Source: a candidate division FCPU426 bacterium (GTDB lineage: Bacteria > Oederibacteriota > Muellerivitia > Muellerivitales > Muellerivitaceae). Taken from it: a stretch of 64,000 bases of DNA. A program made the translations under genes and the position numbers. This document shows, one piece after another, positions 1-64,000 of the stretch (positions are counted from its first letter, which is position 1; every line of letters begins with the position of its first letter). The stretch lies in assembly GCA_963738405.1 (NCBI GenBank), contig CAVTWJ010000016.1:33507-97506 (forward strand), given 5' to 3'. The notes below the pieces were generated by a model, which worked only from the letters and a program-made list of their open reading frames with translations, ran no database searches and was not told where the DNA came from.

Positions 1-987
1 CAGTTTGGAATAAACAATGCCGTTTTTTAAAGATTTCAAAGTGGCCAAACCTGCCGCCATGGCAACCGGATTGCCGGATAGGGTTCCGGCCTGGTAAACG
101 GGCCCAAGAGGGGCTATCTGATCCATCAGTTCTTCCCTGCCCCCATAGGCCCCAACCGGCATGCCGCCGCCGATGATCTTTCCGAGGGTCGTCAGGTCGG
201 GTTTAATTTTATAAAGTTCCTGCGCTCCGCCAAAAGCGACCCGGAAGCCGCACATGACCTCGTCAAATATCAGGAGCGAGCCATTCTTAAGGGTCATTTC
301 CCTCAAACCCTCCAAAAAACCGGGTGCGGGAGGCACCAGACCCATGTTTCCGGCGATGGGTTCCACAATGACCGCCGCGATGTCCTTAAAACGGTCGAAG
401 GCTTGGCTTACCGCCTCCAGGTCGTTGTAAGGCAGGCTCAGGGTCAACGAGGCGATTTCCTCGGGAACTCCCGGGCTGTCCGGAAGCCCCAAGGTGGCAG
501 GGCCGCTTCCGGCCGCTACCAGCAAAGAATCCCCATGGCCGTGGTAACAGCCGTCGAACTTGAGAATTCTTTTCCGCCCTGTCGCCGCGCGGGCCAGACG
601 GATGGCGCTGAAGGTGGCCTCGGTGCCGGAAGAAACAAAACGGATTTTCTCGATGGAGGGATAGGCTTCTTTAACCAGCATCGCCAATTCCCCTTCCAAG
701 GGGGAAGGAGCGCCAAAGGTGAAGCCTTTGCGCATGGTCTTTTGAACTTGGTTCAGCACCTTTAAGGGCGCATGGCCCAGAATCAGCGGTCCCCAGGAAC
801 CCACTAGGTCGATGTAGCGGTTCCCATCCGCGTCGATTAGATAAGGTCCCTTGCCCCGTACGAAAAAGATGGGTGTTCCGCCCACGCCCTTAAAGGCGCG
901 AACCGGGCTGTTAACGCCGCCCACCAAATGTTTTTTGGCGAGTTCGAATAGTTTTTTGGAACGTTGGTTTGAATATTCAGGGGGCAT
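1..987 (-). CDS. hemL: Glutamate-1-semialdehyde 2,1-aminomutase (3' end runs off the window)
   Basis: Manual translation from ATG 987: [73 protein letters not shown]; later [37 protein letters not shown]. Absent from the ORF track because it has no stop in the window. Confidence 0.97.
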
Positions 988-1081
988 GGGGGCTCGTAGT
1001 AAGTGTGTTGGTGTTTTGGTCAGTTTAACTGAAGAGGAAGAGAGTGACAACGACCGGGGTTAAGGAATGCGAGAGCTTTAG

Positions 1082-1109
1082 TGTCCAATCCGGGTCCCCA
1101 TCGTGGACA
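1082..1109. repeat. 28-bp palindromic repeat, degenerate copy
   Basis: TGTCCAATCCGGGTCCCCATCGTGGACA; 24/28 identical to 1893-1920. Confidence 0.8.
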
Positions 1110-1130
1110 GCTCCAAAAAGTGCGAACCTT

Positions 1131-1886
1131 TTAATAATTCTTTAACTGCATTTTTTCCATCGCCACCTTAGTTATGTTGGGATAAAAATTAATTTTACAT
1201 TCTATCTGGCCATTGCGATCTAAAAGCCCCACCCTTCCCAAGGGGTAAATTGGCCCTTTAACAAAAGTAAAAGAGGCTTCGTTTTGAACATCCACCTCAA
1301 CACTTTGATCGTTTAATTTTTTTAAATGAAAATCACCGCAAGAATAATAAGATTTTAAGCTCAGTACTTTTGAACCCGGAAGGCTATCAGAAAAAACACC
1401 CAAATCGGCACTATAACAAAGGTCTCCAGGTATGCTCCTAACAAAAACTAATTCTTGCTTCCCATCTCTTTTCAAATCCGCAATGCAATATTCCTTAACA
1501 TTAAATCCAAGATGATAAACTTTCATATCTTTTATTAAAAAGGTATCCCCTGCGTTAATTTGCACTTTATCATTCTTGTCGAGCTCATCGATTACAAACA
1601 CCTGGCCATTTAAACCCACCCAAACTTCCTTAGTCGTTACTTCTTTGACGGGAAATATTTGATCTTTTTCAATTGGGACGGAATTCTTAAACTCGTTAAA
1701 AAGCCATGCCTCAATTAGTTTTTCTGCTTTTGAATTTGAAATTCGCCCGGAATCAGTTCCGCGAGAGGTGGTCTCTTCAGCGTTGAGTTTCCCTAAAAAC
1801 AAATCATGATTGGAAATAATAAATAATGCCATAACCAGCCCTACCAAAAGATTTTTCTTCATGAGTTTCATTAGGCCTCTCAACAT
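1131..1886 (-). CDS. Hypothetical secreted protein, AT-rich
   Basis: 251-aa ORF; signal-like N-terminus (KKNLLVGLVMALFII); one FG-GAP/VCBS-like motif IADLKRDGKQELVF. Confidence 0.75.
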   Translation of the reverse strand: MLRGLMKLMKKNLLVGLVMALFIISNHDLFLGKLNAEETTSRGTDSGRISNSKAEKLIEAWLFNEFKNSVPIEKDQIFPVKEVTTKEVWVGLNGQVFVIDELDKNDKVQINAGDTFLIKDMKVYHLGFNVKEYCIADLKRDGKQELVFVRSIPGDLCYSADLGVFSDSLPGSKVLSLKSYYSCGDFHLKKLNDQSVEVDVQNEASFTFVKGPIYPLGRVGLLDRNGQIECKINFYPNITKVAMEKMQLKNY

Positions 1887-1892
1887 GTTACC

Positions 1893-1920
1893 TGTCCACG
1901 ACGGGTCCCCGTCGTGGACA
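1893..1920. repeat. 28-bp palindromic repeat, perfect 13-bp arms
   Basis: TGTCCACGACGGG-TC-CCCGTCGTGGACA just downstream of the hemB stop. Confidence 0.85.
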
Positions 1921-1934
1921 AAGAAAAATCGAAA

Positions 1935-2912
1935 TTAGGAATGTTGGAAATATTTCGCCGCTTCCTTGGCCCAATAGGTCACGATCCTGTCCGCCCCGGC
2001 GCGTTTGATGGCCAGCAGGCTTTCCGCCATGGCGGCTTCCTCGTTCAGCCAGCCCATCTTCCCCGCGGCCTTGATCATCGAATATTCGCCAGAGACGTGG
2101 TAGGCCCAGATGGGCGCGAGAAACCGGGTCTTGGCTTTGGTGATGATATCCAAAGCTGTCAAAGCGGGCTTCACCATCACGGCGTCAGCCCCCTCTTCTA
2201 AATCCAGCATGATTTCTTTCATGGCTTCCCTGCTATTGGTCGAGGGCATCTGATAGCTTTTGCGGTCGCCGAAGGCGGGGGTGGAATCGGCGGCGTCCCG
2301 GAACGGCCCATAAAAAGCGGAAGAAAATTTGGCGGCGTAGCTTAAAAGCAATGTGTCGGGAAAGCCGCTCTTGTCCAGGGCTTTTCGTATGGCGCCTACC
2401 CGCCCATCCATCATGTCCGAAGGGGCGACGATATCGGCTCCGGCATCGGCGTGGGACAGGGCGATTTTTTGAAGCAGTCCCAATGTGGAGTCGTTATCCA
2501 CTTCCTTGCCGTTCAACAACCCGCAATGGCCGTGGGAGGTGTATTCACAGGCGCAGACATCGGTAATGACGACCAGGGTTGGAATTTCTTTTTTGAGCAG
2601 CCGAACCGCTTTTTGCACGATCCCGGTTTTGGCGAAGGCCTGGCTTGCTTGGTTGTCTTTCGTTTTAGGCAGGCCGAACAACAAGACGGCGGGAATGCCC
2701 AGGGTATGGGCCTGATGGGCCTCATGGACCAAGGAAGTCAGGCTGTGGCGCCTCACCCCCGGCATGCTTTCAATGGCCTCCGAACCCTTTAAGCCCTCCG
2801 CCACAAAAAGGGGCAAAACAAAATCTGCGGCGGATAAACGGGTTTCCTGAAAAAGGGCCCGAATGCCCTTGGTCTTGCGCAACCGGCGCATACGGTTCGT
2901 GGGATAGGACAA
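1935..2912 (-). CDS. hemB: Porphobilinogen synthase (delta-aminolevulinate dehydratase)
   Basis: RMRRLR, DVCACEYTSHGHCG, APSDMMDGRV, FYGPFRDA, MVKP, AYHVSGEY; TTG start at 2912 follows AGGAG (ORF track starts at 2939). Confidence 0.97.
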   Translation of the reverse strand: MSYPTNRMRRLRKTKGIRALFQETRLSAADFVLPLFVAEGLKGSEAIESMPGVRRHSLTSLVHEAHQAHTLGIPAVLLFGLPKTKDNQASQAFAKTGIVQKAVRLLKKEIPTLVVITDVCACEYTSHGHCGLLNGKEVDNDSTLGLLQKIALSHADAGADIVAPSDMMDGRVGAIRKALDKSGFPDTLLLSYAAKFSSAFYGPFRDAADSTPAFGDRKSYQMPSTNSREAMKEIMLDLEEGADAVMVKPALTALDIITKAKTRFLAPIWAYHVSGEYSMIKAAGKMGWLNEEAAMAESLLAIKRAGADRIVTYWAKEAAKYFQHS

Positions 2913-2982
2913 AGTAACTCCTTGTTTCCTGCTTTTCACTCGGTGGCGAAAAGCGGGTCTTGAATCGGCTTTGTTTTGGTTC

Positions 2983-3354
2983 TTACTTCGCGGGCGGGTT
3001 CTGCGAAAGATAAACCTTCAAGGCCTCGATATCTTCTTCCTTCATGGCCAAGAAATGAAGCCCTAAGCCTTCCGAGTTGGACCAAACCACCTCGGCAAAG
3101 GCCGCGATCGCCGTGGTTTGTCCCGGAATGGTCATATCCAGCCGCAGGATGCTTCCCACATTGACGGCGACATCGGCGACCAAATAAAGCCCGCCCATAC
3201 TTAAGTCCATTGTCCGGCTGGTTTTATTCTTATGTTCACGGTTGAAAACCGTTTCAATTTCTTTCGAATCCTCGATCAGGCGGAATTTGACTGGGACATG
3301 GGCCGAAACCCGTGGGTGAACCCTTTTCTCAAGGTACATTTTCGCATCAGGCAT
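2983..3354 (-). CDS. PilZ-domain (c-di-GMP-binding) protein
   Basis: RxxxR (EKRVHPRV) and DxSxxG (DLSMGG) motifs, AEVVW, GLGLHF; ATG 3354 follows AAGGAG. Confidence 0.88.
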   Translation of the reverse strand: MPDAKMYLEKRVHPRVSAHVPVKFRLIEDSKEIETVFNREHKNKTSRTMDLSMGGLYLVADVAVNVGSILRLDMTIPGQTTAIAAFAEVVWSNSEGLGLHFLAMKEEDIEALKVYLSQNPPAK

Positions 3355-3523
3355 GGTTGCGCTCCTTAAATCGTTCAGGGCCATAAACAAACTTCTGAAC
3401 TAAAATACATCACATATTACCCTTTTGGCCCAGCTCCGCCTCTTACAAATAAGTTAAATAAACACGGATTTATATGAGATTTTAACTTTTTTGGTAAAAC
3501 GACTGCTACCGGTTGATCAAACG

Positions 3524-3568
3524 AAAAAGAAAAACCCCGCGAAAACATTACTTTGTCTTCACGAGGTT
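3524..3568 (-). terminator. Intrinsic terminator downstream of the TA-like pair
   Basis: Minus strand AACCTCGTGAAGACA-aagtaa-TGTTTTCGCGGGGTT, 15-bp stem with three G-U pairs, then TTTCTTTTT. Confidence 0.75.
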
Positions 3569-3636
3569 CGATTTCGTCTAAAGTTGCGAGGGTCATTTTC
3601 TTGTCTTTTTGGACTCCCCCGTCTCAAACATAGTGT

Positions 3637-3960
3637 TTAGCGAATATTGTGTTTCTTCATTAATTCCTTTGTAGAAACCCATCCACCCTTTTTCTTAGAG
3701 CGGTTAATAGACTCTTCTATTTCCTTAGCCTCTTTTTCATTCGCATTAATGAAATTCAAAGGAACATGTTTAGTAATAACACGCTCAATTTCGTGAGTAA
3801 TTTTACGAATAGTCGTATTAGCACCAACTTCATCACTAAGAACAACACTAACAGCATGGTCGATAAATTGGTTCATATTCTTGTAATGAAGCTTGGTTAT
3901 TACCAAACGTTCTAGTTTTCGCTTTCCAATTGCAGGGCGATAGCTAATTGGAGCTTCCAT
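3637..3960 (-). CDS. Putative antitoxin-like / RHH-like small protein
   Basis: 107 aa; GGAGG RBS; NMNQFIDHAV helix resembles RHH helix 2; C-terminal EIEESINRSKKKGGWVSTKELMK resembles antitoxin tails. Function is inference. Confidence 0.5.
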   Translation of the reverse strand: MEAPISYRPAIGKRKLERLVITKLHYKNMNQFIDHAVSVVLSDEVGANTTIRKITHEIERVITKHVPLNFINANEKEAKEIEESINRSKKKGGWVSTKELMKKHNIR

Positions 3961-3987
3961 AACACGCCTCCCGCTCTCTATTGTTAT

Positions 3988-4011
3988 TTAATATATTAAC
4001 ATATTAACATA
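3988..4011. promoter_or_regulatory. Three tandem 8-bp repeats, candidate operator
   Basis: TTAATATA-TTAACATA-TTAACATA upstream of the 107-aa gene. Confidence 0.5.
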
Positions 4012-4028
4012 ATTACTAAAAGATGCTT

Positions 4029-4331
4029 TTATGATGCTTTTTGTGGCTTTGGACGTAGTCGAAATCGGTCAATTTCCACAGCCTGAATTCGGTGTTGTTT
4101 ATCGTAAGTGATCTTACCTTGAATATCGAAAATGACATGGTTATCCGATTTGAAATAACCTTTGCCTTCCTTTTCATGAATGTCTCCCCATTTTTCGGGC
4201 GGGAAATCATCTAACTCTCTTAAGTAACGTCCTGCAAGCCCACACACGGAAGGATTTTCTAACAACTCCGCAAATTCCTTTTGGGCTTGCGGAGATAATG
4301 AAACCTCAATTTTACCAATGTTATCTCTCAT
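4029..4331 (-). CDS. Putative RelE/ParE-fold protein
   Basis: 100 aa; N-terminal IEVSLSPQAQKEFAEL pattern and C-terminal beta strands with basic tail fit the RelE/ParE superfamily; divergent. Confidence 0.45.
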   Translation of the reverse strand: MRDNIGKIEVSLSPQAQKEFAELLENPSVCGLAGRYLRELDDFPPEKWGDIHEKEGKGYFKSDNHVIFDIQGKITYDKQHRIQAVEIDRFRLRPKPQKAS

Positions 4332-4448
4332 TGCTGTTATTTTCCGCGCCTTAGTTTTTTTGGCTTCTGCGACAGTCTATTGAGCGAACTTCTTATTTGA
4401 GGTCCTGATCAACCTATTTTCCGCTTCTCAAGTCCGTTAAAAGGTAGG

Positions 4449-5753
4449 TTATTTTTCCACTTCCGGGCTTTTATCGAGCGTCACTTTGATTCCTATTGAA
4501 AAGCTTTGATAGCTGGTATTAAGCGCGCTGGACCCGCTCGGTGAAATGACCTGGGGCGGATAACTTGGATTATTTGAGAAAAGGCTGACAACCGGGAATT
4601 GCCCGGAAAGAAAAATTTGAAAATCGTCGTTGAGGTCGTAACCCAAATAAAGCCCCGTCTCGAGACCATAGGAACCGAAGGTGTAATCTGGGGCTGGAAT
4701 GTCATAGGCAACGGTTGTTCCTGCCGATGGCACTGTTTTATCAATCATCACATTGGTCATGCTGATGCTTTGGTAGGTCAACCCGGCAAAGGGACTGATT
4801 TTAAGCGGGCTTTCCAAAGGCAATTCGTAAAGAAACCGAATATCAAAACCGATGGCCGTCAGGTTCGGGTTTACGTTGCCGCTAAGATAGGATCTTTGAT
4901 CGACCGTTTGATCCTTGGTGATTTCCGACGTAAAAAGAGAAATAAACCCGCCGATTTCCAAGGAGATATTTCCGCCGAAAGAACGTCCAATGGCCCCGTT
5001 GAAGCCGTAGCCCCCGGTGACTTTGGGGAGGAAAAAATAAGGCTGGGCCTGACCCAACCCGACAGCGGTACCGTTTGTCTGGCCCAATTCATTCCCGTCG
5101 AAATTGTTCCAAAGACCCGGCAACGAAGCCCCTACACGGAAATAATCTCCCGCTCCCTCAATTTTCGCTTCCCTTCCAGTACCCGCTTCTGAGGTTGCGG
5201 ATGGCGCGGGTAGCTTGTTGGGAGTTTCTTTTAATGGGGTCTCAACCTGGGGCGTCGTAGAAGGAGTGGTCTGTTCTGTTCCAAGACTTTCCAAACCTTT
5301 TTTTGCCGTTTCATTTTGCGGGTCGGCTTCCAACGCGGCCATGTAATAGGTCCTGGCCAAATTCAAACGGCTCTCGGACCCCTGGTGATTCTGGTAAATA
5401 TCCCCTAAGTCCGCGTTCGCTTGCGCGACTTCGGGCGTTTTAGTTCCTAAATCCACCGAAGCCAAGGCCTGGGGCAGTAAATCGAGGGCTGTCTTGTAAT
5501 CTTGGGATGTGTAGGCCGCCAGGCCTCTTTTGAATAGATCAGAACCCGATGTAGTGCCAAGTAAAGAGACAGGGATGGTGAGCGTCGTTTCAGGGGTTGG
5601 GATTATAAGTTGAGTTGCGTCTTGGGCCGTAGGCGAGGCAGTGGCTTCTTGCCCTCTCACTTGTGCCGCCAAACCCATCACGCAAACAAACAATAAAGCC
5701 TGGAGACCGATGAATGACAAATCGAATTCTTTTCGCATTGAAGTTCCGTTCAT
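4449..5753 (-). CDS. Secreted TPR-repeat protein with C-terminal outer-membrane beta-barrel-like domain
   Basis: Signal peptide; TPR helices (LFKRGLAAYTSQDYKTA, YYMAALEADPQNETAKKGL); Thr/Pro linker; amphipathic strands (SPFAGLTYQ, YGLETGLYLGY, FSIGIKVTL). Confidence 0.65.
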   Translation of the reverse strand: MNGTSMRKEFDLSFIGLQALLFVCVMGLAAQVRGQEATASPTAQDATQLIIPTPETTLTIPVSLLGTTSGSDLFKRGLAAYTSQDYKTALDLLPQALASVDLGTKTPEVAQANADLGDIYQNHQGSESRLNLARTYYMAALEADPQNETAKKGLESLGTEQTTPSTTPQVETPLKETPNKLPAPSATSEAGTGREAKIEGAGDYFRVGASLPGLWNNFDGNELGQTNGTAVGLGQAQPYFFLPKVTGGYGFNGAIGRSFGGNISLEIGGFISLFTSEITKDQTVDQRSYLSGNVNPNLTAIGFDIRFLYELPLESPLKISPFAGLTYQSISMTNVMIDKTVPSAGTTVAYDIPAPDYTFGSYGLETGLYLGYDLNDDFQIFLSGQFPVVSLFSNNPSYPPQVISPSGSSALNTSYQSFSIGIKVTLDKSPEVEK

Positions 5754-5805
5754 TTAATTTTACCAATTGAGATTTTTTCTAAAAGCGAACTACTTTAACC
5801 TTTTT

Positions 5806-6696
5806 TTACGATTCAAAATACCGATCCGCGAGGAATTTTTGAAAAATCTCCCGAAGCTCCGAAATCGGGGCTAGGTTTTCGTAGAGATGGTAGGTATCTC
5901 CCGATTTGGTTGTCATGGCTAAATAATATTTTTTAAAGTTTCCCCTGTTCGAATCGTACTTGACGTTGAATTTGCTGATATCTTCCCTCACCAAGACCTT
6001 GCGCCGAAAGGCGGTCCGGACCGCCGCCTCGTTATCGTTGACCGTCAGGGCAAAAACCCTGCCGACAAGGAAGGGATAAAGCCCTACAAGGACGACCGCG
6101 AGGAAAAACACCACCCTCCATTGGTCCAGCCTGATCTCCTGATCAGAAAAGACTAAGGTCAAGGTCAGCAAGATAATCCCATACCAAGCGAGGGTCCCAA
6201 GGATGTAGGTGGTTTTGGAGCTTAGGCGAATCGGAAATTCGGGAAGCCTTAAGTTTTTGCCGCATCGTTTCGATATTTCATTCAAAAGCCCGTCATAGAA
6301 CTTCAACTTGCGGCTGATCTCAATGGTCTTTTTTCGGGTAAGGTCCTGAAGCAGGTAGGCTTCCTTCGTGTAATGTTCGTGAAGATAGGCTACTTCCCCC
6401 CAAGAGATAAATTCTTTCGGTCTCTTTCCCAGCAGATCGTAAATTCCCTTGAAGTCATAGGCCACTCTACGGTTTCTTTTAGCCCAAATCATCACTTCCA
6501 CAGCCAGGCATATCACCACCAATATCCCAAAAATGATGATCGTACTTTTGGTGCTATTGTCGTGGATTGAGTAACTAAGGCCCATGCCGAAGAGAAGGAC
6601 CAGAATAATGGCCAGCACCAACAACTGCCCCGCCCAATAGCCAGGTTGGGGCACTTCGTAGATATCGTCGTAAGAGGCGGATTCGTTATCGATCAA
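5806..6696 (-). CDS. Hypothetical membrane protein with two (2TM + soluble bPH-like) repeats
   Basis: 296 aa; two pairs of hydrophobic helices each followed by a beta-rich segment (ISWGEV; LVREDISKF). Confidence 0.65.
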   Translation of the reverse strand: MIDNESASYDDIYEVPQPGYWAGQLLVLAIILVLLFGMGLSYSIHDNSTKSTIIIFGILVVICLAVEVMIWAKRNRRVAYDFKGIYDLLGKRPKEFISWGEVAYLHEHYTKEAYLLQDLTRKKTIEISRKLKFYDGLLNEISKRCGKNLRLPEFPIRLSSKTTYILGTLAWYGIILLTLTLVFSDQEIRLDQWRVVFFLAVVLVGLYPFLVGRVFALTVNDNEAAVRTAFRRKVLVREDISKFNVKYDSNRGNFKKYYLAMTTKSGDTYHLYENLAPISELREIFQKFLADRYFES

Positions 6697-6701
6697 AAAA
6701 G

Positions 6702-6854
6702 CTAACCCTTAGTGCGGATGGTGGTTGAAGAAATACAATAAAAACCCAAAATTAGAAACATGAAAAGTCCATAAAACAAGAACCCTTGGAATTGGTAAAA
6801 GAGAGCCCATCGGATCAATTTCGGAGTTAAAGCAACGCTTATTTCACGGTCCAT
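6702..6854 (-). pseudogene. Short/truncated paralog of the upstream YcxB-like gene
   Basis: AGGAG RBS then MDREISVALTPKLIRWALFYQFQGFLFYGLFMFLILGFYCISSTTIRTKG*; starts MDREISV like the 7428 gene. Confidence 0.6.
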
Positions 6855-6861
6855 ATAACTC

Positions 6862-7428
6862 CTAGGGCGAGTGGCGCATCAGCAAATACATGCAAACCGC
6901 GAAAACAAAAAGAAAAAAAGCCAGCCTCATATATCCACCTTTCACCCCTCCATTTTCCTTCAGCACTTTTTCGGTCAAAAAATATTTTAGTTCGTCATCC
7001 AAAAGTTCCGTAGGGATGACATAGGCCTTTTCCGATCCGTAGATCAGCCTCCAAAGTTTCGTGTCTTTTTGAATTCTCTTGATCACGTTCCACGGGTTTT
7101 GTTCTGAACCCAGTTCAGAATTAACATAAAACCATTCATCGGTGAACCGGTACTTGATCAGGGGCTCCTTCATTTTTTGAATCATGACCATGTTCTTGTG
7201 ATAGAGGTTGTAAAAAATAAACCAGCACCAAAGAAGAATGAGGACGATGGGCATGATTTTTCCAAAATAATCGCGCGGAATAAGAGGGCCGCTAGTTATC
7301 AAGTGCAGCAGGATTGCAGCAGCCCCCAAAATAGGAAAAGCGAACCCAATAATGATGGATTTAATCCGATATAAAAATGCCAAACGAAAAAGCCCGGCAT
7401 TGAGATGAACGCTTATTTCCCGGTCCAT
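6862..7428 (-). CDS. YcxB-like membrane protein
   Basis: Two TM helices then YRFTDEWFYV...PWNVIKRI...AYVIPTELL; likely start MDREISV at 7428. Confidence 0.7.
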   Translation of the reverse strand: MDREISVHLNAGLFRLAFLYRIKSIIIGFAFPILGAAAILLHLITSGPLIPRDYFGKIMPIVLILLWCWFIFYNLYHKNMVMIQKMKEPLIKYRFTDEWFYVNSELGSEQNPWNVIKRIQKDTKLWRLIYGSEKAYVIPTELLDDELKYFLTEKVLKENGGVKGGYMRLAFFLFVFAVCMYLLMRHSP

Positions 7429-7524
7429 ATCGCCCCTCTTAAAACCGAAATTCACGCCATTGCTTATTCAGTTTACCCAAGCGAATCGGAAAGGCAAAGC
7501 ACGCAGAAAGGGCAAGAGTAATGG

Positions 7525-7677
7525 TTATTTATTAGTTTTATGAGGATACAAAGGGGGCTCGTTCTGGATGATCTCCCCAGTTAATCGGTAGAGGTCGTCA
7601 CCTGCTTCGAGACCACAAGTCGAGGAGCACGTCTTGGTTGCACCAATGTCCGAGAAAGACATTGGTGTATTGGTCAT
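7525..7677 (-). pseudogene. Rhs stub: start of a third cassette, truncated
   Basis: MTNTPMSFSDIGATKTCSSTCGLEAGDDLYRLTGEIIQNEPPLYPHKTNK*; nearly the same as the N-terminus of ORF 8726-10231, then diverges. Confidence 0.75.
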
Positions 7678-7950
7678 TTAATCGGAATGGATTTTGAGAG
7701 GGTGTTTAACTGGGTATTCAGGTCGGCCACCTGGGCATCGGTGAGGGTTTTGGAGTTGTTCGCTTTGAGGTCGGCTGATTCCTGTTTGCGGATCGCGTCC
7801 ACCTGGGTTTTGAGGGTCTTGGCCTGGGCTTTGGTCAGTTTCCCAGCCTTAACTTCCCTCTGAATTTGGATGTTCTGCTGGCGAAGGCGAACCGTCAGGC
7901 GGTTCATGGGAGTATTGGGGAGGACTTTGGGTGCGGTGGGGGTGGGCATG
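7559..7950. repeat. ~390-bp direct repeat, copy A
   Basis: Matches 10113-10503; covers the mature part of the 112-aa gene, the hairpin junction and the first Rhs codons. Confidence 0.92.
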
Positions 7951-8012
7951 GTTGTGGCAAAGGCCACACTTTGAGTCAGGACCAATGCAAAAACGAATGA
8001 TGAGTATTTCAT
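7674..8012 (-). CDS. Small secreted helical protein, paralog A
   Basis: 112 aa with signal peptide; mature part nearly identical to 10228-10566. Confidence 0.85.
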   Translation of the reverse strand: MKYSSFVFALVLTQSVAFATTMPTPTAPKVLPNTPMNRLTVRLRQQNIQIQREVKAGKLTKAQAKTLKTQVDAIRKQESADLKANNSKTLTDAQVADLNTQLNTLSKSIPIK

Positions 8013-8171
8013 AATTCCTTCTTTATCTCAAAATTTAGTATTAGCACAGTTCTCTATTACTTACTCAATTTCTTCAACCGGGAGGCTTAATGACCTCGAC
8101 GGAATTTTTGCACCATAAGGCGAAGCCATACTTAAAAAAACAAAAAACAACATTTCAGCTTTAGTAGATTT

Positions 8172-8714
8172 CTATCTTTCATGGCCATCCGTTTTAAACG
8201 CCTTTTCCATTGATGAGGCAAATTTATTGAGATTTTCGTTTTTGTTTGCAGAACACTTTTTGATTATTCCCATCATTTTTTTAAGTTCACTATCGTCGAT
8301 TTCTTGAACTATTTTGTAATTGTCAATTATCAACAAGACCTGATAATTGGCCTCTGATTGCATTTTTTCAGTGCTTAAAAACAATGATTTAATTTTTAAA
8401 GACATCCCCTTTAAAAGAGAGTCACTGACAATGAATTGATTCGGATTCATCGACGTATCTTTTATCAAATAATTCAATTCACTAACGCTTAGTTCTTTTT
8501 CTGTAATCGTAATTAAAGGTTGCATCAAATCAGAACTGCCAATGAAATAAATAAATATTCCATTTGTGCAATTGGAATATTTATCAATACCGACACCCCC
8601 CAAAGGGCCGCTCGCAATCGAACTGTGTGTTTTTACAAGGTTATTATCTGCAAACAACTTTATAGAAAATATCCCCATCAAAAAAAGTAATAAAACAAAA
8701 ATTATATTTTTCAC
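8172..8714 (-). CDS. Putative secreted immunity/partner protein of Rhs tip 2
   Basis: 180 aa, AT-rich, signal peptide ending LFA, starts 11 nt after the Rhs-CT stop. Confidence 0.6.
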   Translation of the reverse strand: MKNIIFVLLLFLMGIFSIKLFADNNLVKTHSSIASGPLGGVGIDKYSNCTNGIFIYFIGSSDLMQPLITITEKELSVSELNYLIKDTSMNPNQFIVSDSLLKGMSLKIKSLFLSTEKMQSEANYQVLLIIDNYKIVQEIDDSELKKMMGIIKKCSANKNENLNKFASSMEKAFKTDGHER

Positions 8715-8725
8715 TCTTCCCTCGT

Positions 8726-10231
8726 TTAGTAGAGGTAATTAAATACAACGGGATCAGCAGTTACGTTATATATTGATCCTTCTTTAGTAACTTTCCAACC
8801 CCAATCAATTTCTCCAAGGTAACTATTAAAGCTAGTCGTATTCCAATTATCTAACCCAACAAGATAAGCTTGAGCTTCCCAGTGACAACTTCCTCCATTA
8901 TTATCAATATCCTTTCTCGGTCTCTGTGATTGGTCAGTAAAACGGGCATTCCCCTTATCTGTTTGTTGTAATGCTTTCTCTATAGTGGTTGGATAAAGCA
9001 AAGGCCATGGCGAACCTTGTGGAAATCCATTTGCAATTGCTTGCGGACTATTCGGAATAAATCCATCAAAGTACCAATCATCTTTCGGTTGCCTGGATGT
9101 TAAGGGTATATCTGTTTTTACCCTTTGCACCCATCTATAAACATTAAATTTCGGTATTCTATTTACAGTTAAGGCATGCGCATTAAGTAAAAAACCACAA
9201 CTATGGCCATCGTTGTCTACTTCGCTTATTGGTAAAAATTCGAACCTAATTGTTCCTGCCAAATCATGAGCCAAAGCCGACCAAAATACATGTGGCTCAC
9301 TGCTAATTCCGCCATCATCATTCCCACTTGGGTCAAACCTGTTCTCGGGATTATTAGAAGCAAATTCGTATTTGTGGAGTGTTAGCGGGTCTTCCGTTTC
9401 CCCCTCATAACTATCCATCGTCTCAAATCTTCCGATGCCTGGATTCATCCATCTCGCTCTCAGATTGTAAAAACCTGTATTCGGATCGAGCTGTTCCCCA
9501 TCGAATTGACAAACATTCTGGGTTGATCCAGTCGAAGAAATAGAATTCCCAAACGCATCCAGGGTGTAGGTATCTCCCGTAACTTGGCCGGCTGAATTCA
9601 TCAGGTAACGAACTGATCCCTGTCCGTCATATCCGTAGTAAGAAAGGGTGAAGGTGCCAGGGACAAAGGAGCCGTTAGAAATTGCCTCTTGGTCTTCCGC
9701 TATTCGGCTTATCCCATAGGTGTAAGTCCTTCCCACTGCCCCGCCTTGGAGTTCATCCATCACTTGGGCGTAGCCGGTAAGGTTGGTGGAGCTGATTAAG
9801 TAGTTGGTGGTCACGCTATTGACCGTCTGGGAAACCTTGTTACCATCCCCGTCATAGATGAAAGATTCATTCAAGCCTGAGCCCGTCACGGTTAAAAGGC
9901 GGTCTAGGGAATCATAGGTATAGGTCTTGGCCGTGGGGTCGGTGAGGGTGTTTCCATCGCTGTCGTAGGTGTAACCCGCCGTCAGGCGGTCGTTTAGGTC
10001 ATATTGGCCCGTGAAGGTCTGGCCGGGAATCTGTGACAGGTCGGAGGTCCTTTGGTTGCGGTTGCCTACGGGATCGTAGGTATAGCCAATAGCCCCATTT
10101 ATGCTCACCGGGTCGTTTTGGATGATCTCCCCAGTTAACCGGTAGAGGTCGTCACCTGCTTCGAGACCACAAGTCGAGGAGCACGTCTTGGTTGCACCAA
10201 TGCCTGAAATGGGCATTGGTGCGTAGATCAT
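8726..10231 (-). CDS. Partial Rhs/YD-repeat protein with Rhs-associated core and C-terminal tip
   Basis: YTYDPVGNR, YTYDSDGN, YTYDSLDRL repeats; core FDGEQLDPNTGFYNLRARWMNPGIGRFETMD...NNPENRFDPSG; 5' part of a full Rhs is missing. Confidence 0.92.
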   Translation of the reverse strand: MIYAPMPISGIGATKTCSSTCGLEAGDDLYRLTGEIIQNDPVSINGAIGYTYDPVGNRNQRTSDLSQIPGQTFTGQYDLNDRLTAGYTYDSDGNTLTDPTAKTYTYDSLDRLLTVTGSGLNESFIYDGDGNKVSQTVNSVTTNYLISSTNLTGYAQVMDELQGGAVGRTYTYGISRIAEDQEAISNGSFVPGTFTLSYYGYDGQGSVRYLMNSAGQVTGDTYTLDAFGNSISSTGSTQNVCQFDGEQLDPNTGFYNLRARWMNPGIGRFETMDSYEGETEDPLTLHKYEFASNNPENRFDPSGNDDGGISSEPHVFWSALAHDLAGTIRFEFLPISEVDNDGHSCGFLLNAHALTVNRIPKFNVYRWVQRVKTDIPLTSRQPKDDWYFDGFIPNSPQAIANGFPQGSPWPLLYPTTIEKALQQTDKGNARFTDQSQRPRKDIDNNGGSCHWEAQAYLVGLDNWNTTSFNSYLGEIDWGWKVTKEGSIYNVTADPVVFNYLY

Positions 10232-10503
10232 CTAATCGGTATCGACTTGGAGAGGGTGTTTAACTGCGCATTCAGGTCGGCTACCTGGGCGTCGGTGAGG
10301 GTTTTGGTTCCGTTGGCTTTGAGGTCGGCTGATTCCTGCTTGCGGATCGCGTCCACCTGGGTTTTGAGGGTTTTGGCTTGGGCCTTGGTCAGTTTGCCCG
10401 CCTTCACTTCCCTCTGGATTTGAATGTTCTGCTGACGAAGCCGGATCGTCAGGCGGTTCATAGGGGTATGCGGAAGAACTTTGGGGGCGGTGGGCGTTGG
10501 CAT
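10113..10503. repeat. ~390-bp direct repeat, copy B
   Basis: Matches 7559-7950, offset about 2554 bp. Confidence 0.92.
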
Positions 10504-10566
10504 TCCCGCGCTAAAAACGGTTGTTTGAACCACAATAAAAAAAAGAATAAAAATTAATAATTTCAT
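10228..10566 (-). CDS. Small secreted helical protein, paralog B
   Basis: 112 aa; MPTPTAPKVLP...RLRQQNIQIQREVKAGKLTKAQAKTLKTQVDAIRKQESADLKAN shared with paralog A. Confidence 0.85.
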   Translation of the reverse strand: MKLLIFILFFIVVQTTVFSAGMPTPTAPKVLPHTPMNRLTIRLRQQNIQIQREVKAGKLTKAQAKTLKTQVDAIRKQESADLKANGTKTLTDAQVADLNAQLNTLSKSIPIR

Positions 10567-10613
10567 CTTTGGTAGTCCCTTTAAACCTCTTTAATCGAAA
10601 TAGCCAACACACC

Positions 10614-11264
10614 TTACATTCCAAAACGGCTTTCAAGATCAGAAATATGGTCATAAAGGTCTTTGTATTTTTCTTTAGAAATATTTTTTATACGGTCAAA
10701 AATCAATTTTGATTTTTTTAAACTCAAAACATTCATTTTATTGCATTCATCTGCATTCCCGCTTTCGACAACCACAACATTAAATTTTCCGGATGGCAGA
10801 TCCATGTTACTTGTTCGATTATTTTTTACGGGATATTTGAGTTCAATAGTACTGGTTACCGGTTTATTTACACTGCCGACATCAAAAACCGAAACGCCAA
10901 AGCTTTTCCCAATCTCAACTTCCGATTCTTTAGAAAAATAACCTTTGAATTCGTTCAATATTTTTAAAAAATCAACCTTGGTAACTACATATTGATTAAT
11001 CAAGTCATAAAAATTCAAATTATTTAGTTCGGTATTCAAGATTTTGAAACCATTCGTATTACCAAAAAAAAGTTTTATTTCTTTGGAATCCATCTTTTTC
11101 ATACTAATGATCATTGGAAATGTCGGGTGTGTTTCCGAGCCATAATATTCAACCCATATCGCATTAAACTTTTCATCGTTTTTATTTTGGGTTATCCCAG
11201 CAAAAAGTGATTTGAAAAGGAATAAACAGCAAAAAATTAATAAGAATATATTTATGGCCTTCAT
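10614..11264 (-). CDS. Putative secreted immunity/partner protein of Rhs tip 1
   Basis: 216 aa, AT-rich, signal peptide ending LFA, start overlaps the Rhs stop (TAATG). Confidence 0.6.
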   Translation of the reverse strand: MKAINIFLLIFCCLFLFKSLFAGITQNKNDEKFNAIWVEYYGSETHPTFPMIISMKKMDSKEIKLFFGNTNGFKILNTELNNLNFYDLINQYVVTKVDFLKILNEFKGYFSKESEVEIGKSFGVSVFDVGSVNKPVTSTIELKYPVKNNRTSNMDLPSGKFNVVVVESGNADECNKMNVLSLKKSKLIFDRIKNISKEKYKDLYDHISDLESRFGM

Positions 11265-12143
11265 TAATAACCCCCTTGGTAATCAATCGTTATTGGCTCT
11301 GGTCTTAAATTCAGCGTGCGTCCATTTATAACATCAAAAGCAAAACCATAACGAAATGAAACCATTGGTTGAAAGTTAAGGTCGTTCAGAGAATCGGTAG
11401 CTACAAATGAAAGGTCCGCTTCAAATGTTGTGTGTTTCGTAGTTAATACAGCACGCGGCATATCGAAAAAGACTTCATCGTAAGATGGAAAAAGTTTTTG
11501 CGCATTGTTTGCCTCAGTGGCGTTTTGATAGTAATACGGTATTGAACTTTTTGGCGGTACATCCAAATGCCAACCAGAAGGTTCTCCAGGTATTGAATAA
11601 CTCGCATTTACATATTGAACCCAGTTATAAATCGGATTTTTAAATGTGACGTTTGGGTTTGATCGATTTTTTGTAAGCGCACCTAAAATAATTTGAAGCC
11701 CCGCTGTTTGTTCATGATGCAACTCAGAATCATTTGATATGTAAATGCCTTTATATACCAATTGATCAACTCGGATTGCCGAAAACTGAAGTGAATTAGG
11801 CCATAAAACTTTTGGTTCAGACGCAGTCAATGACATCATGTCATCATTCCCAGTTGGATCGATACGATCAACTGGATCATTAGAATCATAAACGTATTTG
11901 TGCAAGCTCAATGGGTTTTCTTGGGCACCTTCATTTGTGTCCATGCTCATGAACCGCCCCAGGCCTGGGTTCATCCACCGCGCCCTTAGATAAATTAGGC
12001 CTGTGTCGCTGTCGGCGTATTCACCGAATGCGCCCACGTTGTTGGCAGTTCCCGCGCCTGAACTGGAAATCAAATTCCCAAAGGCGTCCCAGGTATAGGC
12101 ATCGGTAATTTGCCCGCCATCATTCATCAAGAAGCGGACATTC
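11264..12143 (-). CDS. Orphan Rhs core fragment with C-terminal tip (5'-truncated)
   Basis: NVRFLMNDGGQITDAYTWDAFG...GLIYLRARWMNPGLGRFMSMD...DPVDRIDPTG; homology ends near 12143 with an in-frame stop just upstream. Confidence 0.88.
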
Positions 12144-12210
12144 TGTAAGAGAATTAGGGGTCAGGCCTACATTTTCCATTCACTCAACTTGATGGTTCGT
12201 GGTAAGTATA

Positions 12211-12271
12211 TTATTGGGTAGGTATGCAAATGCTCGTACAGGCATTTGCATCACCAAAACTCACCCAATAA
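12211..12271. other. Long imperfect hairpin between the ParB-like gene and the Rhs fragment
   Basis: Outer TTATTGGGT/ACCCAATAA; inner ATGCAAATGC-tcgtacag-GCATTTGCAT. Confidence 0.7.
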
Positions 12272-12278
12272 CTTGTTG

Positions 12279-14294
12279 TTATTGGACATGTATCTTTTCC
12301 ACCTTAGAAACCCGCGGCGGCGGGCCGGGGTACACCCCAAAGATAATCGCCACCGGCTGGGTGGCAACCACCTCTCCGGGGTAATGCAGATCGCTTTGAA
12401 CCGTCAAAGCGCCCTCCACCCGGAAATCATCCTCGAAATAGTCCGCCTTGACGCATTCGGCTGGTTTTGTTGCCTTGAAAAAGACGTTGAGCTTCTCGTC
12501 CTGAACCTTTTGCAGATAGGACGGGGGAAAAAAGTCGTAAAAGAACTTCTCAGAATAGTTTTCCCATACCTCGTTTTTGAGGTATCCCAGCCAGACGGGA
12601 GTGTCCCGGTAGGTCGCCCCGAAGAAATAACCGGCAAAATCCTGAACGAACATCTTTTCGGATGGAATCCGGCTTTGGTATTGAACAGGGATCGAAAGGG
12701 TTGGAGCCGCTTGGGCCGGAACCACAGGTGGAGGCCCTTGATTTGGCGCCGCCGCGCTTTTTCTGATCTTTTGATGTTGCCGTGGTTGTGCCGGCGCAAC
12801 CGCGGCGAGTATAGATGACGCGGCTGGTGTCAATATCGCCTTTGGCGACGGCGGAGAGCCAGACGTTTTGGCTTGCTCCCAGCCAGTGGCAGAGTCATAA
12901 ACCCTTTCGGCTTCCCCTTCCACCCATCCCACCACCCGGCCTGGGTGGCGCCAAGCCCAAAGGATTGCCCAAAGGACCAGGGCGGTGAAACCCAGCTGGA
13001 TCAGCCCGTTGACCCATTTCCCCTCGGCACAAAGGCGGATGCCCTTTTCCAGCATTCGATAGGGCCATTTCACTAACCATTCAATTGCCCCAATCAGCTT
13101 GTGCCACACCCATGCCAAAGACTTCCACCATAGGGATTTGGATGCCTTAGCTTTTGAGGCTGTTTTGCCCTTACCGCCTCCTTTGGACCCAGACTTTGGC
13201 TTGCCCTGAGTTTTAGCCGTGCCCAAGGCTGAGGAGGCTTTGGTAAGGTGACCGGCCACTGCCGTTAGGAACTTGTGCAACCCGCCCTGAGCGGGAATGG
13301 TGGTATGGGTCTTTTGTTTCTCATATTCCTCGGGCGGGGTACCCGCCAAGACCGCCTGTACCAGGGCCTTCACCTTGGCTTCGGTCATCTTGTGATCTAT
13401 GGCCACCTTTAGCGCCCGTAGAACCAGGTCTTGTGTTTCGGGGGGAATGGGCGGGTAGGGCCATAGTTTCTGGGGTGCCAGCTGGGCCGAGGCCTCAAGC
13501 CGAGGCCCGTGACTTGCTTGTCCCGGCTCAATGGGGGTATCAGGAGCCGGGATCACCATTTTCTTCTTCACCCCCGGCTTTAGACCCGTTCCGGGGCCCA
13601 AACCCGCCAATTGAAAGGCCGCTCGGTCCGAAAATTCCCACTTTTTGCGATTCGAATTGCTAGCGTTGCTAGCAATTGACGGCTTTAGGGTGGATGAATT
13701 GCTAGCAACGCTAGCAATTAAAGCCCTTGATTCAGGATTTAGGAGCGGTAACAAGCGTATGGCTCGATTTACTTTTACTTCATCTATCTTCCATTTGTCC
13801 GCAATCTGCCTCTGGGTAATGTCCGGGTTGGATTTAATCTTTAGTTCTATGTAAAGGTAATCCGCCCACCAGCCCCTTTTTCTGACTTTATTGTCCCAAT
13901 AGAGAAGATCGGCGGCTTCTTCGGGGGTCGGGTTGTGGATGAACCCGTCAATGGTCTCCCATTGAAGCAGTTCGGCGGCCCTGTCCCGCAGTTCCCCGCC
14001 GTAGATCAGGTAATTGAAATCCCCCAGCTCCCAAGGCTTGCCATCCGCCCTTAGCCGGGGGTCATCGGGATGAAGTTGGGCTCCCCCCGCCAGGGGGTTA
14101 GCCTTATCAGGCCCCACCTGGATGGGATTCTGGAGCCCCCTTTGGGCCATATCATCCGCCTGATCCTTAATTTCTTGTTCGGTGGGCTTACCGGGGTTGT
14201 CCGGGTTGCGGCGGAGATTCTTTCTGGGCAGGGGCTGTTTGCCTGGGAACATTTCCGGCAATAACGCCAAAACATCTTCGATGGTTACGGGCAT
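12279..14294 (-). CDS. ParB-like CTPase/HTH protein fused to a TM helix and a C-terminal extracytoplasmic domain
   Basis: GLQNPIQV, YLIYGGELRDRAA (ParB Arg patch), HTH ITQRQIADKWKIDEVKVNRAIRL, TM LIQLGFTALVLWAILWAW; ATG 14294 follows GGAGG (ORF track starts at 14399). Confidence 0.8.
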   Translation of the reverse strand: MPVTIEDVLALLPEMFPGKQPLPRKNLRRNPDNPGKPTEQEIKDQADDMAQRGLQNPIQVGPDKANPLAGGAQLHPDDPRLRADGKPWELGDFNYLIYGGELRDRAAELLQWETIDGFIHNPTPEEAADLLYWDNKVRKRGWWADYLYIELKIKSNPDITQRQIADKWKIDEVKVNRAIRLLPLLNPESRALIASVASNSSTLKPSIASNASNSNRKKWEFSDRAAFQLAGLGPGTGLKPGVKKKMVIPAPDTPIEPGQASHGPRLEASAQLAPQKLWPYPPIPPETQDLVLRALKVAIDHKMTEAKVKALVQAVLAGTPPEEYEKQKTHTTIPAQGGLHKFLTAVAGHLTKASSALGTAKTQGKPKSGSKGGGKGKTASKAKASKSLWWKSLAWVWHKLIGAIEWLVKWPYRMLEKGIRLCAEGKWVNGLIQLGFTALVLWAILWAWRHPGRVVGWVEGEAERVYDSATGWEQAKTSGSPPSPKAILTPAASSILAAVAPAQPRQHQKIRKSAAAPNQGPPPVVPAQAAPTLSIPVQYQSRIPSEKMFVQDFAGYFFGATYRDTPVWLGYLKNEVWENYSEKFFYDFFPPSYLQKVQDEKLNVFFKATKPAECVKADYFEDDFRVEGALTVQSDLHYPGEVVATQPVAIIFGVYPGPPPRVSKVEKIHVQ
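13655..13719. repeat. Two perfect 23-bp palindromes inside the ParB-like gene (candidate parS-like sites)
   Basis: AATTGCTAGC-gtt-GCTAGCAATT (13655-13677) and AATTGCTAGC-aac-GCTAGCAATT (13697-13719). Confidence 0.85.
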
Positions 14295-14499
14295 ACATAC
14301 CTCCGGCCTATAGGGTTGTACGGCTGATTTTGGATATTTAAATTGTGTAGAAATAATTTTCAAGAAAAAACGGGGGAAACACTTAAACAGTTTGGACAAT
14401 TATTGTGCGGTTTTTTGAAACAACCGCGCTTTATCCTTAGATAAATTCAAATTTGCGAATAAAAAGGGCTGTCGCTTTGGGACAAAGACCCTCAGAAAT

Positions 14500-14529
14500 A
14501 AAAAAAGCCGCCGGGGTTTCCGGCGGCTT
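14500..14529 (-). terminator. Intrinsic terminator
   Basis: AAGCCGCCGG-N5-CCGGCGGCTT followed by a T-tract on the minus strand. Confidence 0.85.
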
Positions 14530-14546
14530 ATGAATAAATAAAAGAA

Positions 14547-14858
14547 TTACTTGGCGGCGCAAATCTTCAACTGGTCCAAAGCCGCATTGATGGCGCCGAT
14601 CGCGTCCATTTTATGGCCGTTGAAATCATTCTTGGCCTCCCAAAGGGTATGCTTGGCGTTGCGCAATTGCTGGGCGGCTTTCCAAATCATGGGGTGGTAA
14701 TGCCTCGCCCCGGCCTTGAAATCGAAATGGGCGTTATCGTCGCTCCCAACATTAACCGATAAATCGACTCCATCGGCTTTCACAACCACGGGCATCGCCA
14801 ACAGTCCCAACAAGGCCATTCCCAAAACCCCAACTCTCAAATAATTCGAAACGTTCAT
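14547..14858 (-). CDS. Small secreted helical protein
   Basis: MNVSNYLRVGVLGMALLGLLAMPVVVKA signal peptide after GGAGG; C-terminal HPMIWKAAQQLRNAKHTL...DFNGHKMDAIGAINAALDQL; 103 aa. Confidence 0.75.
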   Translation of the reverse strand: MNVSNYLRVGVLGMALLGLLAMPVVVKADGVDLSVNVGSDDNAHFDFKAGARHYHPMIWKAAQQLRNAKHTLWEAKNDFNGHKMDAIGAINAALDQLKICAAK

Positions 14859-14980
14859 GCAACCCTCCCTCTCAAAGTTAATCCGATCCCGACTGCGGAT
14901 TCGGAACGCCAATATTAAGACGTTACTGGGGGGCGGAGGGTTACATCCGGGAGAATTAAAATAGATTTTCCGTAAAGCGA

Positions 14981-16525
14981 TTAACCGGCCTTGTTCGATT
15001 TGGTTCGCTTGACCATCGCCTCTACCAGGGCCGGAAGGGTATGGGGTTTGGCCTCGACCGCCACTTTGCCCCCCCACTTCTTCACGGTATCGCCCGTGAT
15101 CGGCCCCACCACCGCAATTGAAACATCTTTCAGGACTTGTTTCCGTTGAACGGAAGTAAAGGCTCCGCAGAAATGATCCACCGTCGAGGAAGCGGCGAAC
15201 ACCAGCCAGTCCACCCCACCTCCCTTGAAAAACAAATTTTGAAGACTTTGTTTGGCTTGTTTCGGCACACGGGTTTCATAGAGGGACCAAAGGGTAACCT
15301 GGGCTTTTTGTTTTCTCAAGGCCTTCTCCAGTAAATCCCTTCCCTCCTTGGCCCTAGCGAAAAGAATCCGCTTCCCTTCCAGCTTCTGGCCTATCTTGCC
15401 GAAAGATTGAACCAGCCCTTCCTGTTTGTAGTCTTTAGGAACCAGGTCCGCCTTGAGTCCGTACTTTTTCAGCGCCATGGCCGTGACCTCGCCCACGCAG
15501 GCGATCTTGAGGCCGGAGAGGCTTCGCACATCCAATTTAGAAACCGTCAGGTGGGAAATTAAAATATCCACCGCATTAGCGCTGGAAAAGATAAACCAAT
15601 CGTAAGAGGAAAGGTTTTTGAGAATCTTTTTCCCCTCAGCTTTGAGGGGCAGGGCCGCGATTTCAATGGTAGGAATTTCAACCACTTCCCCGCCTTGGTC
15701 TTCCAACAATTGAGTGAGAAAACTGGCCTGCTCCCTGGATCGGGTTACGAGTATTTTCTGGCCCGAAAGGGCTTTATATTTCATCCAACTCAAGGGGTTC
15801 ATCAGTTCCACCACCTTTCCCATCACGACCGTGCAGGGAGCCCTTAAGCTCCTTTTTTTGACCCCATCAACGATATCAATTAGTTTTCCAACAACGGCCC
15901 GTTGGGATCCGGTGGTTCCCGATTGGATGACCGCTACCGGGGTCGAGGGGTCTTTGCCTTCGCCTATGAGCCTCTCACAGATTCCCGGCAAAGTATGCAG
16001 ACCCATAAGGAAAACCAGCGTACCTTCGGTTTGAGCCAAATGGGCCCAATCAATGCTCGTTTCAGCCTTGGCCGGGTCTTCATGGCCCGTCAGGATAGTC
16101 AGCATCGAATTAAAGGCCCGGTGGGTCACCGGAATGCCCGCATAGGCGGGAACGGCAATGGCGGAGGATATCCCCGGCACCACTTCAAAGGGGATTCCCT
16201 TTTCCACCAGGGCCAGGGCTTCTTCGGCTCCACGGCCAAACACAAAGGGGTCGCCGCCCTTGAGCCGGACGACGATTTTGCCCTGGAGGGCCTTACGCAC
16301 CAGAAGGTTGTTGATAGCTTTTTGGCTCAAGGCCCCCTTTTGGGAACGGTGCCCCCGGAATATTTTTTCGCAACTTGGGGGAATCAGGCTTAGGATTCTT
16401 TGGGGTATCAATGCGTCGTAAATGACCACATCCGCTTTGGCTAGAACCTCCACAGCCCGAAGGGTTAAGAGGCCCGGATCGCCCGGACCGGCCCCGACGA
16501 GATAAACCCTGCCCATGGGGTTCAT
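14981..16525 (-). CDS. cobA: Uroporphyrinogen-III C-methyltransferase / uroporphyrinogen-III synthase fusion (CobA/HemD)
   Basis: VYLVGAGPGDPGLLT, RLKGGDPFVFGRG; C-terminal HemD domain ILVTRSREQA, FSSANAV, VGPIT. Confidence 0.95.
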   Translation of the reverse strand: MNPMGRVYLVGAGPGDPGLLTLRAVEVLAKADVVIYDALIPQRILSLIPPSCEKIFRGHRSQKGALSQKAINNLLVRKALQGKIVVRLKGGDPFVFGRGAEEALALVEKGIPFEVVPGISSAIAVPAYAGIPVTHRAFNSMLTILTGHEDPAKAETSIDWAHLAQTEGTLVFLMGLHTLPGICERLIGEGKDPSTPVAVIQSGTTGSQRAVVGKLIDIVDGVKKRSLRAPCTVVMGKVVELMNPLSWMKYKALSGQKILVTRSREQASFLTQLLEDQGGEVVEIPTIEIAALPLKAEGKKILKNLSSYDWFIFSSANAVDILISHLTVSKLDVRSLSGLKIACVGEVTAMALKKYGLKADLVPKDYKQEGLVQSFGKIGQKLEGKRILFARAKEGRDLLEKALRKQKAQVTLWSLYETRVPKQAKQSLQNLFFKGGGVDWLVFAASSTVDHFCGAFTSVQRKQVLKDVSIAVVGPITGDTVKKWGGKVAVEAKPHTLPALVEAMVKRTKSNKAG

Positions 16526-17455
16526 TTAGACCCGTCCATAATGGTCAAGAATTTCCTGTCCGCCGTTCTCAATGAAAAACTGGGCGAGACGCTCGCCCAA
16601 GGCCAGGGGGTTATCTTTCAAATCCCTCATGCTGTCTTTAATGATAATTTCACCGGTGGAATCGGCCACGACCCCCGTGAGACGGAGTACTTCCCCTTCC
16701 AAAATAGCCAGGGCGCCCACCGGCACCCGGCAGCCGCCCTGCAGGGCCTTAAGGAAAGATCTTTCGGCCATGGCGCAGATGCGGGTGGCGGGGTCATTCA
16801 AGGGGCGAAGCTTTTCCAGCATGTCATGGTCGTGGGAAAGCGCCGTGATGACCAGGATGCCCTGGGCCGGGGCGGGAACCATGACTTCGGGGTCTAAAAA
16901 TTCGGTGATTTCCGCTTCCCTTCCCAATCGCTTCATGCCCGCGGCGGCCAAAAGGATGGCGTCCACCTCGCCCGCTTGAAGTTTTTTGATTCGAGAATCC
17001 ACGTTGCCGCGGATAGGCACCACCGTTAGATCGGGACGGGCGGCCTTCAGCTGGGCTTCCCGGCGGGGCGAGCTGGTGCCCACCTTGGAACCGGCGGGCA
17101 GTTGGGCCAGCAGATGGCCCTCCCTTGAAATGAGAGCATCCCTGGGATCTTCCCGGGCGATGAGTGCGGCATAGACGATGCCGTGGGGCAAGGTCGTGGG
17201 CACATCCTTGAGGCTGTGGATGGCGGCCCGGATGGTGCCGTTGAGGAGTGCGTCATCTAATTCCCTCGTGAAAAGGCCGGGAGGAATGCCCGTCAAATCG
17301 GTAGGCGCCGGTTGCACGCCCCAAGCGTCGCCCTGAGTTTTAACTACCCGCAATTCCAATGGTTCATTAGGCAAAAGCTTGGCCATTTCGTTTAGCACCA
17401 TGCCCGCTTGGGCTAGGGCCAGTTGGCTTCCGCGGGTGCCGATGATTAAAGGCAT
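16526..17455 (-). CDS. hemC: Hydroxymethylbilane synthase
   Basis: IGTRGSQLALAQ, HSLKDVPT, GTSSPRR, IRGNVDSR, GGCRVPVG. Confidence 0.97.
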   Translation of the reverse strand: MPLIIGTRGSQLALAQAGMVLNEMAKLLPNEPLELRVVKTQGDAWGVQPAPTDLTGIPPGLFTRELDDALLNGTIRAAIHSLKDVPTTLPHGIVYAALIAREDPRDALISREGHLLAQLPAGSKVGTSSPRREAQLKAARPDLTVVPIRGNVDSRIKKLQAGEVDAILLAAAGMKRLGREAEITEFLDPEVMVPAPAQGILVITALSHDHDMLEKLRPLNDPATRICAMAERSFLKALQGGCRVPVGALAILEGEVLRLTGVVADSTGEIIIKDSMRDLKDNPLALGERLAQFFIENGGQEILDHYGRV

Positions 17456-17482
17456 GGAACGCCTAAGGGGAGGCTGTTGAAT

Positions 17483-18757
17483 TTAAGCATCGGGATGTTC
17501 CTCAAAAAGGCTGAAGATTTCACTCAACATGCGGGCATACTCAAACCGGTCCGTTTCCTGGGTGATGGTTTTTAAATTGACCGAAGGTTCGTGTAGAAGC
17601 TTCCCCACCAGGTCATGGGTGAGCTTTTCCACCGCCCTGCGTTCTTTTTCGCCAAGGGACGGGTTCTTTTTGAAAAACTCGTCCAGTTCCCTCTTACGGG
17701 CCGTTTCGTATTTATTCCTCAACCTTACCACCGTAGGCACCAGTTCCAGGGTGTTGAGCCAGGAACAAAGTTTTTCCACTTCCTCTTTTAGAATCGCTTC
17801 GGCGTTTTGGGAGGCCTTTTGGCGCTCATCCCGGTTGCGGTTGGCCAATTGGGAAAGGTCGTCGATGTTATAGAGATAGAGGGAGTTGATTCCCGAGGCC
17901 GATTCCTCCACGTTGCGGGGTACCCCTGTATCAATGATGAAGAGGGGGTTGCCCTGCCTTTGTCTCATCGCCTCCTCCAACCTTTCGCGGGTCAGGAGGG
18001 GCTGCGGCCCGGCCACAGAAGTGAGGATAATATCGACCTGGGATAATTGGGAGAGGGCATCCTCCAAGGGCAGGGCCTTGCCGCCCAGGGAGGCGGCCAG
18101 GGTTTTCGCCTTTTCCAGTGTTCGGTTGGCCAGGCGGAAACCCCTGACCCCCGCGTCGAACAGGTATTTGGCGGTTAGCTCGCTCATTTCCCCGGCGCCG
18201 ATTAAGAGAACCTGCCTTTGGGCGAGCGGGCTGAAGATTTTCCCCGCCAAATCCACCGCCACCGAGGAAACATTGGTGGGCATGCGCGCGATTTCAGTTT
18301 GGGTGCGCACCCTTTTGGCGGCGGAAAAGGCCCGGTGGAAAATGCCGTTCAAGGTGGAACCGAGGGTGCCATTGGATGCCGCGGTTTCATAAGCTTCCTT
18401 GACCTGGCCTAAGATCTGGGCTTCCCCCAGCACCATCGAATCAAGCGAGCTGGCGACCCGAAATAAGTGCAGGAAGGCCTCGGGCCCCTCGTAATGGTAA
18501 AAGTACCGGGAAATTTCCTTGGGACGAAGCCGGTGGTGTTTGAACAAACTCCGGTGCACCGTTTCCAGGGCTTCTTTCTCCCGGTCGGTGGCGAAGTAAA
18601 ACTCCACCCGGTTGCAGGTGGAAAGAAAAACCGCCTGGGGAGCCGATTCTTTCAAACCTTGGAGTGTTTCCCCCACCTGCTCAGGGGTCAGGGCGTATTT
18701 TTCCCGGACCGATACGGGAGCGGTGCGGTGATTGAGCCCGTAGGCGATGAATTTCAT
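17483..18757 (-). CDS. hemA: Glutamyl-tRNA reductase
   Basis: GLNHRTAP, LSTCNRVEFY, SLDSMVLGEAQILGQVK, IGAGEM. Confidence 0.97.
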   Translation of the reverse strand: MKFIAYGLNHRTAPVSVREKYALTPEQVGETLQGLKESAPQAVFLSTCNRVEFYFATDREKEALETVHRSLFKHHRLRPKEISRYFYHYEGPEAFLHLFRVASSLDSMVLGEAQILGQVKEAYETAASNGTLGSTLNGIFHRAFSAAKRVRTQTEIARMPTNVSSVAVDLAGKIFSPLAQRQVLLIGAGEMSELTAKYLFDAGVRGFRLANRTLEKAKTLAASLGGKALPLEDALSQLSQVDIILTSVAGPQPLLTRERLEEAMRQRQGNPLFIIDTGVPRNVEESASGINSLYLYNIDDLSQLANRNRDERQKASQNAEAILKEEVEKLCSWLNTLELVPTVVRLRNKYETARKRELDEFFKKNPSLGEKERRAVEKLTHDLVGKLLHEPSVNLKTITQETDRFEYARMLSEIFSLFEEHPDA

Positions 18758-19587
18758 GGAACGGCTTTCCAGAACAGATGCTGGGTCTGGAGAAAAACCT
18801 GGACCCCCACAAAGGTAAAGAGGGCCAAAAAGTAGCCTGCCATCACCAGCGCCATGGTCTTACGGCCCCTGATCTTGAAACCCCATCGAGCCAAAAAGAA
18901 ACCCGCGTAAATCAAGAGCACCAAAAAGGCCCCCAAAATCTTGGGGTCGCCTATGGGAAGGCGGTTCCAGACCAAAAAAGCCTGGTAGGTTCCAAGGACG
19001 AGGCCGATGAGCCAAAAGAGAAATCCCCAACCGATGTAAAAAACCGTCAGGCGGTCCAAAAGCTCCAGCGGCGGAAGACGAAAACTCCAGGGCTTCATTT
19101 GGTGGCGTTTCAGCTGGCCTTCCTGGATCCAAAAGGCCACCCCCACCCCAAAGCCCAGCGTGAAACAGGCGAACCCCAAGAAGATCGAAAAGATGTGGCA
19201 GGCCATCCAGAGGGTCATGAGGGATGGGTTGGGAAAAACCGAATCCTTGAAACTCAAAGCGAATCCCATCAAGGCCAAAAAAAACACCAGGGGCAGAAAA
19301 AGCGAAGTCAGGAGGGGGACGGGAGCACGGAGCCTGCCCATCCAAAGCGCGATCCCTAAGCAATAGGTGATGACCAAAAGAATCCCACTCAGGGTCAAAA
19401 GGGGCGGATAACCCGTTTCCACCCATTGAATCAGTATCATGGCGGATTGGACGGCGAGGGCCCCGCCCAGCCAGGAACCCGCTTTCCCATCCTGGGCCTC
19501 ATCCATCGAAAGGTAATACCGCATGGAAAACCAGGCCGCCAGGCCCAGCAGGATGACGCTAACCGCAGAGAACAGTTGGACGGCCAT
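18754..19587 (-). CDS. ccsA: Cytochrome c assembly (CcsA/HemX-like) membrane protein
   Basis: About 8 TM helices; conserved His (ACHIF, TQHLF), LPPLELLDRL, DPKI; typical position upstream of hemA. Confidence 0.8.
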   Translation of the reverse strand: MAVQLFSAVSVILLGLAAWFSMRYYLSMDEAQDGKAGSWLGGALAVQSAMILIQWVETGYPPLLTLSGILLVITYCLGIALWMGRLRAPVPLLTSLFLPLVFFLALMGFALSFKDSVFPNPSLMTLWMACHIFSIFLGFACFTLGFGVGVAFWIQEGQLKRHQMKPWSFRLPPLELLDRLTVFYIGWGFLFWLIGLVLGTYQAFLVWNRLPIGDPKILGAFLVLLIYAGFFLARWGFKIRGRKTMALVMAGYFLALFTFVGVQVFLQTQHLFWKAVP

Positions 19588-19676
19588 TTTGCCCTTCCTT
19601 TTGCCGGTCTTCGTTGTGAGAAAGCTATTTTCGACTTACGGGTAGGCCTTTGCAACTCAAGACCCTTTTCCGCAAT

Positions 19677-19708
19677 AAAAAAACCCCGGTCCTTACGGCC
19701 GGGGTTTC
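19677..19708 (-). terminator. Intrinsic terminator after nuoN
   Basis: AAACCCCGG-N-CCGGGGTTT stem followed by a T-tract on the minus strand. Confidence 0.8.
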
Positions 19709-19728
19709 GGAATGGGAAGTTTTAACTT

Positions 19729-21198
19729 TTAAAAGATGCTGGAGGCGGCCGCTTCGGCGAGTTTCATGATGGGGGCTGGCCAAAAGCCCAAAACCACCGT
19801 CACGATGATGCATAGAAGGAGAACGGCCTTTTCGAGCACATTGACGGGAATGGGGGATGGGTCCGCTGCGTCCGAAACCAAAGCCGTCTTAGCCACCATG
19901 AGGTAATAGTAAAGAGACACCACGCTGAAAACCATGCCGACTAAGGCCAGCCAGGTATAGCCCTGGTGGATGGCAGCGCCGAAGAGGTACCACTTCCCCG
20001 AGAAGCCGGCAAAGGGCGGCACACCCGCCAGGGAAAGCAGGCCCACTAAAAGCATCACGCCGATAATCGGCGATCTTTTCCAAAGACCCGCGAAATCGGC
20101 GGTGTTCTCGCTTCCCGTCTTGGCGGAAACCAGGCTGATGGAAAGGAAAACCCCCATGTTGGCGAAGAGGTAAACAAAAAGGTAAAAGAGAACGGCCGTC
20201 AGGCCCAGTTGCCCCCCCGCCAGGAACCCGGTGGAAATGTAACCCGCTTGGGCGATGGAGGAATAGGCCATGAGGCGTTTCAAATTGGTTTGGGGCAGGG
20301 CTTCCAAGTTGCCGAGAACGATGCTGGCAGCCGCAAGAACCGCGAAGAGGCCGACCCAAACCGGTTGGAGCGAAGGCACCGCCAGCCCCACCCAAAAGAG
20401 CCGGACGAAGGCGGCAAACCCGGCCGTCTTGGAAGCCGTTGAAAGAAATGCCGTAATGGGCGTGGGGGCTCCCTCATAGACATCCGGCGTCCACATGTGG
20501 AAAGGCGCCAGGGAAATTTTGAAGGACAACCCAGCGATCACCAAAATCACGGCCAAGACCCCGAGGGGTGAAACCGGTTGGAGAGCCAAGGCCTTCGCGA
20601 TGCCCGCCAAGGTGGTGGTTCCGGCGAGTCCGTAGAGATAGGAAAATCCAAACAACAAAAGGGCGGATGAGAAGGCCCCAATGAGCAGATACTTCATTCC
20701 GGCTTCGTTGCTCTTGGTGTCCTTTTTCATGAAAGAGGCCAAAAGATAACTGCTGATGGTGAGGGTTTCCAGGGCGATATAAAGAGTCACCACTTCCTGG
20801 GCGGAAGACAAGGCGGAAGCGCCGGCGGCGGAAAAAAGCAGAATGGACAAAAATTCCGCCGGGTAGGGCGTGGGCTGGGCCTTGAAATGCCGGTGGGTGA
20901 TCACCAAAGTCAGCAGGGTCGCCAGCAACACCACCATTTTGAAAAAAACGGCAAGGGCATCCAATTTGAGGAAGCCGTTGAAGGTTTCACTCGGAAAAAG
21001 GCCGAGCGAGCAAGCCCCCGAGCAGCAGAGGCTGCCGAGGCAAGGGAGTGTGACCAGCGCCCCCAGGATGCCGAGTGCGGCCACCCAGCTCAATACAACG
21101 CGATCTGTTTCTTTTTTCATAACCAAATCGAAAAGAAGGATCAGCACCGCGGTGGATACCAGCCAAATTTCCGGAAGAAAAACGGAGTATTGGATCAC
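19729..21198 (-). CDS. nuoN: NADH-quinone oxidoreductase subunit N
   Basis: SNEAGMKY, FKISLAPFHMWTPDVYEGAPTP, KRLMAYSSIAQAGY. Confidence 0.95.
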   Translation of the reverse strand: MIQYSVFLPEIWLVSTAVLILLFDLVMKKETDRVVLSWVAALGILGALVTLPCLGSLCCSGACSLGLFPSETFNGFLKLDALAVFFKMVVLLATLLTLVITHRHFKAQPTPYPAEFLSILLFSAAGASALSSAQEVVTLYIALETLTISSYLLASFMKKDTKSNEAGMKYLLIGAFSSALLLFGFSYLYGLAGTTTLAGIAKALALQPVSPLGVLAVILVIAGLSFKISLAPFHMWTPDVYEGAPTPITAFLSTASKTAGFAAFVRLFWVGLAVPSLQPVWVGLFAVLAAASIVLGNLEALPQTNLKRLMAYSSIAQAGYISTGFLAGGQLGLTAVLFYLFVYLFANMGVFLSISLVSAKTGSENTADFAGLWKRSPIIGVMLLVGLLSLAGVPPFAGFSGKWYLFGAAIHQGYTWLALVGMVFSVVSLYYYLMVAKTALVSDAADPSPIPVNVLEKAVLLLCIIVTVVLGFWPAPIMKLAEAAASSIF

Positions 21199-22760
21199 TT
21201 GAAGCCTCCGATCAAATCCACCAGCGGAGCGATGGCGCTATTGGAAAGATCCACGAAAGGTTTGGGGTAAAGCCCGACCGCGAGGGACACGATGAGGAGG
21301 AAGGCGATGGGAAGAATTTCAATGAATCCCCCGTCTTGGGCGCCCTCCAGCATGTGCGGGTCTTTGACGGGGCCGTAAAACACCATTTGAACCAGGCGCA
21401 GGTAGTAAACCGCCGTCATGACGATGGAAAGAATCGCGATCGGAAAGATGATTTGGAAAATACTGAACCCGCTCTTGAAGGCCCCCATGAAGATCAGGAA
21501 TTCGCCCACGAAGCCGCTGAGGCCCGGCAAGCCCACATTGGCCATGGCCGCTGCCACAAAAAGTCCGCCCAGGATGGGCATGACCTTCGCCAGACCGCCT
21601 AACTTGGCCAGTTCCCTCGTATGGGCCTTGCCATAGACCGTTCCCACCAAGGCGAAGGTCATGGCCGCCACGATGCCGTGCGACAAGGTTTGAATGACCG
21701 CCCCATTCAAACCCGCCACCTGCAGAGTGCAAATGCCAAAGAGGATGGCCCCGCAATGGGAGACGGAAGAATAGGCGATGACATATTTGAAGTCTTTCTG
21801 TTTCAGCGCCACGAAGGCCGCGTAAAGGATGTTAATCAGGGTTAAGACCACCAGGAATGGAAGCCAGTATTTGGCCCCATCCGGAAAGGCGGGCAGGGCC
21901 ACCCGGATGATGCTGTAGCCGCCCAGGCTCTTCAAGACCCCGGCATGGAGCATCGACGCCGCGGTAGGGGCGGAACCATATCCATCAGGCGACCAGGTAT
22001 GGAAAGGGAAAACAGCCGCGATGACCCCAAAGCCCAGGAACAACAGCGGAAACCAGAATTTCTGAAATTCGGGGGTGAAGCCCGTTTGCGAGAGGTGACC
22101 TAAGATACGGATGTCGAAGGTGTGGACGCTGGAAGTGAAATACATGGCAAGGAAACCCACCAGCATGAAGGCCGAACCAGCGAGGAGCATAACCGTCAGC
22201 TTCATGGCCGCGTATTCCTTGCGCCCCGAACCCCAAATGCCCACCAAAAGATACATGGGAAGCACCGCGAACTCGTAAAAGAGGAAAAAGAAGAAGAGAT
22301 CGAGGCTGACATAGGCCCCGGCGACCCCGCCGACCAAGAGGGAAAAGAGCACATAATATTCACGCGTGCGCAGGGTGATATTCCAGGAAATCAGCGTGCC
22401 GGCGAAATAAACGCAGGCCACCAGGAAAACCATGAGGGTGCTCATGCCGTCCACGCCCAGGAGATAGTTAATCCCTAAGTTGGAAAGCCAGGGCACCTTC
22501 TCGACGAATTGGAACCCGCCCTCAGCCACCGAAAAGGACGTCAACACATAGAAGGCAAGACCCAGTTCCAAGGAGGCGGCAATGAGGCTGATCCACCGGA
22601 TCATCTTTTCGCCCGCGACCAAAATGGCCAGCGCGGCCAGGTTGGGGATCAGGATAAAGGATGTCAAAATCGGGAGGCAGGCGCAACCCGGGCCCGCACT
22701 ATGAAAAACAAAATAAGAGGCCAGGAAAGGCAGGATGATAGCGGTTAGAACTGGAAGCAT
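21195..22760 (-). CDS. nuoM: NADH-quinone oxidoreductase subunit M
   Basis: LGVDGMS, DLFFFFLFYE, FPFHTWSPD, IAYSSVSH, GLPGLSGFVGEF. Confidence 0.95.
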   Translation of the reverse strand: MLPVLTAIILPFLASYFVFHSAGPGCACLPILTSFILIPNLAALAILVAGEKMIRWISLIAASLELGLAFYVLTSFSVAEGGFQFVEKVPWLSNLGINYLLGVDGMSTLMVFLVACVYFAGTLISWNITLRTREYYVLFSLLVGGVAGAYVSLDLFFFFLFYEFAVLPMYLLVGIWGSGRKEYAAMKLTVMLLAGSAFMLVGFLAMYFTSSVHTFDIRILGHLSQTGFTPEFQKFWFPLLFLGFGVIAAVFPFHTWSPDGYGSAPTAASMLHAGVLKSLGGYSIIRVALPAFPDGAKYWLPFLVVLTLINILYAAFVALKQKDFKYVIAYSSVSHCGAILFGICTLQVAGLNGAVIQTLSHGIVAAMTFALVGTVYGKAHTRELAKLGGLAKVMPILGGLFVAAAMANVGLPGLSGFVGEFLIFMGAFKSGFSIFQIIFPIAILSIVMTAVYYLRLVQMVFYGPVKDPHMLEGAQDGGFIEILPIAFLLIVSLAVGLYPKPFVDLSNSAIAPLVDLIGGFK

Positions 22761-22872
22761 TCGATTAGATCCTCCGGACTATTTTCAAAAACATTCAAGG
22801 CAACCCCACGATTCCTGCGGAATCTTTGGGATAGCAGGCTGATTTGCAGCCTATTTCATTTTTTGCAGCCTG

Positions 22873-24756
22873 CTAGAAACTAACGATTAGAAAAAGAACC
22901 GCGACAGCGCCAAATATAACGAGTGCGTAGTTCTGAACATAGCCGGTTTGGGTGAGGCGGAAAAAGCCGCCCATCTTGCGGGCCGTCCAACCGGCGCCGT
23001 CCACCATGCCGTCATCGATCACGTTGTCGTCGAACCAAGTAAAGACGGTAGCCATTCCAAAGACCACCTTCTGGACCATCCAACCGTAAAATTCGTCGAC
23101 ATAATATTTGTTTTTCAAGAGTAAATAGATGGGACGGAAGGTTTGCGCCACCTTGTCGGCCGAGAAAATCTTCCAGTAATAAAAACAGGCCGCCAGGGCA
23201 ATCCCTAAAAGGGATATACCGACTGAAACCCAGCCCATCGTCCAGTCGAATTCGTGGGGCTGATAGTCGCCGTAATGCAGGAACTTGGAATAGCCGTCAA
23301 AACCCGGCCAGTTGAGCCAACCCACACAAACGGAAAGGACGGCCAGAACCATAAGGGGGCCCGTCATGGAAAGAGGTGATTCGTGGGCATGGTCATGGGC
23401 GTGAGGATCGCGAGGCTCCCCGGTAAAGACCACGAAGAAGAGGCGAAACATGTAGAAGGCGGTCAGGAAGGCCGTGAAGACGGCGGCGGCGTAAAGGATC
23501 TCATGGCCCGGAACCGAGCTTTCCCTCACGGCGTCAAGGATGGCGTCCTTGGAGAAAAAGCCCGCCAGGGGAAATATCCCCGCGATCGCAAGGGTCGCGA
23601 CCGCGAAGGTCACGGCGGTAATTTTCATTTTTTTGGCTAAGCCGCCCATTTTCCAGATGTCCTGGTTATGCAGCCCGTGAATAACGCTTCCCGCGCCCAG
23701 GAATAGCAGGGCCTTGAAGCAGGCATGGGTAGTCAAATGGAACATGCCTTGGGTATAACCGCCCACACCCAGAGCCAAAATCATGTAGCCCAGTTGGGAA
23801 AGGGTGGAATAGGCCAGGATGCGTTTGATGTCGTCCTGAGCCAGGGCGATGGTAGCCGCGAAGATGGCGGTAAAACCCCCGGTCCAGGCCACGGCGGTCA
23901 TGGCGGTTGGATCAGCGGAAAACAATAGATAGGTGCGCGCCACCATGAAAACACCGGCCGCCACCATGGTAGCGGCGTGAATGAGGGCCGAGACCGGGGT
24001 GGGGCCTTCCATAGCGTCGGGAAGCCACACATGAAGCGGAAACTGGGCGCTCTTGCCTACCGCTCCGCCAAAAAGCAAAAGGGCGATACCCGCGATATAA
24101 AGCGATGGAATGGTGTGTTTGGCCAATCCGTCAGCTACAAGGATTTGAACCTGGGCGAAATCGAAAGTCTTGAAAACCATTCCGATGGTAATGACCCCCA
24201 TGAGAAAGGCCATATCCCCAACCCGGTTGACAATGAAAGCCTTTTTGCAGGCGTCCGCGGCCTCGGGCTTGTGAAACCAGAACCCGATTAAAAGATAAGA
24301 ACAAAGCCCCACCAATTCCCAGCCCACGAAGAGCTGAAGGAAACTGGTGGAAAGCACCAAGATCAGCATGGAAGCGGTGAAAAGAGAAAGATAGGAGTAA
24401 TAGGGGGCAAATCCTTCATCGTCATGCATGTAGCCAAGCGAGTAGATTTGAACCAACAGCGAAACCAAGGTGACCACCACCAGCATGTTGGCGCCAAGAG
24501 GGTCAATCAAGACCCCGAACTGGGCGGATAGGGGGGGAAGGTCCAGCCAGGTAAAGCTGAGTGAAATGGATCGGGACGCTGGGTCCAGCCCTAAAAGTTC
24601 TGCCAGGATGCCCAGCGACAAAATCAGGCAGACCGCCATGGAGAAAATAGAGATCGTTGCGGATAGCTGGCGCGACTTGCGCGTGAACAGGGTAATGACC
24701 GCGTAGGAAAGGGCCGGCAAAGCCGGAATCAGCCAGGCGAACCGAATCATGACCAC
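22873..24756 (-). CDS. nuoL: NADH-quinone oxidoreductase subunit L
   Basis: GWELVGLCSYLLIGFW, GKSAQFPLHVWLPDAMEGPTPVSALIHAATMV, LAYSTLSQLG. Confidence 0.96.
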   Translation of the reverse strand: MVMIRFAWLIPALPALSYAVITLFTRKSRQLSATISIFSMAVCLILSLGILAELLGLDPASRSISLSFTWLDLPPLSAQFGVLIDPLGANMLVVVTLVSLLVQIYSLGYMHDDEGFAPYYSYLSLFTASMLILVLSTSFLQLFVGWELVGLCSYLLIGFWFHKPEAADACKKAFIVNRVGDMAFLMGVITIGMVFKTFDFAQVQILVADGLAKHTIPSLYIAGIALLLFGGAVGKSAQFPLHVWLPDAMEGPTPVSALIHAATMVAAGVFMVARTYLLFSADPTAMTAVAWTGGFTAIFAATIALAQDDIKRILAYSTLSQLGYMILALGVGGYTQGMFHLTTHACFKALLFLGAGSVIHGLHNQDIWKMGGLAKKMKITAVTFAVATLAIAGIFPLAGFFSKDAILDAVRESSVPGHEILYAAAVFTAFLTAFYMFRLFFVVFTGEPRDPHAHDHAHESPLSMTGPLMVLAVLSVCVGWLNWPGFDGYSKFLHYGDYQPHEFDWTMGWVSVGISLLGIALAACFYYWKIFSADKVAQTFRPIYLLLKNKYYVDEFYGWMVQKVVFGMATVFTWFDDNVIDDGMVDGAGWTARKMGGFFRLTQTGYVQNYALVIFGAVAVLFLIVSF

Positions 24757-24838
24757 CTCACTAAGATTAATACTTTAAGCATAAACACACAAAAAGATCT
24801 GCCCCAAAACCGAATGACTCCCTGCCGTTCGACGGGAA

Positions 24839-25153
24839 TCAGCCTCTCAGGGTATGGATTTCGTCGACATTGACGTTGCGCCATTGACGGTAAATGGAAA
24901 TCACAATGGCCAGCGCCACCGCGGCTTCCGCCGCGGCGATGGTGATAACAAATACAACGAAAACCTGGCCCGGCAGCGAGGCCGAACCCCAGTATTTTCC
25001 GAAGGCCAGGAAATTGATATTGACCGCATTGAGCATCAATTCAACGCCCATCAAAACCGATAGGGCGTTCTTTCGGGTTAATACCCCAACAAGACCAATG
25101 GTGAAGAGGATCGCGGCAAGATAAAGAAAATGAACGACGGGTACGGAATTCAT
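24839..25153 (-). CDS. nuoK: NADH-quinone oxidoreductase subunit K
   Basis: LMGVELMLNA, IAAAEAAVALA; likely start MNSVPVV. Confidence 0.95.
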   Translation of the reverse strand: MNSVPVVHFLYLAAILFTIGLVGVLTRKNALSVLMGVELMLNAVNINFLAFGKYWGSASLPGQVFVVFVITIAAAEAAVALAIVISIYRQWRNVNVDEIHTLRG

Positions 25154-25238
25154 GCCGACCGTCCTTTCAAGAAAAAAGAACAAAGGGGACGGCATAGAGC
25201 CGAACCCTTTTTCATGATTTTCACTGAGGAGTATTGGC

Positions 25239-25766
25239 TCATGAGGGGTCCTTTCGGGCGATCACAATGGCTCCCACAAGGGCGGAGAGAAGGAGAATCG
25301 AAACAAACTCAAAGGCAAAGGCAAACCCATTCGAGGGAAGGATGAGGGCGGGCCCCAGGGCATAAACGTTGTTCATGGCGGATGCGGCCGGCGAAGCCAG
25401 GGTTCCCGGCGGCTGATCGGACCACTGAAAAATGGATTGGACCAGGGCGAAGAGAGTCACAAAAAGAAAGGAAGCGCCCACGAGAAGTGAAAGGGGCACC
25501 TGTGAATTTCGAGCGGGGGTTTTTTCGTCCATCACATTCCGCGTCAACATGATCCCGAATATGACAAGAATGGTCACAGCCCCGACGTAGATCAGAACCT
25601 GGACGGCGGCTAAAAACTCGGACCCGAGGAAAAGAAACACGCCCGAGACGCCGAACATGGCCACCGCCAGAAACAAAGCGCAGTGAAAAAGATTTTTCAA
25701 CGCCACCACCATGAGGGCGGAAAGAATCACGATCGCGGCGATGGCGTAAAAAACATAGGGGGTCAT
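25239..25766 (-). CDS. nuoJ: NADH-quinone oxidoreductase subunit J
   Basis: EFLAAVQVLIYVGAV, FEFVSILLLSALVGAI; start MTPYVFY overlaps the nuoI stop. Confidence 0.95.
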   Translation of the reverse strand: MTPYVFYAIAAIVILSALMVVALKNLFHCALFLAVAMFGVSGVFLFLGSEFLAAVQVLIYVGAVTILVIFGIMLTRNVMDEKTPARNSQVPLSLLVGASFLFVTLFALVQSIFQWSDQPPGTLASPAASAMNNVYALGPALILPSNGFAFAFEFVSILLLSALVGAIVIARKDPS

Positions 25767-26284
25767 GCTTGGGCTCCGGTGGCGGCCGCAGGAACCAGAG
25801 CGGGAGTTGCCTCTTCCGGCTTGGGGGCCAAATGGGGAGGACGTACCCACTTCATGGCATTCTCATCTTGAAGAAGGCTTCCCCGCCGGTAGACTGAATT
25901 TTCATATTCTTCAGAAACGAAGGTAAGCGCGTCGAATCCACAAGCCTCCACGCAGTAACCGCAAAAGATACAGGTGGAAAAATCGAGTTTAAAGGTCGTC
26001 ATACGCCTTTTGCCATCCGGCATGCGCACTCCCTCCAGCTTGATACAGCTGTTGGGACAGGCCTTCGCGCACATCATGCAGGCCACGCAATTGAACTGGT
26101 CTTTTTCGCCATCGTAAATCAGTTTGATCATGCTGCGGCTGCGGACCGGCAAGGGCAGGCGCTCTTCCGGATATTGGACGGTCGTGACAGGCTTGAAGAA
26201 ATATCCAATGGTGACAGAAAGACCAACCAGCAAATTCCAAAGGCCCGTCAGAACGCCCCAAAAATATTTAAAGATCGTACCCAT
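25763..26284 (-). CDS. nuoI: NADH-quinone oxidoreductase subunit I
   Basis: TVQYPEE; two ferredoxin motifs CVACMMCAKACP and CIFCGYCVEACG. Confidence 0.95.
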   Translation of the reverse strand: MGTIFKYFWGVLTGLWNLLVGLSVTIGYFFKPVTTVQYPEERLPLPVRSRSMIKLIYDGEKDQFNCVACMMCAKACPNSCIKLEGVRMPDGKRRMTTFKLDFSTCIFCGYCVEACGFDALTFVSEEYENSVYRRGSLLQDENAMKWVRPPHLAPKPEEATPALVPAAATGAQA

Positions 26285-26285
26285 G

Positions 26286-27350
26286 TCAGCCTCCCTTCTG
26301 CATCATCAACAAAACACACCCCGTGAGAAGAATATTAATAATGGAGATGGGGATCAAAACTTTCCACCCGAAATCCATCAGTTGATCCACCCTCAAGCGC
26401 GGAAAAGTCCAGCGGAACGACATAATCAGGAAAATCATCGCCAGAAGTTTAAGCATGAACCATACGAACCCGGGGACCGGAAGGCCGGACATAAAGGGAA
26501 ATGGAAGCCAGCCGCCAAGGAAAACAGAAACAGCGACCGCCGAGGAAACCACAATGGCGATATATTCGCCTAAGAAAAACATCGCGAATTTAACACCGGA
26601 ATATTCGGTGTGGAACCCGCCGATGAGTTCCGATTCAGCCTCAGGAATATCAAAGGGAGCCCGGTTCGCTTCCGCAGTGGCGGAAGTGACAAAAACAAGA
26701 AATCCCACGATTTGGGGAACCACAAACCACATTCCAAGCGAATGCTGAAATTCCACGATGGCGTTCAAGCTCAAGGTGCCCGCCGTCATAATGATCGGAA
26801 CCAAAGAAAGGACAAGTGGAACCTCGTAGCTGACGATCTGTGCGGCGGATCTGAACCCGCCCAGTAGGGCAAAACGGTTATTCGAACTCCATCCTGCCGT
26901 TAAGATTGCGATCACGGTGAAGCTTGTAATGGCAACAATATAGAGTAGACCTACATTGAGATCCTGAACGACTACTCCTTTATCAAAAGGAATCACCACA
27001 AGGCCCATAAAGGTCGCCACAAAAGCGACGATGGGCGCGATGGTATAGGGAATCTTATCCCGGTGAGCGGGTTTGACATCTTCTTTAATGGTTAACTTGA
27101 TCGCGTCCGCGAGGGTCTGTAATAAACCCAAAGGGCCAACCCGATTGGGACCTATGCGGCTTTGCATGTGCGCGGAGACTTTGCGTTCCATCCAGACCAA
27201 GAACATGACGAATAGGGATGTGGCCCCAAACATCGCCACCACAATCACCACCGAATCCAAAAGGGTCGTCCACCTCGCCACTCCCAATGAGAGATAAAGC
27301 CAATGGAGCGTTTCCCCGATTTGAAAAATCAAGTTAGAGACCAGGTTCAT
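26286..27350 (-). CDS. nuoH: NADH-quinone oxidoreductase subunit H
   Basis: ERKVSAHMQSRIGPNRVGPLGLLQ, NRAPFDIPEAESELIGGFHTEYSG. Confidence 0.97.
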   Translation of the reverse strand: MNLVSNLIFQIGETLHWLYLSLGVARWTTLLDSVVIVVAMFGATSLFVMFLVWMERKVSAHMQSRIGPNRVGPLGLLQTLADAIKLTIKEDVKPAHRDKIPYTIAPIVAFVATFMGLVVIPFDKGVVVQDLNVGLLYIVAITSFTVIAILTAGWSSNNRFALLGGFRSAAQIVSYEVPLVLSLVPIIMTAGTLSLNAIVEFQHSLGMWFVVPQIVGFLVFVTSATAEANRAPFDIPEAESELIGGFHTEYSGVKFAMFFLGEYIAIVVSSAVAVSVFLGGWLPFPFMSGLPVPGFVWFMLKLLAMIFLIMSFRWTFPRLRVDQLMDFGWKVLIPISIINILLTGCVLLMMQKGG

Positions 27351-27376
27351 AATGGGAAGGGCCCTTTCATGATGGG

Positions 27377-28519
27377 TTACCGGTCAACTTCTGGGACGAT
27401 TAAATCGAAACTGCCAAGGACTGCCATGATGTCGGCGACTTTCCATCCGCGGGTCAACTGGTCGAGGAGATAAAGGTTGCTGAAGGAAGCGCAGCGGAAC
27501 TTGGCCTTCCAGGGTTTCGGAGTGCCATCCCCCACCAAATAAATGCCCATTTCCCCCCGGGAAGATTCGGTCCGCACATAAGCCTCGCTGGCCACAGGGG
27601 CCTTCAAAATAGGAGGCATCTTAGCTTCGATGGGCCCGGGTTCCAGCTTATCCAAACATTGACGGATGATGGAAACACATTCCCGCAGTTCGTTCATCCG
27701 CACTTTGTAACGGCTCCAACAATCCCCCGCCGTCTGAAGGCACTCGTTAAACTTGACTTGATCGTAATAAAGATAGGGCTGTTGTTTTCGAACATCGCAG
27801 GAAACCCCGGAACCCCGCAAGGACGGCCCCGTGAAGCCGCAGTTGATGCCGACTTCCGGGGTAACAATTCCTACCCCGCGGGACCTTTCAAGAAATATGG
27901 GGTTATAAGTTAATAAGTCCTCATACTCGTCAATCTTGGGTTCGAAATAGTCGAGAAAGGTTCGGCATTTGGCGGTAAATTCAGGAAGGATGTCGATCAT
28001 GACCCCTCCGATTCGGATGTAGTTGTAGGTAAGGCGCTGCCCGCAGGTCATTTCAAAAAGATCGAGAATACGCTCCCGTTCCCTTAAACCATACAAGAAT
28101 GGGGTCAGGGCCCCGATATCGCCCGCGAAAGCGCCAAACCATAGAAGATGGCTGGCAATACGTTGAAGTTCACAAAAAATCATTCTCAGCCATTGGGCCC
28201 TTGGAGGCGCCTGGATGCCCATCAGCTTTTCCGCAGCCAGAGCAAATGCCAGATTAACTGTCATCGCCGAAACGTAATCCACCCGATCGGTATAGGTAAT
28301 ACATTGGGGATAGGTACGGTTTTCACAGATTTTTTCGATGGATCGATGCAGATAACCCAAGACGGGCGTTGTTTGTTTTACGGTCTCGCCGTCGAGTTTG
28401 ACGATCAACCGCAATACGCCGTGGGTCGCCGGGTGTTGGGGCCCCATATTGACGACGTACTCGTCCGTGCCGATGGAAGAAACGTCCCCCTTAATTCGGC
28501 TTAACAATAAATCCGTCAT
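27377..28519 (-). CDS. nuoD: NADH-quinone oxidoreductase subunit D
   Basis: [28 protein letters not shown], ends EVDR; no Ni-binding CxxC. Confidence 0.96.
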
Positions 28520-28964
28520 CGGAAAAATCCTTCCTGAGGGGATACTTCAAATAATCATCCGGCATCATGATGCGGCGTAAATCCGAGTGGCCGTCAAAAA
28601 TAACCCCATAAAGGTCAAACACTTCCCTTTCAAGCCAATTGGCGCTTTTCCATATATTTTCCAGCGTAGGCGCCAGGGGTGTAGCCCGGGGAACGTCCAA
28701 CTTGAGGGTCAGTTGATGTTTTTTCTTATAAGACCAAAGGTGGGAAACCACCGTGATTTTATTTTCTTTTGGGTAATCCACTGCTGTCAAATTGGAAAGG
28801 TGGTCAAAGTCGAATTCATTGTTTTCTTTTAAGGACTTTGCCAAAAAAAGGTAGGTTTCCGATTTGGAGGTTATGATTACTTCTCCCTGAGGAGACAGGG
28901 CCACTGATAAAATCGAATCCTTAAAATCGGTTTCGACTTTATTTTTGAGATCTTCGTTCGTCAT
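28491..28964 (-). CDS. nuoC: NADH-quinone oxidoreductase subunit C
   Basis: [28 protein letters not shown]. Confidence 0.95.
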
Positions 28965-28993
28965 TTAAATAATTCCTTAAAATAGCGAATAAT

Positions 28994-29536
28994 TCAAACG
29001 CCTCGCCGTCTGCGAAAAACCGGCTCATCATCTATTTTCTTTTGGATGGCCATCAAACCATGGATCAACGATTCGGGTCTCGGCGGGCATCCAGGAACGT
29101 AAACATCCACCGGCACAAAGGAATCAATTCCCTTCACAACAGTATAGGAATCGTAATAGTAGGGACCGCCGGCTATCGTACAGCTTCCCATTGCGATCAC
29201 CCAGCTGGGTTTTGGCATTTGTTCATATAGCCGTTTAAGGGCATATCCCATTTTTTCCGTAATCGTCCCGGCGGCGATTAAGAGATCCGCTTGCCTGGGG
29301 GAAGGCCTGAAAACCTCGGCCCCAAAGCGGGCCAAATCATAACGCCCCCCAGCCGTTGCCATCATTTCGATGGCACAGCAAGCCGTTCCAAACTGAAGAG
29401 GCCACAATGAATTTTTTCTGGCCCATTTAAAAATAAACCCCATGGCCTTTTCTAAGGTCCAAAGGCCCGGGATCTTGCTTTCATCTTCCATGAGTTGTAT
29501 TTCGGATTTAGAAATGCCCGGCAGGGTTAATCCCAT
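28994..29536 (-). CDS. nuoB: NADH-quinone oxidoreductase subunit B
   Basis: [29 protein letters not shown]; start MGLTLPG after GGAGG. Confidence 0.96.
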
Positions 29537-29907
29537 TTCAACGCCTCCTTTTTCCAGGCATAGGCCAAGCCCACGAGAAGAATGGCAATAAAAACAACCA
29601 TTTCTCCGAAGCCAAAAACGCCCAATTGCCGGAAAGAAAGGGCCCATGGGTATAAAAAAACCGTTTCGATGTCGAAGATAACGAAAAGGAGAGCATAAAG
29701 ATAAAAGCTTACGTTGAATCGAATCCATGAGGTGCCGTAGGTTTCCACACCGCATTCGTAGGTATCGACAAGGACATCTTTTTTATATTTGTATTGAAGC
29801 CCTAAAAGTCCGTTGGGGCTTAGAGCCCAACCTGTCACGAAAGCCATCACGATGAAAAATATTCCCGCCAAAAGGAAAACCAAAACGCTGCCATATTGCT
29901 CCAACAT
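29527..29907 (-). CDS. nuoA: NADH-quinone oxidoreductase subunit A
   Basis: [33 protein letters not shown]. Confidence 0.96.
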
Positions 29908-29951
29908 CAGCGCCCCCCTCTTTGGTTAATGATTGGCCCCGAACAACGTAT

Positions 29952-29980
29952 TCTATACATACGTCGCAGTAAAATATCAA
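29952..29980 (-). promoter_or_regulatory. Candidate sigma70 promoter of the nuo operon
   Basis: TTGATA-17 nt-TATAGA on the minus strand; ACGTAT/ATACGT inverted repeat brackets the -10. Confidence 0.5.
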
Positions 29981-29997
29981 GCTTAACCCCGAGAGGT

Positions 29998-30972
29998 TCA
30001 AAAATCCCGTTCGAGAATGAAATCAGCAAATTGAAGCAATTCGGTATTGTCTCCTCGTCCGTTCAAACCGCGCAATGAAGATTTGGCTTCTTCCGCGAAT
30101 CGGCGTGCGACGCCGACTGAATAGGCGATAGCGTCATATTTTCTCAAAAGCTTTCCTAAAAAAGAAATATCGGAGGCCGTTTTCACTTTTTTCAGTATTC
30201 CAGCCTTAAGTCGTTTGTTTTCGGCGGCAGTGGCATTCGCCATGCAGTGAAGCACCGGCAAGGTCAATTTTCCTTCGCGCAAATCGCTCATAACCGGTTT
30301 ACCAACCCGAGAAGCTTTTCCCACAAAATCCAAAGTGTCATCAATGATTTGAAAGGCCATCCCAACACCCAAACCAAAATTGTAAAGGCTTTGGACGGTT
30401 GTTTTGTCACCACCCATCAGCATTGCTGAAGATTGACAACTGGCCGCAAGGAGAGAGGCGGTTTTTTCGCGGACCACTTGAAAATACTGTTCTTGTGTTA
30501 GACCCACATTAAAGCGGTGGAAGGTTTCAGAAATTTCACCACGGCAAATGATATTGGTTGTATCTGCCAAGGTTCCGAGAACTTCCTTCGGAAGATGTTT
30601 AGCCATCAAATAAAAGGAGGAGGCAAAGACATAATCACCCATTAAGACTGAAATTTCATTTCCCCACTTAAAGTTGAGAGTCTTTTGCTTCCGACGAATT
30701 GCAGAGTTGTCGATAATATCGTCATGGACCAGAGTGGCGACATGAATCATTTCAAGCGCAGCGCCCAAATATAACGTTTCCTCTTTCACTTTTCCGCAAT
30801 AACGCGCCGAGAGAATAGCCAAGGCCGGTCGAGCTCTTTTACCTGCGGTTTGAGCTAAATAATCCACCATCTGTTGAATGAAAATGTTATCGGTTTTGAG
30901 TGATTCGGCTATGACTTTTTCAACGCGGTCTAAATCTTTTTGGATGGGATAGGTTAATTGCTTGAGGTCCAC
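29998..30972 (-). CDS. Polyprenyl diphosphate synthase (long-chain)
   Basis: GKRARP, HVATLVHDDIID, RR, FQIIDD, GKPVMSDLREGKLTLP; start uncertain (GTG 30972 or 31002). Confidence 0.93.
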   Translation of the reverse strand: MDLKQLTYPIQKDLDRVEKVIAESLKTDNIFIQQMVDYLAQTAGKRARPALAILSARYCGKVKEETLYLGAALEMIHVATLVHDDIIDNSAIRRKQKTLNFKWGNEISVLMGDYVFASSFYLMAKHLPKEVLGTLADTTNIICRGEISETFHRFNVGLTQEQYFQVVREKTASLLAASCQSSAMLMGGDKTTVQSLYNFGLGVGMAFQIIDDTLDFVGKASRVGKPVMSDLREGKLTLPVLHCMANATAAENKRLKAGILKKVKTASDISFLGKLLRKYDAIAYSVGVARRFAEEAKSSLRGLNGRGDNTELLQFADFILERDF

Positions 30973-31082
30973 AAACTCTCGCTTGAAAAAAATAAACCGC
31001 AACGCGGAACAGCATTAAACTTTGATCAGGGCCAGTATTCAAGACTTCCGTGAATGAAATGCGGAAAGGGCGGGAGTAAAGA

Positions 31083-31739
31083 TCACTCCCCAAACTGTTC
31101 TTTCATCTCAAGAAACTTGATGAACTGCTCCAAACTTGCCAAGCTTGTTACTTGAATCGCTTCCCCGTTTAGGTTAATAACCCGGGCTTTTAGAAGCCGA
31201 TCGACTACTTCTCGCGTCTTGGCTTGATCCAGTCCGCACATTTTGCTTAATTCCGATACGGTAAAGTTGATATTCATTGCGATACCGCCCGGGCCTTCCT
31301 CTCCATGCTTATGAACGACCAATAAAATGGTGTTGGCCACGAGCCTGTTGGCATCTTTAATCATCAAGTTTGCGATTTGTTGATTCGCTTCGCGAAGGCG
31401 AGAGGTCAAATTTTTGAGTATCTTTTTGACAATCTTCGGATTGGTCTGCATGTGCATCTCAAACACTTCTTCGTCGAGCGCAATGAGCCGCGATGAATCC
31501 TGTGATATCGCGTTTGCCGAACGAACATCCTTATCGATGACTGCCATTTCCCCAAAAAAATCACCCGGTCCAAGAATGACCAAAGTCTTTTCGACTCCAT
31601 CTTTCAATTGTTTTGTGATTTTGACCTTCCCAGATTGAATGATGAACATTTCATTGCCGACATCCCCCTCACGGAAAATGACATCCCCGGGGTTATAGGA
31701 TCGACCGCATCTTTCGAATATTTCCTGTTCGGAACTCAT
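31083..31739 (-). CDS. Crp/Fnr-family cNMP-binding regulator
   Basis: IFREGD, GDFFGEMA, RSANA; C-terminal HTH-like FTVSELSKMCG. Confidence 0.9.
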   Translation of the reverse strand: MSSEQEIFERCGRSYNPGDVIFREGDVGNEMFIIQSGKVKITKQLKDGVEKTLVILGPGDFFGEMAVIDKDVRSANAISQDSSRLIALDEEVFEMHMQTNPKIVKKILKNLTSRLREANQQIANLMIKDANRLVANTILLVVHKHGEEGPGGIAMNINFTVSELSKMCGLDQAKTREVVDRLLKARVINLNGEAIQVTSLASLEQFIKFLEMKEQFGE

Positions 31740-31775
31740 TGTAGCCGCCTTTTCTCAGTCCACTAAAACCAAGGA

Positions 31776-31803
31776 ATTTTAACAAACACCCTTCCCCTGT
31801 CAA
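31776..31803 (-). promoter_or_regulatory. Candidate sigma70 promoter of the Crp/Fnr gene
   Basis: TTGACA-16 nt-TAAAAT with TG extension. Confidence 0.5.
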
Positions 31804-31994
31804 GGGAAGCGCCAATCAACTTGACCCTTTACCCTCATAAAAGCCTAGGCTTACGGTATGGGGTACCATCCCTCAAACTTCTATTGATACTTTTGAAAAG
31901 TTCGTTATTTATAAGAAAGCCCGGAAGGTCAACCCACCGCCGATTTAATCAAAGTTTAACCCAAAAGGAATTACAAATCAGGCAGACTGAAAAC

Positions 31995-32951
31995 TCAAAA
32001 ATAGAAGTCGAGTGCGAAATGATGATTAGGCCCTAAAACACCTAAGTTTTGCCATGCATAATCGATTCCAACGTAATTACTAAAGGCGGGAATTTTAACA
32101 CCTGCGCCAAGGGTTAGACCCGCCAAACCACCAACTCCCAATTGGTTTTGGTCCAAGCTGCCTTGAAACTCGTAGCCGAATCGACCCACAAGGGTATCTT
32201 GATACCAATATTCACCACCCAAGTTAACCATAATGGCATTGTCGTTCGGAAAATTCATATCGTAAGCCAAAGTGAAATTATCATCAAAGAGACGATAGGC
32301 TAACCCAACCTTGAAATTAAGGGGCAATGGATCAGAGACCTGATCAAATTTCATTCCGGGGCCAAGGTTTTGAACATCTAGCCCTGCGGTCAAATGGGGA
32401 ACTGGAGATCGATACATAAGGCCAAAATCAAAAGCGATGTCGGAGGCGTTACTTACCGATGCTAAACTTTTCGAGATGTACTTCGCAACCAAACCAATAT
32501 CGAAGTAATAACTTAGCCGGTAGGCACCTGCCAGATCCACATCAAAATAATTTTCCCCTACGGAACCAGGGATGATATTTCCCCCGCCGTCGGTAGCGGG
32601 ATCGGTTCCAGTACCCAAGACTTTTGCCGAGGCGCCGAAAGCCGCGTCATTTCCTAACTTAGTTCCGATGGCAAAATAACTATATTGAACTGTTTCAATA
32701 AACAAATCGTATTGAGCTGTAAAGTGTGTCCCGCCTAGCTGCATCAAGCCAGCCGGATTCCAATAAACGGCATTCGCGTCATTTGCTACGGCCACAAAGG
32801 CATCCCCCATCGCGATCGCCCGTGGTCCCACCGGAATTTTTAACTCAACTGCTGCGGTACTGCCCGGCCCTCCTTGGGCGAAAAGCGGGGAATAGATTGA
32901 TAACAATATCAATAAACTGAGAAACGGAATGGGGTTGGATAGCCTTTTCAA
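31995..32951 (-). CDS. PorV/PorQ-family (UPF0164/FadL-like) outer-membrane protein
   Basis: GPRAIAMGDAFVAVANDANAVYWNPAGL; terminal aromatic strand FALDFYF. Confidence 0.85.
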   Translation of the reverse strand: MKRLSNPIPFLSLLILLSIYSPLFAQGGPGSTAAVELKIPVGPRAIAMGDAFVAVANDANAVYWNPAGLMQLGGTHFTAQYDLFIETVQYSYFAIGTKLGNDAAFGASAKVLGTGTDPATDGGGNIIPGSVGENYFDVDLAGAYRLSYYFDIGLVAKYISKSLASVSNASDIAFDFGLMYRSPVPHLTAGLDVQNLGPGMKFDQVSDPLPLNFKVGLAYRLFDDNFTLAYDMNFPNDNAIMVNLGGEYWYQDTLVGRFGYEFQGSLDQNQLGVGGLAGLTLGAGVKIPAFSNYVGIDYAWQNLGVLGPNHHFALDFYF

Positions 32952-33005
32952 ATCTTTTCACTCCTTAAATTTCATAAAAATTATATCCCTTCACGGAAAT
33001 ACCCG

Positions 33006-35885
33006 TCAATGCGGATTTCCCCGTTCCCCGGCGACCTTTCCGGTAGTTCGAAGGCGTTTTTCGTCCTTTTGGATCTTTTCGGCCAGGTATTTCCCTGTAT
33101 GGGACTTGGAATTGGACATTATTTCCTGGACGGTACCCGAAACCACCACCTGTCCTCCTTCATCGCCTCCCTCGGGCCCCAAGTCGATGACATGATCTGC
33201 GGTTTTGATGACATCAAGATTATGTTCGATCACAACGACAGTATTTCCTGCCTCCACCAATTTTTTAAGAACTTTTATTAAATGGTCCACATCCGCGAAA
33301 TGAAGTCCCGTCGTCGGCTCATCCAAGATATAAAAAGTTCGGCCGGTGGCCCTTTTCCCAAGCTCGGTTGATAATTTAACCCTTTGCGCTTCCCCACCCG
33401 ACAAGGTAGTGGCGGGTTGTCCAAGATGGATATATCCCAGCCCCACATCCCGGAGAGTTTCCAATATTTTTTTTATTTTGGGAATCGGAGAAAAAAACTC
33501 AAGCGCCTCCAAAATGCTCATCTGCAGGACTTCCGCTATATTTTTTCCCTTATATTGAATCTCCAATGTTTCACGATTATAACGTTTCCCTTTGCACACC
33601 TCGCATGGGACATAAACATCCGGTAGAAAATGCATTTCTATTTTAAGAACCCCATCGCCCTCGCAGGCCTCACAGCGGCCGCCTTTAACATTGAAACTAA
33701 ACCGTCCATCCTTATAACCGCGGGCCCGCGCCTCAGGAAGATGGGCGAATAAATCTCGGACATGGGCAAAAAGACCCGTATAGGTTGCAGGGTTCGAACG
33801 TGGAGTGCGGCCAATAGGCGATTGATCGATTTCAATAACCTTGTCTACATTCTCAACGCCCTCCAAAGAAACAAACCCTTCCGGTTTCATTCGAAGCCCA
33901 AAAAGAGTGTGCATCAGCGCCGGATAAAGCGTCTCCATCACAAGCGTGCTTTTTCCAGAGCCCGAAACGCCTGTTACTGCCAAAAAAACCCCTAATGGAA
34001 ATTCAACTGTCAAATTTTTAAGGTTGTTCTTATTTGCGCCAGTCAAAACAAGTTGTTTCTCAAAAGACCGTTTCAATTTTAAATTAGGCTCAATGAAACG
34101 TCGGCCAGAGAGATAGGCCCCCGTGAGAGATCGTGGGCATTCTAGAATCTTTTTAAGATTTCCAACAGCCACTACCTCCCCCCCCTCTATTCCGGCCCCG
34201 ACTCCCATATCAATGATATAGTCAGCCGCCTCAATTGTGTCCTCATCATGCTCAACTACAATTACGGTGTTTCCAATATCCCGTAAATGCGTGAGTGTTT
34301 CTAAGAGCCTAACATTGTCTCGTTGGTGCAATCCGATTGAGGGTTCATCCAAAATGTACAACACTCCAACCAAAGCGCTGCCAATTTGTGTCGCAAGATG
34401 AATCCTTTGAGCCTCGCCGCCGGATAGCGACGCGGTCATACGATCAAGAGTTAGATAATTGAGGCCCACATTTTTTAAAAAGCCGAGTCGATTACGTATC
34501 TCTTTGAAAATTTGAACCCCAATGGCGCTTTCTCTTTGATCTAACACCAGGGTTTCAAAAAAAATCAGACATTGCTGAACTGACAATCGAGTAAGTTCTA
34601 TGATATTTTTCCCGCGGATCGTTACCGCTAAGCTTTCAGGCTTCAGGCGAGTGCCTTTGCAAGAACGGCACGGCTTACTGACAAGATACTTCTCGATTTC
34701 CTCACGAATAGATTCTGAATCCGTCTCGTGATAACGTCGTTCTAAGTTGGGAAGAACCCCCTCGAAGGGACCGGAAAATCTTTGACGGTAAGTACCCTTT
34801 AAAATCTTAAATTCAATTTCTTCCTGGCTTCCAAAAAGAATTGCGTTTTGTACTTTTGACGGCAGTTTTTTAAAGGGAACGTTTTGAGAGACCTTGAAAT
34901 GTTGGCAAACCCCATCCAAAAGGTTTTGATAATAAAGAGCCTTGGGGGAGCTGTAGGGTTCCACCGCGCCTTCGGCAATGGATTTTTCGGAATCCACTAC
35001 CAAAGTTTCATCCGCTTCCATTTTATGGCCCATTCCAGTGCAAGCTGGACAAGCCCCGTGGGGATTATTGAATGAAAAATTTCGAGGCGCCGGTTCCTCA
35101 ACACTTATCCCACAATGAACGCATGCAAAACGTTCGGAAAAAAGATGTGCCTTTTCCTCTTTGCCGGTTCCCTCCAGTATCTTGACAACCCCTTCGCCCA
35201 ACTTGAGCGCGGTTTCGAGAGAATCTGTTAGTCTTTTTTTGATTTCAGGTTTTAAAACGAGACGATCGACCACCACTTCAATGTCATGTTTTTTGTTCTT
35301 CTCCAGCGGAAAATCTTCTTCTAAATCACGAATCACCCCATCTACTCGAATGCGAACAAATCCATCCTTCCTTACTTGATCAATAATCTTTTTATATTCC
35401 CCTTTTCGGCTCGAAATAAGAGGCGCAAGTAGATGCAATTTACTTCCGGTTCTAAGCGACAAGACTTGATCAACAATTTGCTGAACCGTTTGACGGCTTA
35501 TAGGACGCGCGCATTGCGGACAATGCGGTGTTCCAATGCGGGCAAAGAGTAATCGTAGATAATCGTAAATCTCCGTAGTTGTCGCAATGGTCGATCTCGG
35601 ATTTTTACTTCCCGCTTTCTGCTGAATGGCGACGGCTGGCGAGAGGCCCTCGATCATATCAACGTCAGGTTTTTCCATTAGACCTAAGAATTGCCGCGCA
35701 TATGCCGAAAGGGATTCAACATACCTTCGCTGACCTTCAGCAAAAAGTGTGTCAAAGGCAAGCGATGACTTTCCAGAACCGGATACACCCGTTAAAACCA
35801 CTAGCCGGTCCCGCGGCATTTCCACGGTAATGTTTTTAAGGTTATGTTCCCTGGCGCCGCTTACATAAATGGTGTCGCGTTTCAT
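33006..35885 (-). CDS. uvrA: Excinuclease ABC subunit A
   Basis: GAREHNLKN, two Walker A (GVSGSGKS), zinc-finger Cys pairs, LSGGEAQR twice. Confidence 0.98.
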
Positions 35886-35972
35886 GTTTTACCTCATCGG
35901 GAATGCAGGACGAATTTGGGCAAAGGGAAACTATCCGACTTGTCGGGTTCTTTTTCAAGCGGTTATAAAGGA

Positions 35973-38078
35973 TTACTGAAATTGAGTGGCGGCTCCCGTC
36001 AACCCCTGGTTCCGTACTCCGTTGATTTGTTGTAGCTGGGCATTGGAAACCGAAAGGGGTCTTCCTGGAAGGGCTTTTAAATTCAATGTGAACATTAGCT
36101 GTTCCCCGTTAAAAGGATCGTCCGTATAGGTAATTTGAGCTTCCCAATCATGCAGATCGCGATAAAGACTAATGCTCCTGGATTCAAGTTTCGCATTCGT
36201 GACGTCATAACTTTCCAAAAAAGCCATTCGATAATTAGTAAAGAATGCGAAGTCCACCTCTCCGGCCATATCAAAGCTAGGCGGAACGCCCATGGAGATA
36301 AAGCCAGTATTGGAAACATTTGGGTCAACAAAATTGCCGGATAATCTAAACCTCCACATATCGTTCTTACTCTTTAAGTCTAGGACCGAATTAACATCTT
36401 TTAAGGCATTGGCATTAATTGAATAATCAAAAATCGCCAAATAATCAAAAAGGCTTGAGGGCGTAAGATAGAATTCTTGGCGCAGATATGAAAAGCGCGC
36501 TGAATCGGCACCTACTTGAGCATTGAAATCATAGGAGGTGCTGGTTCTGGCGCGAAAATAAGTCCCTCCGTCAAATTCAAGGGATCCACTCAATAGATTG
36601 GAAGTAATTCCGTGGGGCGGATCGCTGGATTGAAGGTTGTTTAGCTTTTGGGCATAGGTGTAAGAAAGAGAAGTATTAAAATAATCCGTCCATCGTCCGC
36701 TCCAGGTATTGTTTAGATTCACACTGTGTGTTTCACCGACGTTTGTACCGTTAACATCCGCGATGTCTTGAAAATTCTCATCCCAAGCCGCGCGGGTATA
36801 CAGGGTTTGAGTTGAAAGTAAAAGAAGACTCTGACTTAGTCCATATTCCCCAGATAAGTGATTGACAAAATAATTATCCGCCAATGTCCAAGTGTGATCA
36901 CCATTTAAGGTCAAATCCCATTTCAGCCAATTGCTTCCAATCAATCTTTGAGGGAAAAGGCTAAAGCCCACTTGAGGCAAATTTTCAAGATTTCTTTGGA
37001 AATTAGTCTCATTGGGATCGTTGGGATCTCCGAAATTCGGGCTTTCCTGTTGCCGCAGAAAAAGACTAAGCGAGTACTGGGTTTTGCTCAAAGTGGCCGA
37101 AAGATCATATTCACGATAAGTCGAAACAAGTGAGGGATCTCTCCTAGCGACTGAATAATCCGAACTAAAAAAACCATCTCCCGGAATATCAGCCTCAAGC
37201 CTTCCTTGCAGGCTGGATGAAATAGCCCACAGGCCTCTCGCACGGGATTCCCATCGAAAACGTTGGCTGTTGCCTTCCTGAATCCCATACCCATAAAGTG
37301 AAAGAACAGAATAATCATTCAAGGCAATTTCATGTCGCAAACCTAAGCCCAAACCCGTCTTTGCGAAATAATCGAGGTAAAGTGCCCCGTAGCTCTTGGG
37401 ATTAAGCAGATAACTCGTTGTCACCAAAAGATAATTCCCAAGATACTCCGTTTGCCCCGTTGAAACGGAAAAAGGCGTGGAAAGGTCATGAATCGTTCGC
37501 ACAAAAAACGGAAAGTAAAAAACAGGCACTTTCCCAATGTAAAGCACCACATTTTCAGCCACCAGATAATTACCAGAATAAATCACTATTTTATCTGCCT
37601 TCATGTGGAAGTGGCGGTAGTCTGGCTCGTAATCACAGGTTGTGGTTATGGCATCTTTGATTGTCACCTTTTGTGGTTCCATATCAATTTCGCTCCCAGT
37701 GCTAATCCAGGGAGGTGATGTTGTCCTGATGTCAAAAGCTTTTCCCATTTGAGTCTTTAAATTGTATGTAAGACTTTGAGCCTCGATTTCTTCGCTTTCG
37801 TTCTGCCAAACGACATGCCCTTCAGCGTGAACGTCTTGAGCCACAACATCGTATCGGATCTTGTCTGAATAGAGATGAACCGTCCCTTGTTGAATATGGA
37901 CATTGCCGTTAGCGACGACCAGATCTTGATCCCTTAGGTATTGAATATAATCCGCTTGAATTTTGACATTAGAATTTAGGGTAAAGGAAAGTTCGGCATT
38001 GGCCGTGAAAAAAATATTCAAATAAATAAAAAAAACAGAAATTAAAATACTTTTAAAATAACAACGAGGATTCCTCAT
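35973..38078 (-). CDS. lptD: LPS-assembly protein LptD-like
   Basis: OstA-like N-domain (ANGNVHI, AEGHV, TTCD, VPVFYFP), beta-barrel, YRDLHDWE; start 38078 overlaps the lptF stop. Confidence 0.8.
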   Translation of the reverse strand: MRNPRCYFKSILISVFFIYLNIFFTANAELSFTLNSNVKIQADYIQYLRDQDLVVANGNVHIQQGTVHLYSDKIRYDVVAQDVHAEGHVVWQNESEEIEAQSLTYNLKTQMGKAFDIRTTSPPWISTGSEIDMEPQKVTIKDAITTTCDYEPDYRHFHMKADKIVIYSGNYLVAENVVLYIGKVPVFYFPFFVRTIHDLSTPFSVSTGQTEYLGNYLLVTTSYLLNPKSYGALYLDYFAKTGLGLGLRHEIALNDYSVLSLYGYGIQEGNSQRFRWESRARGLWAISSSLQGRLEADIPGDGFFSSDYSVARRDPSLVSTYREYDLSATLSKTQYSLSLFLRQQESPNFGDPNDPNETNFQRNLENLPQVGFSLFPQRLIGSNWLKWDLTLNGDHTWTLADNYFVNHLSGEYGLSQSLLLLSTQTLYTRAAWDENFQDIADVNGTNVGETHSVNLNNTWSGRWTDYFNTSLSYTYAQKLNNLQSSDPPHGITSNLLSGSLEFDGGTYFRARTSTSYDFNAQVGADSARFSYLRQEFYLTPSSLFDYLAIFDYSINANALKDVNSVLDLKSKNDMWRFRLSGNFVDPNVSNTGFISMGVPPSFDMAGEVDFAFFTNYRMAFLESYDVTNAKLESRSISLYRDLHDWEAQITYTDDPFNGEQLMFTLNLKALPGRPLSVSNAQLQQINGVRNQGLTGAATQFQ

Positions 38079-39250
38079 AACTTTTTCCCAATGGTTTTTC
38101 TTGGATCCCGCAGAAATCTTCGAAGAAAAAACGCAAGCCAAAGTCGTTGATCAATCCAAAGGGTAAGTAAGACGCCCACTAGTATGAGAAAAAAATTCGG
38201 GACCCACATTGCCAAAAAAGGAGAGAATTGGCCCAAAATTCCACCGTTGTCGCCCAACATAAGGAAGCCCTCATAAGAGGCCACTAAGGCAACAGCTAAA
38301 ACCGGACCCAAATAGGACCCCGCCCTGGTCAAAAGTCCTAACGGAATGCCGATCAGGGCAAAAGCCAAGGTTGAGAAGGGTAAAGAAAACTTCTTGTTAA
38401 ATTCAACTTCATCATACCGGCTGTCTTTCTTATCCCTTTTTTCTTTTGCAATTTTTTGAGCCAAGTCCTTAATTTTTATATTCCTTGGACTATTGGCATC
38501 GAGAGGGCCGAACGGAACTCTTTTAGAACTTAAATCAAGATCACATTGAGAAAATTTCAACTGAAGAAGATTTGACATTCCAGGATCAATCCGGGATCCC
38601 AGTTGCTGCATGATTCCTTGTTTGAGCCGCAGGATAATGTGATAACTTGGATTCTCCTGCAATGAACCATCCTCAGCATAAATCACACGATATGGTTTTT
38701 CCTTTTCATCCAACATATATACCGTGATATTTTTAAGTTTTCCGGTGCCTTCCTCTTTTTGGTCAACATAAAGCAAATAGCCTTCGAATTCTTTTATAAA
38801 AACCCGTTCTTTAACTGCAATCGTGGAATGTTCCGTTATGATTTGATAATCCAATTTTATGAATGAGGTATTACCCCACGGAAGTACCATATCCATGAAA
38901 ACAACCAAAAATAAACTAACCACCAGTGAAAACCCTGCCACAGGCCACAGTAAAGATCCGACAGTAATTCCACTCGCTTGGAGCGCTAAAAATTCACGAT
39001 CAGCGCTTAATCTCCCGTAAACAATTATTAGAGCTGTCAAAAATCCAATCGGGATGGCTAAAACCATAACACTCGGCTGATAAAAAATGAAAAGGCAAAA
39101 ACAATTCCATAATCCAGCATGGTAGAGAAAAAGATAATTAAGAAATTGAATTGAAAAATAAAGGAGATTCATGATCATCATCCAGCATCCTGTCGCTAGG
39201 AAAAAGGGCGGTCCCAGAGACAAAAGGCAATACCGAAGCAAAACTGGCAT
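38075..39250 (-). CDS. lptF: LptF/LptG-family permease
   Basis: YGRLSADREFLALQASGI, KFSLPFSTLAFALIGIPLG, AMWVPN. Confidence 0.85.
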   Translation of the reverse strand: MPVLLRYCLLSLGPPFFLATGCWMMIMNLLYFSIQFLNYLFLYHAGLWNCFCLFIFYQPSVMVLAIPIGFLTALIIVYGRLSADREFLALQASGITVGSLLWPVAGFSLVVSLFLVVFMDMVLPWGNTSFIKLDYQIITEHSTIAVKERVFIKEFEGYLLYVDQKEEGTGKLKNITVYMLDEKEKPYRVIYAEDGSLQENPSYHIILRLKQGIMQQLGSRIDPGMSNLLQLKFSQCDLDLSSKRVPFGPLDANSPRNIKIKDLAQKIAKEKRDKKDSRYDEVEFNKKFSLPFSTLAFALIGIPLGLLTRAGSYLGPVLAVALVASYEGFLMLGDNGGILGQFSPFLAMWVPNFFLILVGVLLTLWIDQRLWLAFFLRRFLRDPRKTIGKKL

Positions 39251-39381
39251 TAATGATCCTTGGTAAGATCAGGGAGGAATAATTCAAAAAACAGAACCCC
39301 ACTTTTGAATCCCTGCCTGGAGATACAACCAGGTCATTATAACGGATTCAAAAACGGGCCTGTAAGGGGTCCCCGAGTTGG

Positions 39382-41496
39382 TTACGCGGCGGGCTTTACT
39401 GATTGCGAGGTGAAAGTAGGTATATCTTGAAGGAACCGGCCATTGACACGGCTCGGAACAGGCGGAAGACCCAAATTCATCGCCTCGGCGGATGAGGCAA
39501 CGCCTGAAGGATTGGCAACGCCGGGGACTTCAAAATCATCAACCCCTGGAATATTTGAAACCTCAGCAGAAACAACCGGCATAGGTGGAACAAGATTTCC
39601 GTTGCTGTTTTGAGGCAACCCATCCAAGCCCGCAGGCGGAAGAGCGTTGTCCACAACTGGAGGAGGTAAAAAAGCTCCACTTCCCATCGCAATATCAGTT
39701 GACGCAGGCGGAAGGGTCTCATTTTGGAGAGATGGCGGAAGTTCGGCTGTATTCAAATCAGATGGGACCTGCGGGATACCATTATCCATCGGTTGAGGGA
39801 CAATCCCAGGTATTGCGGCCATTGAATCATCTGGAATAGCTGGGATCCCAGTATCGGTAGGATTGGGAAGCCCTGTCAAATTGGTATCAGCTATCGCCGG
39901 TGAAGTTTCTCCAGGAAGTCCATCTGGCGTCGGAAGTGTATAAAAAGTCGAATCGGTAGAGGTTGCTGCTAAAGCGTCCGGGGAAGGCAAAGTGGCCATT
40001 GTACTATCTGCCATTTGATCTGGAACTGGTAGTTCATAGCCCGATGCATCAGGCAAGACAGCGTTTGCTTGATCACCGGGTGTGGGAAGAATGGATGAAT
40101 CATCTTCTGGCAAAGCCGGAAGTCCAGACTCAATCGAGGAATCTGATTCAGGCAATGAAGCTAAGTCCGGCTGAGGGGCGGGTAAATCCATTCCTGGCAA
40201 AGCAGAATTTGAATCCATACCAGGCGAGGGTAAAGCAGCCTCAGAATTGTCGACGGGCAATCCATTAAAATCGGCATCAGGCGCCACGGGCAGTGAACTC
40301 TGTGCAACAGGCTCCGGAGACGATCCCGGCAATTCCGATTGGGGAAGGGGCGGGAGACCTGCTGGGGAACTGTTGTCCATTCCTGGAAGAGATGGAAGAC
40401 TGTTGTCAGGGGTTGTTGAAGGCGCTGTTGATCCGGATGGTAATGCGGGCATTCCTGAATCAGGAGAAGTTGGTTGTGGCGGAACACCCGCATTGTCGGT
40501 AGGCAATGCTGGCAAATTCGCATCGGGTGAAGCGGGCACTGCAACGGGATTAGTTGTGGAAAGAGGTGGAAGGGCCGCAGGATTTGCATTATCCGTAGGT
40601 AAGGGAGGAAGAGAACCATTTGAGCTATCGCTTCCAGTAACGGATGGAACAGGCGGTAATGCACCGGAGATCATTCCAGCGTTATTGTCCCCTGGCAATG
40701 AAGGTAAGCCACTTGGTGAACCGGATGCGGAAGCGGGAACATTTTGGGGAAGTGGTGGAGCAACCAAGTTAGAATCCGAGGCAGCCCCCGGAAGCGGAGG
40801 AAGATTATTATTTGATGGCATCGAAGCGGAATTATCAGCGGCACCAGGCAAAGGCGGCAAACCAGAAGATGTAGAATCAGCAGGGGATGCACCAGGCAAG
40901 GGTGGCAATACAGCCGAGGATTGCCCTGGCAAAGGAGGCAACGCAGACGCACTTGCGTTAGACATTTCAGGTTGGGGTACTGACATCAAGGCTCGAGTTT
41001 GTTTGGCCCTCGCAAGCCTAATTTCATGATGATATCGCCGCATATCCGGATGAGTCAAAAGCATAGAAGGCAATCTGTCGCGAATATCATTGGTAACTTT
41101 TTTCGCTTCTAGGTTGTCAGAGGGGTTAACTGTTAATTCAAGAAATTCAAAAGAGGAAGTGTAGCGTTGGACTTCCGTTATTTTTATAAAACCAACCGGA
41201 TCACCGTCAGGGGAAAAAAGTGCGAAAACGTCACCTCGTTTCACACCTCCTAAATCGCCCACATCAATATAATTGCCGCTGTATTCCTTGCCCGGCGTAT
41301 CGCGTAAAGCAATAACTTGACCGCCGATAAAAGAAGCGTTGTGACGAAGATTCTTCAGGTTGTTTTTAAATTGCACTGAATAGGGCAGATCCGCTCCCGT
41401 AGAGGGGGCTAAATCATAGGCCCCTATGGCGGGTGTCCAAATTCCGGCGAGTAAAAAGAGAATCGAAAGCTGAAACAAAACGGAAGGACGTTTCAT
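39382..41496 (-). CDS. Secreted protein: FlgT-C-like beta domain plus long acidic Pro-rich LPxLP-repeat tail
   Basis: Signal peptide; YIDVGDLGGVKRGDVFALF...VGFIKITEV; many LPPLP/LPSLP/LPALP units. Confidence 0.75.
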   Translation of the reverse strand: MKRPSVLFQLSILFLLAGIWTPAIGAYDLAPSTGADLPYSVQFKNNLKNLRHNASFIGGQVIALRDTPGKEYSGNYIDVGDLGGVKRGDVFALFSPDGDPVGFIKITEVQRYTSSFEFLELTVNPSDNLEAKKVTNDIRDRLPSMLLTHPDMRRYHHEIRLARAKQTRALMSVPQPEMSNASASALPPLPGQSSAVLPPLPGASPADSTSSGLPPLPGAADNSASMPSNNNLPPLPGAASDSNLVAPPLPQNVPASASGSPSGLPSLPGDNNAGMISGALPPVPSVTGSDSSNGSLPPLPTDNANPAALPPLSTTNPVAVPASPDANLPALPTDNAGVPPQPTSPDSGMPALPSGSTAPSTTPDNSLPSLPGMDNSSPAGLPPLPQSELPGSSPEPVAQSSLPVAPDADFNGLPVDNSEAALPSPGMDSNSALPGMDLPAPQPDLASLPESDSSIESGLPALPEDDSSILPTPGDQANAVLPDASGYELPVPDQMADSTMATLPSPDALAATSTDSTFYTLPTPDGLPGETSPAIADTNLTGLPNPTDTGIPAIPDDSMAAIPGIVPQPMDNGIPQVPSDLNTAELPPSLQNETLPPASTDIAMGSGAFLPPPVVDNALPPAGLDGLPQNSNGNLVPPMPVVSAEVSNIPGVDDFEVPGVANPSGVASSAEAMNLGLPPVPSRVNGRFLQDIPTFTSQSVKPAA

Positions 41497-41560
41497 GCGA
41501 ACCTCGAAAGGTAAAATAGATCAAAAACCCTGCAGTTTTTAGATGATAACAAAAAACGAT

Positions 41561-41592
41561 AAAAGAAGGGGTTTTTTCAACCAATCCCCTTC
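41561..41592 (-). terminator. Possible intrinsic terminator
   Basis: GAAGGGG...CCCCTTC stem followed by TTTT on the minus strand. Confidence 0.5.
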
Positions 41593-41603
41593 AACCGACG
41601 AAT

Positions 41604-42581
41604 TTATAATCGAGTGATGAGAGAAATATAATTTATTGCGCCAATTGAATTGCTAACGAAAGCATAATCAATTTCAAACAAATAGGCCCAGATACCGACA
41701 CCCACTGACGGAGTAAAACTGTCCGTATCAAACTGGAAGCCTTTCGTCTCAAAACCGCCGCGAATGGCGACGAATTGCTTGTACCAATACTCCATACCGA
41801 AATGATAATTGTTCAAACTTTGCCCAGCATAAAGGGTGTCTGCGTCGAAATTTACCTGAAGGGTACTAACAGGAACCGGAGCGTTATTTGTCGTCTGGCG
41901 TTTCCCTAACTCCTGCGTATAGGAAAGACCAAGGGTCAAGCTAGGTTGAAGTGTTTGGGTTGGATTAGTCGCGGTATTGGACCAAGTAACATAAGAACCG
42001 CCCGTAATATCACGCCCTACCAATCCGACTGCAAATTCTTTTGCCGGTTTAAAAAGAAGTCCTATATCAGATCCGATTCCGAATGCAGATGCCCCAGCAG
42101 CATCCGTCTTAAGGATTTTAATGGTTCCGCCAATTACAAGTTCGTCAGCAACTTTCCACCCACCGGAAAAAAAACCTGCTTGATCAGAATAGGAAGTTGT
42201 TCCAAGCACCGTGGGGCTATCGGCATTGGTAATTGAAATGTTATCCACGCCCAAACGTAAATAACTAATGGCATAGGAACCAGCGTCATGGGTATTAAAG
42301 GCAATATTTACAAAGTCGTAACTTTGAAGATCGTTTTGCGCCGCGTGCATCGTCGTAATTTCAATATCATCAATCAAGGCTAATCCCGCAGGATTCCAAT
42401 AGGCTGCTGTAGCATCAGTTGCAGCAGCAACAAATGCACCACCCATTGCCAAAGGTCTTGCCCCAGCGCCTTTAGTTAAAACTTCCGCAGTGTAATCCGT
42501 CGATTGTGCCCAGAGCGGGAGAGTCCCAAAACTAATTACGACCAGCAAACCTAACACCGAAAGATAACGTTTTGATGCCAC
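41604..42581 (-). CDS. PorV/PorQ-family outer-membrane protein, second paralog
   Basis: GARPLAMGGAFVAAATDATAAYWNPAGL; IDYAF. Confidence 0.85.
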   Translation of the reverse strand: MASKRYLSVLGLLVVISFGTLPLWAQSTDYTAEVLTKGAGARPLAMGGAFVAAATDATAAYWNPAGLALIDDIEITTMHAAQNDLQSYDFVNIAFNTHDAGSYAISYLRLGVDNISITNADSPTVLGTTSYSDQAGFFSGGWKVADELVIGGTIKILKTDAAGASAFGIGSDIGLLFKPAKEFAVGLVGRDITGGSYVTWSNTATNPTQTLQPSLTLGLSYTQELGKRQTTNNAPVPVSTLQVNFDADTLYAGQSLNNYHFGMEYWYKQFVAIRGGFETKGFQFDTDSFTPSVGVGIWAYLFEIDYAFVSNSIGAINYISLITRL

Positions 42582-42771
42582 AGAACTTCTCCTCTCACGG
42601 CGTACAAAATTGGGGCTTCAATAAAAAGTTTATCAATCACCTATTGAAAATTCAACTTGATTAGACTTCAGCTTGTTTTTACTTACTGCATCAACTTTTA
42701 CGATAAACTGTTTGCCGAGAGAAATTATTAAACAGTCAGTTCAGTAACCTAAACAGCAACTTGAGTCGAAT

Positions 42772-42789
42772 AAACCGGTATACCGGTTT
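42772..42789. promoter_or_regulatory. Perfect 18-bp palindrome in a divergent promoter region
   Basis: AAACCGGTATACCGGTTT. Confidence 0.55.
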
Positions 42790-42843
42790 TAAATTTAACG
42801 AAAACCTTTATAAAGGGCCCTTCGCATCGATACTGTCGATTTG

Positions 42844-42873
42844 TTGACAAAGGAATAAACCGATGGGTATAGT
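42844..42873 (+). promoter_or_regulatory. Candidate sigma70 promoter
   Basis: TTGACA-18 nt-TATAGT upstream of AAGGAG and ATG 42940. Confidence 0.55.
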
Positions 42874-42939
42874 TACCCGATTTCCCTTACTTTTGATTTT
42901 TTCAAAACAATTTAAGTTTCTTCACCAAGGAGATATGGA

Positions 42940-45360
42940 ATGCCTGATGTGAAAATTTGTGGAAAATGCGGCGCCAAAAATCCAACCTCCAACGCTTTTT
43001 GCGAACAATGCGGAAGCAAGTTAAGCGCTCAAATTCCCATCGCTCCAATCCCCGAGAAATCTGAAAAAAAACAGCTGGTACCGGTCAAGTCAAATAAACC
43101 CGCTTTTGTCAGCGAGCCGGATATTAAAGAAAAAACTTCCACGCCCACCCAAACGTCCTCTCTCGTTGCCGGTGGTGTATCGATTTCTTGGATGAATCTT
43201 TTCTATGCAGCTCTCCTGCTAATTGCAATTTTTACAAGGTTTGATCATCTAGGCGCAAAACCTCATCATCATGATGAAAGCATGCACTCCTTTTACTCTT
43301 ACCAGTTATTTAAAGATGGCGACTACGAATACAACCCAATGATGCATGGGCCTTTCCAGTTTCACGGAAACGCTTTTATGTACTACCTATTCGGGGTATC
43401 CGATGCCACATCCCGATATCTGGCGGCATTTTTCGGTATTCTCACTGTAATCCTCGCAATGTTTCTTTCCCCATTCCTTGGCCGTACAGGAACATTTCTC
43501 GCCACATTACTCATTGTTTTCTCTCCAAGTTTTATGTATTTCGATCGGTTTACTCGGGAGGATGCTTATATATGCGGTGCAACTTTTGCCATGGTTGTCT
43601 TTCTTTTTCGCTATTACCGTTCTCGACAGCCGATGGACTTGTGGCTCGCATCTTTGGGTTTTGTCATTGCTTTTTGTACTAAAGAATCCATCTTCATTAC
43701 GATCGCGGTTATTGGAACCTACCTATTTATACGCCTTCTTCCTTGGCTAGATGTGTTTATCGCCGGAGGATTAACCTGTTTAGGGGTTCTTTCACAATTA
43801 GTCCTTAAAAATGTCGCTCCCGAGATGCCCCAAACTACTCGATTAGTTTTTTTACTCGTTTTGGCGGGCGCCGCCCTTGGTTGGACGATTTACAACCTGT
43901 TTATTCGTTGGAAAGCAACCCAAGGTAAAAATTCAGAAAACAAACTTTGGTCTGTTATACAAAGCCTACAAATTGAAAAAATACAAATCGAGCTAATTAC
44001 TTTCATTGGTTGGTGGGTGCTCTGTCTATTAGCTCTACGAATTCCATTTTTGCATTTAAACCAACCCACCTTTGTTTCAGTCTTACTGCTTTTAACTTAT
44101 TTTGTCATCGTCGGCCGGTTTGCTTGGTTATGGCTGGGTAACGTGGCCCCCGCATTAACGGGTTCCATCACCATCATCTCAGTGGTCTTTACACTCCTTT
44201 TCACAACTTTTTTTACAGTCGGAGCGGGTCAACCCGATTGGATTAGTCGACTTCACTATCTGCTAAACGCACTTTATAACGGGGCTTTTGGGGGTCTTGA
44301 ATATTGGTGGGGACAACATGATGTTCATCGCGGCGACGAACCCTTTTATTATTACCTTTTAGAACTTCCTGCTAATGAACTGGTTTCTTTCTTATTCTCG
44401 GGTGTGGCAATCCTCTATTACGGCATTTTCAAAAGAAAAAACATACCCCTTTTTCTGGCCTATTGGTACATAGGGTCATTGGCTCTCTTCTCATGGGCGG
44501 GAGAAAAAATGCCATGGCTGATTCTGCATCCACTTTTGCCTTCACTTTTACTTACCGCTTTTTTCATCGGCGAAATTTGGGACGCCGCTCCCATACAGCA
44601 TGCTTGGCGGTCGGCCAGAATCGCCGCCTTAATTGGTTTTGGAATACTCGCGTCCTATTCCCTTCACTCAGCCGTTCTTTTAAGTTTTTACCACGAAGCT
44701 AATCCGGTCGAACCTTTGGTTTATGTCCAATCGGGGCCCGACTGTGACGAGGTCGAAAGAATTATTCGGGAAATTTCTTACGGCGAGACTGGAGGAACCG
44801 ATCTGCCTCTAACCATTGAAGACAAATGTTCCTGGCCCTTTGCCTGGCAATTAAGGGATTTCGACAAACGAAACCATCCTTCCATGATCACCCAAGCCGA
44901 TAATCCGATTATCCTTACGGGTACTGAATCGGATAGCCAATCCTACCCCATCCTTAGTCAGGCCGGTTATATCAACCGGAAATACAAATTAAGGGTATGG
45001 TGGGTTCCATCTTGGTTCAAGAAGGGCTACCCCGGAAGCGAAATGAATTTCGGGCTTTTTACCGACTGGCTTTTCAGCAACTTTATTCCCATCAAGCCCG
45101 CACGACCCGATATGGTGGATTGGAATGATCTAAAAAATTGGGTTCTTTACCGAGATGTTTGGTCCGACCTGGGAAGTTATAACATGCGAATGTGGGTAAG
45201 ACCCGATTTGGCCCAAAAATATGGTTTTACTGAAACAAGCCGCTCAGATATACAGGTGGACTATCCAAAGCCCGATGCCCAAGCCCCAGTCCCTACTCCC
45301 AAACCAGGAGAAACGCTTAAATCGTCTTTGAAGAAACACAACGTTCTTAGAAAAATGTAA
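42940..45360 (+). CDS. TIGR03663/Agl23-like GT-C-fold membrane protein with N-terminal zinc ribbon
   Basis: HHDESMH, YNPMMHGPFQF, RFTRED, TKE, GEKMPWL, LVYVQS, WPFAWQLR; N-terminal CGKCG...FCEQCG. Confidence 0.8.
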   Translation: MPDVKICGKCGAKNPTSNAFCEQCGSKLSAQIPIAPIPEKSEKKQLVPVKSNKPAFVSEPDIKEKTSTPTQTSSLVAGGVSISWMNLFYAALLLIAIFTRFDHLGAKPHHHDESMHSFYSYQLFKDGDYEYNPMMHGPFQFHGNAFMYYLFGVSDATSRYLAAFFGILTVILAMFLSPFLGRTGTFLATLLIVFSPSFMYFDRFTREDAYICGATFAMVVFLFRYYRSRQPMDLWLASLGFVIAFCTKESIFITIAVIGTYLFIRLLPWLDVFIAGGLTCLGVLSQLVLKNVAPEMPQTTRLVFLLVLAGAALGWTIYNLFIRWKATQGKNSENKLWSVIQSLQIEKIQIELITFIGWWVLCLLALRIPFLHLNQPTFVSVLLLLTYFVIVGRFAWLWLGNVAPALTGSITIISVVFTLLFTTFFTVGAGQPDWISRLHYLLNALYNGAFGGLEYWWGQHDVHRGDEPFYYYLLELPANELVSFLFSGVAILYYGIFKRKNIPLFLAYWYIGSLALFSWAGEKMPWLILHPLLPSLLLTAFFIGEIWDAAPIQHAWRSARIAALIGFGILASYSLHSAVLLSFYHEANPVEPLVYVQSGPDCDEVERIIREISYGETGGTDLPLTIEDKCSWPFAWQLRDFDKRNHPSMITQADNPIILTGTESDSQSYPILSQAGYINRKYKLRVWWVPSWFKKGYPGSEMNFGLFTDWLFSNFIPIKPARPDMVDWNDLKNWVLYRDVWSDLGSYNMRMWVRPDLAQKYGFTETSRSDIQVDYPKPDAQAPVPTPKPGETLKSSLKKHNVLRKM

Positions 45361-45365
45361 CCCCT

Positions 45366-45384
45366 GGGCGGTTTAAAACCGCCC
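45366..45384. terminator. Hairpin between convergent genes
   Basis: GGGCGGTTT-A-AAACCGCCC. Confidence 0.5.
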
Positions 45385-45391
45385 TGCGCTT

Positions 45392-46132
45392 TTAAACCTT
45401 TCCCATCCAGGCCAACCATCGAAGCCGCCATACGGTTTGCGCAAATTGGGCCAATTCCCTGAACGAGAGTTTACTTTCCCCTTCATGCCGGTTCACAAAT
45501 ATAATCGGAAATTCCTTGACCTTAGCGTTTAAACGAACCGCGCGGAAAAGTATTTCCACTTGAAACGAATAACCAGGGGAGAATATTTTTTTCAGATCAA
45601 TCATTTTTAATAATTCTGCTCGGTAACACTTGTACCCTCCCGAACAGTCCTCAGGTTTAAGCCCGAGTACCCATTTGGTGACCGCATTGGCGAATCGGCT
45701 GATAAAAAATCTTCCAATGCCCCAATTCACCATCCCACCGTCGTGGACATACCGGGAGCCAATCACAAGGTCATATTCTTTTGATAACTCCAACATTTTA
45801 GGAATATTAATTGGGTCGTGAGAAAGATCAGCATCCATCGCAATGACTCGTTCATATCCTTTATTCAACGCGAATTGCATGCCTTCGATGTAAGCGGTGC
45901 CGAGGCCATTTTTCGATACTCGATGGAGAACACGAACTCGATTGTCTTTTTTCGCGAGTTGGTCTGCAATTTTGCCAGTGCCATCTGGTGAATTGTCATC
46001 AACAACAAGCAAATCACATGCTTTCGTCACTAGAAATATTTTTCTATAAACGGTTTCAATGTTTCCCTTTTCGTTATAGGTAGGCACAACAATTAAAGTT
46101 TGGTTTCTTTTCGGAACCATTGACTTCCCCAT
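45392..46132 (-). CDS. Polyprenol-monophosphomannose synthase-like GT2 (Ppm1/Dpm1)
   Basis: VPTYNE, VDDNSPDGT, GLGTAY, MDADLSH, GSRY, GYSFQVE. Confidence 0.9.
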   Translation of the reverse strand: MGKSMVPKRNQTLIVVPTYNEKGNIETVYRKIFLVTKACDLLVVDDNSPDGTGKIADQLAKKDNRVRVLHRVSKNGLGTAYIEGMQFALNKGYERVIAMDADLSHDPINIPKMLELSKEYDLVIGSRYVHDGGMVNWGIGRFFISRFANAVTKWVLGLKPEDCSGGYKCYRAELLKMIDLKKIFSPGYSFQVEILFRAVRLNAKVKEFPIIFVNRHEGESKLSFRELAQFAQTVWRLRWLAWMGKV

Positions 46133-46299
46133 TTTATAATTAATTTAAAAGATTTTCGTTTGAATTTAGTATCAATTCTTCAAACGCCAGCCAACATACA
46201 GCGATAGAGGGATATCCCTAACTTACCTCTAAACCATTTTGAATATCGGAGATTTTTATCTCAGGAAGCATCCACACGCAACGCAAGTTCAAAGAGCGG

Positions 46300-47289
46300 T
46301 TATTTTCCAGGGCTCAAAATCGGGACAAAGCGGGCAACCCGATTAAGTCCTTTTTCGACAACCAAAACCTTTCCTGTCGCATCAACTGCAATTCCCGCGG
46401 TGTCTCCCATACCTTCCTTACATTGATAGATGGCTAAAAGTTTACCTTCGGGTGTGTATCTTAAGACCGCGCTGCGGCTGGCGTTGGTCGCAAAAAGGTT
46501 CCCTTGATAAAAAGCCAAATAGGGCACTTCTTCATTTTTTCCTTTCCACGTTAAAACCTTAAAAGACCCCAAAAAATGTCCATTTAAATCAAACTTTTGA
46601 ATACGTCTGTTATCCGAATCCGCCACATAAATAAAACCACTTGGATCAGCAGTTATTCCCACCGGCTCTTGAAATTGACCGTTGGCGGACCCAAACCCAC
46701 CCCACTCCATTAAAAAGTTCCCGTCCAAATCAAATACCTTAACTCCATGGTTTCCGGTGTCGCAAACGTAGATCCGGTTCCCCACCTCAACTAGATCCCG
46801 TGGGCCAAAAAAGCTATGGCTGAATTTGGAAATAAATTTTCCTTTTTTATCAAACTTTTGAACACGGTGGTTGAAGGTGTCACAGACCAACAAATTTCCC
46901 TGAGGGTCTACAATCAATCCGCTGGGTTGGACAAATTGGCCATCTGCCTTCCCTTGACTTCCAAACGAAAACTCCACTTGGCCGTTGGCATCAAATTTCT
47001 TTATGTTATGGGCGCTAAAATCGCTAACATAAAATCCGCCATCAGGGGCCGCCGCTACGACTTGCGCCTCCTTAAACTTTTCTAATTTAGGTCCTGATCC
47101 ATCAACTTCCATGTCTGTAGTGATCATGACCGTCTTTGAAAGGGTGATAGCCTGCGTCAATCGGTCTACGGCAACATAAGTCATAACCGCAAGGAGCGCC
47201 AACCCAAAAACAACGGATAAAACAACCAATCCCTTTCCAATTTTCCTCTTCTTAACAACCTTCGTTTGGGTTTTTGAATTAGTTGCCAT
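46300..47289 (-). CDS. Membrane-anchored NHL-repeat beta-propeller protein
   Basis: N-terminal TM; repeats GQFVQPSGL..CDTFNHRVQKF, GQFQEPVGI..ADSDNRRIQKF. Confidence 0.9.
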   Translation of the reverse strand: MATNSKTQTKVVKKRKIGKGLVVLSVVFGLALLAVMTYVAVDRLTQAITLSKTVMITTDMEVDGSGPKLEKFKEAQVVAAAPDGGFYVSDFSAHNIKKFDANGQVEFSFGSQGKADGQFVQPSGLIVDPQGNLLVCDTFNHRVQKFDKKGKFISKFSHSFFGPRDLVEVGNRIYVCDTGNHGVKVFDLDGNFLMEWGGFGSANGQFQEPVGITADPSGFIYVADSDNRRIQKFDLNGHFLGSFKVLTWKGKNEEVPYLAFYQGNLFATNASRSAVLRYTPEGKLLAIYQCKEGMGDTAGIAVDATGKVLVVEKGLNRVARFVPILSPGK

Positions 47290-47325
47290 GAAATGTCTCC
47301 TTGGGTATTGAACCGTGCATTTAGA

Positions 47326-48378
47326 TTATTGCCCTTTAATTTTGAAAATGTTTCCCGCTCCCGCGTCAACAACCATTAGATTCCCATCATTATCAACGGC
47401 CACTCCCAAGGGGACATGGAACAAATCATTACCCGCCGAATCCTTGGCGATCGAAACTACAAAGGACCCGTCCAAATGGTAACAAAGAATCTGTTTACCT
47501 CGGCCATCCGAAACATAAAGCAGTTGTTTAGTCTTATCTAAAGCCAAGTGGGGTTCCATATCTACTTGGTCCTTCACCCAGCCCTTCACCGGCCATTGTT
47601 TCAAAAATTGGCCGTCCGGTCCAAAAACTTGAATTCGAAAATTCAACCTATCCGCAACGTACAAATTACCGGTTTGATCTAACGCTAATCCGATAGGTTC
47701 ATTAAATTCTCCCGGCTTGGAACCAGGAATAGGTGCTCCTGTTTTGGCGTTCACGGCGCACCATGTGCGCATCTTCTGGCCCTTGGGATCGAATTTAACA
47801 ATTCGATGCTTCCCGGTGTCCGCGACATAAACAAAGCCGTTACTATCCACCGCAACTTCCCGGGGTCCCCAAAAACCGTCTTCGGCCGCAAATGCCATTT
47901 TTTCAGTGCCGTTTTTATTAAAAACCTGAATCCTTTCGTTCCATGTATCCGCAACGTAGATACTGTCATCGGGGCCGATGGCGATGCCATTTGGTTCATT
48001 CAATTTACCAGGAAGAGCTGTTGAAAGTTTTTTCGCGTCACCTCCTCCGACATTTCCAAACCCGCCAAATTCTCCTTGAAACTGCCAATTTTTCGACGAG
48101 AACCTTTGAACTCGGTGATTTTTACTGTCGGCCACGAAAATATCACCCTTGCTGTTGACTGCGATTCCCCTAGGATACGAAAACTGCCCAGGACCCGATC
48201 CAGGGCTGCCGCCTTGGAGCAATACCAATCCCGCCGCGCTGGGCGCGGGAGCGTGGGAAATTATGGGTTTGGGCTTTGATAAAACCATGGCCCAAACCGC
48301 CGCGAGAGCGACTAAAATTAAAAGTGCCGCCATGATGATTTCCTTGAGGGTCACTACACGTTCGCCGATCTTAATCAT
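47326..48378 (-). CDS. Membrane-anchored NHL-repeat beta-propeller protein
   Basis: N-terminal TM; GQFSYPRGIA..ADSKNHRVQ, FWGPREVAV..ADTGKHRI, GEFNEPIGL. Confidence 0.9.
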   Translation of the reverse strand: MIKIGERVVTLKEIIMAALLILVALAAVWAMVLSKPKPIISHAPAPSAAGLVLLQGGSPGSGPGQFSYPRGIAVNSKGDIFVADSKNHRVQRFSSKNWQFQGEFGGFGNVGGGDAKKLSTALPGKLNEPNGIAIGPDDSIYVADTWNERIQVFNKNGTEKMAFAAEDGFWGPREVAVDSNGFVYVADTGKHRIVKFDPKGQKMRTWCAVNAKTGAPIPGSKPGEFNEPIGLALDQTGNLYVADRLNFRIQVFGPDGQFLKQWPVKGWVKDQVDMEPHLALDKTKQLLYVSDGRGKQILCYHLDGSFVVSIAKDSAGNDLFHVPLGVAVDNDGNLMVVDAGAGNIFKIKGQ

Positions 48379-48405
48379 CCCTATTCCTCCAATTTAAACT
48401 TAGTT

Positions 48406-50946
48406 TTATGGATTCAACTTATAAAGCACTGAATTGCCTACCGCGAAAACCGGGCTACCCAATTGAGCGAATTTGGAAAATGCGCTTACATTTGCCTGAT
48501 ATTTTTGTCTTTCAGCGTCCCCAACATAAACGTAATCCACATTATATTTGGAGAGCAAGTCTTTTGTTCTTCCCAAATCAGGTGAGGTGTAAATGGCTTC
48601 AATATCCGCCTGTCGATGCTGAATGGTGTCATCGGAACTTTGTCCCCGGATGGCAGCCTGGTCCCATGAACCCCGCCATTGGGCCTCGTGAAAATCCCAT
48701 CCGAGAACGGTTGGAAATCCTGTCAACGTCGCCACGGTATCCGTATCCTGGTGATAGGAAAGGCCGGGGCTTTCTAATATAACAGGCACTTTTAAAGCCG
48801 ATCCGCTCCCGAGTTTAAAAAAGGGTTTAACATTGGCCTTGATCCACTGGGCGACCTGGTAATCGGCGGGAAATGTTCTTTCGTAATAAGCCGCACCATC
48901 CAGCGTAACATCATCGACTGAAGAGCCATTCATACGAGCCGTAAAAGCCAAGGCCGGATAGAGCCCCGCCCCCAAAACTGCCAAGCCGACCGCCAATCCC
49001 CAAACACTTTTGCACCAAATATTCCATTGTGGCCAGGCATTTTCCATGATCCATTTCAGCCAATAACCAGAGGCCAAACTCAGCAATATCCAAGCTTGGT
49101 AATGAAATTTGAATACCGTATTCATGCGGTAAAGGGACCCGCTCGCGAAATGATCCTTGATAAACAAAATCTCACACCCCAAGATCAAAAGAAAGGCCAG
49201 CAAAGCCAGAAGAGCCGAAAAAATGGTCTCGCGTGTTTCGGCCCTTCGCATGATCGCCGCGACGGACAACCCCGCCAAAAGGACACAAAGAAAAACCGTT
49301 CCCAATTTAAGCGGCTCTAAATTCAATAAACCGAGGATCAGGGCCAAAACAAATAAAGAGATCACTGGGACCAATGGTCCACTGGTTCCTTTGAAAATTG
49401 AGGCCATTTTTTCCAGCCACGGTTGGTTTCCAACAATGGGCAAAACCAATACTTCCGCATCTGCGGCAACGCTCATTTCTCCGCCACAAGTCCCACAATA
49501 TTTTTTCCCGGGGTTTTCCATTCCGCAAAAGGAACAAAGGGGCTCTTCGGCTTTTTTAGGCTTCGATTTCCCGTTCTTTTCTGCATTTTCCGACTTAATG
49601 AACTTGAAAAAAAAGGCAGGGATTAAGATCAGCAGGAAAAGTCCGAAGATTACGAAAAGATAATAAAGATCAGTTCGATCTCCTACCATTCCGAGTCCAT
49701 TCGCCTGCGATTGAAACCTCAGATAAAACGGCAAATAAAAAATAAAACTTCCTGCGACAATGGGGAATCCAATCTTGGCCGTCTGAAGAAGCCAAGCGTA
49801 AAGGCTGGTGTCTTTATCAATCGCCCAACCCTGTTGGAGAAACAGGCAAGTCCCCAATAAAAGCATCAGGGTTGGAAAATCCCAGCTGTTCATAAAGGAT
49901 AGCCCGCCAAATAATAACATCAACAGTATCCAGTAAATCCATCGAACCGCGGGCCTCGGTCCCAAAACTTGCATACCTCCAAAGGGAGTCCGCAAAAGCG
50001 AATAGGCAGCGGCGACTGCCAAGAGAACAAAAGGAATGCCCATCACGTGGGGGTGAAGGTCAGAAAGAAAGAAACTAAACGAGGGAAATTCGTTGATCAT
50101 TTTATCTGTCGGTGGCACGGGAATGATTCTGGAGGCTTGAAAATAATCCCAGGCATGCGCAAGGGGCGAAAAAAGAAAGCCAAATGCCCCCGAAAGTCCT
50201 CGATCCGCGCTTGGGTTGGCTGGAAAGTTGTAGTAAGGAATTCGAAGATCCCCAATTTGAAAACTTTGAACGGCACGGTACCAATAATCCAAATTCCCGA
50301 ACAAGGAAAGACAGCCAACGGAAAAAAGCGAATAGCGGTAGCGCCGGGTAAGCCCATAAGCCAAGGAAAATGTGCAGACAGCCGCCAAAGCCCAAGTGAG
50401 GGCCACCGCCAAATTGTAGGCCACACCCGACCCCACTCCGGAGATGAGAGAAAGAACCGCCATGATGAGGTATCCGAAATAATAGTAAGAAATGCTCCCG
50501 CCCGAGAGCCAGGGGTCCTGGGGAGGCATAGAAGGCGAGGCCAAAATACCGTTGATCATGGCAAAATCCATAGGTTTTTCGGTCCCCACAATTTCTGGGG
50601 TACGCATCTTGTAGGCACCAGCTACCAAAAAGGCCATGAGAAACAAGGCTTCCACAACCAGAATAAAACCAAGGTTTCTCGTCAAATACTCCTTGATCGA
50701 AATCCACTGGTCCATAAGTATCCAACCGGACAAAATCGTTACCGCCAGAATGGCGAACCAGACAGTTCCCAAACCGAAAGAGAAATAGCCAAAGATCCAG
50801 GAAAAATACCCAATCATCAAAAGCGCGACCACCTTGCTGAAGGCATAGCCTTTTTCAGGCAGATGCCGCAAAAGAATTAAAGTGATGGGCAAAACCAGGA
50901 TGCCCAAAACCTCAATCATGAACCACCAGCCAAAAAGCGCTGTCAT
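48406..50946 (-). CDS. DUF2298 (TIGR03662 Chlor_Arch_YYY-like) polytopic membrane protein
   Basis: TEKPMDF, PPQDPWLSG..SYYYFGY, INEFP, DLHPH, NSWD, RMNTVFKF, TGFPTVLGW..HE.QWR. Confidence 0.85.
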   Translation of the reverse strand: MTALFGWWFMIEVLGILVLPITLILLRHLPEKGYAFSKVVALLMIGYFSWIFGYFSFGLGTVWFAILAVTILSGWILMDQWISIKEYLTRNLGFILVVEALFLMAFLVAGAYKMRTPEIVGTEKPMDFAMINGILASPSMPPQDPWLSGGSISYYYFGYLIMAVLSLISGVGSGVAYNLAVALTWALAAVCTFSLAYGLTRRYRYSLFSVGCLSLFGNLDYWYRAVQSFQIGDLRIPYYNFPANPSADRGLSGAFGFLFSPLAHAWDYFQASRIIPVPPTDKMINEFPSFSFFLSDLHPHVMGIPFVLLAVAAAYSLLRTPFGGMQVLGPRPAVRWIYWILLMLLFGGLSFMNSWDFPTLMLLLGTCLFLQQGWAIDKDTSLYAWLLQTAKIGFPIVAGSFIFYLPFYLRFQSQANGLGMVGDRTDLYYLFVIFGLFLLILIPAFFFKFIKSENAEKNGKSKPKKAEEPLCSFCGMENPGKKYCGTCGGEMSVAADAEVLVLPIVGNQPWLEKMASIFKGTSGPLVPVISLFVLALILGLLNLEPLKLGTVFLCVLLAGLSVAAIMRRAETRETIFSALLALLAFLLILGCEILFIKDHFASGSLYRMNTVFKFHYQAWILLSLASGYWLKWIMENAWPQWNIWCKSVWGLAVGLAVLGAGLYPALAFTARMNGSSVDDVTLDGAAYYERTFPADYQVAQWIKANVKPFFKLGSGSALKVPVILESPGLSYHQDTDTVATLTGFPTVLGWDFHEAQWRGSWDQAAIRGQSSDDTIQHRQADIEAIYTSPDLGRTKDLLSKYNVDYVYVGDAERQKYQANVSAFSKFAQLGSPVFAVGNSVLYKLNP

Positions 50947-50982
50947 TTAAAAGCCTCCATTAGGACAACTAGCGTAAAAATA

Positions 50983-53900
50983 TCAATCCTGTACCGCGGG
51001 GGGATTGTAATAAATTTCAACCCCGGGGTTCTTATAAATCAACGGCAGAAACTTTGAGAATTTATCCAGACCCTCTTGAGGGTACCCGGTTTTTTGGCCC
51101 GGAATCCCGTTTCGTTCCACGGTGCCGACCATAACCAGCCTAACCCCATAGGCGTCCAGGGTTTTCTTGGCCAAATTGATATCATTAGTTGTGAAAATAG
51201 TCTCGGTAGCTGAACGGCGTTCGCTTATGTCCTGGTCTTGTTTTTTTCCAACCCATTCATGCACATGCCCATCCCATCCCATGAGCGCTGGAATGCCGGT
51301 GAAAATGGAAAAACGGGATCCCCATGTATTGTAACCGGCGCCGACAAACTCCACCAAGCAGGGCTGGCCTGGCACCCGTTCGTTCAGAAACCGAATCGCC
51401 GCTGCATCAAGAGGGTTATCCTTAGAGATAAAGGCTAGGCCGTCCAGCGTCGGGGTTTCCGCGTAACCGACCCATTGGCGTCGGTTTTGCTCAAAAAAGC
51501 CGTGGCACTTGCGCCAGGTGGCTGCGGCCGGATAAACCAAAGCTAAGGCCAATAGGAACACCCATAAGATCCTCCAGGCGGAAAACGCCAAATAAATTCC
51601 CTTGTTTTTCCTTTTATCTAAAAGGTAATTCAAACCAATGACAATTCCCGCCGCCAACAGAAGGGGAAACAAAAGTGCGGCTTCAAAATCACTTCCCCAC
51701 TTTTTGAAAATGGAAAGAATCGAGCCGAATTCCGTTAAGGGAATTAAGGGAGGACCTAAAAACACCAAACACAAAATACCTGCGGGGATCGTCACCCAAA
51801 GAGGAAGCCATTTTCGGATTGAGACCCAAACCAATAATGCCACCGCAGCGATAAAGTCCAAAATCAAAACCATATGGGCGAACATTCCGCCCAATCCCGT
51901 TTCTTGTTGCCCCGAGACGAGGGACAGCAGGGGGTACAAAACCACTTGGAGAATAGAAAAGACGATCAAAATGCTGATGCTGATCAATACCTTTCGGGCT
52001 AGGTCCGTTTCTTTTTTGACCTTTTTGACCATATCCCAAAAAGCGTCGAAAACAAGGGGAAGCATAGTCCCGGAGGCAATGGAGGCAATGGTCCAGGCAT
52101 TGATCCCGAACTTGAAGAGCGTGTTGTTCCGCTCCCATTCCTCGCCCAAGTATTCTTTCATGGCAAAAATTTCCAAGGCCGCCAGCAGCAAAAACAACAT
52201 TCCGTTTAACAGATACATGAAAGAAAGACTTTTGTTTTTGACGGTTTTAATAGCAATCCCCAACTGGAAAAAAGAGAAAAACCATAAAATTGGAAAGAGG
52301 CCTAAATTAAGTGTGAAGGAACCTTCTTGATAAAGCGGCAAAAACCGCAGGGCCATCAAGGAGACCCATATAAATACCACGGCCCCAAAGAGGACCCACC
52401 AAATCCACTCGGTCACGAAATAAATAGCCGTCAATAAAAACCCGGCAGAGAGGGTCAATAAAAACCGCGCGACAATCTCTTTTCCCGGTTCTTGGCACCA
52501 TTGGGCCCAGGAGGCGCCGACAATCAGAACAAAACCCCAAGAAGCGATCAAAAGCATTCCATGAATCGGATCGCGTGGATCGAAAAATTTCTTAAATCCC
52601 TTTTCCACCCAACTCACCCAATCGAAATTTCTTTTTTTCTGTTTCCGGGAAGCGCTTGAACTCTTTTTCTCGATCCACTTATAAATCGACGGTCCAAAAT
52701 GAAGAAGAAATCCAAAGAGGAGAACGGAAAGAAAAAGGCCGTAGATTGTGGTGAAATCTCCCAAAGTCGTTCGAAGACTGGGCCAGACCCACAGTACCTG
52801 AGTTTGTTGCGGATTAAAGGTGGCTAAACGCGGAATCCATAACAAAAGGGCTGAGACAAAAATTCCGATTAAAATCAAGCCTATTCCAGTGAGTCTTTGG
52901 GCGGCAGGCCGGGTCTTGGCGTTGGCCCAAAGAACCACCAGGCCCGCGCCAATGGAGAGAAACAGGAAACGGGCGAAAATCTTGATATCCCCCCCGACCG
53001 CCAGGTTGTCGTAATTTCGGGCCAACCGGCTGCACCATCCTGCCAACACCAGCCCGACGGTCAGTGCAACCGCAATCGTGGCGAGCGAGCGAACCACCGT
53101 CTTTACCGGCAATCCGTACAAGTGTTTGACGAGAAGGGCCAAACCCAGCAAGGTCATCCAGGTGGGAATTTCCCATGTGTTAAGAAATGCGATAGCGCCC
53201 ACCAAAAAACCAATAGCGGCCCAAATAGGCCAATCGGATTTCCAATTAATTTTTGGACCCGAAGGGGTCAGGTAAAGGGAAGCGATCAAGGCGATCATAA
53301 AAATGGCAAAAGGCATGCCCAATGTGTGGGCATGCATGTCGGCAAAGATCACGCTGAAATAGGGAAACTCGTTGATGGAGTTGGGAATAATACGAGAGGG
53401 GCCCCAAAAATCGAAAGTAAAGTGTAACGGCGATAAATCGGCCCGGGCCAAGGCGTCGCGAAGCGCATTCAAGTATTCTTTGGCTCCACCTAAGTTGCCG
53501 GCGACCGCGCAAAAAATTCCCGCCAGCCATCCGCCAATCATGCGCCCTGAAAGGGCGTAAGCCAAACCAAAGGGAGCGGTGAACAAAAGTGCGAAAAGGG
53601 TGATGATGGCCAAGTTGTAGGTGACGGCAGGGACCAGAGCTAGGGTTTTCGTCACGATTCCCATAACCACATGGCCGTAATAAAAGGTGTAACCGATGGG
53701 CTGTCCGGCCATCCACATGTTTTGGGGCGGAAAGCTTTCCCCCCTCACAATAGAAGCGAGAAAGCCGAAATCCATGCCCGCTTCCCCGCCGCCGTTGTAC
53801 CCTTCCCCGCTCGGGTCATGAATATGGGGGTTATAGAGCCTCACAATCGTGAAAAGAACGAAAGCTCCTGTAAAAATCGCTTCCTGGATCAACCAACCCC

Positions 53901-56900
53901 TGCCGTATTTTTTAAAGGCGGCAGCGAGGCTCGCCCTGGTCTGGTAAGCATAGGCGGCGGAAAGCAATGCCAAAATTGAAACCCAAACCCAACAAATACC
54001 GGTCGTAAATTGCCCCATATGAAACTGAGTGAAAAACCAGACCGTCCACGAAAAAACCAGGAGGCCGAAAATTTTACTAAGCGCGTAGGCTCCTGGCGCC
54101 AACGGCATCAAAAGGCGCAAGGTGAAGGGGAGAACCAGAACCCCCAGGAAAATGAGAAACAATAGCCACTTCAACCAGGCCATGACCTGATAGGAACCGC
54201 TGTCCTCTTGGGCGGGTGCGGTTTGGTCTACGTTTTCTATGATAAGAGGATGCTCTGATAAATCTTTTAAGGCCGCCAAGGTTTTAGCATCCGGCAAACC
54301 AGGAACCCCGGCCGGGGCTACAACCGGAGACTCGTTAGTGTCAGTAATGCTAACAAGAGTGGAAGGCGAAGCTTTTTCATTGGATGTCGTAGCAACGGTC
54401 ACCTGAGCCTTTTTGATTTTTGAATTTTCAGCTTCTTTTTGAGTCACCGGTTGGGTAAGAGCGTCAAGCTTTTGAAGCAGACCCGCTTGTTCCAAGGCTT
54501 GATTGTGTTTACTGATGAAATCGTCCACATTCTCAGGCGTGATGGTCCGCATGATGTCCCGGTCAATGCCCTTCACATAATCGTCCGAACTAAGAATTTC
54601 GATAATGCGTTCACGAGGTACCTGCTCCACCTTTTTGAAAAGATACACTCTAGGGTGGTCATAAACGGAAAAGGTTTCTTCGGCCATGTCGTCAGGATGG
54701 GTCCATCCGAAGAGGCTTGGAAAATTATGGAATTCCTGGACCATCTTGTAACCCAAAAGCCCCGACCAAAGGGCGCGGAAATAGCGGGATGTCACCGGGT
54801 AGACGTTGTAGCCGTGGGGTCGGAATTCAGGAGTTTCATCGGTCAGGGTGTACCAGAGTTTCTTGGTGGCCAGGCTGAGGTAATCCGCCTTTTGGAGACT
54901 GTCCGCATAGTAGTTTTTCTTCTGATCGTTATCATCCGAAGAGGTGGGCCCCATCGAAGAGTAAACATCCACATCCACATGACCGTAATTGCCCGGGCTA
55001 ACCGGCTTGTCGAGCCGAGGGTCCTGCTGAGGCGAAAGGTCTTGGGGCAATCCGTCATCCCAGGTGTCGGTGGCGATTACGGAGCCCGGCGGAACATTCT
55101 TAGAAATCCAAACCGAGGCGTCAAACCAAGGGTGGGGATGGGTATAGACATGCATGTAGGCCAGCGAATAAAAAAGACTGGGTCCAATCACCAAAGTCCA
55201 AAGGATGGGCTTGACCACCTTACCGAAAGAAAATCCCTTGGCCCATTCGGCCACCTGTGTCAAAAGGCGGGCCCCAAAGATGCAGAAGGCTGGAATCAGA
55301 GGAACCATGTACCGAATAAACTTGGTATTCCATGATCCAATGAAGCCGAAATAGGGGATGAACCAGGAAAGGATTAGCAGATCCCCCAATGACAGCGACC
55401 ATCCTTTGTTGGAGGCAAAGGGCATAGGCAGAAGTGTTCCATGGTTTGAGGGCCTCAAGATATCCATTACAAAACGGATCAAAACCCAACCCATGCCGGC
55501 CACGGCCGTCACGCCCAGCGGCCACCAAAGTTCCACGCTCATCAGGGTAAGAAGATGGTACAGATACCGAGGCGTATCCTTAAACTGCAAGACATAGCAG
55601 GCACCTGCCTCGGCCACCACACCCCATTCGTACCCCATGGACTGTAGGAAATGCTCGGAATCGAGAAGAGACCAGGGGGAAAGGAGGCAGAAGATCAAAA
55701 ACGCCAGTGCACCCGCCGAGGCAAGCTGAATCCAATTGGAAGTTTGGGCCCTCAAGATGTTGAACTTCGAGACACCCCACACAACCATAGCGGAAGCTAT
55801 GGCTGCCAACAGAATAAACAGGGGTACCCAAACAAAAACGGAACCATTTGGATCTAATGGACAGAGGTCTCTAATAACACCTTTCAATTTGTACCCAGCA
55901 CCAAGCAGGGCTCCTGCCCCCACCACTAATGTCATGACCCCCACCGTGTTGTTTAGGTTTTTTTCGCCCCGGTTCTTACGGTCCCTGTTATGCCACTCTT
56001 TTTCCGAGGTTTTGGCCAGATAGACCAAATGTCCCGCTACGATCATGAAAACGTAATAAAGAGAGCTGGTTTTCGCCGCCATGGCCAACCCGAATGCCGT
56101 TCCCGCCCAAAGGTAACTGCGCCAGCTGCCTTCCTCGCTGATTTTCAGGGCACAAAGGGCGGTGACGACAAACATGAGCGTTATAAAAGATTCGGTGATT
56201 AGGTAGTGGGCTTGCTCAATGCTGACAGCCGAGAAGGCGAAAGCAGCTGACGCCAAAAGCGCCATCGGGACGCTCTGGTAAGCCTTTCGAACAAAGATAT
56301 AGACCGCCCAGATAGTGAGGGTGGAGAAAAAGGCCGCCCAGACATGGCCAATCACCATGATGTGCTCCGCGTCCGTAAAGGAGGGCCATGAATGCTCCAG
56401 CGAGGCCAGTACCGTTAACATTGGAAAAAGCCCAAGCAGAATCCTGCCCCAGACCGAATTCCAAGCAAACAAACCAGCCAATGCCAACAGGCCCAGGGTG
56501 AAACTAAACGAAGAGAGGACTGGGCACAAATGCCAGTCGGAAGGCAGCAGGGCGGGCACAAAACCTAGAAGGAAGATGACCCCAGCGGCGATGTAAAAGG
56601 GCAAATCCAGCCATTCCGTCTCAAAAATCCATGCCGCGAGGAATGAAACCCCAAGAGATGCCACGGCTACCACCCCAAAAGAGGCAAAAGGCAGTATGGG
56701 GATACTGAGGTGGATCCGCCCGAACAAATCTTGGGTGAGAGTCTGGCCGTCTAGGAACGAAAACCAAGAGTTAAATACATAGAAAAATCGGATGACGATC
56801 GCGGCAGAAAACAAGGCAAATGAAACTCCAAAGGCTTGAAGTTTCCATTTTTCCCGTGAAAAGAACCAAATGGCGGCTGCAAATAGCCCGAAAAGAAAAA

Positions 56901-57225
56901 TCCAATAAACCGATAGTGTCCAAAAAACTCTTCCCGCAAAAGCATCAGATAAAAAGCGGGGGGCCGAAAGAAGCTCGCCCGTTAGGCGGTAAAGGTAGGC
57001 CGGCAATTGACCGTAGGCGAAAAAAGAGACCTTAAAACCGGATTCATACTTAATTTCATTTACTGCATTGAGGATATTGCGCTCGTCAGGATGAATTTCA
57101 TGGCCCAAATTCCAATTGGGACTATAAAACCTGAAACTTGCACCGAGAAGGATGATAAAGAGGAGAACAACAAAAGAAGGATCTTTGTACCAATTCCAGA
57201 CCGATAAATTGCTTTTTGAGGCCAC
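50983..57225 (-). CDS. 2080-aa fusion of a PMT-like GT-C domain and a DUF2298 domain
   Basis: N-half HPDE, KFIRYMVP, WDDGLP, AEETFSVYDHP; C-half EAGMDF, FPPQNMW, INEFP, DMHAH, NTWE, RNNTLFKF, GWDGHVHEW. Confidence 0.82.
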   Translation of the reverse strand: MASKSNLSVWNWYKDPSFVVLLFIILLGASFRFYSPNWNLGHEIHPDERNILNAVNEIKYESGFKVSFFAYGQLPAYLYRLTGELLSAPRFLSDAFAGRVFWTLSVYWIFLFGLFAAAIWFFSREKWKLQAFGVSFALFSAAIVIRFFYVFNSWFSFLDGQTLTQDLFGRIHLSIPILPFASFGVVAVASLGVSFLAAWIFETEWLDLPFYIAAGVIFLLGFVPALLPSDWHLCPVLSSFSFTLGLLALAGLFAWNSVWGRILLGLFPMLTVLASLEHSWPSFTDAEHIMVIGHVWAAFFSTLTIWAVYIFVRKAYQSVPMALLASAAFAFSAVSIEQAHYLITESFITLMFVVTALCALKISEEGSWRSYLWAGTAFGLAMAAKTSSLYYVFMIVAGHLVYLAKTSEKEWHNRDRKNRGEKNLNNTVGVMTLVVGAGALLGAGYKLKGVIRDLCPLDPNGSVFVWVPLFILLAAIASAMVVWGVSKFNILRAQTSNWIQLASAGALAFLIFCLLSPWSLLDSEHFLQSMGYEWGVVAEAGACYVLQFKDTPRYLYHLLTLMSVELWWPLGVTAVAGMGWVLIRFVMDILRPSNHGTLLPMPFASNKGWSLSLGDLLILSWFIPYFGFIGSWNTKFIRYMVPLIPAFCIFGARLLTQVAEWAKGFSFGKVVKPILWTLVIGPSLFYSLAYMHVYTHPHPWFDASVWISKNVPPGSVIATDTWDDGLPQDLSPQQDPRLDKPVSPGNYGHVDVDVYSSMGPTSSDDNDQKKNYYADSLQKADYLSLATKKLWYTLTDETPEFRPHGYNVYPVTSRYFRALWSGLLGYKMVQEFHNFPSLFGWTHPDDMAEETFSVYDHPRVYLFKKVEQVPRERIIEILSSDDYVKGIDRDIMRTITPENVDDFISKHNQALEQAGLLQKLDALTQPVTQKEAENSKIKKAQVTVATTSNEKASPSTLVSITDTNESPVVAPAGVPGLPDAKTLAALKDLSEHPLIIENVDQTAPAQEDSGSYQVMAWLKWLLFLIFLGVLVLPFTLRLLMPLAPGAYALSKIFGLLVFSWTVWFFTQFHMGQFTTGICWVWVSILALLSAAYAYQTRASLAAAFKKYGRGWLIQEAIFTGAFVLFTIVRLYNPHIHDPSGEGYNGGGEAGMDFGFLASIVRGESFPPQNMWMAGQPIGYTFYYGHVVMGIVTKTLALVPAVTYNLAIITLFALLFTAPFGLAYALSGRMIGGWLAGIFCAVAGNLGGAKEYLNALRDALARADLSPLHFTFDFWGPSRIIPNSINEFPYFSVIFADMHAHTLGMPFAIFMIALIASLYLTPSGPKINWKSDWPIWAAIGFLVGAIAFLNTWEIPTWMTLLGLALLVKHLYGLPVKTVVRSLATIAVALTVGLVLAGWCSRLARNYDNLAVGGDIKIFARFLFLSIGAGLVVLWANAKTRPAAQRLTGIGLILIGIFVSALLLWIPRLATFNPQQTQVLWVWPSLRTTLGDFTTIYGLFLSVLLFGFLLHFGPSIYKWIEKKSSSASRKQKKRNFDWVSWVEKGFKKFFDPRDPIHGMLLIASWGFVLIVGASWAQWCQEPGKEIVARFLLTLSAGFLLTAIYFVTEWIWWVLFGAVVFIWVSLMALRFLPLYQEGSFTLNLGLFPILWFFSFFQLGIAIKTVKNKSLSFMYLLNGMLFLLLAALEIFAMKEYLGEEWERNNTLFKFGINAWTIASIASGTMLPLVFDAFWDMVKKVKKETDLARKVLISISILIVFSILQVVLYPLLSLVSGQQETGLGGMFAHMVLILDFIAAVALLVWVSIRKWLPLWVTIPAGILCLVFLGPPLIPLTEFGSILSIFKKWGSDFEAALLFPLLLAAGIVIGLNYLLDKRKNKGIYLAFSAWRILWVFLLALALVYPAAATWRKCHGFFEQNRRQWVGYAETPTLDGLAFISKDNPLDAAAIRFLNERVPGQPCLVEFVGAGYNTWGSRFSIFTGIPALMGWDGHVHEWVGKKQDQDISERRSATETIFTTNDINLAKKTLDAYGVRLVMVGTVERNGIPGQKTGYPQEGLDKFSKFLPLIYKNPGVEIYYNPPAVQD

Positions 57226-57333
57226 AAAGCCCTCGAAAAATATTGATATTTGCAGAGAATTTCAAAAAACGTGTTGCAGTATAGCCGAATCACGACTTAA
57301 AAAAAACGCACAAATGGGCATTAGACTCCCCAA

Positions 57334-57720
57334 TTAACGACAAAAAACCCGATATCCGCCCACTTGAAGGTTATTGCAAAAGATTTTAAACGTATATACG
57401 CCCGGAGTTGGAAAAACGACCCGCCAACCGGTAATCAGGTCATGAAAGCTCAAATCGGCAAAGGTGATCTTGCGTGGGGAGGATTCCGAAACTTTGATGC
57501 CCTTTTCGTCATAAAGGCTGATATCGATTTGGTATTCCCCGTTTACCTCCTGGGTCAGGCGAGTAAAGGTCATGAAATCAGCCCCAAAAGGATAGCCCAG
57601 TGGGCCAAACCCCTGAAAGACTCCCCGCAAGTCAAAATTCTTGGTCAAAACATCCTGATAAACGGCGTTGCAGCAAAGAAAGCTTGAGACCTTGGGCAGG
57701 TTAAAGTCGGCGGAATCCAA
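57334..57720 (-). CDS. Small beta-sandwich hypothetical protein (DUF6941-like)
   Basis: FLCCNAVYQD..KNFDLRGVF ... FPTPGVYTFKI. Confidence 0.6.
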   Translation of the reverse strand: MDSADFNLPKVSSFLCCNAVYQDVLTKNFDLRGVFQGFGPLGYPFGADFMTFTRLTQEVNGEYQIDISLYDEKGIKVSESSPRKITFADLSFHDLITGWRVVFPTPGVYTFKIFCNNLQVGGYRVFCR

Positions 57721-57723
57721 AAT

Positions 57724-58518
57724 TTATCTTTTCCTTAATTTCAATGAATCGGCAAAGGCTTTTGTATTGAGCGGACTATCCACTTCAACTGTTTTTTTTG
57801 CCCCTGCCAACATTTTTCCAAAACACCAGAGGCTCAAGGCTAAAACAATGAACCCATCCTTGATCGTTGTTCCGGCACGATAGTATGCGATTTTCACCTG
57901 GAATTCATTATCAATTCGGAGGCCCGACCGAGCAGTAATTAACGCTATTTCCTGCGCGCAGGAATATTTAAAGCCGGTGTAATACTCCAAAATGGCGGGA
58001 AGTGCCTTAACCCTCAAGAGACGGAGTCCCGATTCAACATCGTGATAGGGGTAGCCGGAAAGGATAGAATTGGTAAAGGTCAAAAAGCGGTTGCCCAATA
58101 TTTTATATTTCGGGTAAACCGAAAAGTCCCTTCGAGTGAGAACCACGTCTAATTTTTTCTTCTGCATATATCGAACAAGCTCGGGAATATATTCGGGTTT
58201 GTGCTGTCCATCCGCGTCGAGGGTCACGACCACATCCGAATCTTTTAGAATGCCCTTCTCCCTCAGGTGCAAAACGAACAAGAAGCCCTGTTTGAGTGCT
58301 CCCGCCATACCGGTGTTCGATTTCAAATCAACTATGAACAACTCTTTGTGCTTCCTCGCGTACCCTCGAAGAATTTTATGGCTCCCATCGCTGGAGCCAT
58401 CGTTCACACAAACTAAATAATCAACCCTCGGCCTCAAAAGGCCAAGTACCGCCGTCAGGTGTTTTTCTTCGTTGAAGATGGGAAGTAAAGCGACCACTTT
58501 GGGCAAAAAAATCCTCAA
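57724..58518 (-). CDS. Glycosyltransferase family 2 (DPM/DPG-synthase-like)
   Basis: LPIFNEE, VNDGSSDGS, TLDADGQH, DVESGLR. Confidence 0.88.
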   Translation of the reverse strand: MRIFLPKVVALLPIFNEEKHLTAVLGLLRPRVDYLVCVNDGSSDGSHKILRGYARKHKELFIVDLKSNTGMAGALKQGFLFVLHLREKGILKDSDVVVTLDADGQHKPEYIPELVRYMQKKKLDVVLTRRDFSVYPKYKILGNRFLTFTNSILSGYPYHDVESGLRLLRVKALPAILEYYTGFKYSCAQEIALITARSGLRIDNEFQVKIAYYRAGTTIKDGFIVLALSLWCFGKMLAGAKKTVEVDSPLNTKAFADSLKLRKR

Positions 58519-58548
58519 TGACGAATTTAAGAAAACTTATTCCTAAAC

Positions 58549-58581
58549 AAAAAAACCCGAAACCGTTAGGTTTCGGGTTTT
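58549..58581 (-). terminator. Intrinsic terminator after korB
   Basis: AAAACCCGAAACC-gtta-GGTTTCGGGTTTT with T-tract. Confidence 0.85.
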
Positions 58582-58593
58582 CAAAAGACCTAC

Positions 58594-59577
58594 TTAGAAC
58601 AGAAATTCTTCAAAAGCTTTGCTCAAATCGGTAGTCGGCAAATGGCTGGCATCCTCATAAGGCGCCTTAGCCGGCGCGAATTTCTTTAGCATCGGCACCT
58701 GCGCCTGCAGCCGCTCGACATAGGTTGGAAGCTTGATTTCATAGAACACACCCACCGGGATGCGGTCGCCGTGATAGTAGGCCATTTGAAATGCTTTTTT
58801 CTGCTTGTCGGTGACTTCTTCAAGGTTTGTCGGATCTTTTACTGACCCATCATGGCCCATTTCGTTGATATTGAAGATGCGAGGAACCTGATTGTTCTCC
58901 CCTTCTCCCTTTATCTTTTTATTGAACCATTCAGCGGTATGAAGGTCGTTGAAGGTTGGGCAAGGCTGCAAAACATCCAAGAGTGCCATTCCCTTGTGTT
59001 CAATAGCCTTCTTGATCATTTCCTTCAAATGTTTTCCGTCAAAGGCATAGCTGCGTCCGATCCAGGTATATCCTGAACTCAAGGCCAGCGCTAAAGGCTG
59101 GATCGCGTCGTTCGTGTTGGGTAGGGGCAAGGACTTGGTTTGTTGGCCCCTTCCCAAAGTAGGCGCGGCCTGGCCTTTTGTGAGTCCGTAAACTTCGTTC
59201 GTGAAAACAATGTAAGCCATATCAACATTACGGCGTCCCGCATGCACGAAATGTCCGGCGCCGATGCCGTATCCATCGCCGTCTCCGCCGCAAGCGATCA
59301 CTTCCAAATCGGGGTTGGCCAGTTTGGCCCCAACCGCGAAAGGAAGAACCCGTCCATGGAGAGTGTGGACTCCGTGGGAAGACATATAATTGAATGTTTT
59401 TCCAGAACAGCCGATCCCGGCGAATACCATGGTTTCCCAGGGGGGCAGGGCTAGTTCGGCGCAGGATTGCTGGATCGCCTGGAGAATCCCGAAGTCGCCA
59501 CAACCCGGGCACCAGTCGTTGTGAACTTCACTTTTATAAGCTGCGACCGTTAACGGCGTTTGAAGTTTAGAGACCAT
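58594..59577 (-). CDS. korB: 2-oxoacid:ferredoxin oxidoreductase beta subunit
   Basis: WCPGCGDFG, GIGCS, HTLHGR, GGDGD, YGLTKGQ, QPCPTFN; substrate not determinable. Confidence 0.92.
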   Translation of the reverse strand: MVSKLQTPLTVAAYKSEVHNDWCPGCGDFGILQAIQQSCAELALPPWETMVFAGIGCSGKTFNYMSSHGVHTLHGRVLPFAVGAKLANPDLEVIACGGDGDGYGIGAGHFVHAGRRNVDMAYIVFTNEVYGLTKGQAAPTLGRGQQTKSLPLPNTNDAIQPLALALSSGYTWIGRSYAFDGKHLKEMIKKAIEHKGMALLDVLQPCPTFNDLHTAEWFNKKIKGEGENNQVPRIFNINEMGHDGSVKDPTNLEEVTDKQKKAFQMAYYHGDRIPVGVFYEIKLPTYVERLQAQVPMLKKFAPAKAPYEDASHLPTTDLSKAFEEFLF

Positions 59578-61435
59578 AGGTCAACACCACCTTTTCAATG
59601 GACTGTCCGGTAAGCGGATCAACTTCTCCGGGCACTTGTTTTTTCGCGATTTTCGTAATCGAATCAACAATTTCATTAAGCGACATGGGACGTCCCGTGT
59701 ATTTTACGACTTGCGCCGGAATAAAAACCCCGGTGCCCATGCGAATCAAATGCCCCAACTGAGTTCCCCAGTTACTCTCGACGAGAACAAGCTTCTTCGC
59801 CTTTTTCAGTATTTTTTCACACGCAAGCGGGAAGGGATGAAGCATCCGGATATGCAGGCAATTCACGCTAATGCCCATTTCTTTCATCGCTGGAATAGCG
59901 TCGGCAATCACCCCGTAGGTAGTTCCCCAACACACCACCGTCAAATCGGCGTTTTCATCACCCGTGAGGGAAAATTGTCGATCCAGCGGAATTTGTTCCA
60001 GCATGAGGCGGTATTTTGACATTCGCTTCTCGTGCATCTTTTTCCGGGACTCTGGATTCTCGGTGATATGCCCATAATCATCATGCTCGTCACCTGTCAT
60101 CCAATAGGGACTCCCCTCCTGACCGGGATAGGGACGAGGCGAGACAATTTGCTTTGGATCGGGCCGGAAGCGTGGGAAACCCTTCCCGTCCGCGATGGCC
60201 AACTCTAGCTCCTGAGGCGTCGCCAGCCGTCCGCGATCGATCATGAGATGGTTTTCTTTAAACGGCGGTATCGTTTGCAGGCTGTGGGTCAAAAACTTGT
60301 CATTGAGGATAATGACCGGTGTTTGAAATTTATCGGCGTAATTGAAAGATTCAAAAGCCAGTTGGAAATGGTCTTCGATGGTGGCGGGCGCCATCACCAA
60401 TCGCGGGTATTCACCATGACCGCCGAAAACGGAAAACATCAAATCACCTTGTTCTTGACGGGTCGGCAATCCGGTGGATGGTCCCCCACGCTGATAGTTG
60501 AAAACAACAATTGGGACTTCGTTCATCCCCGCCCAGCCCAAACCTTCAGCCATCAGGCAGAAGCCTGGGCCGGAGGTCGCAGTGGAAGCCCGAACACCGG
60601 TGGTGGAAGCACCCAAGGCCATTTCAACCGCTGCAATTTCATCTTCACACTGAACAACGGCTATTCCAAACTCCGGGTGGCTTTCAAGGTAATAACTTTC
60701 ATCCGTCGCGGGGCTGATGGGATAATAGGACTGGTAACGGCATCCTGCCTTTAATTTGCCCAATGAGTTGGCCTGCGCTCCGTTGATCAATAAACGCTTC
60801 GGCGTGTTTTTTTTCGGTTCCAAATGGTAGGGAAACTGGGCGTGCATCTCGGCTGGCAAGGCCTCGACAGCCTCATAGGCTTTCTTAACCGCGGCCATGT
60901 TAAGTGGAATAAATTTCGCCTTCTTCCCCGCGTAAATGCGGGTGAGGGTATCTTCCATGTGGGAGATATTCATCCGAAGCAAGGCAATTGAAGCCGCCAC
61001 TGCGATGGTGTTTTTGATAATAGAAAGTTTAGCGTATTCCTCTCCAGTCACTTCGGCCACATGGCGCAAGACCATGTTGAAATCAATCGGTAGAGTGATG
61101 ACGCCCGATTTTAAATTCAGGTCGTCGAGGGTGATCTTCGTGGGATCATAAATCAGCGCCCCGCCCTTGACCACCTCATGAGCATGCAAACGAGCAGTGG
61201 AATCTTCAAAGGTGGCAAGAATATGGACGTCATCCACGTGGCTGTGAATGGGCTTGTCCGATACGCGGACCTGGAAATAACTATGTTTGCCCTTGATATT
61301 CGAATGGTATTCGCGCTTACCAAAAACCCATAAACCGGCGGTGGCGCAAGCCTGAGAAAAAAGATTGGCTGAAGAATCCACACCCGTTCCCTGGGGGCCG
61401 CCGATCATCCACGATACTTCATTGACAACTTTCAT
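59567..61435 (-). CDS. korA: 2-oxoacid:ferredoxin oxidoreductase alpha(-gamma) subunit
   Basis: GGPQGTG, YPISPAT, EDEIAA, TATSGPG, QRGGPSTGLPT. Confidence 0.92.
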   Translation of the reverse strand: MKVVNEVSWMIGGPQGTGVDSSANLFSQACATAGLWVFGKREYHSNIKGKHSYFQVRVSDKPIHSHVDDVHILATFEDSTARLHAHEVVKGGALIYDPTKITLDDLNLKSGVITLPIDFNMVLRHVAEVTGEEYAKLSIIKNTIAVAASIALLRMNISHMEDTLTRIYAGKKAKFIPLNMAAVKKAYEAVEALPAEMHAQFPYHLEPKKNTPKRLLINGAQANSLGKLKAGCRYQSYYPISPATDESYYLESHPEFGIAVVQCEDEIAAVEMALGASTTGVRASTATSGPGFCLMAEGLGWAGMNEVPIVVFNYQRGGPSTGLPTRQEQGDLMFSVFGGHGEYPRLVMAPATIEDHFQLAFESFNYADKFQTPVIILNDKFLTHSLQTIPPFKENHLMIDRGRLATPQELELAIADGKGFPRFRPDPKQIVSPRPYPGQEGSPYWMTGDEHDDYGHITENPESRKKMHEKRMSKYRLMLEQIPLDRQFSLTGDENADLTVVCWGTTYGVIADAIPAMKEMGISVNCLHIRMLHPFPLACEKILKKAKKLVLVESNWGTQLGHLIRMGTGVFIPAQVVKYTGRPMSLNEIVDSITKIAKKQVPGEVDPLTGQSIEKVVLTYGL

Positions 61436-61578
61436 TGACCTCTCCCCATTTTGTTAAATTAAAAAGGCGCCAATTCGTTAATATAGAATCGCGCTATACA
61501 AAAAACAATTGCTTTGTCTCTTTTCACCCATGTTTTGTCGCTTCTTTCAGGGCAGGATGATTTTGTCATTCCCCTCAG

Positions 61579-61600
61579 GAGCCCTATCATGATGGGGCTC
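61579..61600. promoter_or_regulatory. Near-perfect 22-bp palindrome in a divergent intergenic region
   Basis: GAGCCCTATCA/TGATGGGGCTC (10 of 11 positions symmetric). Confidence 0.45.
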
Positions 61601-61737
61601 ACAAAGCCAAATATTTTACCAAGACCGGGCGTGGTGCCCCGGAAAAGCCCGACGCTCTGAAGCATAAGCAATTGAAGAACCAACAAGCTTCAAAATAGCC
61701 CTTCTTGGGCCGATTTCCCATAATTTAAGGAGGCAAG

Positions 61738-63711
61738 GTGGCATTGAAAAAAAAGTCCATTTCGTCCCGCTTAAGGCGGGGTGATCCAGCACGGTTCCAG
61801 ACAAAAAGACGCCAAGGCCTTCCTTCGGCGCCTCCTTCGGTCACCCAGTCGTTCTGCTTGGCCGCCTTTTTCATCCCATTCATTCTATATCTAGCAACCT
61901 TCAATCCCGCTCTTTTTAGAAACGACTCGCCCGAGGTGGTCGTGGGCTGCATAGGGCTGGGAGTCATTCACGCGCCGGGTTATCCCCTCTTCATGCTGGC
62001 TGGAAGATTGTTTTCATTTCTACAAGTCGGCAACCCGGCCATGACACTTAACCTCTTTGCGGCCTTTCTCGGTGCGGTTGCTTCTCTTTTATTTTTCCTC
62101 AACGCGCGTCTTCTTTTAATCCGTCTATCACTTTCACTTTCCAACTCCCCCTCTCCCTTTCTATCGGAACTTCTTTGCCTCATTGCAACCTTGAACTTTT
62201 CCCTCTCCCGAACCTTTTGGGGAAACGCCCTCGCCGCCAAGGGAGGCGTCTATGTTTTTCAAATCGTCCTAGAGCTTTCCATCTTCCTCGCTGCCCATGC
62301 CATTCTCGCAAAAGAAAAGGACTCCAAAAAGGTAAGGATGTTTTTATTGTTCATGTTTTTGTTCAGCTTAGGTTTTTGCAACCATTGGCCCACTCAGGTT
62401 CTTTTCGCGATTCTTCTCGCGTCATGGATTTATGCCCAAAAATCGTTTTTCATCGTATCCTCAAGTTTTATTAGCAAAGACTTGGTTTATGCCCTCGCGC
62501 TCTCTCTTTGCGCCCTAAGTCTTTATCTTTACCTGCCACTTCGCGCCCAACAAATTCCCATTATCGATTTTGGGGCGCCAACGAACTTTCAGCGTTTTGT
62601 CGAAACCGTCGCCCGAACGACCTACCTGAAGGTAGAAACCATGGCCACGGCCCCATCGGGTTTCCAAGCTTCCCTGCTTCACAAGGTGGATTATATTTCC
62701 GACCACACACTTCGCGAATTCTGTCTCTTCTTTTCGCTTTTCGCACTTGGCGGAATTTATTTTCTTCTCAAGTGGGACAAAATCCTATGCCTGGCCTCCC
62801 TGGGCCTCGTTGGACTCGTACTCTTCGTCAATTTGTTTTACCTTCAGGCCGACCCCATCGAATACTGGCATATCGCTGACCATCTGCTCACGAACAACTG
62901 GGTCACCGGCTTTTTAGGTTGTATCGGGATGTTAGGACTACTTTCGACGCTCAACCGTTCGAGAAAGTCGCTTGCCTTGATTTGTTTTGCCGCCACGCTT
63001 CCCATGGCTTACTGGAACAGCATCCAGGACGACAATCAAACCCGGCAGTTTCTTTATTTCGGGTATGGCCTCATCGCGCTCAAATCACTTCCCCTACAAT
63101 CGGTTTTTTTCGCAGAAGATGATTATGATTACTTCTCCGTCTTTTACCTGACGGAAACCCTCCACAAACGCCCCGACGCCCATTTGATACTCACGCCATT
63201 TTTGGATAAGCCCTACCAATTTGAACACATGCTCGCTCCCGAAAGACCTTTGTTTGAAGGACATGACGGTAAATACGGGAAGGAACAGGTATTCCGAGCG
63301 CTCGGAAACCCGCAAATGAGCCATCCCCTCTATTGCGCCTTCCCGAATGCTTCCTTTTCGGAATCCTATTTGAACTTTTATCCCAGATTCGTCTTTGAAC
63401 CTAAAGGCCTTTTGACCCACATCCTAGTCCCTGGTGAAAAAGCGGTTCCACAAAGCAACTTCACCATTTTGTCTGAGTTTTACGGCCATTATCTAGCTCC
63501 CGAAACAAGCCAGCCCAATGAAGTCAACGGCCTGCTTCGGGAAATTTGCGCCCATCCCCTGCTCAACGCCGCGCGCTATGAAAAGTTGTTTGGAAACACC
63601 GAACATTGGGAATGGTACCATTTATCGGCTCTTAAGCTCATTGCCGAACCAATGTTTTTCAATGAGACGCTAAAGGAATTTAAAAGCGCTTCATTTCCGC
63701 TTTCAAAATAG
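61738..63711 (+). CDS. DUF2723 / TMEM260-like GT-C membrane protein
   Basis: DSPE....LGVIHAPGYPLF, NH, YLYLPLRA, RPD; GTG start after AAGGAGG. Confidence 0.82.
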   Translation: MALKKKSISSRLRRGDPARFQTKRRQGLPSAPPSVTQSFCLAAFFIPFILYLATFNPALFRNDSPEVVVGCIGLGVIHAPGYPLFMLAGRLFSFLQVGNPAMTLNLFAAFLGAVASLLFFLNARLLLIRLSLSLSNSPSPFLSELLCLIATLNFSLSRTFWGNALAAKGGVYVFQIVLELSIFLAAHAILAKEKDSKKVRMFLLFMFLFSLGFCNHWPTQVLFAILLASWIYAQKSFFIVSSSFISKDLVYALALSLCALSLYLYLPLRAQQIPIIDFGAPTNFQRFVETVARTTYLKVETMATAPSGFQASLLHKVDYISDHTLREFCLFFSLFALGGIYFLLKWDKILCLASLGLVGLVLFVNLFYLQADPIEYWHIADHLLTNNWVTGFLGCIGMLGLLSTLNRSRKSLALICFAATLPMAYWNSIQDDNQTRQFLYFGYGLIALKSLPLQSVFFAEDDYDYFSVFYLTETLHKRPDAHLILTPFLDKPYQFEHMLAPERPLFEGHDGKYGKEQVFRALGNPQMSHPLYCAFPNASFSESYLNFYPRFVFEPKGLLTHILVPGEKAVPQSNFTILSEFYGHYLAPETSQPNEVNGLLREICAHPLLNAARYEKLFGNTEHWEWYHLSALKLIAEPMFFNETLKEFKSASFPLSK

Positions 63712-63767
63712 TGGAATAAGAAACAGGAATATCAAAAACGTCCGCAAAATTTGATTGTACCCAAAAT

Positions 63768-63808
63768 AAAAAACCCAACCCCTCAATTGGGGGGTTGGGT
63801 TCGTTTTT
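63768..63808. terminator. Bidirectional terminator (end of rRNA operon / DUF2723 gene)
   Basis: AACCCAACCCC-N8-GGGGTTGGGTT flanked by A- and T-tracts. Confidence 0.85.
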
Positions 63809-63811
63809 AAA

Positions 63812-63929
<118 letters not shown>

Positions 63930-64000
63930 ACATCGAGATCGTTAACTGTTATTCACAGTTAAAAAGATTGATTGAAATACTATCCGAACCAAAGTGGATT

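Follow-up and report, generated by a model that had tools for sequence, protein, structure and literature searches.

A lineage-specific two-hairpin DNA repeat, probably REP/RPE-like, at Rhs junctions and inside genes of a candidate division FCPU426 bacterium

The question raised by this locus is whether a short, hairpin-forming stretch of DNA, found twice between a small gene and an Rhs-type reading frame, is a signal that defines the boundary of toxin cassettes, as the initial annotation proposed, or part of something of wider occurrence. The window (the whole stretch of DNA analyzed, 64,000 nucleotides of contig CAVTWJ010000016.1 from the genome referred to herein as G000) carries all of the genes of the part concerned on the minus strand. 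From high to low coordinates, these are a 706-aa ParB-like ORF, a 288-aa Rhs fragment, a gene for a 216-aa protein, copy B of a 112-aa gene, a 501-aa Rhs fragment, a gene for a 180-aa protein, copy A of the 112-aa gene, and a 50-aa stub. The hairpin-forming stretch is hereafter called the element, and the main genes, in window coordinates, are as follows:

12279..14399, minus strand: 706-aa ParB-like ORF, with a weak parB_part match (ParB_N or HTH_ParB in paralogues)
11264..12130, minus strand: 288-aa orphan Rhs fragment, with TIGR03696 at residues 15-94 (E 5.5e-16)
10228..10566, minus strand: 112-aa gene copy B, an ORF with a hydrophobic N-terminus that is signal-peptide-like by eye
8726..10231, minus strand: 501-aa Rhs fragment, with TIGR03696 (RHS core) at residues 225-303 (E 1.3e-14)
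7674..8012, minus strand: 112-aa gene copy A, its protein 80% identical to that of copy B
7525..7677, minus strand: 50-aa stub, with the same leader as the 501-aa ORF, 13 Rhs residues, unrelated sequence, and a stop

Three Rhs-like stretches were found in the genome, all of them in the window; the assembly, which is 90.7% complete, yielded no full-length rhs gene. The fragments matched no Pfam family at E<=0.01, and the RHS core was then detected with NCBIfam. The 501-aa ORF opens with a leader of 26 residues that is read through the element; YD repeats and the RHS core come next, and a toxin-like domain forms the C-terminus. The 288-aa orphan likewise has an RHS core, its toxin-like domain is related to the one in the longer ORF, and it is 47% identical to residues 206-389 of that ORF. 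The 50-aa stub matches residues 3-41 of the 501-aa ORF at 85% (tblastn). The ATG of both the 501-aa and the 50-aa ORFs overlaps the stop of the adjoining 112-aa gene as ATGA, and the hairpins fall within the first 26 codons of both. The 112-aa gene has no Pfam family above cut-off and belongs to a gene family that is expanded in this bacterial family, with homologues in 21 of 24 other family genomes. The 216-aa protein also has a hydrophobic, signal-peptide-like N-terminus, as judged by eye, and the 180-aa protein is of the same kind.

The physical description given by the initial annotation held up closely. The hairpin CACCAATGTC-cgagaaa-GACATTGGTG is present at 7641-7667 and its counterpart, CACCAATGCC-tgaaatg-GGCATTGGTG, at 10195-10221; the second, bulged stem is present at 7603-7629 and 10157-10183; no U-tract follows the hairpins; and Rhs-type sequence begins directly after the element in both copies, in one case as the 501-aa ORF with its TIGR03696 match. 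A longer Rhs protein of a relative has the motif ...PDDLYRLT... internally. Further, the reported identity between 7586-7648 and 10140-10202 is exact, with the flanking base differing on both sides.

These features are not restricted to the junctions. A search of the genome itself returned a third match to the junction, 76% identical, inside queC on another contig, and blastn against 40 relatives placed the core of the element at many sites, tandem arrays included. A covariance model built from an alignment of the element (R1) detected at least 49 copies at E<=0.01 in this genome; of about 1005 first-look candidates, 150 were scored, and all per-genome copy numbers are to be taken as lower bounds. 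Most of the 49 lie in or beside unrelated genes, which argues against a role as a cassette boundary. R1 had matches in all 24 of the further family genomes compared and in none of 16 genomes drawn from nine other families; phylum-wide, the figures were 30 of 30 other family genomes against 0 of 68 genomes from 22 other families. A pattern scan of contigs totaling 596 Gb for a 17-nt degenerate core returned at least 109 stretches in very many phyla, a result that says little on range, given that several hundred would be expected by chance on our own arithmetic. When 80 of these stretches, out of the at least 109, were scored with R1, eight loci in four assemblies (L140, L104, L106, L066, L118, L079, L109, and L097) gave full or cut full-type matches of at least 30 bits, and the remaining scanned stretches matched over the typed core alone. 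We found no occurrence of four core strings of the element in the literature searched, and Rfam returned no match at E<=1 for seven loci that included single copies and arrays.

Five R1 matches, one of them doubtful, fall between 7.6 and 13.6 kb of the window, an island of about 6 kb:

10153..10227, plus strand: element copy B, full (R1 79.8 bits, E 1.5e-17)
7599..7673, plus strand: element copy A, full (R1 77.9 bits, E 4.4e-17)
13479..13551, plus strand: third full copy (R1 58 bits, E 2.6e-12)
12219..12292, minus strand: copy of a diverged subfamily, by sequence and fold (R1 29.4 bits, E 1.9e-5)
12708..12802, plus strand: weak, doubtful copy in the ParB-like ORF (R1 19.8 bits, E 0.0038)

Copy B is made up of hairpin A (10157-10183), a linker, and hairpin B (10195-10221), and lies antisense in codons 2-26 of the 501-aa ORF; copy A, with hairpin A at 7603-7629 and hairpin B at 7641-7667, lies antisense inside the 50-aa stub. 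The third full copy runs antisense within the 706-aa ParB-like ORF, keeps its frame, and contributes ...GPRLEASAQ... to the translation, and a ParB-like paralogue elsewhere in the genome (C23:146116-148545) carries the same copy at the same position. In the subfamily copy at 12219..12292, the G.A/A.G pairs are replaced by A-U/U-A, as in the C5 array, which is of the same type; its hairpin A contains the stop of the ParB-like ORF, and about 90 nt lie between the end of the copy and the 288-aa orphan downstream. The doubtful copy folds no better than shuffled sequence (z -1.29). Each of the three Rhs fragments has an element copy at its start or within about 90 nt of it, which leaves room for a local role.

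Alignment of 16 copies defined a unit of about 66-75 nt, in which hairpin A, preceded by a 5' CNCCUG, is joined to hairpin B by a linker that ends in UUUGG. In hairpin A, five or six variable outer pairs are followed by a tandem G.A/A.G internal loop, three further pairs, and a CNCAA loop; hairpin B has about 11 pairs whose sequence varies between copies. Pairing holds in 92.5% of the cells of this hand-picked set of 16, compared with 31.5-40.3% once the partners are slid, and both-sided changes occur at 13 of the 20 pairs. The larger set, taken from this and related genomes (80 matches, 72 distinct), gave 93.3% against 32.7-42.9%, with both-sided changes at 18 of the 20 pairs (315 cells), values reached by none of 500 shuffles; this alignment was fitted to the model and so favors structure, and the hand-made alignment of 16 copies gives the same picture. 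The compensatory pair from which the initial annotation proposed a structure under selection is therefore one of hundreds. One subfamily has A-U/U-A in place of G.A/A.G, and the G.A/A.G positions therefore behave as pairs. Cells with G.U or U.G (89) outnumber those with A.C or C.A (28), an excess that identifies the plus strand of the window as the strand that folds, i.e., the strand antisense to the Rhs and 112-aa genes. Predicted folding energies are -39.0 kcal/mol for the plus strand of copy B (z -3.29) and -34.8 for its minus strand, and -34.0 against -30.5 kcal/mol for copy A.

The behavior of the element inside genes was followed on a crude map of 2745 ORFs that covers 90.7% of the genome, some of whose ORFs are probably not genes. 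Among the 49 copies, 35 lie inside such ORFs (15 sense and 20 antisense), 6 straddle an ORF end, and the remaining 8 are intergenic on this map. When the count is limited to ORFs that have a protein family or paralogues behind them, 24 copies remain (7 sense and 17 antisense), which are not all independent, three forming a tandem triplet and two being copies in paralogous genes. In queC, in a gene for an AddA-like helicase, and in the ParB-like paralogues, the element forms clean in-frame insertions of 66-93 nt at sites that are filled or empty depending on the species; a SASA esterase, a PMT_2 transferase, and a GNAT protein are in-frame hosts as well, and a glycosyltransferase is among the genes with a copy in or beside them. 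Across the 25 genomes in which QueC could be read, an extra stretch is present only in G000 (+93 nt) and G012 (+66 nt); in both it is the element, inserted in the loop between SCYDP and PCGxCDSC, and the copy of G012 has lost the G.A motif. The AddA-like helicase-nuclease (1126 aa, with UvrD and PD-(D/E)XK domains either side of the insertions) holds two copies in opposite directions, which alignment with five relatives resolved as two exact 69-nt in-frame insertions:

AddA site 1: filled in G000 and G012; empty in G001, G002, G003, and G004
AddA site 2: filled in G000, G003, and G004; empty in G001, G002, and G012

G001, G002, and G003 are of the same genus as G000, and G004 and G012 are not. 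The filled copies are clearly orthologous, sharing the same hairpin B, and this pattern across genera can arise only if the unit was cleanly lost several times or struck one site more than once. At the three sites seen in both filled and empty states, direct repeats measure 4 nt (TGCG, AddA site 1), 10 nt (CGCCAGTGCG, AddA site 2), and 6 nt (CCCTGC, the third site), and they are not placed alike. The idea that the 3' arm of hairpin B copies its target holds at one AddA site, that of the 10-nt repeat, and not in general; a genome-wide comparison of flanks with element ends gave a weak excess once tandem copies were set aside.

Comparison of orthologous copies provides a second line of evidence on structure, since in other species their stems differ by compensatory or wobble changes alone, while their loops change freely. 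At AddA site 1, the three stem differences between G000 and G012 are all exchanges between A-U and G.U; at AddA site 2, the stems are one or two wobble steps apart, and four of the six loop bases differ between G000 and G004. The copy at the Rhs junction of G003 shows a U-A to A-U swap in hairpin A. Taken together, these observations support a structure that is kept by evolution, under some form of maintenance. Template-switch repair of quasi-palindromes could yield some compensatory changes without selection.

The copies of G000 are old and show no sign of recent movement. Pairwise identity among them has a median of 59% and reaches 86% at most between copies whose flanks are unrelated; no two copies at unrelated sites of this genome were found to be nearly identical. 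Copies also form direct tandem arrays with a period of 63-73 nt. As to replication, the folding strand is on the C-rich strand (25-kb window) in 22 of 35 loci, which is not a significant bias, in a comparison confounded with gene direction.

Against this background of old copies, the exact identity between the two junctions calls for an account of its own. The identical run is as follows:

7586..7648, no strand assigned: 63-nt run that takes in 13 nt of flank derived from Rhs, the whole of hairpin A and of the linker, and 8 nt at the start of hairpin B

In an ungapped register (offset 2554, positions 7556-7995), 365 of 440 positions match between the junction copies, and the second-longest identical run is 32 nt. 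When the 75 mismatches were placed at random, a run of at least 63 arose in 1.6e-4 of 100,000 trials, and a chance origin is thus unlikely. Copies A and B are identical at 238 of 275 nt of the mature 112-aa gene, 24 of 34 nt of hairpin B plus the gene-end spacer, 42 of 42 nt of hairpin A plus the linker, and 40 of 43 nt of the Rhs stub; the two junctions have in common a young segment of 93 nt with three differences. Between G000 and G003, hairpin A plus the linker match at 37 of 42 nt and the neighboring gene at 235 of 275, i.e., ordinary divergence. Because hairpin A and the linker diverge between these genomes just as the neighboring gene does, the 63-nt run reflects recency rather than extra constraint. 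It appears to be a younger segment, produced by a duplication or a gene conversion that ended inside the element; such a recent event, covering the 5' part of the element and the first Rhs codons, would have made the junctions identical.

The reading that we favor, with a probability of about 0.72, is that the element is a REP/RPE-like, lineage-specific, interspersed two-hairpin DNA repeat with a putative reader protein. It would behave like REP sequences and Rickettsia palindromic elements, in that one particular strand folds when single-stranded; hairpin A (through its invariant G.A/A.G motif and loop) would serve as a handle for a family-specific protein, and hairpin B would need only to pair. 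Units of 66-69 nt have been inserted at many places, the intragenic ones surviving when in frame; they amplify locally into direct tandem arrays and have probably also been lost again cleanly. Any movement, past or present, would have passed through a single-stranded DNA form. At this locus, a unit lies directly after the stop of the 112-aa gene, with the Rhs fragment abutting the 5' edge of the element; the ORF that begins at the ATGA overlap therefore reads through the element and gains its 26-residue leader in this way. As for the earlier suggestion of a single-stranded DNA recombination site, single-stranded DNA stands as the most plausible physical form, while the role at a cassette boundary that came with it was unsupported. 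A host function at each site fits old, still-pairing copies that stay in place as well as, or better than, a selfish element does.

Several candidates for a protein that moves or reads the element were considered, and no enzyme acting on it was identified. Genes of RAYT-like type, encoding about 318 aa, are present (NF047646 at 72 bits, below the cut-off of 80), one of them at C19:21015-22010 of G000 and another 0.9 kb from the junction of G003. Near the Y1 genes of relatives, R1 gave eight matches in 7 of 20 flanking regions (134.5 kb), against a rough expectation of 1.5-3; within 1.5 kb of the three Y1 genes of G000, no match was better than E 1.3, and one of these genes adjoins a different repeat. 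The RAYT-like Y1 family PF01797 was found in 18 of 24 family genomes and in 11 of 16 element-free outgroup genomes; it was not found in the other 6 of the 24 element-bearing genomes, including G021, which is 99% complete and has 58 copies. With this mismatched distribution and no copies near the Y1 genes of G000, a RAYT link is not established. Chenal et al. (2025, PMC11893778) describe the Ssn repeats (NTS/SRM) as genome-wide hairpins for which reading as single-stranded DNA by a dedicated small protein is proposed. Two small GIY-YIG genes are present in this genome (C9:12185 and C21:56666), neither with an R1 match nearby among the 49 listed, and the link was rejected, none of the 49 copies fitting the published SRM pattern.

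The strongest competitor, which we nevertheless consider unlikely, is that the element is a recombination joint, either an attC-like structure-specific site or a homology patch that joins gene modules, linking Rhs toxin cassettes to the 112-aa gene and the N- and C-terminal modules of the ParB-like proteins to each other. Its appeal lies in the junctions. The element sits at the exact boundary between the 112-aa gene and the Rhs sequence twice in G000 and once in G003, where the orthologous place has a 110-aa gene, the element, and a 414-aa Rhs ORF with the same ATGA overlap. The Rhs part of G003 joins the element 61 residues further in (residue 89 of G000 corresponds to residue 28 of G003), yet in both genomes the shared sequence starts exactly at CACCTG of the element, in frame, and the toxin ends downstream are unrelated past the RHS core. 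The subfamily copy about 90 nt before the third Rhs fragment and the concentration of five copies in 6 kb of island would also suit a joint, as would the 93-nt young segment, as an exchange ending inside the element. Further, 15 of the 49 copies lie in 10 mosaic ParB-like paralogues, each of about 700 aa and the 706-aa ORF among them, in which 18 of 74 mosaic breakpoints fall within 15 residues of a copy, against 11% at random (9 of 1000 trials); this excess is partly trivial, as a BLAST alignment breaks off at the insertion itself, and the pairs compared depend on one another. The attC sites of integrons conserve structure rather than sequence, use one folding strand, keep unpaired or non-canonical positions, and lie at the boundaries of small cassettes. 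The element resembles them in its conserved fold over sequence, its single folding strand, its kept non-canonical positions, and its location at an apparent cassette boundary; it differs in having two hairpins where attC has one, in that most copies are intragenic or in arrays, and in that its consensus has no R' or R'' box, with GTTRRRY in the last 25 nt of 1 of the 49 copies.

What weighs against a joint is the behavior of the element elsewhere. At its clearest, the element is simply 66-69 nt of DNA inserted in a single-copy housekeeping gene with unexchanged flanks, and direct tandem arrays of identical units are unlike cassette sites. Relatives provided 28 loci that hold a homologue of the 112-aa gene, and among these an element beside the gene was found only in the G003 orthologue; the second 112-aa gene of G003 is without one, and in G014 the element is about 400 nt from the homologue. 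The expectation that orphan Rhs fragments start at one codon likewise gave way to varying breakpoints, with the 288-aa orphan starting at yet another Rhs point besides the shift in G003. No recombinase was linked to the element, integrases lying outside the search. A bolder version, which we regard as quite improbable, combines a joint with the repeat: the element would be a family-wide, vertically kept single-stranded DNA signal whose hairpin A is read by a putative lineage protein, with DNA cut and rejoined there, so that it would act as a universal module joint that gives an orphan Rhs fragment its start codon and leader and shuffles the halves of membrane ParB-like proteins, integron-like, inside reading frames and without an integron integrase.

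It is also highly improbable that the element is a functional RNA motif where it is transcribed, whether for protein binding, processing, or stability or as an antisense RNA, including the processing or stability element at a cassette boundary put forward by the initial annotation. Strong covariation, the many G.U pairs, and the tandem G.A motif would all suit an RNA, in which tandem G.A is a frequent structural motif; stems are preserved in place between orthologous copies, and tandem arrays present the same loop repeatedly. Against it stand the folding strand, which is antisense to the Rhs and 112-aa genes, the two orientations of the copies within both crude and supported ORFs, the empty Rfam search, the lack of a U-tract, and the clean presence and absence inside conserved proteins, which is the behavior of inserted DNA. 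Finally, a view that does without any nucleic-acid element, and takes the identity and stems as by-products of coding constraint on the N-terminus of the Rhs ORF or of chance, has practically no prospect of being right: both copies of G000 and that of G003 keep the reading frame open through the region, and the leader peptides resemble each other (18 of 26 residues on our own count), but the same unit occurs in unrelated genes in at least three reading frames and both orientations, between genes, and in arrays, a genome-wide family that, with the 63 identical bases not expected by chance, contradicts this view.

For the preferred reading of an interspersed DNA repeat, the closest likenesses are to palindromic repeats of other bacteria, and none of these accommodates the element fully. 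The Rickettsia palindromic elements (RPE) are described as about 150 bp long, in ten families, with 44 integrations in R. conorii, nearly half of them in ORFs (PMC10969869). As there, short hairpin repeats lie in frame in unrelated genes, adding a peptide and leaving the gene unbroken, and occur between genes too. At 66-69 nt, the element is half as long as these; it consists of two unlike hairpins side by side rather than one long palindrome, forms direct tandem arrays, and has as its host an unrelated, free-living, uncultured lineage; it is also read in several frames and both orientations, so that there is no conserved peptide. Size and multi-frame use argue against membership of one of the RPE families, in a comparison made by description rather than with RPE sequences. 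REP sequences are described as short imperfect palindromes with tens to hundreds of copies and long vertical inheritance, thought to fold in single-stranded DNA and forming tandem clusters (PMC3116915); by the same account, 14 of 1,067 16-mers in SBW25 overlap genes, which makes them almost wholly extragenic. The element shares with them the imperfect palindrome, the many copies (49), stems that are both supported by covariation, persistence by vertical descent, folding of a single strand, and tandem clusters, and departs from them in placement, with 35 of 49 copies in crude ORFs and 24 in supported genes. A REPIN is an inverted doublet, unlike two different hairpins in series with arrays that are direct, and the REP/RAYT pairing may differ as well, the Y1 genes of G000 being unflanked by the element and 6 of 24 element-bearing genomes yielding no Y1 gene. 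The ends of the element, CNCCUG... and ...GGYRC, are not mutually inverted as those of a MITE would be, each arm pairing within its own hairpin. The Ssn repeats differ in the SRM pattern, which 0 of 49 copies fit, and in that no copy lies near the GIY-YIG genes. Extragenic placement (REP), the inverted doublet, terminal inverted repeats, the attC core, and an Rfam match are thus all absent from the element.

The Rhs side of the locus has a known parallel. Orphan rhs modules are described as usually being without translation initiation signals (Koskiniemi et al. 2014, PMC3967940). The arrangement here is like that of orphan rhs-CT/rhsI pairs in that truncated Rhs sequence, retaining part of the core, lies downstream of other modules and has a small candidate immunity gene behind it, and differs in that a repeat supplies the ATG that overlaps the upstream stop and a 26-codon leader. 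The element may therefore explain how an orphan Rhs toxin fragment acquired a start codon.

More broadly, what appeared to be a special cassette signal becomes a testable repeat family with a fold kept at fixed sites across genera. If the element is selfish, it would provide a clean new case of hairpin elements inside essential proteins and a warning for annotation, as ORF starts, leaders, and protein loops in this lineage would be derived from a repeat. If instead it has a role for the host, hairpin A would point to a putative structure-specific DNA- or RNA-binding protein. In either case, the R1 model offers a simple metagenome marker for this bacterial family.

The R1 copies (matches to the covariance model of the two-hairpin repeat) are over-represented in a set of ten ParB-like paralogous ORFs, which together hold 15 of the 49 copies in the window's own genome, G000, far above their share of that genome. 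Every one of the ten contains at least one copy. The ORFs encode about 570-820 aa and their similarity is mosaic, running module by module; a ParB_N/HTH head is present in several of them. One lies in the window and nine elsewhere in G000 (C, contig).

12279-14399, minus strand: ParB-like paralogue in the window
C1:103701, C5:30577, C6:8844, C9:24949, C12:78082, C14:125320, C22:49033, C23:8188 and C23:146116: the nine other ParB-like paralogues

R1 units also occur in G000 as direct tandem arrays of two to six, some with identical units, as in the C6 array, where three 66-nt units lie within a ParB-like ORF. Since the C5 array stands at a contig end, repeats may limit the assembly of G000.

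C5:1-640, C6:9270-9474 and C12:64299-64440: direct tandem arrays of R1 units

Within the window, the minus strand carries two Rhs fragments and two copies of the 112-aa gene.

8726-10231, minus strand: Rhs fragment, 501 aa
11264-12130, minus strand: Rhs fragment, 288 aa
10228-10566, minus strand: 112-aa gene
7674-8012, minus strand: 112-aa gene

The two Rhs fragments have related toxin-like C-terminal parts, with 47% identity to residues 206-389 of the 501-aa fragment. After each fragment comes a small protein whose N-terminus is signal-peptide-like (180 aa after the 501-aa fragment, 216 aa after the 288-aa one). These two are candidate immunity proteins, with no family match for either. By eye, the 112-aa protein likewise begins with a signal-peptide-like N-terminus and continues into a helical, K/Q-rich body; it matched no Pfam family above its cut-off. 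Its family is represented by eight matches in G000, while a sister genome has as many as 15, and it is found in 21 of 24 other Muellerivitaceae genomes versus 1 of 16 from other families. Nearby, two adjacent membrane-protein ORFs, one YcxB-like, carry at their starts a 30-nt direct repeat (6834-6863 and 7408-7437; 87% identical), which suggests a local gene duplication.

In several genomes, a gene for a RAYT-like protein of some 318 aa, combining a Y1 domain with a C-terminal HTH, lies a few kb or less from 112-aa-family genes; in G003, 0.9 kb separates it from the junction element.

L248 10113-11060 (extracted locus, G003:C9): RAYT-like gene near 112-aa-family genes
G018:C64, G024:C39 and G000:C19:21015-25483: further such cases

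A second, different repeat of 55-77 nt, GGGATCGCCACGTCGCC...GGGGCGGCTCCTCGCGATGACA, sits immediately upstream of one RAYT-like gene in G000 (C12:142084-142165) and in at least eight other places (C21, C2, C23, C18); R1 does not match it, and it does not conform to the published SRM pattern (PMC11893778). Between the two C12 RAYT-like genes (C12:144389-155823), blastn matches of 37-50 nt occur about seven times.

The RAYT-like gene adjoins queC in G012 and G029. In QueC, the loop that runs from SCY.P to CGxC is also longer in two genomes with no R1 element there, G033 (L215, by about 12 residues) and G001 (L194, by about 6). As a rule, this loop seems to tolerate insertions.

Follow-up and report, generated by a model that had tools for sequence, protein, structure and literature searches.

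To our knowledge, the ParB-fold proteins studied so far are all soluble, and the reversible amphipathic helix of Noc is the only membrane link known among them. According to excerpts of two papers, Noc is a soluble protein whose membrane binding is reversible, controlled by CTP and mediated by an amphipathic helix at its N-terminus (PMC7333895, PMC8429893). The protein described here, encoded by a candidate division FCPU426 bacterium (Muellerivitaceae), resembles Noc as an orphan combination of a ParB-CTPase fold and an HTH domain, lacking a ParA partner, that would bring DNA to the membrane. In Foldseek its N-terminal module matches Noc chains best, and in sequence searches they are among the best matches after Spo0J. 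The two proteins differ in how they would be attached. Noc's amphipathic helix is absent from our protein, whose N-terminus aligns directly to the ParB N-domain, and the C-terminal dimerisation domain that Noc keeps is missing as well. Since our protein carries a transmembrane (TM) helix and an outside domain on its C-terminal side, its membrane attachment would be permanent.

With canonical ParB (Spo0J) the protein shares the HTH and an N-domain that has Box II GxxR and a DNxxR resembling Box III, but it has no parA neighbour, no C-terminal dimerisation domain and no LG[KR]GL motif for ParA binding (judged by eye), and about 30 residues are inserted between Box I and Box II. KorB, VirB and BisD are likewise orphan ParB-fold DNA-binding proteins serving roles other than segregation; they are, however, soluble and plasmid- or ICE-borne, whereas our protein is chromosomal, spans the membrane and has no plasmid relatives. 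In VirB8, DotI, IcmL, TraM, TcpC and PrgL, a short cytoplasmic tail stands where our protein has a 425-residue region predicted to bind DNA, and while the VirB8/DotI family is encoded with type IV secretion systems, no VirB4 was found in the host genome or among paralog neighbours. The topology of ToxR (cytoplasmic N-terminal DNA-binding domain, one TM helix, periplasmic domain) is the same in plan, with no sequence relationship. ToxR uses a winged helix; as the OmpR-type winged helix is absent from our protein and its domain is ParB-type, we consider it an analogue of ToxR and not a member of that family. The likeness to ARC6/PARC6 of plastid division, ARC6 being a binder of FtsZ, is also one of plan only, again with no sequence relationship.

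The window analysed is the whole 64,000-nt stretch at positions 33,507 to 97,506 (forward) of contig CAVTWJ010000016.1, assembly GCA_963738405.1, and all positions given here are window positions. The host genome is a 3.2 Mb draft in 23 contigs, 90.7% complete. An open reading frame at 12279..14399 (-) would give 706 residues from a TTG. The shorter, 671-residue product proposed in an earlier, sequence-only reading of the window agrees better with the ribosome-binding site and with the N-termini of homologs (MPV[TS]IE[DE]VL), and its ATG was kept as the start (Table 1). The terminator-like hairpin belongs to the upstream gene and marks our gene as a separate transcription unit; at its 3' end lies a block of hairpin repeats that is also found after other paralogs. 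A draft of this kind, together with two repeat-like DNA insertions in the gene, could raise the suspicion of an assembly or gene-calling artefact, or of a decaying pseudogene fusing unrelated frames. We find this hardly credible. The frame is single and uninterrupted, both insertions are in frame and fall in predicted loops, and the predicted folds are confident at both ends. It had been proposed to check whether homologs exist only as two separate genes; full-length homologs do exist (35–40% identity, 94–97% coverage), and the three-part plan of N-module, TM helix and same C-domain recurs in 33 of 173 collected proteins, as classified by phmmer and hydropathy, which argues against an artefact.

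Table 1. Features of the gene and its flanks (window positions)
Feature	Position	Strand	Remarks
Terminator-like hairpin and T-run of upstream gene	14505..14529	-	10 pairs, 8 GC, T-tail
GGAGG ribosome-binding site	14300..14304	-	5 nt upstream of ATG; read from sequence
Whole gene	12279..14294	-	671 codons and stop (12279-12281); ATG at 14294; longer TTG frame to 14399
ParB N-terminal (ParB-CTPase-fold) domain	13890..14294	-	residues 1-135; profile, hhalign, AF2/Foldseek
GLQNPIQV in ParB N-terminal domain	14115-14138	-	
Box II G-G-E-L-R-D-R-A-A	13974-14000	-	
HTH DNA-binding domain	13590..13889	-	residues 136-235; about 150-235 align with the HTH of Noc, Spo0J and own-genome ParB and the helices behind it
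Perfect 23-bp palindrome 2	13697..13719	.	AATTGCTAGC-AAC-GCTAGCAATT; 42 bp from palindrome 1
Perfect 23-bp palindrome 1	13655..13677	.	AATTGCTAGC-GTT-GCTAGCAATT; inside coding sequence
In-frame insertion	13473..13535	-	residues 254-274; missing in most homologs; low-pLDDT region
Conserved helical segment	13320..13472	-	residues 275-325; LWPYPPIPPETQ ... G-x-x-P-E-E-Y; end of ParB-like module
Low-complexity Gly/Lys/Ser/Ala linker	13137..13319	-	residues 326-386; variable, unaligned among homologs
Trp-rich, Lys-containing segment	13017..13136	-	residues 387-426, adjoining TM helix; amphipathic by eye only
Predicted TM helix	12951..13016	-	residues 427-448; hydropathy, same position in homologs, positive-inside count
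Pro/Ala/Ser-rich linker	12687..12950	-	residues 449-536; predicted extracytoplasmic; variable among homologs
VirB8/DotI-like NTF2-fold C-terminal domain	12282..12686	-	residues 537-671; four helices and five-stranded sheet
Hairpin over stop codon	12262..12288	-	first unit of hairpin-repeat block

A divergent ParB-type module

Our data show that the N-terminal 325 residues form a divergent module of the ParB/Noc/KorB type, with a ParB-CTPase fold and an HTH. As a single query the protein gave no Pfam match at E<=0.1, and so lies below the ParB_N (PF02195) threshold; TIGR00180 was matched weakly (E 5.7e-4), as were ParB and Noc chains in the PDB (E 0.005–0.09). A 13-sequence profile of the subfamily reached Spo0J (1vz0) at E 2.8e-14, Noc at 4.7e-11 and ParB 6t1f at 4.5e-9, and hhalign against the canonical ParB of the host genome gave 98.9% and E 2e-17 over residues 1–252 of 288. 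The AF2 model of residues 1–345 has a pLDDT of 78, high over residues 1–200, and its best Foldseek matches are Noc, ParB and KorB (8qa9, 8qa8), with Srx matched as well. Of 37 relatives with a TM helix that were scanned, 29 match ParB_N itself at E<=0.001, not all of them above the Pfam cut-off, as do several paralogs of the host genome.

The motifs are conserved in part. Box II keeps GxxR (G100-E-L-R103-D-R-A-A), both G100 and R103 being invariant in the two subfamily alignments. In the Box III-like D134-N135-K-V-R138, Asp replaces the Glu of canonical ENxxR; D134 and N135 are again invariant in both alignments, R138 in alignment A2 only. The first Arg of canonical GERR is Leu, and the Q-P-R of the canonical N-domain reads N-P-G. 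The alignment with the host's own ParB stops at 252/288, and in place of the canonical dimerisation domain the remainder consists of linker, TM helix and NTF2 domain. CTP binding, hydrolysis and clamp closure are functions that the N-domain may or may not have retained; according to excerpts of a recent paper, the nucleotide specificity of ParB-fold proteins is not reliably predicted by sequence or AlphaFold3 (PMC12704722). That no parA accompanies the gene, as the sequence-only reading had it, holds for the whole contig of the window (C16), which has none of the five AAA_31 matches of the host genome; a separate canonical ParA–ParB pair is found on contig C14. The in-frame insertion behind the HTH corresponds to a short element that is dispersed in the host genome.

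Membrane anchor, outside domain and family

The protein is a bitopic inner-membrane protein with a cytoplasmic N-module. Its TM helix is a prediction from hydropathy only (Kyte-Doolittle mean 1.71, residues 427–445), placed at the same position in homologs. When the K+R content on the two sides of the helix was compared across 31 single-TM relatives, the N-side had more in 23, less in 1 and the same in 7; the window protein is present twice in this set (P0001, P0002). These results bear out a helix for which a topology check had been suggested, and the rest of the anatomy read from the letters (ParB N-domain, HTH, following helices, linkers, Trp-rich segment, C-domain) likewise proved right in every element. 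The Trp-rich segment is kept in the closest homologs.

The C-terminal domain is predicted to lie outside the membrane. Its closest structural matches are DotI, IcmL, VirB8, TraM, TcpC and PrgL, which agrees with the VirB8/TcpC-like NTF2 fold earlier suggested for the last ~125 residues, although identity to these proteins is 4–14%. The domain gave nothing meaningful against Pfam or in a sequence-profile search of the PDB; among 34 C-domain sequences, VirB8 (PF04335) matched 0/34 and DotI_IcmL (PF11393) a single one, at E 0.074, far below cut-off. To judge from the model, the domain has the NTF2-like fold behind one TM helix that marks VirB8/DotI proteins. VirB8 is likewise bitopic with its NTF2 domain outside, and, taken with the structural matches and the faint DotI_IcmL signal, this could suggest that the protein serves as a subunit of VirB8 type in a type IV secretion or conjugation apparatus, to whose channel it would bring DNA. 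The genome speaks against such a link, which the sequence-only reading had also drawn, and we consider it very improbable. VirB4 and VirB8-family matches are absent from the 90.7%-complete genome, the VirB8 negative being weak evidence since that model matched 0/14 control genomes too. The sole VirD4-like match is weak (28.8 bits) and located elsewhere, no transfer or conjugation genes occur among 105 neighbours of the paralogs, and the eight chromosomal copies are scattered among housekeeping genes. Plasmids and phages yielded no relatives by tblastn.

The copies belong to a lineage-specific, multi-copy and modular family, in which N-modules of three kinds occur together with outside domains of two kinds or with a further ParB module. 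The host genome has 8 ORFs that encode the C-domain. Across the phylum, 14 of 99 genomes were found to have it, all within the host's taxonomic family, and a single genome can have as many as 12 matches. A search for related loci with the single window protein returned no relatives; with alignment A2 it returned three loci, in two MAGs. Three paralogs have the same TM helix and C-domain without a ParB N-domain, and the ParB+TM chassis bears varied outside domains: NTF2, TPR, and a second domain that, in one of the four members scanned, matches PDZ_2 below threshold. Residues 275–325 are the only N-side segment that scores, weakly, against the HTH-only paralog tested (C14_125320). We rejected the idea that HTH-only paralogs are truncated ParB proteins, as hhalign backs only a 38-residue helical motif (probability 20%). 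Paralogs occur in variable regions where toxin-antitoxin genes are numerous (PIN x4, MazF, Gp49/HTH, TacA, AbiEii, zeta), and the 105 neighbours of 12 paralogs include no conserved target operon, conserved recombinase or transposase, or ParA. PADLOC gave no match at E<=0.01 for nine of ten paralogs scanned, the window protein included, and three weak matches for the soluble paralog.

Palindromes inside and outside the gene

ParB-family proteins bind palindromes; B. subtilis parS lies inside spo0J, and sopC of F is an array of repeats, each with an inverted repeat bound by SopB. Our gene contains two perfect palindromes of the pattern AATT-N6-N3-N6'-AATT. The embedded palindrome and the multi-copy, lineage-specific family had both escaped the sequence-only reading. 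Palindrome 1 codes for part of a low-confidence loop (residues 201–219), and palindrome 2 is the product of a 14-codon tandem duplication, seen as a 14-residue insertion relative to other homologs. In the host genome, 12 of 99 AATT-N15-AATT frames are perfect palindromes, against 0.02 expected. Regex searches of 33 loci found 16 distinct homologous genes with the element at the corresponding codons. It is perfect in 13 of them, has one mismatch at most in 15 and no more than two in all 16, and no two share the same arms. All are subtype-1 genes; in the membrane paralogs of subtype 2 (five) and of the HTH-only type (three), that position holds no palindrome. The palindrome thus stays perfectly self-complementary across many genomes, inside a protein-coding loop, while its arms change, and such clean covariation points to a function at the level of DNA or RNA that overlaps a gene.

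The element is also found with a conserved flank: 68 hits in 13 genomes, and 45 distinct copies from 30 stored loci. Of these copies, 33 are perfect in their inner arms, and 38 are located outside ParB-like ORFs. Extragenic arrays have a 63-bp spacing and occupy non-coding gaps, and two arrays of the host genome sit between convergent genes, away from promoters. Gene and flanked element occur together in 11 of 31 genomes of the family, the gene alone in 3, the element alone in 2 and neither in 15, counts that are partly circular, since the gene contains the element, and that come from genomes which are also kin. In extragenic copies, the flank corresponds to codons of the gene itself, NSNKG(IWG), so the arrays could be debris of a duplication-prone gene segment and not selected sites. 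An Rfam scan of five array loci gave one sub-threshold match only and no Rfam family. We set aside the notion that five palindrome-encoded residues read the palindrome's own arms: the loop is of low confidence, and each change of the arms would have to keep recognition.

Conserved outer bases around freely varying, perfectly paired arms are the signature of an element read by its structure. The palindromes might then act as single-strand hairpins or cruciforms, as in integron attC or REP, which the ParB-fold protein would process, protect or propagate, and the multi-copy spread of the genes would be selfish. The tandem duplications (42 bp in the gene, 63-bp arrays), the other hairpin repeats behind paralogs, the variable toxin-antitoxin-rich regions and the shuffling of N- and C-modules among paralogs would fit such a system, and ParB-fold proteins are often tied to mobile elements, according to excerpts of a recent paper (PMC12704722). 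Nevertheless we think it quite improbable, as it leaves the membrane anchor and the outside domain without a role, and neither a conserved recombinase or transposase beside the paralogs nor plasmid or phage relatives, an Rfam family or, for nine of ten paralogs, a PADLOC match was found. A link of the AATT palindromes to Y1 transposases (RAYT) was also rejected: the three Y1-transposase-like genes are on C19 and C12, contigs without AATT palindromes.

Candidate roles at the membrane

The best explanation, which we hold tentatively and just short of an even chance, is that the protein is a membrane tether for DNA carrying the palindromic sites. Its cytoplasmic module would bind AATT-N15-AATT elements, those of its own gene as well as those of the arrays, and since the protein is integral to the membrane, the bound loci would be held at the envelope. 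The protein would then be a functional analogue of Noc, with permanent anchoring in place of CTP-switched membrane recruitment. The outside domain might supply the oligomerisation lost with the ParB C-domain, as VirB8-class domains assemble into dimers, trimers and rings, and/or contact a partner in the envelope. Counted in favour of the tether are the ParB-type N-module with its conserved GxxR and D-N-x-x-R, the predicted N-in topology, the recurrence of the architecture and of the C-domain, the palindromes in genes and arrays, the co-occurrence of gene and element, the position of two arrays between convergent genes, and the binding of palindromes by ParB-family proteins. Reading of the arms in a sequence-specific manner by one protein is unlikely, because the inner arms differ at every site and the HTH region is well conserved; recognition would have to depend on the outer bases and flank, which are conserved, or on a hairpin or cruciform, a mode unusual for ParB.

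The main rival to the tether is a ToxR/CadC-like transmembrane one-component regulator. Its outside domain would sense a ligand or the state of the envelope, and its ParB/KorB-type module would repress or activate nearby genes, among them its own through the in-gene palindrome. An N-terminal DNA-binding domain, a single TM helix and a variable outside domain are the ToxR-type plan; one ParB+TM chassis carries different outside domains and is kept in paralogs without a ParB N-domain, and many paralogs per genome are usual in sensor families. KorB, VirB and BisD are also ParB-fold regulators of transcription, according to excerpts of one source (PMC12704722). Such a role is nonetheless rather unlikely: beside 12 paralogs there is no conserved target operon, the two arrays examined lie between convergent genes and not at promoters, and the closest structural class, VirB8/DotI, comprises scaffold proteins and not ligand sensors. 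Several observations were counted against the tether, namely the ParB N-domain missing in three paralogs with TM helix and C-domain, the restriction of the palindrome to subtype 1, the missed Pfam ParB_N threshold, N-P-G for Q-P-R, the Leu in GERR, and a TM helix predicted by hydropathy only.

A bolder form of the tether is still less probable than the regulator. The proteins would be integral-membrane NTP switches of ParB type that load at the in-gene palindrome and the arrays and couple these loci to an oligomeric, periplasmic VirB8-like scaffold, a trans-envelope centromere or tether reporting or fixing the position of the chromosome, with the palindrome read as DNA shape (cruciform or hairpin). 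Recognition by shape is, as far as we know, not described for ParB proteins.

The combination of a membrane ParB, an outside secretion-system-like domain and an in-gene palindrome is absent from the literature searched, in line with the earlier impression that the architecture was undescribed; in the main text of a 2025 PNAS survey of ParB-fold fusions the words 'transmembrane', 'NTF2', 'VirB8' and 'periplasm' do not occur. Its general reach may be narrow, as the protein family is confined to one taxonomic family, in an uncultured phylum that is small (99 species genomes). The tether can be tested directly, because the in-gene palindrome is a concrete candidate binding site. If true, a permanently membrane-held ParB module with an outside domain of secretion-system type would represent a new connection between DNA and the cell envelope.

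Gene, surroundings and predicted architecture of the ParB-like protein

The ParB-like gene lies in an uninterrupted frame that opens at an upstream TTG (see table). We accept the ATG start of the sequence-only reading, because it is preceded by GGAGG and its product shares the N-terminus MPV[TS]IE[DE]VL with close homologs. Since the upstream gene ends in a terminator-like hairpin with a T-run, the gene is its own transcription unit. Neighbouring ORFs belong, by eye from their translations, to tetrapyrrole synthesis (fused uroporphyrinogen methyltransferase/synthase-like, hemC-like and hemA-like), with a NuoN-like membrane ORF beyond them. As these are core genes, the gene stands at a border between core genome and a low-GC island directly downstream (0.40 versus 0.51-0.57 around). 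The island holds two near-identical 112-aa ORFs and two others that have YD-repeat and DPxGN-type motifs and by eye resemble orphan RHS toxin C-terminal cassettes; after each of the latter comes a small signal-peptide ORF, and neither has a Pfam match at E<=0.1.

Taken alone, the protein is too divergent for assignment of its N-terminal module: no Pfam family matches at E<=0.1, TIGR00180 gives a weak match below cut-off (E 5.7e-4), and PDB chains of Spo0J, Noc and ParB match weakly (E 0.005-0.09). The module is nevertheless ParB-like, which its relatives settle. PF02195 is precomputed on 26 of 32 relatives from a word-indexed search (one of the 32 being the protein itself), and a profile of 13 subfamily sequences (A3) finds in PDB Spo0J (1vz0, E 2.8e-14), Noc (E 4.7e-11 to 3e-10), Caulobacter ParB (4.5e-9) and CDP/CTPgS-bound Myxococcus ParB (E about 1e-8). 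Comparison by hhalign with the genome's own canonical 288-aa ParB (probability 98.9%, E 2e-17) spans N-domain, HTH and following helices, to residue 252 of the latter. An AF2 model of residues 1-345 (pLDDT 78, high over residues 1-200) has Noc, ParB, KorB, Spo0J and sulfiredoxin as best Foldseek matches. The ParB N-domain and HTH first proposed from sequence are thus borne out. In Box II (GxxR) G100 and R103 are invariant across the subfamily, as are D134-N135 (A3 and a further subfamily alignment, A2), and R138 is invariant in A2. The canonical Q-P-R is N-P-G here, the first Arg of GERR is replaced by Leu, about 30 additional residues separate Box I from Box II, and by eye there is no ParA-binding motif LG[KR]GL. 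PMC7333895 describes canonical ParB as having three parts, an N-domain (GERRxRA), an HTH domain and a C-terminal dimerisation domain, the last of which our protein lacks.

After a Gly/Lys/Ser/Ala-rich and a Trp-rich segment comes the only stretch with a Kyte-Doolittle mean above 1.6 (1.71), a hydrophobic run which by eye reaches residue 448. Relatives have a hydrophobic helix in the equivalent position. The single membrane helix of the sequence-only reading is retained as a hydropathy prediction. K+R was compared between the 15 residues preceding the helix and those following it in 31 single-TM C-domain proteins (ours enters twice, as P0001 and P0002): 23 have more before the helix, one has fewer and seven have equal numbers (means 3.0 versus 1.7). 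This bias, the DNA-binding N-module and the lack of a signal peptide favour a predicted N-in, C-out orientation.

The C-terminal domain was modelled from 34 sequences (our protein, seven own-genome paralogs and 26 database relatives at 17-51% identity). The AF2 model (pLDDT 96.0, pTM 0.88) is a curved five-stranded sheet with four helices packed on it, and its top PDB matches in Foldseek are DotI (E 9e-5, TM-score 0.70-0.73), an IcmL-like protein (TM-score 0.76), R64 TraM, Rickettsia VirB8 and CagV, followed by ARC6/PARC6, TcpC, PrgL, TraH and Tim44. By sequence, no Pfam family matches the domain of our protein, Pfam VirB8 matches none of the 34 members and DotI_IcmL one (E 0.074), and the domain profile finds nothing below E 0.08 among PDB sequences. 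The suggested VirB8/TcpC-like NTF2 domain therefore stands as a fold; neither sequence nor gene context confirms membership of the family.

Features of the gene, its surroundings and related loci (window coordinates unless a contig or residues are given)
Feature	Position	Strand	Remark
Uninterrupted ORF from TTG	12279..14399	-	706 codons
ParB-like gene, ATG at 14294	12279..14294	-	671 residues (P0001)
GGAGG	14300-14304	-	5 nt upstream of ATG
Terminator-like hairpin of upstream gene	14505-14529	-	with T-run
Palindrome AATTGCTAGC-GTT-GCTAGCAATT	13655-13677		23 bp; inverted-repeat scan of gene
Palindrome AATTGCTAGC-AAC-GCTAGCAATT	13697-13719		23 bp; inverted-repeat scan of gene
In-frame insertion	13473-13535	-	21 residues
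Hairpin with stop codon and the repeat unit after it	12200-12288
Low-GC island	7674-12130	-
Two 112-aa ORFs	7674-8012; 10228-10566
RHS-like ORFs	8726-10231; 11264-12130
Tetrapyrrole synthesis genes	14981-18757	-
NuoN-like ORF	19729-21198
Gly/Lys/Ser/Ala-rich segment	residues 326-386
Trp-rich segment	residues 387-426
Predicted membrane helix	residues 427-445
Soluble tandem-ParB paralogs	C22:114980-116650; C14:60064-61683		L017, L018
Paralogs with second outside domain	C23:146116-148545; C5:30577-32877		L016, L020
C-domain fragment	C14:238621-238746
Y1-transposase gene	C19:21603-21932		L014 3516-4493
Extragenic palindromes	C20:50522-50712		three, 84-bp spacing
Extragenic palindromes	C2:161815-162269		three
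Extragenic palindromes	C2:22529-22625		two
Extragenic palindromes	C2:198140; C1:41707		single

A modular family of one lineage

Full-length relatives (P0004, P0005, P0008, P0024; word-indexed search) have 35-40% identity at 94-97% coverage, and an exhaustive search of 1.84 billion representatives returned 228 proteins at E<=0.001. Sorting of 173 proteins by phmmer and hydropathy gave 33 with N-module, TM and C-domain, 33 with something else after N-module and TM, 13 with TM and C-domain and no N-module, 77 with the N-module only, ten with the C-domain only, five with TM only and two with N-module and C-domain and no TM call, all lower bounds for divergent domains (P0004 is uncalled though by eye it resembles a member). 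The architecture is real, intact and recurrent, and a fusion artefact is barely conceivable. The place of the C-domain may be taken by a second type of outside domain (P0003, P0010, P0025 and paralog C5_30577; one of these four gave a weak, sub-threshold PDZ_2 match) or by TPR repeats (P0098, P0164), while P0012, P0017 and P0030 have a second ParB-like module instead of a TM helix.

The same modularity is seen within the genome (3.18 Mb, 23 contigs, 90.7% complete), where the C-domain occurs in eight ORFs and in one short fragment, and similarity to the N-module in ten ORFs, canonical ParB among them. ParB subtype 1 comprises our gene with its NTF2-type domain, C23_146116 (71% identical over residues 1-531) with the second outside domain, and the soluble tandem ParB C22_114980. 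Subtype 2 (GGHRRRAA), homologous to subtype 1 across the whole module (99.5%, E 4e-22), is found in four copies with the NTF2-type domain, one with the second outside domain and one soluble. Three copies join the NTF2-type domain to a short helical N-module with no ParB N-domain; one of them, C14_125320, gives only a weak match to the subtype-1 profile, confined to a helical motif of 38 residues with G-x-x-P-x-E-[FY] at its end (probability 20%, E 0.0011). The second outside domain (about 300 aa, with a conserved YWE[ED]VRAIH stretch) takes the place of the NTF2 domain on the same ParB and TM chassis. The soluble tandem paralogs, whose N-module is followed by a second ParB_N/HTH-like half as in P0012, P0017 and P0030, each adjoin a toxin-antitoxin pair. 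The short fragment (E 1.6e-8, 60-codon frame, TAG within the match) is probably a decayed paralog.

Scanned against Pfam, the 105 ORFs that surround 12 paralogs include no ParA, no conjugation or T4SS gene and no conserved partner; the neighbours are housekeeping genes and many toxin-antitoxin genes (PIN x4, MazF/RHH, Gp49/HTH, TacA, AbiEii-like, zeta). ParA adjoins canonical ParB on contig C14, and none of the genome's five AAA_31 matches is on the contig of our gene, in agreement with the reported lack of parA. The proposed connection with a transfer apparatus finds no support: VirB4 has no match in the genome, VirD4-like has a single weak one elsewhere (28.8 bits), and VirB8-family matches are absent, which is weak evidence because the same search found none in control genomes. 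That the protein is a T4SS subunit, as its outside fold might suggest, we consider very improbable. PADLOC gave no match at E<=0.01 for nine of ten scanned paralogs and three weak ones for the soluble one.

The family is multi-copy and confined to one lineage. At E<=1e-5 the C-domain profile matched 14 of 99 species genomes of the phylum (up to 12 matches per genome), all in our genome's own family (13 of 30 other family genomes, 0 of 68 elsewhere in the phylum), and the subtype-1 N-module is present in 14 of 31 family genomes (E<=1e-20). Among GTDB species genomes beyond the family only three loci, in two MAGs, were found.

Palindromic elements in genes and extragenic arrays

The two palindromes in our gene, with 10-nt arms and 42 bp apart, code for I-ASVAS-N-S and I-ASNAS-N-S, in a stretch where 14 codons are duplicated by comparison with most homologs and which AF2 models as a low-confidence loop (residues 201-219). 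Perfectly complementary inner 6-mers are found in 12 of the 99 AATT-N15-AATT frames of the genome, where 0.02 would be expected; allowing one inner mismatch raises the number to 15. Five of the 12 lie at the same codons of the three subtype-1 genes, where arms differ (GCTAGC in both copies of our gene, GCTCGT and GCTCGC in C23_146116, GTTAGC in C22_114980) and all are still perfect. A peptide regex on 33 loci of other genomes matched 16 distinct homologous genes, of which 13 have a perfect 10+10 palindrome, 15 at most one mismatch and all 16 at most two; no two of them share arms. Even protein sequences show the covariation: by eye, the five residues between invariant Ile and Asn-Ser always permit pairing of the first codon with the fifth and of the second with the fourth (for example VWNPN, VRDAD, IPIRN and GDNVP).

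Remaining palindromes of the genome lie outside ORFs of at least 100 codons, two doubtful ORFs excepted, and several are clustered; the C20 cluster and the larger C2 one are between convergent genes. In the extragenic clusters the palindromes alternate with a further inverted repeat, CGCGTCCAATTAA..TTAATTGGnCGnGAG, and with a AAATAAGGGAATTTGGGG box that is conserved. Extragenic copies share the flank CCCTTATTTG before AATT, which on the other strand corresponds to the conserved N-S-N-K-G codons of the gene. When one mismatch is allowed, 13 of 31 family genomes contain CCCTTATTTGAATT-N15-AATT, 68 times in all, whereas a reversed control occurs at most once in any genome. Among 30 loci from this search there are 45 distinct flanked copies, 7 within ParB-like ORFs and 38 outside, with inner arms perfect in 33, one mismatch in 11 and two in one. 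Several arrays have an exact 63-bp spacing, and one four-unit array occupies a gap free of ORFs of at least 80 codons. Subtype-1 gene and flanked element are both present in 11 of the 31 family genomes, gene alone in three, element alone in two and neither in 15. These counts are partly circular, the element being part of the gene, and they come from genomes that are kin. Read from coordinates, extragenic copies occur in 12 family genomes, ten of them with a subtype-1 gene. No Rfam family covers the arrays.

A conserved palindromic element is thus present both in subtype-1 genes and in extragenic arrays. Translated, the array units read as a degenerate version of the gene segment in which the palindrome lies, and the arrays probably derive from this segment. 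As palindromes stay perfect in non-coding arrays despite differing arms, the DNA or RNA is itself being acted upon, whether through selection for self-complementarity or through a process that generates it. A role of the protein in a hairpin-repeat or mobile-DNA system seems improbable to us; no match was found by tblastn among 72,556 plasmids and 50,697 phage records.

Other repeats are found near or in family genes. The stop codon of our gene lies within a hairpin, CCAATAAC..GTTATTGG, followed by a conserved unit GTGAGTyTTGG..CAAATGCC-N6-GGCATTTG; the alternating-hairpin block (about 67 bp per unit, up to six units) recurs 3' of C-domain paralogs on C6, C5, C23 and C19. The in-frame insertion (..EPGQASHGPRLEASAQ..) corresponds to a short element dispersed through the genome (11 copies by peptide regex); paralog C6_8844 has three of them in tandem in its periplasmic linker, and others are at unrelated sites (C2:117509, C12:79912, C22:43335). 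Akin peptides occur in other-genome homologs (P0005, P0010, P0019, P0030), and by eye the insertion DNA can form a GC-rich hairpin; it resembles in-frame entry of a REP-like element. Paralog C19_25491 has an IS200/RAYT-like Y1-transposase gene about 3.5 kb away, and two more such genes are on C12; neither contig has AATT palindromes.

Possible function and relation to known systems

The protein is, by prediction, membrane-spanning, with a cytoplasmic ParB-type DNA-binding module and a VirB8-type domain outside. The reading we tentatively prefer, without giving it even chances, is that the module binds the palindromic elements as candidate sites, in genes and arrays, so that they would be held at the membrane. 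The outside domain might supply oligomerisation, taking over from the lost ParB dimerisation domain, or contact with the envelope; VirB8-class domains oligomerise in T4SS arches and rings, according to PDB entry titles. The chief problem for this reading is the variation of the arms between sites against a conserved HTH region, so recognition would have to go via the conserved outer bases and flank, or via DNA shape. A ToxR-like sensor-regulator would agree with interchangeable outside domains and with the precedents of KorB, VirB and BisD (PMC12704722). However, we see no target operons and the arrays between convergent genes are away from promoters, and this alternative appears rather unlikely.

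The nearest functional analogue is Noc, an orphan ParB-fold protein which recruits DNA to the membrane, though it is described in PMC7333895 and PMC8429893 as soluble, CTP-switched and provided with an N-terminal amphipathic helix. A CTPase activity is at most hypothetical here, as PMC12704722 reports that the nucleotide specificity of ParB-fold proteins is not predictable from sequence. This 2025 PNAS survey of ParB-fold domain fusions is based on Pfam-A co-occurrence, an approach that would overlook the TM helix as well as the unnamed C-domain; 'transmembrane', 'NTF2', 'VirB8' and 'periplasm' are absent from its main text, and 'transmembrane', 'VirB8', 'NTF2', 'PDZ' and 'TPR' from six text-form supplementary files. 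No paper on a transmembrane ParB or a ParB fusion with VirB8/NTF2 came up in full-text literature searches, so within the ParB family this architecture is apparently undescribed, as the sequence-only reading had supposed. The lineage that carries it is narrow and uncultured, and the embedded, covarying palindrome offers a direct experimental handle on the protein.
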